A stretch of DNA of 64,000 bases from the NCBI GenBank assembly GCA_965658655.1, contig CBFHTA010000001.1:178507-242506 (forward strand). Direction: 5' to 3'. This stretch comes from Candidatus Babelota bacterium. Lineage in GTDB: Bacteria > Babelota > Babeliae > Babelales > CAIQNR01. The translations under genes were made by a program, and so were the position numbers. The notes under the pieces are model-generated. The model saw only the letters and a list, made by a program, of their open reading frames with translations. It did not search any database and was not told where the DNA came from. Below are positions 1 to 64,000 of this stretch, piece by piece (position 1 is the first letter of the stretch; every line of letters begins with the position of its first letter).

Positions 1-807
1 ATCAATGGTGGTGCGCATGCTAATAACGGTTTAGCTATTCAAGAGATTATGCTGGTGCCTGTTGGGGCTCAAAATTTTAGAATTTCTTTGGAATATGCTC
101 TTACGGTGTTCCATGAATTAAAAAAGATTTTGATCAAAAATAACAAAGCTACAGGCGTGGGAGATGAAGGGGGCTTTGCTCCTTCCTTTGAAACGGTTTA
201 TGAGCCGTTTGATTACCTTTCTCAAGCACTTGAGAGTACCGGGCTGAAAGATTTTTTTGTTTTGGCTATTGATGTTGCGGCAAGTCAGTTTTATAACGCT
301 GAAAGCAAAACATATCAATGGGAAGGCAAGCAGTTGTCTTCAAAAGAAATGGTATCTTTCTATCAAAAACTTGCAGATACGTACCCTCTTTACTCTATAG
401 AGGACGGAATGGCAGAAGATGATATTGAGGGATGGAAAGAACTTTTTAATGCGCTTGGTGACAAACTACAAATTGTAGGGGACGATATTTTTGTTTCACA
501 AACTAAGCGAATCGCAAGCGGCTTTACTGAAGGCATCGCTAACGGAGTTGTTATAAAACCTAATCAAGTAGGTACAGTGTCTGAAGCATTGGAGGCTATT
601 ACATTGTGTCATGCTGCCGGAGCGAATGTGGTTGTTTCTCATCGATCAGGAGAGACCAATGACGACTTCATTTCTGACTTAGCTGTGGGAACATCTGCAG
701 GGCAAATTAAGATTGGAGGGCCATGCCGAGGTGAACGGATGGCAAAATATAATCGACTTTTATATATTGAAGACATTCTTACAATGGGTCTTTTAGACGA
801 AGGCTAA
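1..807 (+). CDS. eno: Enolase, C-terminal part (5' end outside the window)
   Basis: Frame 1 is open from nt 1 (INGGAHANNGLAIQEIMLVP...) and runs into ORF 49..807. SHRSGETNDDFISDLAVG and IKIGGPCRGERMAKYNRLL are the enolase C-terminal barrel signatures. Confidence 0.95.
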   Translation: MNGGAHANNGLAIQEIMLVPVGAQNFRISLEYALTVFHELKKILIKNNKATGVGDEGGFAPSFETVYEPFDYLSQALESTGLKDFFVLAIDVAASQFYNAESKTYQWEGKQLSSKEMVSFYQKLADTYPLYSIEDGMAEDDIEGWKELFNALGDKLQIVGDDIFVSQTKRIASGFTEGIANGVVIKPNQVGTVSEALEAITLCHAAGANVVVSHRSGETNDDFISDLAVGTSAGQIKIGGPCRGERMAKYNRLLYIEDILTMGLLDEG

Positions 808-3440
808 ACTGCAGGAGCCGCCAAAGACGAGAAGAGGTTTTTAAGTTCATCTTCTTCAGAGAGAGCAATTTTTACAGGCTTCTTTGTTATTTTTGGTGTA
901 GGTTTTTCTGTTTGGGCAATGTATATTTTCTTAGCCGGACGATCTACTTTTATAAACTCTTCTATAGCTTTTTCTTCTGGAGTTTTTTCAGAATTTTTTA
1001 CTGGTGGCGGAGCGATATATGATGCTGTTTTCATAATAGATTGTTGGTCAATTTTTTTGTTTGGATCAACAGTAATATTTCTTACTCCCACTTTCTTTTT
1101 ATCGGCATAGTAATCTGCAGATGAAGAGTACATTTTTGTTTCTTTGAAAGCATTTATTCGTTTTGAGGCAATATCATGACTTGAAGATCCAAAGAACCAG
1201 CGCGTAATAGGGTCTTTGAGCGTATCGAAATTTTCTCCATCAACTAATATTTTGTTCATAGTGAGCATTTTATTTTTAGTGTAAGGGTCAAAGTATTTGT
1301 TGGGATCGGTATGAATAATGCGTGGGCACAAGAAGATTAAAAGATGCTCTTTGGTTGTTGCTTTTACTTTCTTTTTAAAGAGCCAACCAAAAATAGGTAT
1401 GTCTTTGAACCCAGGGGTTCCTATAATAGACTCAGAGATTTTTGTTTTGGTTAATCCCCCCAATACAAGCACTTCGCCGTCGTTAACATTTGCATTAGTT
1501 TGCAGGTTTCGGTTGAGAGTTTCTGTACTGGTTCCATATTCTTCTACTTTAATAGAGATTCCCATATTGATTTTTCCGCCATGACTAATAAGTGGCGTAA
1601 CGCTAATTCCTAGGGTGGCATTTTTACGAGTTTTTTGGTTAACCGTTCCGCCAAGTGAGGTAGTAGTGTCTCCATCCAAAAGACGAGAATCGGTTGAATA
1701 GAATGAACTGTTTTGATTGTTCATTGCCACAATGAAAGGTTGAGAAAGGACTTTAATGTCTTTAAAGCTGTTGAGTAGTTGTGTAACAAGCCACATGCCA
1801 TTGGTTGCCTTGTCTTTAAATGATATAAGAAGACTTCCTCCTTGAGCGCCGCTTAACAAGTTGCTTCCTGAAGCGTTTCCAAGTGTCGTTCCTGAAACAG
1901 CTGATTGGTCACTAGAAGCCATATTTAAAAGATTTGCACGTAGAGCTTCAGCTTGTTGAGCACCACTATTGCTGTTGTCTAAAACAATGCCACCAATATT
2001 AGATGTTTGAAAATTCGTATTTTTAAGACCAAGACCTTTTTTATTTCTCATTTGAGAGGCAAGTGATTGATCGCCTGTAATATTCAAATCTACAATGAGA
2101 GCTTCTATGGCAACTTGGAGCTGAGGCTTGTCTAATTCTTCGATAAGTTTTTTTATTCGGATCCAGTCTTGTCTTCGAGCTGCAATAATAAGCCGATTAG
2201 AAGTTTGCGGTGCTTGTTTAGGAGGAGGAGTAGATCCATTACTATTGTTTCCCCAGTAATTATTATTTACAGAGGAGCTTTGATTTTCTCCTCCTGCTTG
2301 TTCAGCTGCAACAATAACGCCTTGAAAATATTGCTCGCCGCTGTTGTTTTTGATTCCTCCAGAAGATTGGTTTCCATATGACCCTTGTTGTTGATTAGAA
2401 GAACTTACAATGTTTTGCAGGACGGGCTGAAACTCTTGAGCTTTTAAATATTGTAGGTCATAGATGTGTAAAACTGATTCACCTGTGTCTAGAGGAATAT
2501 CAATGTTTTTTTTGATAAAGTTTTTTGCTTGATCTAGTGCTGCTTTTTTTCCCATTAGAATAAGAGAGTTGGTTCGCATTTCAGCAACAATTCGAGTATT
2601 TTTTGCAAAGTATTGAGAAGCAGAGTCTTCTGGCCCCCCTTGAGGCTGGGCTCCGTATTGAGGTCTTTGAGGGGAGTTGGAGTTTATGAGTTCTTGAAAA
2701 AGTCGAGCAACAGTTTCTGCGGAAGTATGCTTGAGGTTTACAAAATCAATAGCGTCAGTAAATCCATGAGAATCAAGTTCGTTTATTACAAACATAGTAG
2801 CTGCAATGTTGCGAGCAAAGTCCGTGATGACTAATCCATTGCTTCCTGGATCCGTAACAATGGTTGCGTCTTTTGAGAGTAATGATTGAACTAAAGGCAT
2901 TATGCCTCCTTGACCACCGTCGCCAACTTGTAGGTTAGAGAAGTAATGAATGTAGCGAATTTTTTCATCGGTATCAGGAAGGTCCTCGGGTTTGACATGA
3001 AAGTAAAGAGGGTAAGGCTGTCTGTTTGCATCTCTGAATCGTTTAGGATCGGCTCCTGTTACAAAGTAAAAATCATTTTCTTTAGTTATTGTGTAGCCGC
3101 ATATTTTTAACACAGAAAGCATTCTACGCCATGCTTCTGTTAAAGTTATTTTTTCAGGGTACTGGAAGGTTAATTTGTTAACTACAGACTCTTTTCCTGC
3201 TGGTAATACGACATTAATGTTTTTACGTTTTGCGAGATCATTAATAATGTCTACAACAGGTTCGTCTTTGTATCGAAACCAAAATTTTTTTTCAGTCTTT
3301 TTTTTCTTTGAATGTGTTTTGTGGTTGTGTTTTGTAGCATGGGTTTGATGTTTATGATCAGCTTTTGTTTCTGCTTTCGTTGAAGAAGTAAACAATAGGG
3401 AGCACCCAAGCAACCATATGAAAAATGTTTGTTTGTTCAT
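804..3440 (-). CDS. Secretin (GspD/PilQ family), copy 2
   Basis: 878 aa. Signal peptide MNKQTFFIWLLGCSLLFTSSTKA and an N0-like segment (FRYKDEPVVDIINDLAKRKNINVVLP). C-terminal secretin core VLVLGGLTKTK...TPGFKDIPIFGWLFKKK...LLIFLCPRII. Lies directly after the pilM/N/O-like genes, which favours a PilQ-like role. Stop overlaps the eno stop convergently. Confidence 0.85.
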   Translation of the reverse strand: MNKQTFFIWLLGCSLLFTSSTKAETKADHKHQTHATKHNHKTHSKKKKTEKKFWFRYKDEPVVDIINDLAKRKNINVVLPAGKESVVNKLTFQYPEKITLTEAWRRMLSVLKICGYTITKENDFYFVTGADPKRFRDANRQPYPLYFHVKPEDLPDTDEKIRYIHYFSNLQVGDGGQGGIMPLVQSLLSKDATIVTDPGSNGLVITDFARNIAATMFVINELDSHGFTDAIDFVNLKHTSAETVARLFQELINSNSPQRPQYGAQPQGGPEDSASQYFAKNTRIVAEMRTNSLILMGKKAALDQAKNFIKKNIDIPLDTGESVLHIYDLQYLKAQEFQPVLQNIVSSSNQQQGSYGNQSSGGIKNNSGEQYFQGVIVAAEQAGGENQSSSVNNNYWGNNSNGSTPPPKQAPQTSNRLIIAARRQDWIRIKKLIEELDKPQLQVAIEALIVDLNITGDQSLASQMRNKKGLGLKNTNFQTSNIGGIVLDNSNSGAQQAEALRANLLNMASSDQSAVSGTTLGNASGSNLLSGAQGGSLLISFKDKATNGMWLVTQLLNSFKDIKVLSQPFIVAMNNQNSSFYSTDSRLLDGDTTTSLGGTVNQKTRKNATLGISVTPLISHGGKINMGISIKVEEYGTSTETLNRNLQTNANVNDGEVLVLGGLTKTKISESIIGTPGFKDIPIFGWLFKKKVKATTKEHLLIFLCPRIIHTDPNKYFDPYTKNKMLTMNKILVDGENFDTLKDPITRWFFGSSSHDIASKRINAFKETKMYSSSADYYADKKKVGVRNITVDPNKKIDQQSIMKTASYIAPPPVKNSEKTPEEKAIEEFIKVDRPAKKIYIAQTEKPTPKITKKPVKIALSEEDELKNLFSSLAAPAV

Positions 3441-3457
3441 AATTTTACCCCTTTATC

Positions 3458-4015
3458 CTACTGTTTTTTTTCAGCTTGAGCGATGAGTGTGGCAATTGTC
3501 AATGTAACCCCTATACTTGATCCTGGCATTTTTACAATAACCAGTTCTTTAGTATAGATGCGTCCCTTTTGCTCTATAATCTGCAAAAGTTCACAAAGTT
3601 GCTGAGTATTTATCTTTTGCAATGTTGCTTGTAATGTTACCTCAGTATAGCGTTTTTTTAATATTTCTTCAGTGGTTCGAGCTTCTCCTCTCAAATTTCC
3701 CGAGAGGCGGAGTCTCTTGAGGCAGTCTTCAAAAAAATTTTTAATTCTAAAGTTTTTATCTTGTTCTAAGAGTGCATTAATTTCTTCGCTTTGTTTTTGT
3801 ACATTTTTAAGACGCCCTAAAAGTTCTTTTGCTTGACGTTCTTGTTTATAGATTTCACGAAGTGCTCCCTGCAGACGTCGTACTCTTGTAAAATAAAACC
3901 ACATGCTGCCAGTTACGATCAATACCATTAAACCAATAAAAAGCGCACTGTTTCGGTAAAATTCACTTGTATCAAATGAGGTAAACCGCCCTCTTATTTT
4001 TTGGAGAAGAGTCAT
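3458..4015 (-). CDS. PilO/GspM-like bitopic inner-membrane protein
   Basis: 185 aa. One N-proximal TM helix (ALFIGLMVLIVTGSMWFYF), then a coiled coil and a small C-terminal domain. 4-nt overlap with the upstream gene. Located between the PilM/N-like gene and a secretin. Assigned from architecture and context only. Confidence 0.4.
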   Translation of the reverse strand: MTLLQKIRGRFTSFDTSEFYRNSALFIGLMVLIVTGSMWFYFTRVRRLQGALREIYKQERQAKELLGRLKNVQKQSEEINALLEQDKNFRIKNFFEDCLKRLRLSGNLRGEARTTEEILKKRYTEVTLQATLQKINTQQLCELLQIIEQKGRIYTKELVIVKMPGSSIGVTLTIATLIAQAEKKQ

Positions 4016-5472
4016 GAGAGGTCTCCTTTGCTGGCAATAGGGAGTATAAGCGGACTAAAGGTGATTTGTTGTAGAAGAGGTACATCAGAAAAAAGTTGTG
4101 TTTCTTTGAGTTGTTTTTCAAATTCATCAATGGCTTCAAAGTTACGAACTTTACCATCAAGCGTTACAGTCCCTTTACTGATCACCATTTTGTTAAGTTC
4201 TAATCCAAGGACTTCTCGATCAACTTTAGTGCTTAAATCAAGTAAATACCGAAGAAATGAGTGACGAGTTTGGCTTGAGAATGAATACCAAATAACTTCT
4301 TCTTTTTCGATTTGTTTGCGTGCGTTTTTAACGGCTTCTTTAAGTGATTTTCCTTTGATACCAGCAAAATTTTTCTTAAGATCTGAATGAGCACGCTTTT
4401 TTGCTTTTTCCGCGATAGAGGACAGATTTTGAATTTGTAAAAAAGTGTGAATAGAAAGGGAAGCGGCAATTGCTACGCTTAATAGTATGCCCGTAATAAA
4501 TTGACTGTTAAAGCGTTCTTGGTGTCGAGAAGTTGACTCGTCCATTAAAAGGTTGAAGTCAGCGGAAATTTCAGAAGGATATGCTGCAGCTACGCTTAGA
4601 AGGTCTAGTGCATTGTGCGTGGTAGGGAAAGGGACTTTAGCAGTTGTTAAAGAAGCTTCGAGCTTAAAAAATTCACAAGGGAGCCCGAGAGCCGTTTTTA
4701 TTTTTGTTAAGAATCCATCAGGTGCGGCACCCATTATAAGGACTTTTTTTAACGGGCCTTCTTCTTGGATAAAAGAATTAAGTGTAAAGTTTGTTTTCTG
4801 AAGACCGTCGCTATCTGTATCAAGATTCTTTTGAAGTGTTCGTATTTTTTTTAAAGCACCATTTTTAATGTAGGCAATATGAGTTCTTTCCTCATCGAGC
4901 ACTACGAGGGCAACAGTATGTTTATTGTTAATAGAGGTAATGCTTTTGTACAACCCAAAAATATTAATAATATCTACAGAAACGGCATCAAGAGGTAGAT
5001 TTGCTTTGGCAAAGCGCCCTACATGCTCGGCAATATATTTTTTTTGAATAGCTGTGACTAAGATAGAAGTTGTTTTTGTAGTGGCGTCTTCTTTGGTAAT
5101 GATAAAGTCTATGTTTGCCTGATCTATTGGAAACGGCAAGTAAGGTTCAAGTTCAAAATTAAGAACGAGCGCTATTTTTTCTTCTCCAATAATAGGGAGC
5201 GTAAGTTCTTTAAAAATGATAAAAGAGCTGTCTATTGTTGTTGTTACAGCATTATAGTTTTTTATTTGTCCCATTATTTTGGATAAAGCTGGGACAATCT
5301 GTTCAGGTTTTTCTATGGGTTCTTTATAAGCATTTTTAATTGATCTCTTGTTTCCTTGGGCTACTATTACAGTTGCGTACACGGCATTTTTGGTAACGTG
5401 GATGCCGACTATTTTTTTGCTAAAAAGAAAATACGACCCTATGCGTTCAGGGAAAAAAAGGTTTTTTATCAT
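4012..5472 (-). CDS. PilM-PilN fusion / GspL-like assembly-platform protein
   Basis: 486 aa. The N-terminal ~330 aa resemble the actin-like PilM/GspL cytoplasmic domain (KKIVGIHVTKNAVYATVIVAQG...). A TM helix (FITGILLSVAIAASLSIHTFL) and a ~130-aa periplasmic tail follow. 4-nt overlaps at both ends. Confidence 0.55.
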   Translation of the reverse strand: MIKNLFFPERIGSYFLFSKKIVGIHVTKNAVYATVIVAQGNKRSIKNAYKEPIEKPEQIVPALSKIMGQIKNYNAVTTTIDSSFIIFKELTLPIIGEEKIALVLNFELEPYLPFPIDQANIDFIITKEDATTKTTSILVTAIQKKYIAEHVGRFAKANLPLDAVSVDIINIFGLYKSITSINNKHTVALVVLDEERTHIAYIKNGALKKIRTLQKNLDTDSDGLQKTNFTLNSFIQEEGPLKKVLIMGAAPDGFLTKIKTALGLPCEFFKLEASLTTAKVPFPTTHNALDLLSVAAAYPSEISADFNLLMDESTSRHQERFNSQFITGILLSVAIAASLSIHTFLQIQNLSSIAEKAKKRAHSDLKKNFAGIKGKSLKEAVKNARKQIEKEEVIWYSFSSQTRHSFLRYLLDLSTKVDREVLGLELNKMVISKGTVTLDGKVRNFEAIDEFEKQLKETQLFSDVPLLQQITFSPLILPIASKGDLS

Positions 5473-8210
5473 CCTTTGAACTTCTTTTTCTTAGAGGATT
5501 TGCGTGTAATCTTTGCAACTTTTCTCTTTTTCTTCTTTTTGCTTTTTTTGGATGGAGAGTTTTGATTTATAAACTCTTCCACCTGTTTGACCGTTTCATC
5601 GTGTCCGCTTCCGCTAAAGAAAAGACTGTTAATAGGATCTTTTCCTGAAATATCATGAGTTCCAGAGTGGCGAGAAAGAGCGGCAGTAACGTTGGCTTTT
5701 TTCTTCATATATTCTGTGGTTGTTGCTTCCATGCCAGGGTAGATAATTTGTGGAGAGATAAAGATAAGCACATTTGATTGAACCTTTCCTTTAGATTTAG
5801 ATTTAAAGAGCCAACCAAGGCCAGGAATATCTCCTAAAAGAGGAGTCTTTCTTACTATTTGAGTAACCTTGTTTTTTACAATTCCACCGAGTACAAGCAC
5901 TTCTCTGTTTTGAACGGTGGCGGCTGTGGTGACAGTCTTTACGGTTTTGTCTCCGCTCGACACATTGGCGCTTGAGTAATCTTGAATGCTAATATTGATA
6001 GCCATTTGAATGGAGCCGTCAGAACTGATCTGAGGGGTAATTGTTACCTCTAAGTTTGCTTGATCTGCACTGTAACCGGTTTGTGTTTGGCCGCTTCCTT
6101 GTACCGTACTGGTTGCAATGTTTCTTGTGCTTCCTAAGGTCACCTGAGCTTGATAGTTGTTGGTTGCAAGCAAGAATGGATTTGAGATAACATCTGTTTT
6201 AGCAGTTTGCTGAAGTATGCTCATAATTCCCCATACACCGGTATTATTGTTTCCTACAGAAAGAACAGTAGACCCGGTTGCGGCAGAAGAGGCAAGGCTA
6301 ATTAGGTTCCCCAGCAAGCTTCCATTTGCGGCATTTACCACACCGCCAAAGTTACCACCAGAGGTAGGAAGCCCTGTACTTTGAAAGTCTACATTCTTAA
6401 TTAAACTATCAGTAGACTTGTTTCTTATTTGTGTTCCCAAGATCTTATCGTCACTGGTTGTTACATCGACAATAAGTACTTCAATAATAGTTTGCGGTTG
6501 AACAATATCAAGCTTCTTAATTATATCAACAAGTTTAATATAATCATTTTCTTCGGCTTTAATAATCAGTCTATTTCCGCTGATATCTGGAGTTATCGTC
6601 ATTGGCCCAAAATATTGATTACCATCCCTCACTCCTCCATAACTAGCGGCAGGAGTGCCCGCTCCAAATTTTGTTGCTGTCTGGTTTAAAATTTGTGCAA
6701 TATTTTTTGCTTGTGTGTATTGTAATTCATAGATGTGCAATGGAGAATAAGGCATGTCTAAGTCAACATCTACATGTTTAATAATAAACTCTTCAATTTT
6801 CACAAGCGCAGCTTTGGGCCCAAGAAGAATCAGTGAGTTTGTTCGCGGCTCTGGAATAATACGAGCGTTTGCAGGGAAGTAAAGAGATTTTGGTTGATTG
6901 CGTTGGGTCATGAAACGAGCAGCGCCTTTGGGAGCTTCTGCTCGAGTAAGTACATCATAAAGTTTGGCAACTTCTTCAGCATCAGATTTTTTAAGTTTTA
7001 ACACAGACATTGCTTCTGGCATTTCTTTATCGAACTCTTGCACAATGTACATGAGAGAGCGGACGTTAGATCCTTTATCCGTAATGATGAGCGCATTAAG
7101 GTCTGGGAACGTTAGGATAGGTCCCGCAGATGAGCTCGAGAACGCTTTCACTACTTCTTGAATAGTTCCTAGAGGTGAATTTTTTACGAAAAAGACATAA
7201 CGAACTTTAGTGCTGTTGTTTGGAATATCGTCTATTTTAGTGTTAAAGAATGTTGGAAGAACTTCTTTATTGGCGCTTGTTAATGTTGTAATACGGTAGA
7301 AGACAGTTTTTTTGTGAGGCTTGTTTGGGTCGCTATGCTCTGTTTTGGAGGAATCACCTTCACCAGGTATAACGGTGAGTCCTGCCATATCTAAGAATTT
7401 CAAGAAGAGATTCCAGGCCTCGGCACGCGTTAAAGGTTTATTGGTGGTAAAGGTAATGCGATGACCTTTAAGAACAGCTCCTCCGTGAGGGGTAGGGTTA
7501 AGGTCGTCATCAGCGAAGAACTTAACATCATAAAGCTCTTCCATATAACGCACTAAGCTCTCTAGTGTGGCATCTTCAAAGTAGAAGCGCACCATTTGGT
7601 GTTCTTTTTCTTCCTGTTCTAATTTTTCTTGAAGACGCTTCTCTTCGGCCTGAGTAGGTTTAGGTTTACCGTCTTCTTTTTCTTTGTGATGCTCACTGAG
7701 CTTGTCTTTCTTTTTCTTTTCGTCCGTGTTATTTTTTTCACTCAGCTTTTCTTTTTCTTCTTTTTTCTTAGGCTCAGGGACCTTAACTTTCCCTTCTAAA
7801 GCTCCTTTATCTAAGGCTGGAGGCGCAGGAACCTGAGGAATTGTCACAGATCCAATTTTTTCTGTTTTAATTTTAACAGGAGTTTCTGTGTGTTCTATCT
7901 CTTTTTTATTGCTTTCTTTAACCGGTGAAGGCTCGTCCTTTTGTGCTTCCCCTTCATCATCATCTAGTAAATGCTTGGAAGGCTTAGGAGGCACTGGTAG
8001 TTCTGTGTGAGCAGGAGTTAGTGTCTGGTGTTGAACGGAAGGAGGAGCTTCTGAGGAGTTTTTCCCTATGGCAGATAAATCGATTGGAGTCGAATCTTTT
8101 TTAGGCATGTTAGACAGAATGCCACGCTGAGCAAAAACATTTTGCGGAGCACAACACAGGGCCCCTAATATGAGAATAAAAATGTATTGTTTGTTCTTTT
8201 TTTTATTCAT
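5469..8210 (-). CDS. Secretin (GspD family), copy 1, with a long K/E/P-rich N-terminal region and a poly-lysine tail
   Basis: 913 aa. Signal peptide (ILILGALCCAPQNVFA) and an N0-like segment (VRFYFEDATLESLVRYMEELYDVKF). Secretin core REVLVLGGIVKNK...TPLLGDIPGLGWLFKSKSK...VLIFISPQII. Directly downstream of the GspC-like gene. Confidence 0.85.
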   Translation of the reverse strand: MNKKKNKQYIFILILGALCCAPQNVFAQRGILSNMPKKDSTPIDLSAIGKNSSEAPPSVQHQTLTPAHTELPVPPKPSKHLLDDDEGEAQKDEPSPVKESNKKEIEHTETPVKIKTEKIGSVTIPQVPAPPALDKGALEGKVKVPEPKKKEEKEKLSEKNNTDEKKKKDKLSEHHKEKEDGKPKPTQAEEKRLQEKLEQEEKEHQMVRFYFEDATLESLVRYMEELYDVKFFADDDLNPTPHGGAVLKGHRITFTTNKPLTRAEAWNLFLKFLDMAGLTVIPGEGDSSKTEHSDPNKPHKKTVFYRITTLTSANKEVLPTFFNTKIDDIPNNSTKVRYVFFVKNSPLGTIQEVVKAFSSSSAGPILTFPDLNALIITDKGSNVRSLMYIVQEFDKEMPEAMSVLKLKKSDAEEVAKLYDVLTRAEAPKGAARFMTQRNQPKSLYFPANARIIPEPRTNSLILLGPKAALVKIEEFIIKHVDVDLDMPYSPLHIYELQYTQAKNIAQILNQTATKFGAGTPAASYGGVRDGNQYFGPMTITPDISGNRLIIKAEENDYIKLVDIIKKLDIVQPQTIIEVLIVDVTTSDDKILGTQIRNKSTDSLIKNVDFQSTGLPTSGGNFGGVVNAANGSLLGNLISLASSAATGSTVLSVGNNNTGVWGIMSILQQTAKTDVISNPFLLATNNYQAQVTLGSTRNIATSTVQGSGQTQTGYSADQANLEVTITPQISSDGSIQMAINISIQDYSSANVSSGDKTVKTVTTAATVQNREVLVLGGIVKNKVTQIVRKTPLLGDIPGLGWLFKSKSKGKVQSNVLIFISPQIIYPGMEATTTEYMKKKANVTAALSRHSGTHDISGKDPINSLFFSGSGHDETVKQVEEFINQNSPSKKSKKKKKRKVAKITRKSSKKKKFKG

Positions 8211-8212
8211 AC

Positions 8213-9340
8213 TTACGATTCTTTAGGTAGTGAAAAATCTTTTAACTTCCCTGCTTTTCCTTCAGCAAGCATTTTTTTTCTTTGGTCAATCATTATTTCT
8301 TGAGCAGTTGGTGCGAAAGCATAGTGTTCTTTGAGGGTTGCCATGCGCTCGCGCTCCAGTTCTTCTTCGCTCGGTCCTTTAAGGATACTGTCTTCTTCTT
8401 CGTTTTTGGTTTTGGTTTTTTCGATACCAAAACTGTGTATCTTAAAGTTAAGCGTGAGGACTTTCCCTTCGTGAGTTATCGATGCTTGGAAGGATTCGCC
8501 TGCTTTAAGATCAATTAATTTATTATAAATATTGAGCCGCTCGTTGGTGGTTGTTGCTGGAATTCCGGCTACCTTGTTGATGATACTATACGATTCGAGT
8601 CCCATTGCTGCCCCTAATGAGTTGTGTGCTATTTTCCCTATTCGACACCCTACGCTCTTACCTTCTTTGTATACAGTCGTTAAATCGAACATGTCAATAA
8701 AGTGTGCAAGACTTGGCACTAGGTCGGCGAATGCTTTAGGGTCGATAGCGAAACTATGGTCACCGGTTTTTCTCATCACGTGTTCCCAGTCATCTTCGTC
8801 TTCTATAAGAGCAGGGTCGGCGCTTGCAGCTCTCTCGTTAATGAACAATGTTTCTTGTTGTCCATTAGATCGTATTAGTACAACTTTATTTTGTAAAATA
8901 CGCACAACTTGTGCGTCTTCTATTGGGTCTCCAACCTTGTAATTCTCGTCCTTTTTCGTTTTATTGTCGGCAATAACTGCAATGTTATTACTTTCGTCGC
9001 TCAAAAGCATGACCCCCTTCAGTGTGACTTCAAGCGGCGACAAGAATGGTTGTTTGGGTTCCTCAGGAATATGAACAGTAGTTGGTCCAGGAGGTTGAGG
9101 AATTGGTTTTGCGTAATCAGGCTCTACCGGTGGAGCTACTTTTTTATGAAAAGTGTTAAACAAGTCGTTATCATAAATATGTGCAATATTAATTGCTGCC
9201 ACACGTGGTGCAGCAACAGATTGCTTAGAGCCTGTCTTTTTGGGTTTAGGAATGCTTGGCCTGGAGAAGGCTACAAAGCCTAAGCAGACTATAAATAAAA
9301 GCAAGAGCGAACTGTTAACGATCCAGAACGGGTGTCTCAT
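8213..9340 (-). CDS. GspC-like protein (TM anchor + HR-like + PDZ-like domains)
   Basis: 375 aa. N-terminal TM (FWIVNSSLLLLFIVCLGFVAF). HR-like segment NYKVGDPIEDAQVVRILQNKVVLIRSNGQQETLFI. PDZ-like segment GCRIGKIAHNSLGAAMGLESYSIINKVAGIP. Immediately upstream of a secretin, as in gspC-gspD operons. Confidence 0.6.
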   Translation of the reverse strand: MRHPFWIVNSSLLLLFIVCLGFVAFSRPSIPKPKKTGSKQSVAAPRVAAINIAHIYDNDLFNTFHKKVAPPVEPDYAKPIPQPPGPTTVHIPEEPKQPFLSPLEVTLKGVMLLSDESNNIAVIADNKTKKDENYKVGDPIEDAQVVRILQNKVVLIRSNGQQETLFINERAASADPALIEDEDDWEHVMRKTGDHSFAIDPKAFADLVPSLAHFIDMFDLTTVYKEGKSVGCRIGKIAHNSLGAAMGLESYSIINKVAGIPATTTNERLNIYNKLIDLKAGESFQASITHEGKVLTLNFKIHSFGIEKTKTKNEEEDSILKGPSEEELERERMATLKEHYAFAPTAQEIMIDQRKKMLAEGKAGKLKDFSLPKES

Positions 9341-9429
9341 AAAAATTCCTTTTTAGCATTCTATGGACACGATACCCATTTCCATTATGTGTTGTCAAGT
9401 CTAGAGCCTTCTATAAAGGGTTTTGATAT

Positions 9430-10422
9430 TTAGGGGGACGGAACCGTAGATAATATTTTCTGGATAACCATGTCTGTCTTAACATCTTCGGCTTCGGCTT
9501 CATAAGAAAGTAGTAAGCGGTGACGCAGTACAGCTGGGGCAATAGCTTTTACATCATCTGGAATAACAAAGTGGCGAGCTTTTAAAAATGCGTGAGCCCG
9601 CGCTGCGTGGTGTAATGCAAGTGTTGCCCGGGGAGAAACACCGTACTGAATATAGTTTGCTACATCATGGAGCTTGTACTCTTTTGGATTTCGTGTAGCA
9701 AAGACAAGTTCAACAATATAGTCTTTAATTTTATCGTCCACGTACACTTTTTGTACGAGTTCTTGCGCTTCGAAAATATCTTCTTTCTTAACAACCTGTT
9801 TTATTTGGTCAAGGTTAAAGCTTTTGTTTAAGATTTCTTTCTCATGTTTTTTTTCTGGGTACTTAACTTCAAGTTTAAACATGAACCGGTCAACTTGAGC
9901 TTCGGGTAATCTATAAGTTCCTTCTTGCTCGATTGGGTTTTGTGTTGCAAAGACTAAGAATGGTAGATCGAGTGGAAATGTTTCAGAACCGATGGTTACC
10001 TGGCGCTCTTGCATTGCTTCAAGAAGTGCGGCTTGAACTTTTGCTGGAGCACGGTTAATTTCATCTGCCAAAATTAAGTTGGCAAATATAGGCCCTTTTT
10101 TTGTAGAGAAAGATTGAGTCTTTGGATTGTAGATTAAGGTTCCAATGAGATCTGCGGGTAATAAGTCTGGAGTGAACTGAATCCGAGAAAACCCTAAGCC
10201 AAGAGCAGTGTTCATTGCTTTAATCATGGTAGTTTTAGCAACACCGGGAACACCTTCTAGTAAAATGTGGCCATTGCTCAAGATTGCTAACTCTATAAAG
10301 GTGATAATGTCTTGTTGTCCTACAATAACATTTGCAACTTCGCTTGATAGAATGTTGAAAAGTGCGCTTTTTTCTTTTATTGCTTCTATGGTTTGGTTAT
10401 CAAAAGTGTTTTTGGTAGCCAT
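9430..10422 (-). CDS. MoxR-family AAA+ ATPase
   Basis: 330 aa. Walker A in ILLEGVPGVAKTT and Walker B in ILADEINRAPAKVQAALLEAMQERQVTI. Conserved tail SPRATLALHHAARAHAFLKARHFVIPDDVK. Confidence 0.9.
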   Translation of the reverse strand: MATKNTFDNQTIEAIKEKSALFNILSSEVANVIVGQQDIITFIELAILSNGHILLEGVPGVAKTTMIKAMNTALGLGFSRIQFTPDLLPADLIGTLIYNPKTQSFSTKKGPIFANLILADEINRAPAKVQAALLEAMQERQVTIGSETFPLDLPFLVFATQNPIEQEGTYRLPEAQVDRFMFKLEVKYPEKKHEKEILNKSFNLDQIKQVVKKEDIFEAQELVQKVYVDDKIKDYIVELVFATRNPKEYKLHDVANYIQYGVSPRATLALHHAARAHAFLKARHFVIPDDVKAIAPAVLRHRLLLSYEAEAEDVKTDMVIQKILSTVPSP

Positions 10423-10531
10423 TGTTTCCCTCGAGAGCCGTTATTTTTTCTTAATAAATTTACCTTTTTATCATAGTATAGAAACAAGAATTTTTTAATA
10501 GGGTATTTTTTTATAAAAAACAGAGGCGACT

Positions 10532-11059
10532 ATGATCCTTTCAGGAAAAGAGATTAAGAGACGACTGGGAAGGGATATTAACATTTCCCCGTTCGATGAA
10601 AAACGTTTGAACCCGAACAGCTATAATCTTTCGCTTAACAAAGAGTTGTTGGTATATGATACTGATCATCTTGATATGAAAAAAGAAAATACGGTTAAAC
10701 AAATTGTTATTCCACCCGAAGGGTTAGTTCTTGAGCGCCACAAATTATATTTAGCCAGAACCAATGAATACACAGAAACAAACAATTGCGTTCCTATGCT
10801 CGAAGGCCGTTCATCTATTGGTCGTTTAGGGCTGTTTATTCATGTGACTGCGGGGTTTGGAGATGTTGGCTTTAGAGGGTATTGGACGCTTGAGATTTTC
10901 TGTGTGCAACCTATTCGTATTTATCCTGATGTTGAGATTTGCCAGATCTTTTATCATACAATTGATGGTGATTTTGATCAGTATGTAAGCAATAAATATC
11001 AAGATAACAAAGGAGTCCAGCCAAGCTTGCTCTATAAGGATTTTGAAAAACAATTATGA
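10532..11059 (+). CDS. dcd: dCTP deaminase
   Basis: 175 aa. MILSGKEIKRRL...NPNSYNLSL start and EGRSSIGRLGLFIHVTAGFGDVGFRGYWTLEI signature. Confidence 0.9.
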   Translation: MILSGKEIKRRLGRDINISPFDEKRLNPNSYNLSLNKELLVYDTDHLDMKKENTVKQIVIPPEGLVLERHKLYLARTNEYTETNNCVPMLEGRSSIGRLGLFIHVTAGFGDVGFRGYWTLEIFCVQPIRIYPDVEICQIFYHTIDGDFDQYVSNKYQDNKGVQPSLLYKDFEKQL

Positions 11060-11406
11060 AAAAAGCACTTTTATTTTTACTTTTTACTCTATCGGGTGTT
11101 ATTAAAGGCACAGAAGATGATACAGGCAGTTATGAGCTTGTCAGAGAAAATCCACTCAGCAGTTTACTAGGAAGCGCGGTACAATATACTTTATACAAAA
11201 ATGAAGGAAACGGGTTTATTATTTTTCCTTCCGAGTCAGAAGCAATTTTAGAATTTTCGGGTAGGCATTGTACGGTTGGCGCAGATTCTTTTTTTCAAAT
11301 GGAATCTTATCGCCAATTAGCCAATTCTAACCAAAAATTTTGCTTGAACTTGCTTTCTGCTCTTCTAGGCGGTTGCATTCGTTTGCCAAGTAAAAAACAA
11401 GACTAG
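11056..11406 (+). CDS. Hypothetical secreted protein
   Basis: 116 aa. Signal peptide MKKALLFLLFTLSGVIKG. ATGA overlap with the dcd stop. No recognisable motif. Confidence 0.4.
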   Translation: MKKALLFLLFTLSGVIKGTEDDTGSYELVRENPLSSLLGSAVQYTLYKNEGNGFIIFPSESEAILEFSGRHCTVGADSFFQMESYRQLANSNQKFCLNLLSALLGGCIRLPSKKQD

Positions 11407-11653
11407 GAACTAGTTATGAAAAGAATCCTTTTGCTTTTATCTACTGTGTTATTTCATGCTGTTTTTGTAGTTGAGCACTCTGTAGATGTGTTTGGTTGTA
11501 TAGTAAAAAAGCTTTGAGTAAAAGGATAAATAAGCATCTTCTTATGTTTGCAGCTTAAGCCAGAGATCTGTTTTTATGAATGGGGCGGGGAGATTGTGCT
11601 TTTAATGGAATTAAAGTAAAGAGCGAATAAGAAGCAATTAAAAAGGAGAAAGA

Positions 11654-11977
11654 ATGATATTGAAATTAGTTACAGAAGTGCATCATGTAATTTCTTACAT
11701 TGGCATAGCCATTATTATTTGGGGAGTGGTTCGGTCGGTTCTTGATATTGTCAATGATTGCATGGCAAAAAAGAAAGACATGCTTTTTAGAAGTGCTCGC
11801 ATGGTGCTCTGCCAACACATTGTGTTTGGATTGGAATTTATGGTTGCTGGTGATGTTATTCGAACTATTATTTTGCCGGATTTTCGAACTCTTGCAGTTT
11901 TAGGTGGGCTCGTTGTTATTAGAACAGTCTTAAGTTATTTTGTAGATATGGAATTGCGACATTTGCGTAAAATGTAA
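11654..11977 (+). CDS. Small integral membrane protein (DUF1622-like)
   Basis: 107 aa with hydrophobic helices (ISYIGIAIIIWGVV, GLEFMVAGDVIRT). AAAGGAG Shine-Dalgarno 7 nt upstream of the ATG. Confidence 0.55.
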   Translation: MILKLVTEVHHVISYIGIAIIIWGVVRSVLDIVNDCMAKKKDMLFRSARMVLCQHIVFGLEFMVAGDVIRTIILPDFRTLAVLGGLVVIRTVLSYFVDMELRHLRKM

Positions 11978-11980
11978 TAG

Positions 11981-12748
11981 TTATTGCTCTTTTACAATTT
12001 CTGTTTGAATTGGCCCTTCAGTTTCTCCGCGGATGAACTGGTGCACATAGGGGTTGTCAGAATCCCAGATAGTTTTTGCATCACCTACGTACTGAATGGT
12101 TCTGTCGTTTAATAGTGCTATATTGTCGGCATATTGGAATATTTCAGGGTCATGTGAAATAACAATAGAAGTAAGTCCAAGCTTGTCTTGTGTGCTTTTC
12201 ATGAGCTCGTGAATAATGCGTACGGTAATAGGATCAAGACCAGTTGTTGGCTCGTCGTATAAAACAATTTTTGGATTAGTGACCAAAGTACGGGCAAGAC
12301 CAACGCGTTTTTTCATTCCACCAGAAAGCTCTGATGGGTATTTGTCCATAGTGTCATCTGGGTTCAAGTTCACCAGCGAAAGTTTCTCTCGAACGATTGG
12401 TTCTACTTCTTCTCGTGTCATACCTTTTTCTAAAAGAGGAAGGCCTACGTTTTCAAATACGTTTAACGAATCGAGCAGTGCAGCAAATTGAAATACATAC
12501 CCTACTTTTTTGAAAATTTCTTTTAGTTGTTTTTCATCTAAGTCTGTAATGTTTATATCGTCTATAATAACTTGCCCTGATGTTGGTTTAATCAAACCAA
12601 TAATTTGTTTGAGTAGGACAGATTTTCCTTCACCAGACTTTCCAATAATGCAAGTCATTTTCCCTTCGGGAATTTTGAGGTTTACATCGTTAGTAATCCA
12701 TGGGCCATTTTCTCCAAAGCGCTTTTTTAAATTTTTTAATTCAATCAC
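11981..12748 (-). CDS. mlaF: ABC transporter ATP-binding protein, MlaF-like
   Basis: 255 aa. Walker A GKSGEGKS, signature LSGGMKKRVGLARTL, Walker B VLYDEPTTGLD. Directly downstream of the MlaE-like permease. Confidence 0.85.
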   Translation of the reverse strand: MIELKNLKKRFGENGPWITNDVNLKIPEGKMTCIIGKSGEGKSVLLKQIIGLIKPTSGQVIIDDINITDLDEKQLKEIFKKVGYVFQFAALLDSLNVFENVGLPLLEKGMTREEVEPIVREKLSLVNLNPDDTMDKYPSELSGGMKKRVGLARTLVTNPKIVLYDEPTTGLDPITVRIIHELMKSTQDKLGLTSIVISHDPEIFQYADNIALLNDRTIQYVGDAKTIWDSDNPYVHQFIRGETEGPIQTEIVKEQ

Positions 12749-12756
12749 GTTGTTCC

Positions 12757-13533
12757 CTAATTAAAGAGCAATGCGGTCAAAAAGTAATCAACTATCAAAA
12801 TTAAAATAGAACTGACAACTACTGCTTCTGTAGTTGAGATACCTACCCCTTTTGCTCCACCAGATGTTTGATAACCTTTATAGCAACTTACCCATGTCAA
12901 AATTAAACCAAACACCGAAGCTTTTATAAGCCCTCCGGTAATATCTGAATACTCAAGATAGGTTTGTATTCCATCTATATATTGCTGCCCATTGATGTGT
13001 AATGTATGAACCGCAATTAAGTAGCCTCCCATGATTCCAAACATTGAGCAAAAAAGAGATAAAAAAGGCAAGATAATAACTCCAGCAAGCACTCGCGGTA
13101 TCATTAAGAATTGATTGAAGTCAATTCCTAATGTTTTAAGTGCGTCAAGTTGTTCGGTTATTTTCATAGTTCCAAGTTCTGCAGCAATTGCAGACCCTGC
13201 ACGTCCTGTTACCATTAATCCGGTAAGTACCGGCCCTAGTTCTCGTGTTAAGGAAAGCGCAACAACAGGGCCAATGAAGCCTTCTGCACCAAAACGCTTA
13301 AAACCAAAATAACTTTGCAAAGCAAGTACAGCCCCAGATGAAGCACCGGTAAGAACTACAATAGAAAGTGAATCAACACCAATCATTTTCATCTGTACAA
13401 AAGTTTTGTGTAGCTTCAAACGAGAGGAAAGAAAAGTCTTTATAATGTTGAAAAAGAAAAGAACAAAAGCGCCTAGAGTATTAAACAGACCAACGGTTTC
13501 TTCACCAATTACTTGAAAAATATTCAGCTGCAT
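12757..13533 (-). CDS. mlaE: ABC transporter permease, MlaE-like
   Basis: 258 aa polytopic protein. MlaE-type core LTRELGPVLTGLMVTGRAGSAIAAELGTMKITEQLDALKTLGID. Confidence 0.85.
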   Translation of the reverse strand: MQLNIFQVIGEETVGLFNTLGAFVLFFFNIIKTFLSSRLKLHKTFVQMKMIGVDSLSIVVLTGASSGAVLALQSYFGFKRFGAEGFIGPVVALSLTRELGPVLTGLMVTGRAGSAIAAELGTMKITEQLDALKTLGIDFNQFLMIPRVLAGVIILPFLSLFCSMFGIMGGYLIAVHTLHINGQQYIDGIQTYLEYSDITGGLIKASVFGLILTWVSCYKGYQTSGGAKGVGISTTEAVVVSSILILIVDYFLTALLFN

Positions 13534-13571
13534 AACACTTTCCCTTTTTTACAAAGTGTTGAAGGCTTTTT

Positions 13572-13865
13572 TTATCGCTTAGCTTGTTCTTGTTGAGGGA
13601 GTTGTTGACGAATTTTATTCATATATTTAGTTGAATTTCTACTTTTCATAATAGATAAGAAGAGTGATCCAGCCATAAAGAACGTCACCAATACCCAGGT
13701 GGTCTTTTGGAATAAATCCTGTCCGCCAGAACCGCCGAAGAGCATCTGAGAACCGCCACCAAGGGAGTCGAGACCCATACTTCCTTTTCCTTTTTGGAGA
13801 AAAATAATTAAAGTTAAAGCGAAACACAAAAGAACAAATCCAAAAACCATTAATCCAAATAACAT
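13572..13865 (-). CDS. secG: Preprotein translocase subunit SecG
   Basis: 97 aa. Two TM helices flank a Gly-rich loop (FLQKGKGSMGLDSLGGGSQMLFGGSGGQDLFQKTT). Confidence 0.8.
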   Translation of the reverse strand: MLFGLMVFGFVLLCFALTLIIFLQKGKGSMGLDSLGGGSQMLFGGSGGQDLFQKTTWVLVTFFMAGSLFLSIMKSRNSTKYMNKIRQQLPQQEQAKR

Positions 13866-13997
13866 AGTGATACTCCGTTTAAATCAATATTTAAGACATA
13901 CTATACTATAATTATTTTGTTATGGGAATCCACGCTCATGTATCTTTGTCTTTGTTCGGGATTCTTTTCATAGACAGCTTGCTGTTTATATAAATAG

Positions 13998-14696
13998 TTA
14001 AGAACAGATTTTAGAGAATTCATCGAAGTTTAAACTTGCTCTGCCAATCAAGAGTCCGCAAATATGTTCGATTTCAAGAAGTTCTTTTTTGTTTTCGTGA
14101 CTAACGCTTCCGCCGTAGAGCATTGCACAGCCGGGCATTTCTTTTTTTATAAACCCTATTGTTTTTGTGAGTTCCTCTTTGTTTGGGGTTTTTCCAGACC
14201 CAATAGCCCAAGTAGGTTCATAAGCAATATAAGCAGGCGCGGTACCAATGGCTTCTTTTAGGGCAGTTAGCTGTGTTCGCAAGACATTTTCGGTATTATT
14301 GGACTCGTGTGCTTCTTTACTTTCACCAATACAAACTACAGGAATAACTCCAGCCTCTAATGCACGTAATGCCTTTTGCGCAACTTGCTCAGGAGAAGTT
14401 CCGGTAGCCCGTTCTTCGCTGTGCCCAACAACAATATAAGAGCATCCTGCTTGAGCTAGTGTTTTTGCGGCAACTTGTCCGGTATAAGGACCTTTTTCGA
14501 ACTCAGAGCAGGTTTGTGCGCCCATGGCCACACCAGAATCTTTGAGCATGTGGCTTATGGTGACCAGTGCTGGAAATGTTGGACAGAGTACAATTTTGTT
14601 TTCTATTTTTTTTAATACTTCAAGGTGATCGTTGCAGTAATTAATTTGTTCGGCCATATCAAGTTGCATTTTCCAATTTGCTATAAAAATTTTCAT
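13998..14696 (-). CDS. tpiA: Triosephosphate isomerase
   Basis: 232 aa. MKIFIANWKM start, VVGHSERA catalytic motif, AYEPTWAIGSGKT and LYGGSV. Confidence 0.9.
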   Translation of the reverse strand: MKIFIANWKMQLDMAEQINYCNDHLEVLKKIENKIVLCPTFPALVTISHMLKDSGVAMGAQTCSEFEKGPYTGQVAAKTLAQAGCSYIVVGHSEERATGTSPEQVAQKALRALEAGVIPVVCIGESKEAHESNNTENVLRTQLTALKEAIGTAPAYIAYEPTWAIGSGKTPNKEELTKTIGFIKKEMPGCAMLYGGSVSHENKKELLEIEHICGLLIGRASLNFDEFSKICS

Positions 14697-15016
14697 TTTG
14701 CTCCCATATATTTTAAATATCTTATCATCTCGATATCAACATTGCTGGTAGCTATTGATAGTAGCGACTCAGTGTAATTGTTTTCTTGAGAGCGAACTTT
14801 AGTGTTAATTTTCGCCCCTAGTTTAATAAGGGATGTAACCCTTATTGTATTGCTATTTCGAACTGCATCTATCAAGGCATCATTAAGGACTTCTTTTGTT
14901 GGTAATGGTTTCTCCTTAGGGAGGGGAGGAAAAGGATCAAAGTTGGGAGTAGCCGCAAAAAGAGGTACTCTGCAAAATAGTGTTAATAATAATGGAGTGT
15001 AAAGTGGTTTACCCAT
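14693..15016 (-). CDS. Small secreted ankyrin-repeat protein
   Basis: 107 aa. Signal peptide (PLLLTLFCRVPLFAA), then two ANK-like units (ALIDAVRNSNTIRVTSLIKLGAKIN; TESLLSIATSNVDIEMIRYLKYMGAK). 4-nt overlap with the tpiA start. Confidence 0.6.
   Translation of the reverse strand: MGKPLYTPLLLTLFCRVPLFAATPNFDPFPPLPKEKPLPTKEVLNDALIDAVRNSNTIRVTSLIKLGAKINTKVRSQENNYTESLLSIATSNVDIEMIRYLKYMGAK
14952..14986 (-). repeat. 35-bp signal-peptide-coding repeat, copy 1 (partner 15425..15459)
   Basis: gccgcaaaaagaggtactctgcaaaatagtgttaa versus gcggcaaaaagaggtactttgcaaaatagtgttaa. 2 mismatches by manual alignment. Confidence 0.85.
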
Positions 15017-15024
15017 GATTCTTC

Positions 15025-15495
15025 CTATTGTGTGGAGCCGTAAAGATGTCTTTGTGTCTCCATTTGTTTTTTAAGGTGGGGAAATCGATACATGATGTCT
15101 GTTGTAGCATCTACGCACCCTTTGCAAGGAAAAGGAATGGGAGAATTATAAAGTTTCCCCGATTCTGCATCCTGATGTGTACAATAGGATGCAGAGCCAT
15201 TTTGGTAATATACGGATATCGATTTGTTGCCCCATATTACTCTTACGGTTACCTCAGAACCAAGATAATCTGTGTCAGTTGCTGTGAGACACTTGGGCTT
15301 TGAAATAATATCTTCTATTGCAAAAGAAGGACGTACCGCTTCAATTTGTTTGAGCGGTTTTTTTGTATCGCGAGTATTGTCAATGTATTTGCAAATTATT
15401 TCGAGAACAGCAGTGTCGGGGGCAGCGGCAAAAAGAGGTACTTTGCAAAATAGTGTTAAAAACAAAAAAGAAAATGGTGTAATCTTTTTAAGCAT
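15025..15495 (-). CDS. Hypothetical secreted Cys-containing protein
   Basis: 156 aa. Signal peptide FLFLTLFCKVPLFAAA is almost identical to that of the downstream ANK gene. The mature part has no recognisable motif. Confidence 0.5.
   Translation of the reverse strand: MLKKITPFSFLFLTLFCKVPLFAAAPDTAVLEIICKYIDNTRDTKKPLKQIEAVRPSFAIEDIISKPKCLTATDTDYLGSEVTVRVIWGNKSISVYYQNGSASYCTHQDAESGKLYNSPIPFPCKGCVDATTDIMYRFPHLKKQMETQRHLYGSTQ
15425..15459 (-). repeat. 35-bp signal-peptide-coding repeat, copy 2 (partner 14952..14986)
   Basis: Same alignment as the partner feature. Encodes LTLFCKVPLFAA. Confidence 0.85.
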
Positions 15496-15512
15496 GAGAC
15501 TCCGTAGTATTT

Positions 15513-18077
15513 TTATGAAAGTTCTACTTTATTTTCTTTTACTTCTACTTTTACATCTTTTACTTCTGGGTCTTTGAGTAAAAATTGAGACAGTGGCACG
15601 GTAATGTATTCTTGAATTGCACGCTGTAAAGGGCGAGCGCCAAATTCTTTAACGTAACCTTTTTCTCCAATGTATTTTGCAACATTATCACCAATTGTTA
15701 ATGCAATGTGCCGCCCTTTTAATCGATGAGCAAGTTTTTGGAGGTTAATTTTTGCAATGTCGACAACTTGTTTTTCGTCGAGAGAGTTAAAGAAGACAAT
15801 TGCATCGATTCGATTCAAAAACTCTGGTTTAAAGGCTTTGTGAAGTTCTTTATCTACTTCTTCTTTTACTTTCTCATCAACTTTTCCAGCTTCAAGAATA
15901 TAATGAGAACCAATATTTGAGGTCATAATAATAATACAATTTTTGAATGAAACCCTGCGTCCTTGACCATCGGTCAAGTGTCCTTCATCGAGTATTTGTA
16001 AGAACAAGTTAAAGACATCTGGGTGAGCTTTTTCTATCTCATCGAATAAAACAACACTGTATGGGTTGCGACGAACTTGTTCGGTAAGTTGCCCACCCTC
16101 TTCATACCCAACATATCCGGGAGGAGCGCCAATGAGTCGAGCAACCGCATGTTTCTCCATGTATTCAGACATGTCGATACGAATGATTCTTTTTTTGTCG
16201 TGAAATAAGAAGTCTGCTAATGTTTTGGCAACCTCTGTTTTGCCAACACCAGTTGGTCCAAGGAAAAGAAAGGAACCAATTGGTTTATTAGGGTCGGTTA
16301 AGCCTGTGCGGTGCATTTGAATAGCATGGGTAACTTTTTCTATTGCTTGGTCTTGTCCAACAACGCTTTCTTTTAATACCGATTCCATTTTTAAAATACG
16401 CTGACTCTCGCTCTGTTGTAGTTTTTCTGCTGGTATTTTAGTCCAGCGTGAGAGCACCGCTGCAACATCGCTTTCATCTACTTCTTGTTTAACTAAGCAA
16501 GACTTTATGTTTTTAAGTTTCTCTTGTTGGGTAGCTAATTCTTTTTCTAATTTATCGATTTTGCCATATTTAATTTCTGATGCTTTAGCGTAATCACCTT
16601 CACGTTCTGCTTGTTGGTACTGATTAGTCGCTTCGTCTATTTCTGCTTTTATCTTATTCGCTTTCTCTAATGGTGCGGTTTCGGCCTTCCATTGGTTATA
16701 TAAAGTTTTATGTTGCTCTTTAAGTTCGGCCAATTCTTTTTCTAAGTCTTTTAACCGCTCTTTAGCTTTTGGATCATCTTTCTCTTTTGTGAGGGCGACT
16801 TTTTCTACTTCGAGCTGGTTAGTTTTCCGTTCAAGTTTGTCGAGCTCTTCTGGTTGAGAGTCGATAGACATTTTTACCATTGAGGCCGCTTCGTCAACCA
16901 GATCGATTGCTTTGTCTGGCAAGAATCGGTCAGCAATATTTTTATCAGAGAGTTCAACGGCGCTTACTAACGCTTGGTCTTTAATCCTTATTCCATGGTG
17001 TAGTTCATAACGCTCTTTGAGGCCGCGTAAAATAGAAAGAGCGTCTTCTGGTGTTGGTTCTTCAACATGCACAGGTTGGAATCGACGTTCAAGAGCGGAA
17101 TCTTTTTCTATATATTTTTTATATTCTTTTATAGTAGTTGCGCCAATGCAGCGTAGTTGTCCGCGAGCAAGAGCGGGTTTTAGTAGGTTAGAAGCATCCA
17201 TGCCGCCTCCTCCTGTTTGCCCGGCACCCACAATCATATGCATTTCGTCTATAAACAAAATGACTTTTCCTTGAGCTTCTTCAATTGCTTTTAAAATGTT
17301 TTTTATGCGCTCTTCGAATTCACCTTGGAATTTAGTTCCTGCCATAAGCAAGCCCATATCCAAAGAGAAGATTTGTTTATTGGTAAGACCTTCTGGTACA
17401 TCTCCGTTAGCAATACGAAGGGCTATGCCTTCTACGATTGCTGTTTTACCAACGCCTGGTTCACCAATAAGTACGGGGTTGTTTTTTGTTCTTCGAGAAA
17501 GAATTTGAATTACTCGACGAATTTCTTCGTGTCGACCAATGACGGGGTCGAGTTTTCCTTCTTCGGCTTGCTTGGTAATATTTTGTGTGTATTTTTCAAG
17601 GATTTGGTATTGTCCTTCTGCGTCTTTATCCTTGGCTGTTTTGCCTTTACGCATGGTTTGCATAATTTGCTTAATGGTTGCTTCGGTAAATTTATTTCGA
17701 TCAAAGAACTCGCGAATAGATTTGGGTAGATAGGGTGTTATGGCCCAGGCAATAATAAAGTGTTCTAAGCTAATATACGCATCGCCAAACTTGTCGGCCT
17801 CTTTTTTACATGTTTGTAAAAAGGTTTGCATTTCAGAAGAAAGGCTAATCTGATCTACATATTCTTGTGGTAACAAAGCGAGTTCACCTTTGAGAAGTTG
17901 GGATAGTTCGTGAGTAGGAACATCAGCGATGTTAAAAAAAGATAAACAAAACTCATTTTCAAGTGCTGCTGTGAGTGTGTGGAGAGGATAGAGCTTGGGA
18001 TTTTTAAGTTGAAGTGCCAGGCTTGCGGCTTTATTAAGAAGCTCCTGACTGGCGGTAGTAAAGTTATCGTTGGTCAT
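15513..18077 (-). CDS. clpB: Chaperone disaggregase ClpB
   Basis: 854 aa. Two AAA modules ([13 protein letters not shown]; [15 protein letters not shown]) separated by a long coiled-coil middle domain. N-terminal Clp repeat. Confidence 0.95.
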
Positions 18078-18096
18078 AATAGTTTCCCCTCTTGTA

Positions 18097-18834
18097 TCAA
18101 AATAGGTTGCTAAGCCATTTTTTTATGCTTTGAATAAACCCAGATTGGTTTGTTTTATCGTGTATAGGTATAGGCTGGAAGTTTCTTTTTTCAATTTCAT
18201 TTTCTGAAGTAAGACTTATTAAAAGTTGCCTTCTTTCTTCTTCGTTGCTTGTATTATATTTTTCAATATTTTCTTTAGAGGTGAAAAAAACTTGCATTCC
18301 TAAATCTAAGAGCATTGTAAGGGTAGAGTCAAATTCAAATTTATATATTGGGGTTACAGGTTTTTTGGTTACCCATTGGTCAAGAAATACTGAGTCATAG
18401 TGAGAAGGATTTTTAAGCCAGGCATTGCGAGATATACCATAAAGTCCTAGATCGCAGTAAAACCCTTCAGTTGGTAAGAAATAAATCGCACCACCCTTAT
18501 CGTGCTTTAAAAGGTTTTCTTTAGAATCGCAAAGAAGAAATAGAGGGCCATTAGATATGCTTCCAGATCTAATAAGAAAGCCGCGATCTTTTTTATGAGG
18601 AAGTGTGAAAACTGCAGCAAATGCTAAATGAGGGGTTCCAAATACCACGTCGCCTTCACTTTTATTTCTTGGAGAAATCGATTGAGGAGTAAATTTTTTA
18701 ATGTTTTTATTGTGGGATCCATGAAAAAAAATTTTTGGTTGAGTTGGCAAATCATTTGGAAGTAAAATATCTTTTTTTTCATGGATAGTTTGTATTGAAA
18801 AAAAAGTTAAAAACAAAATAGATGCAGACTTCAC
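18097..18834 (-). CDS. Hypothetical secreted protein (possible ART-fold; see findings)
   Basis: 245 aa. Signal peptide MKSASILFLTFFSIQTI. Motifs IFFHGS, GDVVFGTPHLAFAAVF, GGAIYFLPTEGF, DQWVTKKPV. Confidence 0.5.
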   Translation of the reverse strand: MKSASILFLTFFSIQTIHEKKDILLPNDLPTQPKIFFHGSHNKNIKKFTPQSISPRNKSEGDVVFGTPHLAFAAVFTLPHKKDRGFLIRSGSISNGPLFLLCDSKENLLKHDKGGAIYFLPTEGFYCDLGLYGISRNAWLKNPSHYDSVFLDQWVTKKPVTPIYKFEFDSTLTMLLDLGMQVFFTSKENIEKYNTSNEEERRQLLISLTSENEIEKRNFQPIPIHDKTNQSGFIQSIKKWLSNLF

Positions 18835-18836
18835 TA

Positions 18837-35556: not shown

Positions 35557-37164
35557 CTAAAAAAGTTCTTTTATAACAGTGTCTACTTTTTTGGCCGTAA
35601 TGGTTGTCATGCTTCTATAGAACTCTTCTCCATATTCACGTGTTTGAACAACTACTGGCATGGTAACTGCGTGGCCTAATAAAAGCGCCTGTTTTTTTGT
35701 GTCCAATGTGGCTAAAACAGAACGGAGTGTTGATGCATTAGAAACACCTGTTAAAGTAGCTTGAATATCTTTATCGTCGTTTAATTGTGCTACAATTTTT
35801 GTTCCTAATTGAGATAGCACTTCGTCATCAATGCCTGATGGTCGTTGATCAACAACTAAAAGTGAAACATAATATTTACGCATTTCTCGTGCAATGATAC
35901 CAAAGATAGTTTGCTTTGCTGCAGTTGGGTTTAAAAATTTATGCGCTTCTTCGATACAGATCATAAGTTTTGTAGGTTCATCTTCTGTTTTTTGAGACCC
36001 TAAAAATTTTTCTGTTCGTGCAATATATTCGCTATGAATACGACGTGTAATAATGTTCGAGATTAATAAATAGCAGAATGAAGATGTGTAGTTTCCAAAT
36101 TCCACACAGATATTTATGTCTTTAGCAATGAATTCCATCATTTGGTCTATTACGGAGCTTTTAGCTTTGGTTGCTCCTGGTTTGCCTGGTTTAAAAAAGG
36201 GGAACCGCTCGATACGTTTAAGTTTTCTGTAAAGTGCAGCAATAGATTCTGGATGTGCGCCAATGGAGTTTGCAAATTCTTTAATATCTTCTTGTTCTAA
36301 AAGAACTTGTAGCCAATTATGTTTATAGCGGGTGGCAATTAAATAAGCAGACTCTAATGCGGTCGTATGAAGATTAAGTTCACTTTGCAAAGAGATAATA
36401 TCTTCTACGCGTACGTCTTGATAAGTTAAAGTAATTTCAACATCAGGAGCACCAGCTCGCTTACGAGTTGACTCAGGATCGAGTGAAAATATTGCAACAC
36501 GGTCAGGAAATAAAGTTTTGAGCCCTTTTACAAAAGTATTACCAGGGCCTTCTTTTCTTGCTTGTAATCCGTATTCACTGTGCATATCAAAAATAAGACT
36601 GACAGCTTTTTTGCTATTGATTAATCCTGCTAACACAAGTCGTGTTAAGAATGTTTTTCCAGTTCCTGTCTTGCCAAAGATGCCAGTAGATCGTTCGGTT
36701 AGGCGTTCAAGGTTTATGCAGACAGGTGTTTCCATATCAAGTGGAGAGCCAATATTAAAGTATCGCTTAGATTCATCTTTTTCATTTCCAAAGATGAGTG
36801 CAACATCTTCCTTGGTTGCCTCATGCACTTTTGCAAAATGTGGAGGAACGGTTTTTACCGGAACTACCTCTTTTTCTTTGTTGAGCATTACCATTGGTTT
36901 GAGCTCTGCAGTTGCGTACATGCCCTGCTTCTTTAAAAGCTTTTGTAAAAGTTTTTCGTCTTCACCGGGTGGATATAAAAGAATGTCTTGGTTGGTAACC
37001 TCAAGGGACAGGTCTGTGATAAGAGAAAAAAAGACATGATGTGTGCCAACAACAGACACAAACTTACCTGTTTTAATAGTTTCTAAATCTGTTTCTGGGG
37101 CAATTCGCATCACTAAACCTTCGGTTAACGAACCGCCGGTTACAGTGCCTAAAAGTTTCTTCAA
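35557..37164 (-). CDS. HerA-like (DUF87/COG0433) P-loop ATPase
   Basis: 535 aa. N-terminal barrel-like region (GTVTGGSLTEGLVMRIAP...GKFVSV). Walker A GIFGKTGTGKTFLT, Walker B-like LMICIEEAHKFL. SLLVVDQRPSGIDDEVLSQLGTKIVAQLNDDKD is typical of HerA/DUF87. Confidence 0.75.
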   Translation of the reverse strand: MKKLLGTVTGGSLTEGLVMRIAPETDLETIKTGKFVSVVGTHHVFFSLITDLSLEVTNQDILLYPPGEDEKLLQKLLKKQGMYATAELKPMVMLNKEKEVVPVKTVPPHFAKVHEATKEDVALIFGNEKDESKRYFNIGSPLDMETPVCINLERLTERSTGIFGKTGTGKTFLTRLVLAGLINSKKAVSLIFDMHSEYGLQARKEGPGNTFVKGLKTLFPDRVAIFSLDPESTRKRAGAPDVEITLTYQDVRVEDIISLQSELNLHTTALESAYLIATRYKHNWLQVLLEQEDIKEFANSIGAHPESIAALYRKLKRIERFPFFKPGKPGATKAKSSVIDQMMEFIAKDINICVEFGNYTSSFCYLLISNIITRRIHSEYIARTEKFLGSQKTEDEPTKLMICIEEAHKFLNPTAAKQTIFGIIAREMRKYYVSLLVVDQRPSGIDDEVLSQLGTKIVAQLNDDKDIQATLTGVSNASTLRSVLATLDTKKQALLLGHAVTMPVVVQTREYGEEFYRSMTTITAKKVDTVIKELF

Positions 37165-37184
37165 CTACTCTCCTTATGTAGCAT

Positions 37185-37493
37185 TTATTCTTTTGGAATC
37201 TTTAGATTCCACATTTTCATTCGTTTAAGAATTGTTTTTGGGGATAAGTGAAGTCTTTCAGCTACGTCTTGTAAAGTAGCTGCTCTGTATAGAATAATGG
37301 CTTTTACAGGAGTATCTATTGTTCTATTTGGAACCTGATAGAATCCTTTAGAATAACACCATAGGTGTTTGTATAGATAATTTTCATACAGTTGTTTTTG
37401 ATAGTCATTAACATGCGATGAGATGAGACTAGCTTTTACCGATCCAGCAAAAATTAAACATGAGAGAAGTAAGAATTTAAAGGTAGTGTTCAT
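37185..37493 (-). CDS. Small signal-peptide/anchor protein with C-terminal Fis-type HTH
   Basis: Start moved to the ATG at 37493 (MNTTFKFLLLSCLIFAGSVKA); the track start 37520 is a TTG. The C-terminus ATLQDVAERLHLSPKTILKRMKMWNLKI matches the Fis/NtrC HTH_8 pattern (..LGISRkTLyRKlK.ygI). Confidence 0.5.
   Translation of the reverse strand: MNTTFKFLLLSCLIFAGSVKASLISSHVNDYQKQLYENYLYKHLWCYSKGFYQVPNRTIDTPVKAIILYRAATLQDVAERLHLSPKTILKRMKMWNLKIPKE
37431..37493 (-). repeat. 63-bp signal-peptide-coding repeat, copy 1 (partner 38013..38075)
   Basis: About 6 mismatches in 63 nt by manual alignment. Similarity stops at the predicted cleavage site. Confidence 0.8.
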
Positions 37494-37520
37494 GGGAATT
37501 CTTTCAATAGAATTATTCAA

Positions 37521-38075
37521 CTAACTGTTTGCCTTAGGAAGCAGTTTTGAAAGTTCTCCTAAGCGTTCACCGAAACGACATAAAGAAAAGAAGAGTTTGT
37601 AGAAATCTTTTTCTTCTGCTCCAGAAGATTTTAATTTATGGAATAAAGGACTCCATGAGATCTTATTATTTTTATTTGCAATAATGTTATCATGTAAAAA
37701 GTCATAGACAGCATCAGATACTTTTATTCTTTTTTTACCAGTATCAAGGTAACTTGCTTCGTAGTTTAAAAAATCAACGCAAGCATTTCTTCTGAACTCT
37801 GCGAGGCAGCCTTCAAGTAAGGTTGTGATAATTTGACCTTCACAACCACTATATGTGAATCTCTCATTTTGTAGGTATAAATCCTTTATAGCCTCTTCTA
37901 TTCTTATAAAAATATCAATATATTTATCTCTGTGTTCTTCTAAAAACTGTGCTTCTTGATATTCTTCTAAAGATATGTGACTAATAAAGTGTGGAGGCAT
38001 AGTTACTTCTTCAGCTTTTATCGATGCAGCAAAAATTAAAGATGAGAGAAGTAAAAGTTTAAACGTAGTGTTCAT
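37521..38075 (-). CDS. Hypothetical secreted protein
   Basis: 184 aa. Signal peptide MNTTFKLLLLSSLIFAASIKA is almost identical to that of the next gene. The mature part is helical with no known motif. Confidence 0.5.
   Translation of the reverse strand: MNTTFKLLLLSSLIFAASIKAEEVTMPPHFISHISLEEYQEAQFLEEHRDKYIDIFIRIEEAIKDLYLQNERFTYSGCEGQIITTLLEGCLAEFRRNACVDFLNYEASYLDTGKKRIKVSDAVYDFLHDNIIANKNNKISWSPLFHKLKSSGAEEKDFYKLFFSLCRFGERLGELSKLLPKANS
38013..38075 (-). repeat. 63-bp signal-peptide-coding repeat, copy 2 (partner 37431..37493)
   Basis: See the partner feature. Confidence 0.8.
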
Positions 38076-38230
38076 AGAAATCCTTATCTATTGTTATACA
38101 TGAGATTATAAAATGTATTCTTTTCAGTTTGCAGTTATGGCGAAAAATCAATTGATCTAAGTCTCCAAAAAGTTTGCTTGTAGATATCTAATGAGGTTGA
38201 TAGTAGGAACCATTAGTGAGGTTGTCAACT

Positions 38231-39948
<1,718 letters not shown>

Positions 39949-40067
39949 TTATTCCAGGCTAAAGCTTTGTTGGAATATTGTAAAGATTGAGGATAGTTTT
40001 TGTTTTAAATGACAAAAGGAAACAGCTTCATTGTTGTGAGATTAAGCATGTTTATTTAAGAATGTGT

Positions 40068-40310
40068 TTACTTCCCTTGTCTCTTCTCTTTATCACTTTG
40101 ATATGTTGTAAAAAACTGGAGAGTAGAAAGATGCATTAAGGGAGTGTCCTTTACATATGTTTTATTGCTAAAGCTTGACTGTGGGCAAGTGTTGCAAGCA
40201 ATACCCATAGTCAGAGCTTTAAATTTTTTTAGATCTTTTTCAGTTCCTTCAGCAGATTGTACAGTAAAAAAGGTGAGAAGTGTTAAAGCTAAAGCTTTTA
40301 ATTTGATCAT
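40068..40310 (-). CDS. Hypothetical small secreted protein
   Basis: 80 aa. Signal peptide MIKLKALALTLLTFFTVQSAEG. No other support. Confidence 0.35.
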   Translation of the reverse strand: MIKLKALALTLLTFFTVQSAEGTEKDLKKFKALTMGIACNTCPQSSFSNKTYVKDTPLMHLSTLQFFTTYQSDKEKRQGK

Positions 40311-40388
40311 TGTATATCTTTCTATAGTAATGAATTTATTATAGGATAAGTATGCCTTGAGCCCTTCAGTAAGTAAAGTTTGAGGGGT

Positions 40389-40898
40389 TTATGGCAGAAA
40401 TAAATTCATAACCAGGAGCGCAAGGAATAGTTTATAGAATGGAACTGTTTTTTCGGGTGCTTGCTTAGAAGGATTCTTGTCTTTCTTTTTATCTTTTAGA
40501 TATTGAGCAATAATGAGTGTGTCAAATGAATAATCTCGTGAAGTGTAGTCTGAAATTGAACTGACGTCGTAGTAGGAAGGATTGTGTTTTTCTTCTTGTT
40601 TGTCTAACGCCTGTCGAGCAGATTCTAGATAGCGTCTTCCTAGCTTAATTTTCTTTTTTAATGATATATCCTTTGTTTTTTCAAGTTCTTTATCACTTTG
40701 TTTGAGTTCGTATTCTACTTCTTCTATCTGGTGTATGGTATGGCTGTTGTCCTTAAAGGAAGCAGAGAGGATATTCATGGCTAAATCAATTCTTTTTTGA
40801 ATAACTTCACTGCTAGGAGGTAGTGTACTGCCTGGGGAATTATCGGTTGCATGAAGTGTAATGCAGGCTATAAAGATTAACAGTAGTTTTTTAGTCAT
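40389..40898 (-). CDS. Hypothetical secreted/anchored coiled-coil protein
   Basis: 169 aa. N-terminal signal peptide and a C-terminal hydrophobic helix (FYKLFLALLVMNLFLP). 4-nt overlap with the upstream peroxidase gene. Confidence 0.45.
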   Translation of the reverse strand: MTKKLLLIFIACITLHATDNSPGSTLPPSSEVIQKRIDLAMNILSASFKDNSHTIHQIEEVEYELKQSDKELEKTKDISLKKKIKLGRRYLESARQALDKQEEKHNPSYYDVSSISDYTSRDYSFDTLIIAQYLKDKKKDKNPSKQAPEKTVPFYKLFLALLVMNLFLP

Positions 40899-41446
40899 TT
40901 GATATGCTCTTTTATTTTCTTTGACCGTGGAGATGTTCCAGCGCCAAAATGAGCAACTAAGTTTCCCTTTTTGTCTATAATATATTTATTAAAGTTCCAT
41001 CCAGGGCTTTTTTTGTTCCATCCATTCTTTTTTGTATCTGTAAGCCAGTCATAGATGTTGTTAATTGTGTTTCCTTTGGTTGTTGTTTTTGCAAACATAG
41101 GGAAGGTGACTTTTTTGAGAGAGCACATTTGCACAATTTCCTTATTTGATTTTGGTTCTTGTCCCCAAAAATCGTTAGTTGGGAAACCGAGAATAATAAG
41201 ATCTTTTTTAAACTCTTGGTACAAAGCTTCGAGCTCTGTCAATTGTTTGGCATAGCCGCATTTAGATGCAGTATTGACTATTAAAATAGTTTTGCCTTTA
41301 AATTGGTTCATAGAAACTTCTTTGCCGTGCACGTCTTTTACTTTTAATTTGTAGAAAGATGTTTTGGCTGGAGCAGTTTGTTTTTTGCAGTAGGTAGTAA
41401 AAAATAAACAAGTAGGAATAAGAGCGAAAAAAAGATACTTCTTCAT
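40895..41446 (-). CDS. Glutathione peroxidase family protein (Cys type) with signal peptide
   Basis: 183 aa. VNTASKCGYAKQ active-site motif, LGFPTNDFWGQEP, WNFNKYIIDKKGN. Confidence 0.85.
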   Translation of the reverse strand: MKKYLFFALIPTCLFFTTYCKKQTAPAKTSFYKLKVKDVHGKEVSMNQFKGKTILIVNTASKCGYAKQLTELEALYQEFKKDLIILGFPTNDFWGQEPKSNKEIVQMCSLKKVTFPMFAKTTTKGNTINNIYDWLTDTKKNGWNKKSPGWNFNKYIIDKKGNLVAHFGAGTSPRSKKIKEHIK

Positions 41447-41460
41447 GAGGTCTCCCTTGT

Positions 41461-42570
41461 TTAAGAGAAGTCAAACCTTTTGAGCAACGTAGTATCAATT
41501 TCTTTTAATTTTTTTTCAAGAGCTTGAATAGTGAGCAGCCCTTTCTTTGCGTCTTGATAACTTATTACCGATTGCGCTTGAGCAATCCCTGCACGAATTG
41601 CATCGTCTATACGTAAACCAAGTGCAAGCATGGCGGCAAAACAAGATCCAAATGCGTCTCCTGCGCCCACAGTGTTAACCACCGGTCCAGGCAATGCAGG
41701 GTGAAAATAAAGACTATCTTGTGTAGCAATGTAGACTCCTTCTTTACCATTGGTTACTACGATACGTTTAATACCGTACGATAAAATTTCTTTAAAATAA
41801 TCTATTAAAGTAAAAGTAATTGAGTCGTGAGCTAAAATTTCTTGTAACAATGATGGTCCCTCAGAAATTAAAGAGGTATTATTTGATTTAAAAAATCGTG
41901 GCTTGAGAGATGTCATTAAAAGTTTCATTTCATCGGCATTAAGAATTAAAAGGTCTATGTAAGGCAGGGCGGCTTTAAGAGTAGAAACATCAGAAGTTAG
42001 TTGGCTGGTGCCAGGATTAACAACAACGCGAAGGCCACGAGAGGTGATAAGCTGTTTTGCTTTTCTGGTAATATAGGGGAGTGCGCGCGCTGCTTGGCCA
42101 GTCAGTGATGTAATGTAGATAAAGTCTTGATTGGCAATGAGATCATCGGAAATATCGTCTTTTGTAAGGGTAGTATTTGCGCCACGATGAACAAAAACAA
42201 TGCGGTCTTTCTTTGGTGTAGGGATAATAAAAGACGTTCCGGTTTGATCAAGTTTAATGGTTTCGTAGTAAGGGGTGATGTCTTCTTTTTTAAGTTTATC
42301 TATTATAAATTGACCAGCTTGATCTGGGCCAATTTTAAAAAAAGTAGCAGTCTGAAACTCAAGACGTTTAAACGAAACAGCGGCGTTTGTGGCGCCGCCT
42401 CCCGTTGCATAATGAAGTTTTTCAACTTCTACTTTTGATCCTTCTTTGCACGCAAAGACTTGTTTTTCTTGCTCTTGGGTAACAGACATGCATGAACCTT
42501 TAGGCTGATATTCTATAATAATATCTTGTGTGGCCCCACCAATGGTTAAGACTTTAAGTGGTTCGTTCAT
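41461..42570 (-). CDS. PfkB-family carbohydrate kinase
   Basis: 369 aa. N-terminal GG motif (TIGGATQDIII). C-terminal VNTVGAGDAFGSCFAAMLALG, the PfkB signature 2. Confidence 0.8.
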   Translation of the reverse strand: MNEPLKVLTIGGATQDIIIEYQPKGSCMSVTQEQEKQVFACKEGSKVEVEKLHYATGGGATNAAVSFKRLEFQTATFFKIGPDQAGQFIIDKLKKEDITPYYETIKLDQTGTSFIIPTPKKDRIVFVHRGANTTLTKDDISDDLIANQDFIYITSLTGQAARALPYITRKAKQLITSRGLRVVVNPGTSQLTSDVSTLKAALPYIDLLILNADEMKLLMTSLKPRFFKSNNTSLISEGPSLLQEILAHDSITFTLIDYFKEILSYGIKRIVVTNGKEGVYIATQDSLYFHPALPGPVVNTVGAGDAFGSCFAAMLALGLRIDDAIRAGIAQAQSVISYQDAKKGLLTIQALEKKLKEIDTTLLKRFDFS

Positions 42571-42587
42571 ATATGCCTTTTAAATGG

Positions 42588-44939
42588 TTATGCTCCTTGT
42601 GGAAGGAGAATTTGATCTAGAACTTCGTTTGCATGTTCTACCCATACAATATCGATGTCTTTATCTAGATCTTTGCATTCTACCATGTCCCCTTTGTTCT
42701 GTGCTGGTAAAATCACCGTTTTTATTTTGTTACGCTTTGCAGCCAAGACTTTTTCTTTGACGCCACCGATTGCGGTTACATTTCCACGGAGATTAATTTC
42801 TCCAGTCATCGCAAATCTAGAGTTAATGGCACGTCCAGTAAGAACAGACAAAATAGAAGATAATATTGCGATACCACCAGAAGGACCATCTTTTGGAACA
42901 GCGCCTTCGGGCATGTGGATGTGCAGGTCATGTTTGGTGAACTTCTCTTTTGGAATGCCAAAGTCTTTAGCATGTGCACGAATATAACTGAGAGCTGCAG
43001 TTGCAGACTCTTTCATTACGTCGCCCATTTGGCCTGTAAGAATAACTTTTCCTGTACCTTCCATGAGGACTGCTTCTACTTTCATCATCACACCGCCCAT
43101 GGCTGTCCATGCAAGTCCGTTTACAATGCCGATTTGATCTTTACCTTCGGTATCCATATCAAGCGGTCGCTTTGGCCCAAGGTGTTGTTCAAGGTTTTCT
43201 GCCATAAATACGAGTGAGCGTTTTTCTTCTACGAGTGTACGCGCTGCTTTTGAACAGAGTTTTCGTAGTAAGCGCTCAAGGCTTCTTACTCCAGCTTCTC
43301 GTGTGTAGTTAGTTGCAAGCTCTTTAAGGACTTCGTCTGAGAATTCAATACCTTTGCCTTCTAGGCCTGTAGCTTCGAGTGCTCGTTTAACTAAATGGCG
43401 TTTTGCAATGTTGATTTTTTCTTGAATGGTGTAGCTAGAGAGGGTAATGACTTCCATTCTGTCTCGTAGTGGGTCAGAGATTGCATTAACGTTATTAGAA
43501 GTTGCAATGAAAATTACCTTTGAGAGATCGAATGGTACACCTAGATAGTTGTCATAGAATGTTTTGTTTTGTTGAGGATCTAGCACTTCGAGCATTGCCG
43601 CTGAAGGGTCTCCTCTAAAGTCTGCGCCAATCTTATCTAATTCATCGATGATTAAAACAGGATTCTTGCTGCCAGATTTTTTGATTGCTTGAATAAATCG
43701 TCCTGGCATTGAACCAACATAGGTTCTTCTGTGTCCTCGAATCTCTGCTTCGTCTTTTACGCCACCCAGCGAAATCCGCTGATATTCTCTACCAAGTGCG
43801 CGAGCAATTGATTTTCCTAAAGATGTTTTACCGGTTCCTGGAGGTCCATCAAAACACAGGATAGGGGCAGCTCCATCTTCTTTTAGGTTTCGTACAGAGA
43901 TATAATCTAAGAGGCGTTCTTTAATATCTTCGAGTCCATAGTGGTCTTCATCAAGAATTTCACGAGCATGTTTAATATCGAGGTTGTCCTCAGTTTCTTC
44001 TTTCCAAGGCAGGGTGAGGACTGTTTCTAGATAGTTGCGTGTTACGGTTGCTTCTACAGAGTCAGGAGCGGTTTTTTCGAGCCTATTGAGCTGACGAGTA
44101 ATTTCTGAAGTAACTTCTTCTGGAAGATCAAGTTCTTCTATTCGTGCTCGCCATTTTTCTATATCTTCTGTGTCATCTTCGCCCAGCTCTTCTTTAATAG
44201 CTTTGAGTTGCTCTCTGAGGTAGAACTCTTTTTGAGCTTTGTTCATAGAGTCGCGCGCTTTGCTTCTGATACGCTCTTGTGTTTCAGCGACTTCGACTTC
44301 TTTGTTTAGGTGTAGATAGATGCCTTCTAAGAATTTTGATTGAGTAGGCGCCTCTAGAAGATCTTGCGCTTCAGTTACATTGAGATTTAAGTGTGAAAGT
44401 ATAAAATCTGCAATTTTATTTGGATCGTGCATCTTAGAAAGAATAATGTGGAAGTCTGGGCTGAATGCGTGATTAGAAGTGCTTATTTTTTCAGCTTGTT
44501 CTTTAATAAGCTTTATGTGTTGAGAAAGATCTTCTCCTTCGAGTTGATCATCCAAAGCTATTTCTTCAGCTTGCACAGTTAAAATATCTTCATCAGTGAT
44601 AATGTCTTTTACGCGAGCTTTTGCGATTCCTTGAACTAAAATTTTCACTCCCCCCTCAGGGATTTTTATCAATCGCATGATAGAAGAAATAGTACCAACT
44701 TCGTATAAATCTTTGGTGCCAATTGCTCCCTGTTGATCGTCTATATTCTTCTTAGCCGCTAAAAGCAGCACCTTCTTGGACCCATCAAGGCTTTGATTGA
44801 TACCATTGATAATTCTCTCGTCCATGACAAGAAGAGGAACAATCATGTGCGGAAAAACTACCACATCCATGGTCGGAATAATTGGTAGTGTCTCTACGAT
44901 CTTCTCTTCGTTACTTACGCTTTTGTTTACTGTCCTCAT
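42588..44939 (-). CDS. lon: ATP-dependent Lon protease
   Basis: 783 aa. LON N-domain, AAA module (GPPGTGKTSLGKSIA; LIIDELDK) and protease domain with PKDGPSGG and GGVKEKVLAAKR. Confidence 0.95.
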   Translation of the reverse strand: MRTVNKSVSNEEKIVETLPIIPTMDVVVFPHMIVPLLVMDERIINGINQSLDGSKKVLLLAAKKNIDDQQGAIGTKDLYEVGTISSIMRLIKIPEGGVKILVQGIAKARVKDIITDEDILTVQAEEIALDDQLEGEDLSQHIKLIKEQAEKISTSNHAFSPDFHIILSKMHDPNKIADFILSHLNLNVTEAQDLLEAPTQSKFLEGIYLHLNKEVEVAETQERIRSKARDSMNKAQKEFYLREQLKAIKEELGEDDTEDIEKWRARIEELDLPEEVTSEITRQLNRLEKTAPDSVEATVTRNYLETVLTLPWKEETEDNLDIKHAREILDEDHYGLEDIKERLLDYISVRNLKEDGAAPILCFDGPPGTGKTSLGKSIARALGREYQRISLGGVKDEAEIRGHRRTYVGSMPGRFIQAIKKSGSKNPVLIIDELDKIGADFRGDPSAAMLEVLDPQQNKTFYDNYLGVPFDLSKVIFIATSNNVNAISDPLRDRMEVITLSSYTIQEKINIAKRHLVKRALEATGLEGKGIEFSDEVLKELATNYTREAGVRSLERLLRKLCSKAARTLVEEKRSLVFMAENLEQHLGPKRPLDMDTEGKDQIGIVNGLAWTAMGGVMMKVEAVLMEGTGKVILTGQMGDVMKESATAALSYIRAHAKDFGIPKEKFTKHDLHIHMPEGAVPKDGPSGGIAILSSILSVLTGRAINSRFAMTGEINLRGNVTAIGGVKEKVLAAKRNKIKTVILPAQNKGDMVECKDLDKDIDIVWVEHANEVLDQILLPQGA

Positions 44940-45101
44940 TGTCTCTCCCCCTCTCTATATGTTTGAGTGACTTTCCTTACTAGTTTAAAGAGCTTTTGGG
45001 GATCAAAACAAGAATTGGTAGACATATACATGCAAAACACCTTTCTAAAAAGGAGATAATGAAGTATCATAACAATGCCCCCTTAAACCTTCTTTTTTTG
45101 T

Positions 45102-45776
45102 TTGAAAGTTATGATGAATAAGGCCATTAACCTTGCAACTTTTCAGTTAGCAAAAACATTTAATCAGCAACCGATCTTTAGCAACTTGTCTGTAAGTTTT
45201 AAAAAAGGCTGCTCTTATGCACTTATGGGGGAATCTGGATCGGGTAAATCAACCTTTATGCATCTGCTTGCGGGGCTCGATATTCCAACGCAGGGGAAGA
45301 TTTTTTTAAATAAAAGATCGCTTGATACTTTAACTTCTCGAGAGCGGGCAGATTACATAGGGTTTGTCGTGCAGACACCCACTTTTATTACTGAGCTTAC
45401 AGTTCTTGAAAATATTGTTTTAGCAGCAGAGCTAAAGGGTATTTCTCAGAACAAAGCTCGAGAAAAAGCTCAGGAGTATTTAAGTTTTCTGGATCTTCTC
45501 GGGGTTAAAGATTGTCAAGCTGGTACCCTTTCGGGAGGGCAGCGTCAGCGTATTGCTCTTATTAGGGCACTTATTTCTGAACCAGATTTTTTATTAGCAG
45601 ATGAGCCAACCGGAAATTTAGATGATCAAAGTAGCACACAGTTGATACAGATGATTTTGCTCTGTCAAAAAAAATGGGGAATGGGTTTAGTTGTGAGCAC
45701 TCACTGTAAAGAGGTGGCGCATAAAATGGAAGTAGTCTTTAGATTAAAAGATGGTATTCTAAACCGCACTTCCTAA
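45102..45776 (+). CDS. ABC transporter ATP-binding protein, LolD/MacB-type
   Basis: 224 aa. Walker A GESGSGKST, signature LSGGQRQRIALIRAL, Walker B LLADEPTGNLD. The true start may be the ATG at 45111 or 45114, because the track start is a TTG. Confidence 0.85.
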   Translation: MKVMMNKAINLATFQLAKTFNQQPIFSNLSVSFKKGCSYALMGESGSGKSTFMHLLAGLDIPTQGKIFLNKRSLDTLTSRERADYIGFVVQTPTFITELTVLENIVLAAELKGISQNKAREKAQEYLSFLDLLGVKDCQAGTLSGGQRQRIALIRALISEPDFLLADEPTGNLDDQSSTQLIQMILLCQKKWGMGLVVSTHCKEVAHKMEVVFRLKDGILNRTS

Positions 45777-45807
45777 TCGTTTATAAAAACAAGCAAAAAG
45801 GTGTTCT

Positions 45808-47385
45808 ATGCAAGAGGCTCTTTCCAAAAAAGGTATTTTGAAAAAGTTATTTCAAGTTGGTGGAAACACCCTTATTAGTAGATTTCTTGGTCTTACTCGA
45901 GAAATTTTATTAATGCGTTATCTAGGTGTAGGGGTATTTGCAGATGCATTTACAGCTGCTTTCTTAATTCCTAACTCTTTACGGAAAATATTTGCAGAAG
46001 GTGCCTTAACTGCAGCTTTTGTTCCTACATTTATAAACTTGTACGAAAAAGATGGCAGGAAAAAGGCAGATGCGCTTATGTCATTGGCATTTTTAGCTTT
46101 TGAAGGGACTGTGCTTCTTTTGTGTGCATTAGTTATGTGGAAGCCTCGCTTTACCTTGAGTTTAATTGTTCCGGGATTTTCTCCGGAGCAGGTTGCGGCA
46201 ACAATTCCTTGCTTACGTATTTTAATGCCGTTTATCTTCTTTTTATCAAGTAGTGCATTACTTGCTGGGGCATTACAATCGGTTAATCATTTCTTTGTTC
46301 CTGCTTTCTCTCCAGTACTTTTAAACGGTTTTTTTATTGGTGGTTTATTGGTATGTCTTTCAAGCGGATTGCCGGTTGAATATTTATGTGTATTTATTTT
46401 GTGTGGTGGTCTGGCACAATTTTTGATGCATATTTTCGCCTACATTTCTCTCAACTTTATGTTTCATATGCCACGAAGAGAGACTTTGGGAGCATTCGGA
46501 AATGTTCTTTCTAAGTTTATGCTTTGCTTTTTAAGTATGAGTGTAATGGAATTTAATCTTATTATTGATCAAAGATTTGCTTCATACTTGCATGTTGGCT
46601 CTGTAACACTTATAAAATATGCATCTCGATTTATGGGGATTCCTTTAGGTGTTTTTGCAGTAGCATTCTCAACTATTATGTTGCCTCACTTTAGTAGGAT
46701 TTCTATTTCTGATCCAAAACGATTAAGTTTCTATTTGCAAGAATGCTCAAAGTTTGTTTTTTGGGTAACGGCTCCGGCAACCTTTATTATGGGTTTTTTG
46801 TCTACAGATATTTTCTTAACTTTGTTTGCTTCATCTTCCTCAAAGTTTCCTTCTCATCTAGTTCCTGAAGCGGGTATGATTTTACTTGGATTTTTGACAG
46901 GGCTTTTCTGTTTTTCTCTCAACAAAATTTTGTTTAATTTTTTTTATTCGTTTCATGATACTCGACGACCAATGTATATTGCTATTATTGCAACAATACT
47001 TAATGGTCTGTTTAATTATGTTTTAGTAGGTATTTGGGGAGGAGTTGGATTGGCTCTTGCAACATCACTTTCTGGCCTTGTACAGATGACCTTAGCGCTT
47101 TATTTTCTACATGCTTATCATAATTTTAAACTTGATCTTCATGTGTTTGGGGCATTCGCTAAAAAGTATACCATACAACTTTTGTGTGTTTTAACACCAT
47201 TTTACTTTATATACACACTCTCAAGGAATCTAGTAGAGAAGCTTTTTGCAACTGGATGGGGACACTTTTTCATGATTAAAAGTTTTGGTTATTGGCTTTG
47301 GGTTGGCCCTATTATGATGTTTTGTTTTTATGTACTTTATAAAACACGTAAAACATTTGATATTGAGCTTTATTTCTTAGATTAA
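45808..47385 (+). CDS. murJ: Lipid II flippase MurJ (MviN family)
   Basis: 525 aa polytopic protein. N-terminus GGNTLISRFLGLTREILLMRYLGVGVFADAFTAAFLIPNSLRKIFAEGALTAAFVP is typical of MurJ. Confidence 0.9.
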   Translation: MQEALSKKGILKKLFQVGGNTLISRFLGLTREILLMRYLGVGVFADAFTAAFLIPNSLRKIFAEGALTAAFVPTFINLYEKDGRKKADALMSLAFLAFEGTVLLLCALVMWKPRFTLSLIVPGFSPEQVAATIPCLRILMPFIFFLSSSALLAGALQSVNHFFVPAFSPVLLNGFFIGGLLVCLSSGLPVEYLCVFILCGGLAQFLMHIFAYISLNFMFHMPRRETLGAFGNVLSKFMLCFLSMSVMEFNLIIDQRFASYLHVGSVTLIKYASRFMGIPLGVFAVAFSTIMLPHFSRISISDPKRLSFYLQECSKFVFWVTAPATFIMGFLSTDIFLTLFASSSSKFPSHLVPEAGMILLGFLTGLFCFSLNKILFNFFYSFHDTRRPMYIAIIATILNGLFNYVLVGIWGGVGLALATSLSGLVQMTLALYFLHAYHNFKLDLHVFGAFAKKYTIQLLCVLTPFYFIYTLSRNLVEKLFATGWGHFFMIKSFGYWLWVGPIMMFCFYVLYKTRKTFDIELYFLD

Positions 47386-47699
47386 TTTTTTTCACAACCA
47401 AACATACATCTACAACAGTGCCCAATTGATCGAGTTATGCAAAGTCCTACTATACATGGACAACAAGCAACGGTTATACAGCATTTTTTGCGTTGAAATG
47501 CTTGTTCTTCTTTTTGAAGAAAGGCCTTTCTTTCTAAAAAATTGTTAAGATTAAGTTTTCCAGGTTGTGTATCCAGGAAAGAACTTTGTTCTGTCTTGCT
47601 TTTTGCGGTATCAGCTAATCCATCTACTTGCTCTTGAGCATCTGCTGCCTGCAAGGAATAGAGTAAAAATATGGATAAAAAAAGTGCTGTGTGCTTCAA
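47382..47699 (-). CDS. Small secreted protein with cysteine-string-like C-terminus
   Basis: 105 aa. Signal peptide MKHTALFLSIFLLYSLQAADA. The C-terminal 30 aa CCITVACCPCIVGLCITRSIGHCCRCMFGC contain 10 Cys. Convergent 4-nt overlap with the murJ stop. Confidence 0.5.
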   Translation of the reverse strand: MKHTALFLSIFLLYSLQAADAQEQVDGLADTAKSKTEQSSFLDTQPGKLNLNNFLERKAFLQKEEQAFQRKKCCITVACCPCIVGLCITRSIGHCCRCMFGCEKN

Positions 47700-47812
47700 A
47701 ATCTCTCCTCTTTAGTACTATAAAAATGAAATATTATTTTCTTCAGGTAAAGGATATAGGTTTTTTTTTAAAAAAAAAGCGAGCATCTTTAAGTAAGGAT
47801 TCGTTTGGGCAC

Positions 47813-47838
47813 TAAAAAAGCTCCGATTTCTCGAAGCT
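47813..47838 (-). terminator. Rho-independent terminator of tRNA-fMet
   Basis: On the minus-strand transcript, AGCUUCGA-GAAA-UCGGAGCU (one G-U pair) starts 7 nt after the tRNA CCA end and is followed by U5-6. Confidence 0.55.
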
Positions 47839-47844
47839 TAAATT

Positions 47845-47921
<77 letters not shown>

Positions 47922-48041
47922 ATCATCTTGATTTCAAAATTGAAGTAATATAAGCATATCAGGCTTTATAAGCTTGTCAATGACCAATATCAGCTCAAAC
48001 AGGAGTTTCTAGAGGCAAAACAAGCGTGAACCTTTTTATAT

Positions 48042-49580
48042 TTAAGCTCGTTTGCGTTCAAAGTAATGGTCTACAGATCGATACATGAGAGCTTCCTGAA
48101 TATGAGGCACAGTCAGCGTTTCCGACCCCTCAAGGTCAGCAATGGTACGAGCAACTTTAAGTACTTTGTGGTATCCGCGCATGCTTAAATGAAGTTTTTC
48201 GAAGACCTTTTTCATGAGTTGCTCGGCTTCTGGGGTAAGTATACAAAATTGTTCAACCTGGTCTGCAGACATAGTAGCGTTCTGACTTGTTCCATTATTA
48301 AAACGTTTTTTTTGTCGAGTGGTAGCTTGTGCTATTTTTTCTTGCATCGAGGCAGAGGTCTGACCATTTACATGCTTATCTTTGAGCGTTTCGTATTCAA
48401 TTCCAGGAACATGAATTTGTAAATCGATTCTATCTAGAAGTGGTCCAGAGAGCTTATCTAGATATTTATTAATTTGTTGTTGTGAGCATGAACAGTCACG
48501 CTTTTTGTCTCCGTAATAACCGCAAGGGCACGGATTAAGAGCTGCCACTAATAAAAATGAAGATGGAAACGTGATCGATTGTTGTGCCCGCGCAATGTTT
48601 ACAAATTTATTTTCAAGTGGTTGTCGTAAGACTTCTAATGTATCTCGTTTGAACTCTGTAAGTTCATCTAAGAATAGAATACCGTTATGAGCTAGACTAA
48701 TCTCACCAGGTTGTGGGTACGATCCGCCACCTACAAGTCCTGCTTGCGAAATAGTATGATGTGGAGATCTGAATGGGCGTTTTTCTATAATGGGCGTCCC
48801 GTTAAGTTTGCCGCTAATAGAATATACTTTGCTTGCTTGGAGTACTTGATCAAAAGACATTGTTGGCATAATGGTTGCCAAGCGTTTTGCAAGCATCGTT
48901 TTTCCCGATCCTGGGGGGCCGATAAATAAAATGTTATGGTTTCCTGCGGCTGCAATTGTCAAAGCCCGTTTTGCTTGTTCTTGACCCTTCACCTGTGAAA
49001 AATCAAGCTTGGCTTTTGTGATACTCTGTTTTGGGATAGAGGGTGCTTCTGGGGTCATTGGTTTTTCCCCACGCAAAAATGCAATGAGATCAACTAAGTG
49101 TTTTACACCAAATACTTCTACATCTTTAATAAGTGCAGCTTCGCGAGCATTGGCTTGGGGAACAATTAATCTTTTTTTATTTAATTTTTTTGCATCATAA
49201 GCAATAGCTAGTGCACCTTTGATAGGTTTAATAGACCCGTCTAAAGAAAGTTCACCCATAAATAAAGTTTCTTCTAAGAAGGAAGGAGCGATGTGTAATA
49301 GTTTTGCTGCTTGTAAAATACCTATAGCAATTGGAAGATCAAAAAGTGTGCCTTCTTTTTTTAAATCTGCTGGCGCAAGGTTTACAGTAATGCGTCTGTC
49401 TGGAAGTTTAATGCCACAATTTTTTAAAGCAGTTTGAATTCGTTGTCGGCTTTCTTTGATTGCCATATCTGGTAGCCCAACAATAAAAAAGTTCATCATA
49501 CCCAGAGAGAGATCAACTTCAACTTCAACGGTATAAGCATTGACCCCAATAGTAGTAGCAGAAAAAATCTTTGTATGCAT
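48042..49580 (-). CDS. comM: Mg-chelatase-like ATPase ComM/YifB
   Basis: Start set at the ATG at 49580 (MHTKIFSATTIGVNAYTVEVEVD, GAGGA Shine-Dalgarno upstream); the track's 152-aa N-terminal extension is rejected. Lon-like N-domain, Walker A GPPGSGKT, Walker B LFLDELTEF and Cys cluster NPCPCGYYGDKKRDCSC. Confidence 0.9.
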   Translation of the reverse strand: MHTKIFSATTIGVNAYTVEVEVDLSLGMMNFFIVGLPDMAIKESRQRIQTALKNCGIKLPDRRITVNLAPADLKKEGTLFDLPIAIGILQAAKLLHIAPSFLEETLFMGELSLDGSIKPIKGALAIAYDAKKLNKKRLIVPQANAREAALIKDVEVFGVKHLVDLIAFLRGEKPMTPEAPSIPKQSITKAKLDFSQVKGQEQAKRALTIAAAGNHNILFIGPPGSGKTMLAKRLATIMPTMSFDQVLQASKVYSISGKLNGTPIIEKRPFRSPHHTISQAGLVGGGSYPQPGEISLAHNGILFLDELTEFKRDTLEVLRQPLENKFVNIARAQQSITFPSSFLLVAALNPCPCGYYGDKKRDCSCSQQQINKYLDKLSGPLLDRIDLQIHVPGIEYETLKDKHVNGQTSASMQEKIAQATTRQKKRFNNGTSQNATMSADQVEQFCILTPEAEQLMKKVFEKLHLSMRGYHKVLKVARTIADLEGSETLTVPHIQEALMYRSVDHYFERKRA

Positions 49581-49731
49581 AGTTTCCTCTATGGTTTTGT
49601 ATGTGCCTATGTATAGCATGTATTGGTGATTTTGTGAAGAGGGTCCTTTAATAGAACTTCTAGTAGTTTTTTCAATTTCGCTTATAATTGATAGATTGCT
49701 AGGTAATTTTACGTTTATAAAAAGGCTTGTT

Positions 49732-52632
49732 ATGTTTTGGTCAAAAAAATATCTTTTAATTTTAGCACTTATTAGTAGTACAACACTGAGAACACAACTT
49801 TTGTTAGAAGGGGATACTGCCGCAACCGCTGGCAACACGTTTTCTTTTAATATTGCTCCAAAGTATTTTAATAATAATTCATCAGAGTTATTTGTAGGTC
49901 GAAATGATGCTACAAATGTTAATGATACTGATGATGTAAAGAAGTATGCTCTTTCGGGTGTAAAGTCATTAGGAACAAAATTTTTACCGTTAACTCCAGA
50001 AAAAGCTTGGGTAAATGGTATTAAGAATTCTGACAATCCACTTTATGGAGAACAAATTTCATTAGTAGGTTACTTCAGTAACGGGCCTTTAGTGGTACGA
50101 GCTGATGCGCCAGAACATTTGTATTACATAGCAAGTGGAAGTTCTACTGGTGTTAGTTCTGTCTTAAAAGTAGAAGATGTCAAAGATGCTCAGGGTGCAA
50201 CCGATTCTGCTGGTTCAACAACAGCGGGCATTATAAAAGTTGCAGGGTCAAAGTTTTACACTTTTGCAGCTGTAAAAAAGAACGGCGGAGATTTTGGTGT
50301 TGCGGGTGCAGGGGTTGCTTTAATCAAAGAAATAAACAGTGGTTTAGAGCAAGTGGCTGCCGTTACCGGTGATACAGGAGTAAAGGCACTTCCTCTGAAT
50401 CTTTCTAGTACAGAACTTTTAATCACGAGTGACCTTGCTTCTATTGATCCATCTATCATAGATATGCACTGGGACGATACTTTGCAGCGACTTTATATTT
50501 GTGTAAAAGCCACAGGCGCTTCTGGCGGGAGCGATGGAGCACGAGGCGTAATTGTTGGTTATGTACAAAATGTTGATGGTGTTCCTAAGTTAAAATTTTC
50601 AGCTTTTGCTCCTACTGCAGCGTTTAATGGAACAACATATATTGTTGGTGGAGTTGGATCTTCTGTAGTTGCTGACATTCAAAAAGTAAGAACAATGCAT
50701 ACTTCAACTCGCGCAAGTTACCTTATAACATTAGGAAACGCTGCGGGTTCAAATGCAACTACAACAGTCAGTGCATTGCCATTGGTAAACAAAAGGCCAG
50801 CGAGTTTGCTAGCAGGTGATAATGATTATCTCACGGATACAACTCAGGGGACGCTAGCAAGTAAAACAATTAATGCGGGAACCAACTTAAAAGCATTTTT
50901 TAAAACAACTCGAGAAATTTCTGTTCTTCAAGGAAGGGGTTTTCAAGTTCCTGCTTCTACTGAGTCTCATCTAACTGCTCAAACAGATATTGCAGCTCAA
51001 GTTGGTGGTCAGAGAACAGATGAGCTGGTAACGCCTGGTACGGTGCTTGATATGCAAGTACATAAAGATACTGTTTTCGTATCTGTTGACGCCGGTGAAG
51101 ACCAAGTTCGCGTCTACTCTTCTCAGGCTCTTCTTGATGCAGACGGTGCGATTAAAGGTTGGACTCCGTGGCGTTCTGTTATGCGTGGAGTAACTGGAAC
51201 AGATGAAGTGTATGGAATTGGTTATCAATCAACTCTTGGCCATTCATTTACTTTAGAAGGCGCAACAAGTTCTAGCATTAAAACAGTTAAAACAAGTAAA
51301 TGGGCAAAGTCTTCAAAAAATGGATTGCTTCAGGGAACTACGAGTGATGGTGCTGTAGGATTTGAAGGGCTTATTAACGGAGCATTTACTACAGAAAACG
51401 GTGCAGTTCAAGGGCTCTTTGACTTTCCAAAAGAAACAACGGCATTTACTTCAACTCCGGGCGAGCGTCTTTCTATGATGATTGCTACTGGGTATAAAAA
51501 AATCATGCTCATAGAGACAGGACAAGACAATGGTTCTAATCTTTTTGTTCCTCATATTGGTAGTTTCTCTCATGCAGACAATGTTGCTATTACAGATGGA
51601 GTGCTTGATGCTGCTAGAACTACAAACACAAAGCTTATAACTATTTCTGGGGGTGCGTTAGATACGGTAGGAGCGATTTCTGCTGCAACGATTATGAATG
51701 CAACAACTAATGGTGGTTATGTTATTGTTGGTGGTGTTGGCGGTGTTGCTATTTTGCGCGCAACATCTGGTGGATCAGGCTGGACTGCCGGAAGTTTAAA
51801 AAAATCTTTTGAAAACATTGGGACTAATAAAAGTTTTGCAATAATTGGAAGTTATACTCATGTTCGTAAGGTATTAGCAGATGGGCAATTTTTGTACGTA
51901 CTGACTAATAAAACGTTCGATCGTATTCCAGCATCTCAACTTAATGGAGCCGTAACACCTACTGTTTTAGCGACACCAGAAGATTTAGGGTTGCAATCAT
52001 TTGAAAGTTTTTCAGATGTGGTTGTTTCGAATAAGCTTGCACTTCTTGCAACAAGCAAAGGGTTGTATCGAGTGGGGAATAGTAAAAATATTTCAACAGA
52101 AACAAGTGCGAGCGATGTTGATTGGACTTTGGTTAGTTTAAATGAAGGGCCAACTCCTGTTACAAGATTAGTTCCTATTGGAACAACACATTTAGAAACT
52201 GATTTTGCTCAACAGACAGGGGGTGGTATGATCTATGCACTGGCTGCTTCTGTAGGGCAACAACTTTCTTCAGTGTATCGATTAGCAGTAAGAGATATTT
52301 CGAGTAGTGCGATTGCGGCAACAACGGTTGAATATATTCCTGACAATATTCTCTCTACGGCAGGAGAACCGCAAGGACATTTTGGAAATTATAAAAACTA
52401 TTTTGCAACTGATGGTGCCTTATCTACGGTCACACAATCTACTTATAATGCTACAGCAGCTTCAGCGCATGCTTTTCCTATTACATTAGGAGCGGGAGCT
52501 ATCTTGAGGCCTAAATCATTAGGGGCTATACCGCTTTTTGCAGAACAGTTAGAAATTGGCAGACTAATAACTAGTACTGCATTAGGTTCAAAAATTATTC
52601 CCACAAGTGATGGATTTCTCATTCTTGAATAA
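49732..52632 (+). CDS. Large secreted surface-protein candidate (966 aa), Gly/Thr/Ser/Ala-rich, beta-rich
   Basis: Start moved to the ATG at 49732 (MFWSKKYLLILALISSTTLRTQ signal peptide). Recurrent strand-like units (GGYVIVGGVGGVAILRA; FLYVLTNKTFDRI; LALLATSKGLYRVG; MIYALAASVG..VYRLAV). No TM segment or enzyme motif. Confidence 0.6.
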   Translation: MFWSKKYLLILALISSTTLRTQLLLEGDTAATAGNTFSFNIAPKYFNNNSSELFVGRNDATNVNDTDDVKKYALSGVKSLGTKFLPLTPEKAWVNGIKNSDNPLYGEQISLVGYFSNGPLVVRADAPEHLYYIASGSSTGVSSVLKVEDVKDAQGATDSAGSTTAGIIKVAGSKFYTFAAVKKNGGDFGVAGAGVALIKEINSGLEQVAAVTGDTGVKALPLNLSSTELLITSDLASIDPSIIDMHWDDTLQRLYICVKATGASGGSDGARGVIVGYVQNVDGVPKLKFSAFAPTAAFNGTTYIVGGVGSSVVADIQKVRTMHTSTRASYLITLGNAAGSNATTTVSALPLVNKRPASLLAGDNDYLTDTTQGTLASKTINAGTNLKAFFKTTREISVLQGRGFQVPASTESHLTAQTDIAAQVGGQRTDELVTPGTVLDMQVHKDTVFVSVDAGEDQVRVYSSQALLDADGAIKGWTPWRSVMRGVTGTDEVYGIGYQSTLGHSFTLEGATSSSIKTVKTSKWAKSSKNGLLQGTTSDGAVGFEGLINGAFTTENGAVQGLFDFPKETTAFTSTPGERLSMMIATGYKKIMLIETGQDNGSNLFVPHIGSFSHADNVAITDGVLDAARTTNTKLITISGGALDTVGAISAATIMNATTNGGYVIVGGVGGVAILRATSGGSGWTAGSLKKSFENIGTNKSFAIIGSYTHVRKVLADGQFLYVLTNKTFDRIPASQLNGAVTPTVLATPEDLGLQSFESFSDVVVSNKLALLATSKGLYRVGNSKNISTETSASDVDWTLVSLNEGPTPVTRLVPIGTTHLETDFAQQTGGGMIYALAASVGQQLSSVYRLAVRDISSSAIAATTVEYIPDNILSTAGEPQGHFGNYKNYFATDGALSTVTQSTYNATAASAHAFPITLGAGAILRPKSLGAIPLFAEQLEIGRLITSTALGSKIIPTSDGFLILE

Positions 52633-52643
52633 AAGGTAACACC

Positions 52644-53882
52644 ATGAAAAAGCAGATTTTATTTTTAGTAATGCTTAGCGCTATAGCTCAGCTTACAGCT
52701 AGGACAAACACTCTTCGTTCGTATGATATTAACTTTAAGCCTCTTGGAGAGAAAGATACTGATAAAAATGTATCTATTCGTGCTGCATTTGGAATACCTC
52801 AAAAAGCTCGCAACAATAATGGTGACAAAGTTCCAAGTCCTCAATATTTATTTGCAGAACAAAATGCTTTGGCAATGCTGAAGGGCATGCCGTCTGGTAG
52901 TGAAGCAGTTGCTATTGGACAGCAACTTAATAGACATGGTGACACTGGGGTTCGTGGTCAGTATGTTGTGAATGGAGACTTTATCACACGATTTCAATGT
53001 GTTGTGGGAGGGCAATATCATTTTGATAATCAATGGACGCTCGATTTTAATCTTCCTTTTTATCATATGAAATTTGATAACATTACATGGGAAAATAAAA
53101 CCAAAGATGTAACAGGAGAAGATCGTTTAACTCGTGAGCTTTTGACTAATAATTTCTTCTCTAATGTTGCTAAATTAGGTGACGGTCTTAATCTACAGGA
53201 TTGGGAACAGCGCGGAGTTGGAGATTTTACATTTATAGTTTCATGGAGTCGCCAATTTTTTCAAAATAGGGAGTGGTTAAAGCAAGTTAATGTAACAGCT
53301 CGAGCTGGTGCTACGTTTCCTGTTGGTATAAAAAAGAATGAAGATAAAGCGTTTTCATTACCCTTTGGTAATGATGGAGCGTACTCGGTTCCTTTTGGGG
53401 CAGGGCTTGATCTACGATTTAAGAAACTTTTTTGGGCAGGTGTAAGCGCAACATTCGAGCATATTTTTAGTCATACTAAAAATCGTCGTATCATGACTGA
53501 TGAATTACAAACCAACTATTTGCTTTTGCAAAAAGCGATTACACGCAAAGAGTATGGCTTTGTGCAAATGTTTAATCTTTATGTAGAGCCTCAAATTTCT
53601 GATGCTTTCTCTTTACGTTTTGCATACGCTCATACAAAAACAGGTGATGAAAAGTTGTTTGTATTGTCAGAAAACTACTCTACTATGGTTGCTAATAAAA
53701 ATATTGCCTTGGAAGAAAGCACCACGCACGATTTAATAATACAGTTTAATTGGGATGCTTCAAAGCTGAAACCTGATGCTCGTTTTTCTCCAAAAGGATC
53801 TGTCTTCGCGCAGGTTCCGTTTAATGCTCGAGGGTCATTCCAAACTGCATCTATTGGGTTTAGTTTGAGCACGGTTTTTTAA
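52644..53882 (+). CDS. Outer-membrane beta-barrel protein candidate
   Basis: 412 aa. Signal peptide MKKQILFLVMLSAIAQLTA, alternating amphipathic strands and a C-terminal ...ASIGFSLSTVF with terminal Phe (OMP sorting signature). Starts 12 nt after the upstream 966-aa gene. Confidence 0.6.
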   Translation: MKKQILFLVMLSAIAQLTARTNTLRSYDINFKPLGEKDTDKNVSIRAAFGIPQKARNNNGDKVPSPQYLFAEQNALAMLKGMPSGSEAVAIGQQLNRHGDTGVRGQYVVNGDFITRFQCVVGGQYHFDNQWTLDFNLPFYHMKFDNITWENKTKDVTGEDRLTRELLTNNFFSNVAKLGDGLNLQDWEQRGVGDFTFIVSWSRQFFQNREWLKQVNVTARAGATFPVGIKKNEDKAFSLPFGNDGAYSVPFGAGLDLRFKKLFWAGVSATFEHIFSHTKNRRIMTDELQTNYLLLQKAITRKEYGFVQMFNLYVEPQISDAFSLRFAYAHTKTGDEKLFVLSENYSTMVANKNIALEESTTHDLIIQFNWDASKLKPDARFSPKGSVFAQVPFNARGSFQTASIGFSLSTVF

Positions 53883-53964
53883 CGAACACTGATAGGACCA
53901 GTAGGTAGAGAGCTTTCAAGATATATATGCAATCTAATAGATCGGAACTAAGCTTAAATAGAGC

Positions 53965-53999
53965 AAAGAAAAAGGGCCTTTTGAGGCCCTTAATTTTTA
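53965..53999. terminator. Bidirectional rho-independent terminator between convergent genes
   Basis: GGGCCT-tttg-AGGCCC hairpin (53974-53989), extendable by two A-T pairs. Preceded by an A-run and followed by TTAATTTTT. Confidence 0.6.
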
Positions 54000-54013
54000 G
54001 AATTTAAAAGTTC

Positions 54014-54763
54014 TTATGCTTGTGTCGTCGCTTGAGGTTGAGGCATATAAGCTAAGCATTCTTGGTATTCTTTAAAATCGCGGTTGAATTTAAAGGTTTC
54101 TTTGTCGACATTTTCCATCTTCTTGAGAATATCGGTAAGGAAGATCGGACTATTTTTTTCAAGAGACATAAGAGCATTGGTTACTTCTTTTTCAGAATGA
54201 TTCCATGCACGTTTAAGAATAATATTGGCTGCTTTAAGTTCTTTAAATAGAGCATTTTCTGTATCACCAAATGCTGCTGCTAAACCTTCTGTTATAAGTC
54301 TTTGTGCCATAAGAAGGCCGTTGAGGTATTGTCCAGGAAGAGACCAGGCATTGTTCACTAAGATATTTGCAGCTTTTGCTAATGCAGCTTGATCGTTAAA
54401 CCGAGTAACCTTATCATCAACAGTCATTTCATCTGATAATCGAATAAAGTTTTCAAGTGCTTTTTCTTTTTCTTCTAGTGTAGATTTCTTAGGAGTCTTA
54501 ATCACTTCAGATAATGTTTGGAAAATAGGTAACATCTTTTTGCCCTGAGGACGAGGATCTTTTTCTGCCCAAGCACTAGCACTATCGAAGAATTCCCATA
54601 TTATTTTTCCTTCTGTTTTATCAGCAGCAATCTCAAGAGCTTTAGCAACTACGCGCAAGTAAGGCTTAGTTTTTGGTAAAGTTTTTTCTTTAGCTATTGC
54701 ATTTTGCCCTACTACAAGGCTGGTTGCGAACAATACTCCAAATGTAATTTTTTTGTTGATCAT
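54014..54763 (-). CDS. Hypothetical secreted helical protein
   Basis: 249 aa. Signal peptide ITFGVLFATSLVVGQNAIA. No recognisable motif. Confidence 0.5.
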   Translation of the reverse strand: MINKKITFGVLFATSLVVGQNAIAKEKTLPKTKPYLRVVAKALEIAADKTEGKIIWEFFDSASAWAEKDPRPQGKKMLPIFQTLSEVIKTPKKSTLEEKEKALENFIRLSDEMTVDDKVTRFNDQAALAKAANILVNNAWSLPGQYLNGLLMAQRLITEGLAAAFGDTENALFKELKAANIILKRAWNHSEKEVTNALMSLEKNSPIFLTDILKKMENVDKETFKFNRDFKEYQECLAYMPQPQATTQA

Positions 54764-54833
54764 GGAATACCCTTTCCTAAAGGAGCGTTAAACATTTTAT
54801 GTAAGGGTAGTTATATATCGATCAATGTCAATA

Positions 54834-55967
54834 CTAGCTTAGAATGACTGTATCCGTTATGAGTCCATATTTATTTGCTCTAATCTTTGCTTCGGTTTCT
54901 AGCAATACTTCGGCTAATCGCTCTACTTTGGTTTGCAATCCCGGTTCCTGTTCAGGAATTTGGAGCCATGTTAGGTTGTTTTCTTTGAGGTCAGATTTAA
55001 TTTTTCCGCAGGTTTCAAGAGATAGTTGGCTACCAACTAGTTCTAGAAAATAAGCATAGCGTTCAATTAAAGACCAGTATATATCATTGGCATCGAGCTC
55101 ATCGGGAATTACTTTTTTCTTATGAAGACGTTCAAGGGTGGAACCAATAGCTTTAAAAGAGTTCCAGGTTTGAGCTTGATCAGTTGGGGACCAGACAAGT
55201 TTGTCGCATGTGCTCGTTAACAATCGCAATAAAGTGAATCGAACTCGTTCTGGAGTTGAGTTTTCAACAGTAAGTTTAGTGCTTAGTTCTTTAGAAAGAT
55301 CTTCAAAAAATTGCATGGGCTGCTTTTGAAGGGAGGAGAATTTTGTCTTGAATGTTGAAGTGATGTGATCTTTGAGGCCATGCCAGAGAGGGGTTTCTTT
55401 TTGAGCAAGTTGATATTCAAAGTAAGGAGAGGTTTGTAGAAGAAGCCTTTCAAAGGCCGGTGCACTTACATAAGAAGACATTTTAATTTTTTGATTAAAG
55501 AGTCGCAAAACTCCTTCTGTGAATTCGGGAGATTGGTTAGCTTGTTGACTGTATTCTATAAATTGGGCTAGGTGAGTAAAGTTGTGAGGTAAAAAATCTG
55601 TGCCATATTCTTTACGATTAAATGTGTGCGCAAAGAATGAACTAATGCCATTATGAGTAAACTCAATGCGGTTAAAGAAAAGGTTTAATTTTTTTTCTGC
55701 GTCTTTGTTTGGTTGTTGGTGGGTAAAGCGAATAGGAGTTACTGTTGCGTTTGGTACAGAAAGATATTCATCAACTTCTTGTTTGGTTATTACTTTTGCT
55801 TGTTCTTTGGCTTTAGCTTTAGCTTCTCGAGCAAGTCTTCTTTTCTCGGCACGAGTCACTCTCTTTTTTATTTTTGGTTCAGATAATTGTTTTTTGTCTT
55901 CTTTTGCACTATGTATAGAACTAGTACATATAAGTAGGCCTAAAAAAAATAAATGTGTTATTTTCAT
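54834..55967 (-). CDS. Hypothetical secreted helical protein
   Basis: 377 aa. Signal peptide MKITHLFFLGLLICTSSIHSA and a K/A/E-rich stretch. No recognisable motif. Divergent from gspF. Confidence 0.5.
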   Translation of the reverse strand: MKITHLFFLGLLICTSSIHSAKEDKKQLSEPKIKKRVTRAEKRRLAREAKAKAKEQAKVITKQEVDEYLSVPNATVTPIRFTHQQPNKDAEKKLNLFFNRIEFTHNGISSFFAHTFNRKEYGTDFLPHNFTHLAQFIEYSQQANQSPEFTEGVLRLFNQKIKMSSYVSAPAFERLLLQTSPYFEYQLAQKETPLWHGLKDHITSTFKTKFSSLQKQPMQFFEDLSKELSTKLTVENSTPERVRFTLLRLLTSTCDKLVWSPTDQAQTWNSFKAIGSTLERLHKKKVIPDELDANDIYWSLIERYAYFLELVGSQLSLETCGKIKSDLKENNLTWLQIPEQEPGLQTKVERLAEVLLETEAKIRANKYGLITDTVILS

Positions 55968-56056
55968 ATCAGGTCCTTCGCTAAAGTGGTCAATTTATGT
56001 GTAGTGTACCATGAAATTGGGTTTAACAGTAAGACTATGGATAAAAAGGTTGTTTA

Positions 56057-57271
56057 ATGGCTCTGTATACGTATCAAGCATTTTCTCGGGATGGCAAGAA
56101 AGCTAGCGGGCAGATTGATGCTCCTTCATCAGGAGGTGCACGAGAATTATTGCAACGCAAAGGGCTTCTTCCTATTTCTATAGTTCCTGCAGCTCAAGCG
56201 GCACAAAAAGAATCTTTTTTTCAGCGGATTTTTTCTCGATCCGTTTCCCTGAAAGATAAAATTCTATTTACTAAACAGTTATCTGTACTTTTAAAATCTG
56301 GTATTCCCCTTCTTGCTTCTATCGAATTACTTCAAGATCAATTTGAAGGAAAAATGCATAGGGTGTTAATAACGCTTAAAGATGGTCTGAAAGAAGGACA
56401 ATCTTTGGCCGATGGTATGAAACAGTATCCTCACATTTTTGAGAACATCTACGTACAACTTGTGCGAGCAGGTGAAGCAAGTGGCCGGTTAGAAGTTATC
56501 CTAGAACGGTTGACCGAATTTTTAGAGCGAAGAGAAGAGATTCAAAAGAAAGTAAGTAGTGCGTTGCGGTATCCACTTATTCAATTAGTACTTGTGAGTT
56601 GTGTAGTTGCTGGGCTTATGACTTTTGTTGTTCCTAAATTGGCCGGAGTGTTTGCCGATCAGGGTGGCTCGCTTCCTTTACCAACTCAAATTCTTATGAC
56701 CATTTCTGATTTCTTTGTATATCACTATGGAATTCTTTTGGTGTCATTGATTAGTTCAATACTCCTTTTTTCTTATTGGAGTTCGACTCCCTCAGGAGCA
56801 CTCTTGATGGATCGTATTAAGTTACGTTTGCCAATTATAAAGTTATTTACTCGTATAGGAGCAATTGTTCAGTTTTCTAAAACGCTTGGAATGCTCTTAG
56901 AAGGAGGTGTTAATCTATCTCAATCGCTCGATATTGTATGTAGCATTGTAGATAATAGAGTATTGAAAAAAGCATTAGAAGAAGCGCGAGAAAAAATCAT
57001 TAAAGAAGGTAAGATTTCTCAGTATTTAAAACAAACCAACATTTTTCCTCCTATGGCTATTTATTTGATTCGCACAGGTGAAGAAAGTGGAAACTTGGAT
57101 ACTATGTTATTGAGTGTTGGTAAAACTTTCGAAGAAGATCTGTCTGAGTTAGCAGATACTTTGACAACGTTATTGAATCCTATTATTACTGTAGTTATGT
57201 CGTTGATTATTGGGTTTATTGTTATGGCAATTGCGCTTCCAATAATGAGTATGGGTAACTTAGTAATGTAA
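56057..57271 (+). CDS. gspF: Type II secretion / type IV pilus platform protein GspF/PilC
   Basis: 404 aa. Two GspF repeats (FTKQLSVLLKSGIPLLASIELL; FSKTLGMLLEGGVNLSQSLDIV) and three TM segments. Confidence 0.9.
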   Translation: MALYTYQAFSRDGKKASGQIDAPSSGGARELLQRKGLLPISIVPAAQAAQKESFFQRIFSRSVSLKDKILFTKQLSVLLKSGIPLLASIELLQDQFEGKMHRVLITLKDGLKEGQSLADGMKQYPHIFENIYVQLVRAGEASGRLEVILERLTEFLERREEIQKKVSSALRYPLIQLVLVSCVVAGLMTFVVPKLAGVFADQGGSLPLPTQILMTISDFFVYHYGILLVSLISSILLFSYWSSTPSGALLMDRIKLRLPIIKLFTRIGAIVQFSKTLGMLLEGGVNLSQSLDIVCSIVDNRVLKKALEEAREKIIKEGKISQYLKQTNIFPPMAIYLIRTGEESGNLDTMLLSVGKTFEEDLSELADTLTTLLNPIITVVMSLIIGFIVMAIALPIMSMGNLVM

Positions 57272-57276
57272 TTTGT

Positions 57277-57714
57277 ATGAAAGGTATAAGTATGACTTCA
57301 AGTCTACAAAAAGGCTTTAGCTTGATGGAAATTATGATTGCCGTTGCAATCATGGGTATATTGGCTGGTGTTGGTATTCCAATGTATTCTTCTTATTTAA
57401 AAAATGCACGTATGAAAAGAACAGAAGGCACACTTGCACTCTTTAAAAATGAAATCAATCGGTATAATGCCGATACAGGTCGATATCCTCGTGCCTTAGA
57501 TGATCTTGTTGATAAACCAGATGCTGACAGTCCCTTAGCGAAGAAATGGCAAGGACCATACATTGATGTAAAGGGTGGAGGATTGCCAGAAGACGCTTGG
57601 GGACAAGATTTTATGTATGAATTAACGCCTGGAGGTGCGCATCCATATGAACTTTACTCTTATGGGCCTGATGGTGAAGATGCCCCAGAAGAAGACAGGA
57701 TTAGTGCCTGGTAA
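57277..57714 (+). CDS. gspG: Major pseudopilin GspG
   Basis: 145 aa. Prepilin leader and cleavage motif QKG|FSLMEIMIAVAIMGILAGV. C-terminal DAWGQDFMYELTPGGAHPYELYSYGPDG is typical of GspG. Confidence 0.9.
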   Translation: MKGISMTSSLQKGFSLMEIMIAVAIMGILAGVGIPMYSSYLKNARMKRTEGTLALFKNEINRYNADTGRYPRALDDLVDKPDADSPLAKKWQGPYIDVKGGGLPEDAWGQDFMYELTPGGAHPYELYSYGPDGEDAPEEDRISAW

Positions 57715-58279
57715 CACAAAACCCGGATTTGGATTATTCGAGTTTTTAGTTGCGCTGGCAATATTGGGAGGATTGGCGTCTGTCGCTGTTCCCAATTATT
57801 TACGACAGCAAGCTGGTTATGAACGTAAAAAATTCGTAACCAGCCTTAATGCTTTAATGAGCGAAGTTTTCCAACTCGGGCTTATGAACGAAAAAATAGA
57901 ACGCGTAAAGTTCAATCTAAAGCAGCGAAGTGTAGCAGTAGAGCAAGAAACAGGCTTGTATACCGACGAAGGCTCAAAGGTCTTTAAACCTATTGTGCTG
58001 CACTATGTTGATACTAAGTATCGTTGGCCAGAAGCATTTGATTTTAAACAGTTTTTTGTAAAGCGTAAGGATGAAATGCTCGCTCGTGGAGCGCATGGTG
58101 AGACAGATGAAGTATGGTTTTATGTAATGCCTTCGGGAATGGCACAAGAAGTTATTATTAACATTCTTGATACTAAGGATCAGTCGGTTGATAAAGACGG
58201 GACTGAAATAAGTTTGGTGCTGAATCCGTTTACCTTACAGTTTAGGAGGTATGATGAATTTCAAATTCCATCAGCGTAA
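57680..58279 (+). CDS. Minor pseudopilin, GspH-like
   Basis: Prepilin motif KPG|FGLFEFLVALAILGGLASV with Glu at +5. The start is uncertain (ATG 57680 or GTG 57704, both inside the gspG 3' end). Assigned by position after gspG. Confidence 0.6.
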   Translation: MPQKKTGLVPGNTKPGFGLFEFLVALAILGGLASVAVPNYLRQQAGYERKKFVTSLNALMSEVFQLGLMNEKIERVKFNLKQRSVAVEQETGLYTDEGSKVFKPIVLHYVDTKYRWPEAFDFKQFFVKRKDEMLARGAHGETDEVWFYVMPSGMAQEVIINILDTKDQSVDKDGTEISLVLNPFTLQFRRYDEFQIPSA

Positions 58280-58676
58280 CGGCTTTGCGCTTATGGAGGT
58301 CATGCTTGCTTTAGCCACTATTGGTATTTTATTAACTACGTTTATGATGGTGCAGACTAAAGTATTTAAGAATACCATGACAAGTTCTTTTCGTATTGAT
58401 CGTTTTTATCATATTAAAAATATGTTTTTTGTTGTAAAAATAAAACCACTAGAAGATGAACAAACGGTTAGAGAACAAACAATTCAAGACCCTGCAATAA
58501 AGCTTCGTTACCATAAAAAGCCTGTTAATCCTAAGTCTGAACTGGCCCGCTTTACGGGTCTATTTCAAGAAGTGGCAACAGGAGAGTGGTATGAATGGGG
58601 CAAAGACAAAGAGTATGACATTATAAGTTATCAATTTGATCCGCCTAAGAAGGAAGGAAAAGATGAAGCTTCGTAA
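58251..58676 (+). CDS. Minor pseudopilin, GspI-like
   Basis: 141 aa. AGGAGG Shine-Dalgarno. Prepilin motif QRNG|FALMEVMLALATIGILL. Assigned by size and order. Confidence 0.55.
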   Translation: MMNFKFHQRNGFALMEVMLALATIGILLTTFMMVQTKVFKNTMTSSFRIDRFYHIKNMFFVVKIKPLEDEQTVREQTIQDPAIKLRYHKKPVNPKSELARFTGLFQEVATGEWYEWGKDKEYDIISYQFDPPKKEGKDEAS

Positions 58677-59655
58677 TGGATTTGCTCTCTTAGAAGTTTT
58701 GTTTGCTATGATTATTGGGTCAATGTTGTCCTTTATATTGTTTCAAAGTATAGGGTCGATGAGTAAAACTTATCAAAAAATTTATTCTGTTTCTTCTGTG
58801 CAGCGGCGGTTTACTTTAGTTCAGCAGCAGTTTGAACGAGACTTCTCTGGGGTTACTGCACCAAAAATTAGTTTACAAGATGAACGTGATCCAAATAAAA
58901 AAGAAAAATCTGGTGACGACAAAAAAGAAGAAAAAAAAGCAGAAGTAAAAAGCGGTAAAGAAAAACCTAAAGAAAAAATATATCGAGTTCCTCACGTATT
59001 TTTTTCTAAAAATGACACTAATGGTAACTGTGTAGAACTTACCTGCTTAACAACTAATCCTATAACCATGTATGGGCAACAAACGCCGCGGTTGGTACGA
59101 GTTGTTTACAGGTTGGAGCCAGATCCTGAACATAAAGGGCTCTGGCTATTAGCGCGTCAGCAGTCTGACAACCTTGATTTTGAGGCCTTTTCAGAAAAAG
59201 CCAAAGATGTTGTGAGGAAATTCACTATTTCTGATGGTATTGAGAAATTAAAAATTTCATTCTTGATTTCTCAAAAACCAGAAAAAGAATCTAAGTCGCT
59301 AACAGAAGAAAATAAAAAGTTAGCCAAAAAAGAAAAAAAGAAAAACGTTAAAGAAAAGAGAGAGTTTAAAGAAGTAAAAGATTGGCCTTATTTTGAAAAT
59401 GAAGAAGAAGAGAAAAAAAGTAAACGTCCTTCTTATCCTACCCTTATTAAAGTTGAGATGACTTTCATTGATGAACAAAAACGGCCATCAAGTTTTGTAG
59501 TATGGTACGCGCCGCTTTATGATTTGGAACCAACATTTGTTGATAAGTCTGCAACACTACCATCGATGAGTGAGATGTACCATCAACGTTTCACTGAACA
59601 GCAACAGCGGAATATGCAAGGAATGCAATATTCAATGAGGAAGCGTAATGGTTAA
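58663..59655 (+). CDS. Minor pseudopilin, GspJ-like, with K/E-rich insertions
   Basis: Start at the ATG at 58663 (MKLRNG|FALLEVLFAMIIGSMLS). Low-complexity inserts KKEKSGDDKKEEKKAEVKSGKEKPKEK and KKLAKKEKKKNVKEKREFKEVK. Assigned by order. Confidence 0.5.
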   Translation: MKLRNGFALLEVLFAMIIGSMLSFILFQSIGSMSKTYQKIYSVSSVQRRFTLVQQQFERDFSGVTAPKISLQDERDPNKKEKSGDDKKEEKKAEVKSGKEKPKEKIYRVPHVFFSKNDTNGNCVELTCLTTNPITMYGQQTPRLVRVVYRLEPDPEHKGLWLLARQQSDNLDFEAFSEKAKDVVRKFTISDGIEKLKISFLISQKPEKESKSLTEENKKLAKKEKKKNVKEKREFKEVKDWPYFENEEEEKKSKRPSYPTLIKVEMTFIDEQKRPSSFVVWYAPLYDLEPTFVDKSATLPSMSEMYHQRFTEQQQRNMQGMQYSMRKRNG

Positions 59656-60721
59656 AAAGGGATACATTTTATTTTTTACGATGATTATGTTGGCCATGGG
59701 AGCAGCACTGATTACTCAAATTTTTTATATGGGCAATCTTTATAATTCTTATGTATCGATTACGCTCGATAGAGAACGTGCACGGCAACTTGCTTTGGGA
59801 GGTGTTTCGGTTGCTATGTCTCAGTTAATGTTGCTAGATAAAAAGCTTTCTCCACCAAAAGAAGAAAAAAAAGATGGAGAAAAAGGAGAAGAACCAACGC
59901 GTGAAGAAAATAAAAAAAAATTGTTAGAAATAATGCTCCAGGTTCAAAATAAATGGCAAACATTTATACTAAAGCATGAAACCGATGGAATAGATGCAGA
60001 ACTTAAAGTTTGTATTTCTTGTGAAAATGGCAAAATAGATTGTAATAAATTTTATAATTATGAAATTCATAAATTTATTTCTCCTCAAGGCAAGGACACA
60101 GAAAAATTTTATAAAGTCTTAGGGGAAAAACTTGCGCCTTTATTGAAAGATAAAAATATTGCTGAGGAAGTAACCTCCTTTATTAGCACACAAAAAAGAC
60201 CACTTTTAACACCAACAGAATTCTTGAAAAACAAAAAATTGACACAAACTTTTGATAATCGCATCTTTTATACTCCTTCTGAATTATCTCAAGAGGAAAA
60301 TGTTGATGAAGCGGCAAAGCCTCACCAACAGGTGTATTTAACAGACCTCTTTACTGTTCATGGAGAAAGTTTAATAAGTCTGTGGTCGATTTCTCCATCT
60401 TTACAGAAAGCGTTTGGACTCTATTCTGATAGAAAGATGACACCAAGCCTCGCAAAAGAAATTTTGAAACAGGTGAACGTGGCCGAGATCAAGGGGCCTG
60501 AAGATTTAAGTAAAGCATTACAAATTATTTATGGAGGGAAAAATAGTGCTTTACCAATAGAATTTCTTAACAGTTTAGGCCCAAAATTTGAGCCACGCCT
60601 GTTTTCTGTGCTATGTTATGCAAAAGTTGGAAGAGTAGGCCAAAAACTCCTCGCCCTCTTGGAAAAAGCACCAATGAAGGATGGGGAGATTATTAAAATG
60701 ATAAAAGTTTATTGGATTTGA
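59648..60721 (+). CDS. GspK-like minor pseudopilin
   Basis: 357 aa. N-terminal hydrophobic helix GYILFFTMIMLAMGAALITQIF without Glu+5, as in GspK. Last gene of the pseudopilin block. 8-nt overlap with the previous gene. Confidence 0.5.
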   Translation: MVKKGYILFFTMIMLAMGAALITQIFYMGNLYNSYVSITLDRERARQLALGGVSVAMSQLMLLDKKLSPPKEEKKDGEKGEEPTREENKKKLLEIMLQVQNKWQTFILKHETDGIDAELKVCISCENGKIDCNKFYNYEIHKFISPQGKDTEKFYKVLGEKLAPLLKDKNIAEEVTSFISTQKRPLLTPTEFLKNKKLTQTFDNRIFYTPSELSQEENVDEAAKPHQQVYLTDLFTVHGESLISLWSISPSLQKAFGLYSDRKMTPSLAKEILKQVNVAEIKGPEDLSKALQIIYGGKNSALPIEFLNSLGPKFEPRLFSVLCYAKVGRVGQKLLALLEKAPMKDGEIIKMIKVYWI

Positions 60722-60737
60722 GCGAAAAAAGGGAACG

Positions 60738-62396
60738 ATGCGAATTAATACGGAAACGAGTGTTGGTATATTTGTTCTCGGATCACTGGCAATCTTTTTT
60801 TATATGACCTTTCAAATTGGAGTCTTCCGTTTAGATACCGGAAACTATAGGTCTCACCCAGTTTTTTTTGCTGATGTTTCGGGCCTTATTCCTAAATCAG
60901 ATGTTAAAATTGCGGGTGTTAAAGTTGGTTGGGTTCAGGGTATTACGTTGATTGAAGGTGCCGATGAGTATCGTGCAAAAGCAACCATTATGCTTAATCG
61001 TCAATTCCAACTACATTCCAATGCGTCTGCCACAGTTCGGCAAGATGGTCTTCTTGGAACTAAGTTTCTTGAATTAAACCCTGGAGATTCCTTGCTCCCC
61101 ACTTTGAAAAAAGGACAACCATTAGGTAATCCGGGTACAGCGCCAGCATCGGTGGATACACTTATTCAAAAGTTTGGGAAGATTGCAGATAACATAGAAG
61201 AGATTACTGATTCTGTTAAATCAACAATCGGCGGCGTTGACGGCAGAAACGAACTGAGAGAAACCTTTAAGAACATTAATGTTGCCGCAGAAAAAATTGC
61301 AAACTTCTCTAATATTATCGACAGAATCGCATCTCGAAATGAAGAGGATGTGAATTCAATTGTAGGGGATATTCGTGAGTTTGCTCGTGAGCTACGTACT
61401 GGATTCCCGCCATTACAAGAAGATATCAGACGTGTTGCTAATAAACTCGAAATTGATGTTCTTCCAGCTTTCAAAGAGAGTGTGGAGAAAATTTCAAAAG
61501 TCTTTGACCGTGACTTTGGTTCTGTAGCAGGCAAGCTCGAAAGTACTGCCGACGCCATTGAAGAGGCTGCATTGCAAACACGAGATGGTTTTAGAAGTAT
61601 TGAGGCTGTCGCGGATAAGATCAATGAAGGAAAAGGTCTTATTGGTAAGTTGGTTAACGAAGATCAAACCTATCAAGATCTAAAAGTTGCAGTACAAGGT
61701 CTTAAGAATTACTTCTCTAAAGTAGAGAGTTTGGGTATTGTATTCGATACTCATTTTGAAACTATGTATCGTCCGGCAGAGAACTTTAAGTTTAAAGATT
61801 CAAAAGGGTACGTCGACATTCGAGTTCATCCAAATCAAGATCACTTCTATTTAATTCAGATGATGGGGTCACTCAAAGGAAAACTTAAGCGTACCGATGT
61901 TAAGTTAATTAAAAAAGATATAAATGGCATACCGCTGGACCCTGTTGCTATGGGTGTTTCCGTAGATGCGTTATGGCAATATCCAGCGCAGTATGAAGAA
62001 ATCAAATGGGAACGTGACGCAGTTAAGTATGGGTTCCAGTTTGGTAAAACATTTAGAGAACTTGCATTTAGATTTGGTCTCTTTGAGGGCGCATTTGGTT
62101 TAGGTGTTGATTACGATATTCCGTTTGGAACAGAGAATGTTCGTTGGGTTACTTCCTTTGAAGCGTTCGATTTCCGAGGTCGAGATCGTTATCTTGATGA
62201 ACGTCCTCATCTTAAGTGGATTAACCGATTGTTCTTCCTACGTAATATCTACTTTGACTTTGGTGCCGATGACTTTATCAGTAAACATAACGCCAATGCG
62301 TTTATGGGTGTTGGTATTCGTTTTGGTGATGATGATATTAAATACTTTGTTTCTCGTCTTGGCTTAAGTGGCAGCAACAATAGCGCTAACATGTGA
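60738..62396 (+). CDS. MCE/MlaD-domain protein with long helical region and beta-rich C-terminal extension
   Basis: 552 aa. TM anchor (SVGIFVLGSLAIFFYMTF), MCE core (SDVKIAGVKVGWVQGITL...ATVRQDGLLGTKFLELNPG) and helical region ending GKGLIGKLVNEDQTYQDL. A ~200-aa Gly/aromatic strand-like C-terminus follows. Confidence 0.8.
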   Translation: MRINTETSVGIFVLGSLAIFFYMTFQIGVFRLDTGNYRSHPVFFADVSGLIPKSDVKIAGVKVGWVQGITLIEGADEYRAKATIMLNRQFQLHSNASATVRQDGLLGTKFLELNPGDSLLPTLKKGQPLGNPGTAPASVDTLIQKFGKIADNIEEITDSVKSTIGGVDGRNELRETFKNINVAAEKIANFSNIIDRIASRNEEDVNSIVGDIREFARELRTGFPPLQEDIRRVANKLEIDVLPAFKESVEKISKVFDRDFGSVAGKLESTADAIEEAALQTRDGFRSIEAVADKINEGKGLIGKLVNEDQTYQDLKVAVQGLKNYFSKVESLGIVFDTHFETMYRPAENFKFKDSKGYVDIRVHPNQDHFYLIQMMGSLKGKLKRTDVKLIKKDINGIPLDPVAMGVSVDALWQYPAQYEEIKWERDAVKYGFQFGKTFRELAFRFGLFEGAFGLGVDYDIPFGTENVRWVTSFEAFDFRGRDRYLDERPHLKWINRLFFLRNIYFDFGADDFISKHNANAFMGVGIRFGDDDIKYFVSRLGLSGSNNSANM

Positions 62397-63212
62397 TGAA
62401 CGAGACTTAGTGAATCTATATTCTTTAGCCCAATCAAAGAACAGTGCTTTGAGATACGCAAGTCTCTCGAGCCTGTTTTTTGCAGTGACCTTCATGTTAG
62501 CGGTAGGTAAAAATCGAGTTAAACGCGCCTGCTTTGTTTTTTCTAGGGTCCATAAATAGTTCCGTAGAATGCGTGTTTCTTTGTTAATTTCATCGATAAA
62601 CTTTGTCATAGGGTACACGTGATCAGCAGGATTTTGATTATTGATATAGCGTGCTTGAATGTGTTCCATTAATTCTTCAGAAAGTTTAAAGCGTGGCAAG
62701 GTGATGAATTGTTCAAACGATATTTCGTGTTTCCAATTGCTCCAACTATTCTTGCTTGTAAGTATTCGTTTAGTTCTGTAAGAAATGAAGTAATATGCCC
62801 CATAGCCAGAAGCAACTATAACAGCGGAGGCAAGAACTACATTCTTAAAGGTCAAAACCTTTATTGGTTCATGTGCTTTATTGAAAATTTCTTTAGTTTC
62901 AAAGTTTTCACCAAGACTTTGTTGAGATAAAAATTGTGGATTATGTGCAGCATTAACATCTGTTTTCTGGCCTTTTTGATTTGCATCTGCTCTTTGATCT
63001 GCTCTTTGATCTGCTCTTTGATCTGCCTCGCTTTTAATTTCAGTTTGGCTTTCTGAGGTGAGGGTGGCGGAGGCGGTAGTTGAGCCACCTTGAATAATGG
63101 TGGGGCGAGAATCTTTATCAAAAATAAATTGTATAGATGGGCTTTGTGTTTGAGAAGAAAGGAGAGAAGGGGAGAAAATTAAGAGAAATACGAGTGCGCT
63201 GCGTTTTTTCAT
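62364..63212 (-). CDS. Hypothetical signal-peptide protein with (ADQR)n repeat and internal TM helix
   Basis: 282 aa. Signal peptide, QRADQRADQRADQRAD repeat and TM VVLASAVIVASGYGAYYFISY. Its 3' end overlaps the MCE gene convergently by 33 nt. Confidence 0.5.
   Translation of the reverse strand: MKKRSALVFLLIFSPSLLSSQTQSPSIQFIFDKDSRPTIIQGGSTTASATLTSESQTEIKSEADQRADQRADQRADANQKGQKTDVNAAHNPQFLSQQSLGENFETKEIFNKAHEPIKVLTFKNVVLASAVIVASGYGAYYFISYRTKRILTSKNSWSNWKHEISFEQFITLPRFKLSEELMEHIQARYINNQNPADHVYPMTKFIDEINKETRILRNYLWTLEKTKQARLTRFLPTANMKVTAKNRLERLAYLKALFFDWAKEYRFTKSRSSHVSAIVAAT
62987..63026 (-). repeat. 12-bp tandem repeat (ctgctctttgat x3 plus partial copies) encoding ADQR units
   Basis: Perfect copies at 62987-62998, 62999-63010 and 63011-63022, with degenerate copies on both flanks. 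Confidence 0.85.
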
Positions 63213-63308
63213 ATTAATATCCTAAAAGGGGTTTTAGTGATGTTGGACCATAGTAAAACACGATTTTAAAAAATCTGCAAATTTTAAAAAATGTAGTATT
63301 ATAAAGGT

Positions 63309-64000: not shown

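What the first reader, a model, noticed from the sequence alone, without database searches (positions are those of the whole stretch)
804..9340. Single operon with two secretin genes: gspC-like, secretin 1, pilM/N-like fusion, pilO-like, secretin 2
Five tightly packed minus-strand genes, with overlaps at 5469-5472 and 4012-4015, contain two full-length secretins of 913 and 878 aa. Secretin 1 follows a GspC-like TM+HR+PDZ protein, which is the T2SS pairing. Secretin 2 follows a PilM-PilN-like fusion and a PilO-like protein, which is the order of the type IVa pilus pilMNO(P)Q alignment operon. So either T2SS and T4P outer-membrane modules have been fused into one transcription unit, or one machine uses two different secretins. 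The two secretins are paralogs beyond the core. After the secretin domain both carry KDPI(T/N)(R/S)(W/L)FF(G/S)(S/G)S(S/G)HD.
Basis: partly seen in the sequence, partly recalled or inferred. Interest (0 to 1): 0.65.

Follow-up and report, generated by a model that had tools for sequence, protein, structure and literature searches.

The report
Dependentiae secretion operon with two secretins
A parasitic bacterium of the phylum Dependentiae (TM6) carries one tightly packed operon for the envelope-spanning part of its only secretion machine, and that operon holds two intact, anciently duplicated outer-membrane channel genes; the double copy was reported for the phylum in 2016, and its purpose is still unknown.

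Summary
Five minus-strand genes (804-9340) lie 2 and 17 nt apart or overlap by 4 nt. They encode GspC, secretin 1 (913 aa), a PilM-PilN fusion (486 aa), a PilO/GspM-like protein (185 aa) and secretin 2 (878 aa).

Both secretins are intact, with the GspD domain layout. They are 31% identical over about 710 aa and share a C-terminal [RK]DP[IV]xxWFF motif.

The window comes from a Candidatus Babeliales (Dependentiae/TM6) genome. The same five-gene order recurs in all 14 related loci long enough to show it. Both secretins have dN/dS of about 0.1. In a neighbour-joining tree the two paralogs form one clade (100% bootstrap) apart from proteobacterial GspD, HofQ and pIV.

This argues for an old duplication within the lineage, not a fusion of separate T2SS and T4P outer-membrane modules. 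The PilMN fusion and the PilO-like protein are this machine's GspL and GspM equivalents. gspF-G plus four pseudopilin-type ORFs lie 47 kb away.

Yeoh et al. 2016 already reported two gspD copies and no pilQ in all TM6 genomes. The new points are the operon layout, the single origin of the paralogs and the shared motif.

The best reading is one T2SS-like machine serving two paralogous secretin channels. What each channel does is not resolved.

The parts
9369..9398 (-). Sigma-70-like promoter candidate (TTGACA, 18-nt spacer, TATCGT) in the 89-nt gap between the MoxR gene and gspC
   Evidence: It is the joint top-scoring match in 1-10600, at 10 of 12 positions. The sequence was read, which also shows an AGGA ribosome-binding site before the ATG. 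It is only a consensus match: the region holds 24 such sites against 20.5 expected by chance.
8213..9340 (-). gspC-like gene (375 aa): N-terminal transmembrane segment, HR region and PDZ-like C-terminal part
   Evidence: Pfam T2SSC scores 39.3 bits (cutoff 27) over residues 31-166. NCBIfam GspC_delta scores 79 bits (below its cutoff of 150) over residues 36-302. DegP/PDZ-type matches cover 221-335. The ortholog in L002 carries a faint PDZ_2 hit.
5469..8210 (-). Secretin 1 (913 aa): signal peptide, a roughly 180-aa K/E/P-rich extension, then N0, three Secretin_N domains, the secretin domain and a C-terminal tail
   Evidence: Pfam Secretin scores 120.6 bits and Secretin_N matches three times. 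NCBIfam GspD scores 275 bits (cutoff 351) against 157 for PilQ. The best PDB match is GspD 5wq7, E = 6.5e-38. The pre-N0 extension is 206 aa including the signal peptide.
5598..5642 (-). Conserved post-secretin motif in secretin 1 (KDPINSLFFSGSGHD)
   Evidence: Translation. The core [RK]DP[IV]xxWFF is conserved in nearly all aligned Sec1 and Sec2 orthologs and is absent from E. coli GspD, EtpD, HofQ, pIV and two alphaproteobacterial GspD.
4012..5472 (-). PilM-PilN fusion (486 aa) with GspL architecture: cytoplasmic actin-like domain, a long helix containing the membrane segment, and a small periplasmic alpha/beta domain
   Evidence: Pfam PilM_2 scores 41.2 bits and PilN matches weakly. Among 24 family members, 23 hit PilM_2, 10 hit T2SSL and 7 hit PilN. 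The family profile hits PDB PilM at E = 1.2e-31 and no GspL. The AF2 model has pLDDT 81.8. Foldseek ranks PilM first (1.2e-19), then FtsA, then EpsL/GspL cytoplasmic domains (2.2e-11).
3458..4015 (-). PilO/GspM-like bitopic protein (185 aa): transmembrane helix, coiled coil and a ferredoxin-like domain
   Evidence: Sequence matches are only weak: NCBIfam GspM E = 0.0036, and Pfam T2SSM in 5 of 11 orthologs, best E = 0.0064. The AF2 model has pLDDT 79. Foldseek top hits are PilO 3jc8_Oa (2.6e-4) and 2rjz (3.2e-4, TM 0.61); PulM 7ze0 scores E = 0.06.
804..3440 (-). Secretin 2 (878 aa): signal peptide, short extension, N0, three Secretin_N domains with a Q/N/G/S-rich insert, the secretin domain and a roughly 130-aa tail
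   Evidence: Pfam Secretin scores 109.8 bits and Secretin_N matches three times. NCBIfam GspD scores 264 bits against 153 for PilQ. The best PDB match is GspD 5zdh, E = 4.7e-27. An AAAGGGG ribosome-binding site lies within the 17-nt gap before its ATG.
1173..1217 (-). Conserved post-secretin motif in secretin 2 (KDPITRWFFGSSSHD)
   Evidence: Translation; conservation shown.
56057..57271 (+). gspF (inner-membrane platform protein), part of the same machine but 47 kb away
   Evidence: Pfam T2SSF matches twice, 193 bits. NCBIfam GspF scores 368 bits, above PilC at 305.
57277..57714 (+). gspG (major pseudopilin)
   Evidence: NCBIfam TIGR01710 GspG scores 92.5 bits, above its cutoff of 88.85. Pfam T2SSG scores 66.8 bits, with an N_methyl match.
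57635..60721 (+). Four further ORFs. Three (214, 141 and 339 aa) have prepilin-type N-termini and are GspH/I/J-like minor pseudopilins. The last (357 aa) sits in the GspK position but has no family hit.
   Evidence: N_methyl / IV_pilin_GFxxxE matches, plus a weak GspJ match (E = 0.0099). The annotated start of the first ORF overlaps gspG and is probably too far upstream.

Best explanation
The locus encodes the envelope-spanning scaffold of a single type II secretion-like machine (type IV filament superfamily) in a Dependentiae bacterium.

One transcript probably starts at a promoter upstream of gspC and is translated with tight coupling. It yields:
- GspC, the inner-membrane linker whose HR domain docks on a secretin N0 domain;
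- a PilM-PilN fusion that plays the GspL role, tethering the ATPase and reaching into the periplasm;
- a PilO-like partner that plays the GspM role;
- two paralogous GspD-type secretins.

The platform and pseudopilus genes gspF-G plus four minor-pseudopilin-type ORFs lie 47 kb away. gspE lies outside the window.

The two secretins arose by one duplication, probably before the sampled Babeliales diverged. Both have since been kept intact under similar purifying selection.

I infer that each forms its own homo-multimeric outer-membrane channel and that both channels are served by the same inner-membrane platform. The channels would be specialised for different cargo, life stages or fibre/DNA passage.

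Shown: gene content, domain layouts, paralogy, conservation and selection. Inferred: the single transcript, the shared platform, separate homo-multimers and the division of labour.
For: - **Gene layout and domains:**
- **Spacing and signals:** the junctions leave no room for internal signals, and a promoter-like site lies upstream of gspC.
- **Conserved operon:** the same five-gene order, with -4 overlaps at the same junctions, occurs in all 14 related loci that are long enough. PilMN identity falls as low as 26-28%. The flanking MoxR and convergent enolase genes are also conserved.
- **Single origin of the secretins:** Sec1 and Sec2 are monophyletic at 100% bootstrap. Without the two deepest genomes, each paralog clade has 88-100% support.
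- **Both GspD-like:** both score best on the GspD profile and on solved GspD structures.
- **Shared S-domain-like motif:** both carry the C-terminal motif.
- **Selection:** dN/dS is 0.104 for Sec1 and 0.085 for Sec2, in line with the other operon genes at 0.086-0.111.
- **Machine components:** only one gspF and one gspG cluster occur in the window.
- **Homology of the parts:** PilMN corresponds to GspL, PilO to GspM, and PilP to the GspC HR domain (PMC4471445).
- **Only secretion system:** the T2SS is the only secretion system found in Babela (PMC4378268).
- **Precedent (own knowledge; only the title was seen):** in P. aeruginosa the XphA/XqhA GspC/D pair can work with the Xcp machine.
Against: - There is no expression or protein evidence. 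The single transcript is inferred from spacing alone.
- gspE, prepilin peptidase and any pilB/pilT lie outside the window. I could not show that the genome has only one ATPase/platform set.
- The PilMN and PilO-like proteins are closer to T4aP proteins than to GspL/GspM in both sequence and predicted fold. The gene order PilMN-PilO-secretin 2 mirrors pilMNO(P)Q.
- There is only one GspC for two secretins, whereas the Pseudomonas precedent supplies a second GspC.
- Strict co-operonic retention fits obligate co-assembly as well as it fits alternative channels.
- The tree uses few outgroups, all proteobacterial or phage, and neighbour joining only.
Confidence: 0.55

Rival explanations
1. Secretin 2 substitutes for PilQ. 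The PilMN, PilO-like and secretin 2 genes would form the alignment and outer-membrane part of a type IV pilus or DNA-uptake fibre. gspC and secretin 1 would serve protein secretion, so two functions share one operon. This is the suggestion of Yeoh et al. 2016.
For: - The order PilM/N, PilO, secretin mirrors pilMNO(P)Q.
- The 486-aa and 185-aa proteins are nearer to PilM and PilO than to GspL and GspM.
- pilQ is absent from TM6 genomes, while T4P assembly genes are annotated (PMC4776705; PMC6561590).
- The Dependentiae secretin clade groups with HofQ rather than with proteobacterial GspD plus pIV, at 88-98%.
- A ComEC gene lies near the operon in three loci.
Against: - The HofQ affinity applies to both paralogs together, not to secretin 2 alone.
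- Secretin 2 has the GspD layout with N0 and three N-domains and no AMIN hit. It scores 264 bits on GspD against 153 on PilQ.
- There is no PilP gene.
- If PilMN and PilO belonged to a pilus, the T2SS would have no GspL/GspM. tblastn with E. coli GspL and GspM found none in the window or in about 10 kb of flank around related loci, though this search has low sensitivity.
- Only one gspF/gspG cluster is seen.
- No pili were seen on Babela (PMC4776705).
- ComEC adjacency is not general.
Confidence: 0.2
2. The two secretins must assemble together. They would form a mixed ring, or two stacked or nested rings, making one composite conduit. This could be an adaptation to the unusual envelope of these bacteria, since no LPS synthesis genes were found in Chromulinavorax.
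For: - Both genes are retained in one translationally coupled operon in every locus examined, with no case of loss.
- Selective constraint on the two is nearly equal.
- Both share a lineage-specific C-terminal motif in the S-domain position, which in GspD contacts the neighbouring subunit or a pilotin (the S-domain role is from established knowledge).
- Sec1 and Sec2 differ systematically in pre-N0 extension length and core length, so they are not interchangeable copies.
- There is only one GspC.
- LPS genes are absent in Chromulinavorax (PMC6561590).
Against: No natural hetero-oligomeric or double secretin is known (own knowledge). At 29-33% identity across the ring-forming domains, quasi-equivalent packing in one ring is unlikely. 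Co-operonic retention also fits alternative channels.
Confidence: 0.15
3. One copy is a redundant or decaying duplicate with no distinct role.
For: Duplicated secretins in other bacteria can be cryptic or partly redundant (own knowledge, for example E. coli K-12 gspD, annotated as cryptic).
Against: Both ORFs are intact in all loci across a divergence where orthologs share only about 30-40% identity. dN/dS is about 0.1 for both. Both keep full domain sets. These are reduced genomes of roughly 1-2 Mb (chromosome-level records of 1.20-1.87 Mb), where useless genes of about 2.7 kb are unlikely to persist.
Confidence: 0.03

Closest known systems
Two gspD copies in all candidate phylum TM6 (Dependentiae) genomes (Yeoh et al. 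2016, Mol Biol Evol, PMC4776705)
   Same: It is the same phylum and the same feature: two GspD-type secretin genes, no pilQ, T2SS components and possible T4P components in every genome. The paper left open whether one copy replaces PilQ.
   Different: The text I could read reports gene content only, and its supplementary table was not available. The points added here are:
- both copies sit in one five-gene operon flanking the PilMN and PilO-like genes;
- the paralogs form one clade;
- both share a C-terminal motif;
- both are under equal purifying selection.
Classical proteobacterial T2SS (gspC-D-E-F-G-H-I-J-K-L-M, e.g. E. coli Gsp, Klebsiella Pul, Vibrio Eps)
   Same: - GspC with an HR region and a PDZ-like region.
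- A secretin with N0-N3 and the secretin domain.
- GspF, a GspG major pseudopilin and minor pseudopilins.
- An L-type bitopic protein with a cytoplasmic actin-like domain, and an M-type partner.
   Different: - There are two secretins instead of one.
- The L equivalent is a full-size PilM-like domain fused to a PilN-like domain. The M equivalent is closer to PilO.
- The genes are split over at least three loci. Legionella lsp genes are split in a similar way (own knowledge).
- Identity to proteobacterial GspD is only about 21% in the aligned core.
- The secretins carry long disordered N- and C-terminal extensions and a lineage-specific C-terminal motif.
Type IVa pilus alignment/secretin operon pilMNOPQ (P. 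aeruginosa, M. xanthus; E. coli hofMNOPQ)
   Same: The order is actin-like PilM, PilN, PilO, then a secretin. The best sequence and fold matches of the 486-aa and 185-aa proteins are PilM and PilO. The hofMNOPQ layout was seen.
   Different: - PilM and PilN are fused.
- There is no PilP gene.
- The secretin has three N-domains and no AMIN hit, and scores below the PilQ cutoff and below its own GspD score.
- A GspC and a second secretin precede the set.
- A GspG-type pseudopilin passes its equivalog cutoff.
XphA/XqhA, an alternative GspC/GspD pair that works with the Xcp T2SS of P. aeruginosa (Michel, Durand & Filloux 2007; only the title was seen in the reference list of PMC4404142; details from own knowledge)
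   Same: It is a precedent for one inner-membrane T2SS platform using two different secretins.
   Different: In Pseudomonas the second secretin has its own GspC, lies in a separate locus and is conditionally expressed. Here there is one GspC and both secretins are in the same operon.

Membership tests
Type II secretion system (Gsp) | GspD-type secretin: N0 plus N1-N3 ring domains plus the C-terminal secretin domain | tested here: met
   Both ORFs have the Pfam Secretin domain (120.6 and 109.8 bits), three Secretin_N matches and an N0 match. GspD is the best NCBIfam family for both, at 275 and 264 bits, but both fall below the equivalog cutoff of 351. The best PDB hits are GspD.
Type II secretion system (Gsp) | GspC: a bitopic protein with an HR domain plus a PDZ or coiled-coil domain, encoded next to gspD | tested here: met
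   Pfam T2SSC scores 39.3 bits against a cutoff of 27. GspC_delta scores 79 bits (below its cutoff of 150) across the HR and PDZ region. The gene lies 2 nt upstream of secretin 1.
Type II secretion system (Gsp) | GspL: cytoplasmic actin-like domain, one transmembrane segment and a periplasmic ferredoxin-like domain | tested here: inconclusive
   The architecture is met (AF2 model). By sequence and fold, however, the protein is nearer to PilM (PDB profile E = 1.2e-31, no GspL hit; Foldseek PilM 1.2e-19 against EpsL 2.2e-11). Ten of 24 family members also hit Pfam T2SSL.
Type II secretion system (Gsp) | GspM partner protein | tested here: inconclusive
   Only weak T2SSM/GspM sequence hits were found. 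The predicted fold matches PilO best (E = 3e-4) and PulM weakly (E = 0.06). GspM and PilO are structural homologs (PMC4471445).
Type II secretion system (Gsp) | GspF platform, GspG major pseudopilin and GspH-K minor pseudopilins | tested here: met
   GspF scores 368 bits (best family, below its cutoff of 424). GspG scores 92.5 bits, above its cutoff of 88.85. Three prepilin-type ORFs and one unassigned ORF in the K position follow.
Type II secretion system (Gsp) | GspE assembly ATPase and prepilin peptidase present; no PilT retraction ATPase | not testable with these tools
   None of these is in the window. None is in the roughly 10-kb flanks of related loci (tblastn with E. coli GspE and GspO). 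Whole genomes could not be fetched.
Type IVa pilus PilMNOPQ module | PilQ secretin with N-terminal AMIN domain(s) and a short N0-N1 periplasmic part | tested here: not met
   Pfam gives no AMIN hit at E <= 1 for either secretin. Both have three Secretin_N domains. The PilQ model scores 157 and 153 bits against a cutoff of 284, below the GspD score for both.
Type IVa pilus PilMNOPQ module | PilP lipoprotein encoded between pilO and pilQ | tested here: not met
   The PilO-like gene and secretin 2 are separated by 17 nt in the window, and by -4 to 17 nt in the 10 related loci measured. The only HR-domain protein is GspC, at the head of the operon.
Type IVa pilus PilMNOPQ module | Separate PilM (actin-like), PilN and PilO proteins | tested here: inconclusive
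   PilM-like and PilN-like parts are present but fused into one 486-aa protein. The fusion is conserved family-wide: 739 cluster representatives at E <= 1e-30, and nearly all of the top 150 are about 490-570 aa. The PilO-like fold is present.

The most novel reading that the evidence does not exclude
The two co-transcribed secretin paralogs are both obligate parts of one conduit. They would form a mixed ring or two stacked rings held by the shared C-terminal DPIxxWFF motif. This would be the first natural two-secretin channel. It might be linked to the LPS-less outer membrane of Dependentiae or to delivering effectors across a host membrane.
Probability: 0.12. Interest if true: 0.8.

Novelty: new member of a known kind. 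Interest (0 to 1): 0.4.

Why it matters
Dependentiae are widespread obligate parasites of protists. Their T2SS-like machine is the only secretion system found in their genomes, so it probably exports the large set of ankyrin-repeat and other host-directed proteins.

A phylum-wide operon with two secretins, held under selection, bears on two open questions. The first is how one type IV filament machine can serve more than one outer-membrane channel. The second is how T2SS and T4aP diverged. Here a GspC/GspD/GspG-type system still uses PilM-, PilN- and PilO-like assembly proteins, with PilM and PilN already fused as in GspL.

The duplication itself is already in the literature. The value of this window lies in the operon-level detail and in the concrete tests it suggests. 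Those tests are feasible because Babela, Vermiphilus and Chromulinavorax can be grown in co-culture with their hosts.

Tried and rejected
- **Liposecretin idea.** Secretin 2 begins MNKQTFFIWLLGC, which resembles a lipobox. The cysteine is not conserved in orthologs, so I rejected this.
- **hhalign against single E. coli proteins.** I compared the family profiles with GspL, GspM, HofM, HofN and HofO. All probabilities were below 6%, so the result is uninformative. I replaced it with structure prediction and Foldseek.
- **PDB profile search with the 185-aa family.** No relevant hit.
- **First locus search.** The search for related loci with the 24-sequence alignment failed because it had no conserved stretch. 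It worked with 9 sequences.
- **Tree bootstrap.** The first run, using the Biopython BLOSUM distance, timed out. I redid it with my own Kimura-corrected distances.
- **Outgroups from plasmids.** This returned only proteobacterial GspD/EtpD at about 26% identity. No non-E. coli PilQ sequence was available, so the outgroup set is thin.
- **ComEC adjacency as a DNA-uptake hint.** It is present in only three loci, so I gave it no weight.
- **Supplementary table S5 of Yeoh et al.** Not held.
- **XphA/XqhA paper.** Not held.
- **Source names for the window proteins.** None were recorded.
- **Decaying-duplicate hypothesis.** Rejected on intact ORFs and dN/dS.
Full report
**1. The observation**

ORF listing reproduces the finding exactly. 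Five minus-strand ORFs lie at 8213-9340 (375 aa), 5469-8210 (913 aa), 4012-5472 (486 aa), 3458-4015 (185 aa) and 804-3440 (878 aa). There are 4-nt overlaps at 5469-5472 and 4012-4015, and gaps of 2 and 17 nt at the other junctions. The 17-nt gap before secretin 2 holds only a ribosome-binding site, AAAGGGG.

A TTGACA-18-TATCGT promoter-like site lies in the 89-nt gap upstream of gspC. It is the joint top-scoring match in the region. Promoter-like and terminator-like matches overall are no more frequent than in shuffled sequence. The single transcript is therefore inferred from spacing and is not shown.

**2. What the five proteins are**

- **Both large ORFs are intact secretins.** Each has a near-complete Pfam Secretin domain, three Secretin_N stretches and an N0 match.
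- **Both are most like GspD.** GspD is the best NCBIfam family (275 and 264 bits), with PilQ well behind (157 and 153 bits). Both match solved GspD rings better than PilQ rings. Sec1 gives 6.5e-38 against 4.5e-22, and Sec2 gives 4.7e-27 against 1.4e-15.
- **They are paralogs.** They are 31% identical over about 710 aa, from N0 to past the secretin domain.
- **The 375-aa protein is GspC-like.** It passes Pfam T2SSC and matches GspC_delta over the HR and PDZ region.
- **The 486-aa protein is a PilM-PilN fusion.**
  - Of 24 family members, 23 hit PilM_2, 10 hit T2SSL and 7 hit PilN.
  - The family profile hits PDB PilM at 1.2e-31 and no GspL.
  - An AlphaFold2 model (pLDDT 81.8) shows a roughly 300-aa actin-like domain, a long helix and a small alpha/beta domain.
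  - Foldseek ranks PilM first (1.2e-19), then FtsA, then EpsL/GspL cytoplasmic domains (2.2e-11).
- **The 185-aa protein has no significant sequence family.** Its model (pLDDT 79) is a transmembrane helix, a coiled coil and a ferredoxin-like domain. It matches PilO best (3e-4, TM 0.61) and PulM weakly.

The established view is that PilM plus PilN is the counterpart of GspL, PilO of GspM, and PilP of the GspC HR domain (Berry & Pelicic 2015, PMC4471445).

**3. The rest of the machine**

At 56057-60721 on the plus strand the window carries gspF, with GspF as the best family. Next comes gspG, which passes the GspG equivalog cutoff. Three prepilin-type ORFs and one unassigned ORF in the gspK position follow.

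No GspE, PilT or prepilin peptidase is in the window. None is in the flanks of related loci either.

**4. Organism and conservation**

Relatives of the 486-aa protein come from records titled Candidatus Babeliales. Secretin homologs are likewise named Babeliales or "general secretion pathway protein D". Neighbouring ankyrin-repeat arrays and chromosome-level records of 1.20-1.87 Mb fit Dependentiae/TM6.

All 14 related loci long enough to show the operon carry the same order: MoxR, gspC, secretin 1, PilMN, PilO-like, secretin 2, then a convergent enolase gene. These are 12 loci from the genome collection (one of which duplicates L002) and two from a deeper relative. In these loci PilMN identity to the window falls as low as 26-28%. 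The -4 overlaps recur at the same junctions.

The fused PilMN family is large. It has 739 cluster representatives at E <= 1e-30, and nearly all of the best 150 are about 490-570 aa long. The nearest homolog outside the family (P0036) lies in a conventional gspL-M-?-C-D cluster with a single secretin.

**5. Origin of the two secretins**

I built a neighbour-joining tree with 29 Dependentiae secretins. The outgroups were E. coli GspD, EtpD, two alphaproteobacterial GspD, HofQ (the E. coli PilQ ortholog) and M13 pIV. The tree used 632 trimmed columns, or a 311-column shared core.

- Sec1 plus Sec2 are monophyletic in 100% of 200 bootstraps.
- Each paralog clade is recovered in the best tree with weak support (16-58%), because two deep genomes (L017, L019) are unstable. 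Without them, support is 96-100% for Sec1 and 88-94% for Sec2.

| Comparison | Mean identity |
|---|---|
| Sec1 to Sec1 | 42% |
| Sec2 to Sec2 | 37.5% |
| Sec1 to Sec2 | 29% |
| Either to GspD or HofQ | about 21% |

The whole Dependentiae clade sits on the HofQ side of the split from proteobacterial GspD plus pIV (88-98%). This applies to both paralogs together and rests on very few outgroups.

This pattern points to one old duplication inside the lineage. It does not fit the union of a GspD with a PilQ of separate ancestry.

**6. Are both copies functional?**

- Both are intact in all loci.
- For the least saturated genome pair, dN/dS is 0.104 for Sec1 and 0.085 for Sec2. The other operon genes fall in the same range, 0.086-0.111.
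- Both keep a lineage-specific motif [RK]DP[IV]xxWFF about 35-45 residues after the secretin domain. This is the position of the GspD S-domain. The motif is absent from all the outgroups.
- Systematic differences exist. Sec1 usually has a longer disordered K/E/P-rich segment before N0, about 125 aa typically and 206 aa in the window. For Sec2 the figure is about 60 aa. Sec1 also has an NPxPxGG-type insertion in N0.
- Sec2 has a longer core, about 645 aa against 600.
- A lipobox-like start in the window's Sec2 is not conserved.

**7. Literature**

- Yeoh et al. 2016 (PMC4776705) state that pilQ is absent and that two copies of gspD were found in all TM6 genomes. They suggest one copy may replace PilQ, and note that no pili were seen on Babela.
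- Pagnier et al. 2015 (PMC4378268) found the T2SS to be the only secretion system in Babela.
- Deeg et al. 2019 (PMC6561590) suggest T4P proteins might assemble through "a derived pulD channel", and report no LPS genes.
- None of the text I could read describes the operon layout. The supplementary table of Yeoh et al. was not available.

**8. Interpretation**

The simplest account is one T2SS-like machine. Its C, L-equivalent and M-equivalent scaffold is co-expressed with two paralogous secretins, and both secretins are needed. I favour two separate homo-multimeric channels sharing one platform (confidence 0.55). The XphA/XqhA pair of P. aeruginosa is a precedent (title seen; details from my own knowledge).

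The PilQ-substitute idea keeps some weight (0.2). The scaffold proteins are T4aP-like, and I could not inventory the ATPases.

Obligate co-assembly of the two secretins (0.15) would be the most novel outcome. It fits the strict co-operonic retention and the shared tail motif, but has no precedent.

A decaying duplicate is effectively excluded.

**9. Novelty and score**

The double gspD of Dependentiae is already published as a gene-content observation. This window is a further member of that known kind.

What this analysis adds:
- the conserved operon architecture;
- the PilM/N/O-like nature of the L and M equivalents;
- the single origin of the paralogs;
- the equal selective constraint on both copies;
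- the shared C-terminal motif.

The function remains open and is experimentally tractable. Interest is 0.4.

Noticed in passing
window 9430-10422 (-): A MoxR-type AAA+ ATPase gene (AAA_3, AAA_lid_2) lies directly upstream of gspC, 30-130 nt away, in 14 of 15 related loci; L012 has a 2.6-kb insertion between them. The adjacency is as conserved as the operon itself. Its role is unknown, though a chaperone function for the machine is possible.
   Followed up: partly
window 20138-31076 (-): Three tandem giant ORFs (1397, 1054 and 1195 aa) overlap by 4 nt at their junctions, and none has a Pfam hit.
   Followed up: no
window 49696-53882 (+): Two adjacent ORFs of 978 and 412 aa have signal-peptide-like N-termini and no Pfam hit. 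They may be surface or outer-membrane proteins.
   Followed up: no
window 34667-35308 (-): A SET-domain protein, a eukaryote-like methyltransferase domain (68 bits). This fits a host-interacting parasite.
   Followed up: no
window 60738-62396 (+) and 11981-13533 (-): A 552-aa MlaD-domain protein follows the pseudopilin cluster directly. MlaE-like and MlaF-like genes lie near the secretin operon. In L027 the wider run TIM, SecG, MlaE, ABC ATPase, MoxR, gspC is also conserved.
   Followed up: partly
L004, L005, L007, L014, L016, L017 (record titles): Contigs carrying this Dependentiae-type operon are titled 'Alteromonas naphthalenivorans' or 'uncultured Pseudomonadota bacterium'. These are probably mis-binned or mislabelled MAG contigs.
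   Followed up: no
L027 16046-17230, L028 9628-10812, L019 about 15396-15911: A ComEC (Competence) gene lies just beyond the enolase gene downstream of secretin 2 in three loci. tblastn did not find it in the other loci.
   Followed up: partly
window 57635-58279 (+): The listed start of the first minor-pseudopilin ORF overlaps gspG by 80 nt. The prepilin motif (KPGFGLFEF) begins about 28 codons in, so the true start is probably further downstream.
   Followed up: no
L017 and L019, both secretins: In the two deepest genomes the N0 regions of Sec1 and Sec2 resemble each other more than in other genomes. L017 has the highest within-genome identity (0.349). The four sequences form their own clade in 15-30% of bootstraps. 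Partial gene conversion or a separate duplication cannot be excluded.
   Followed up: partly
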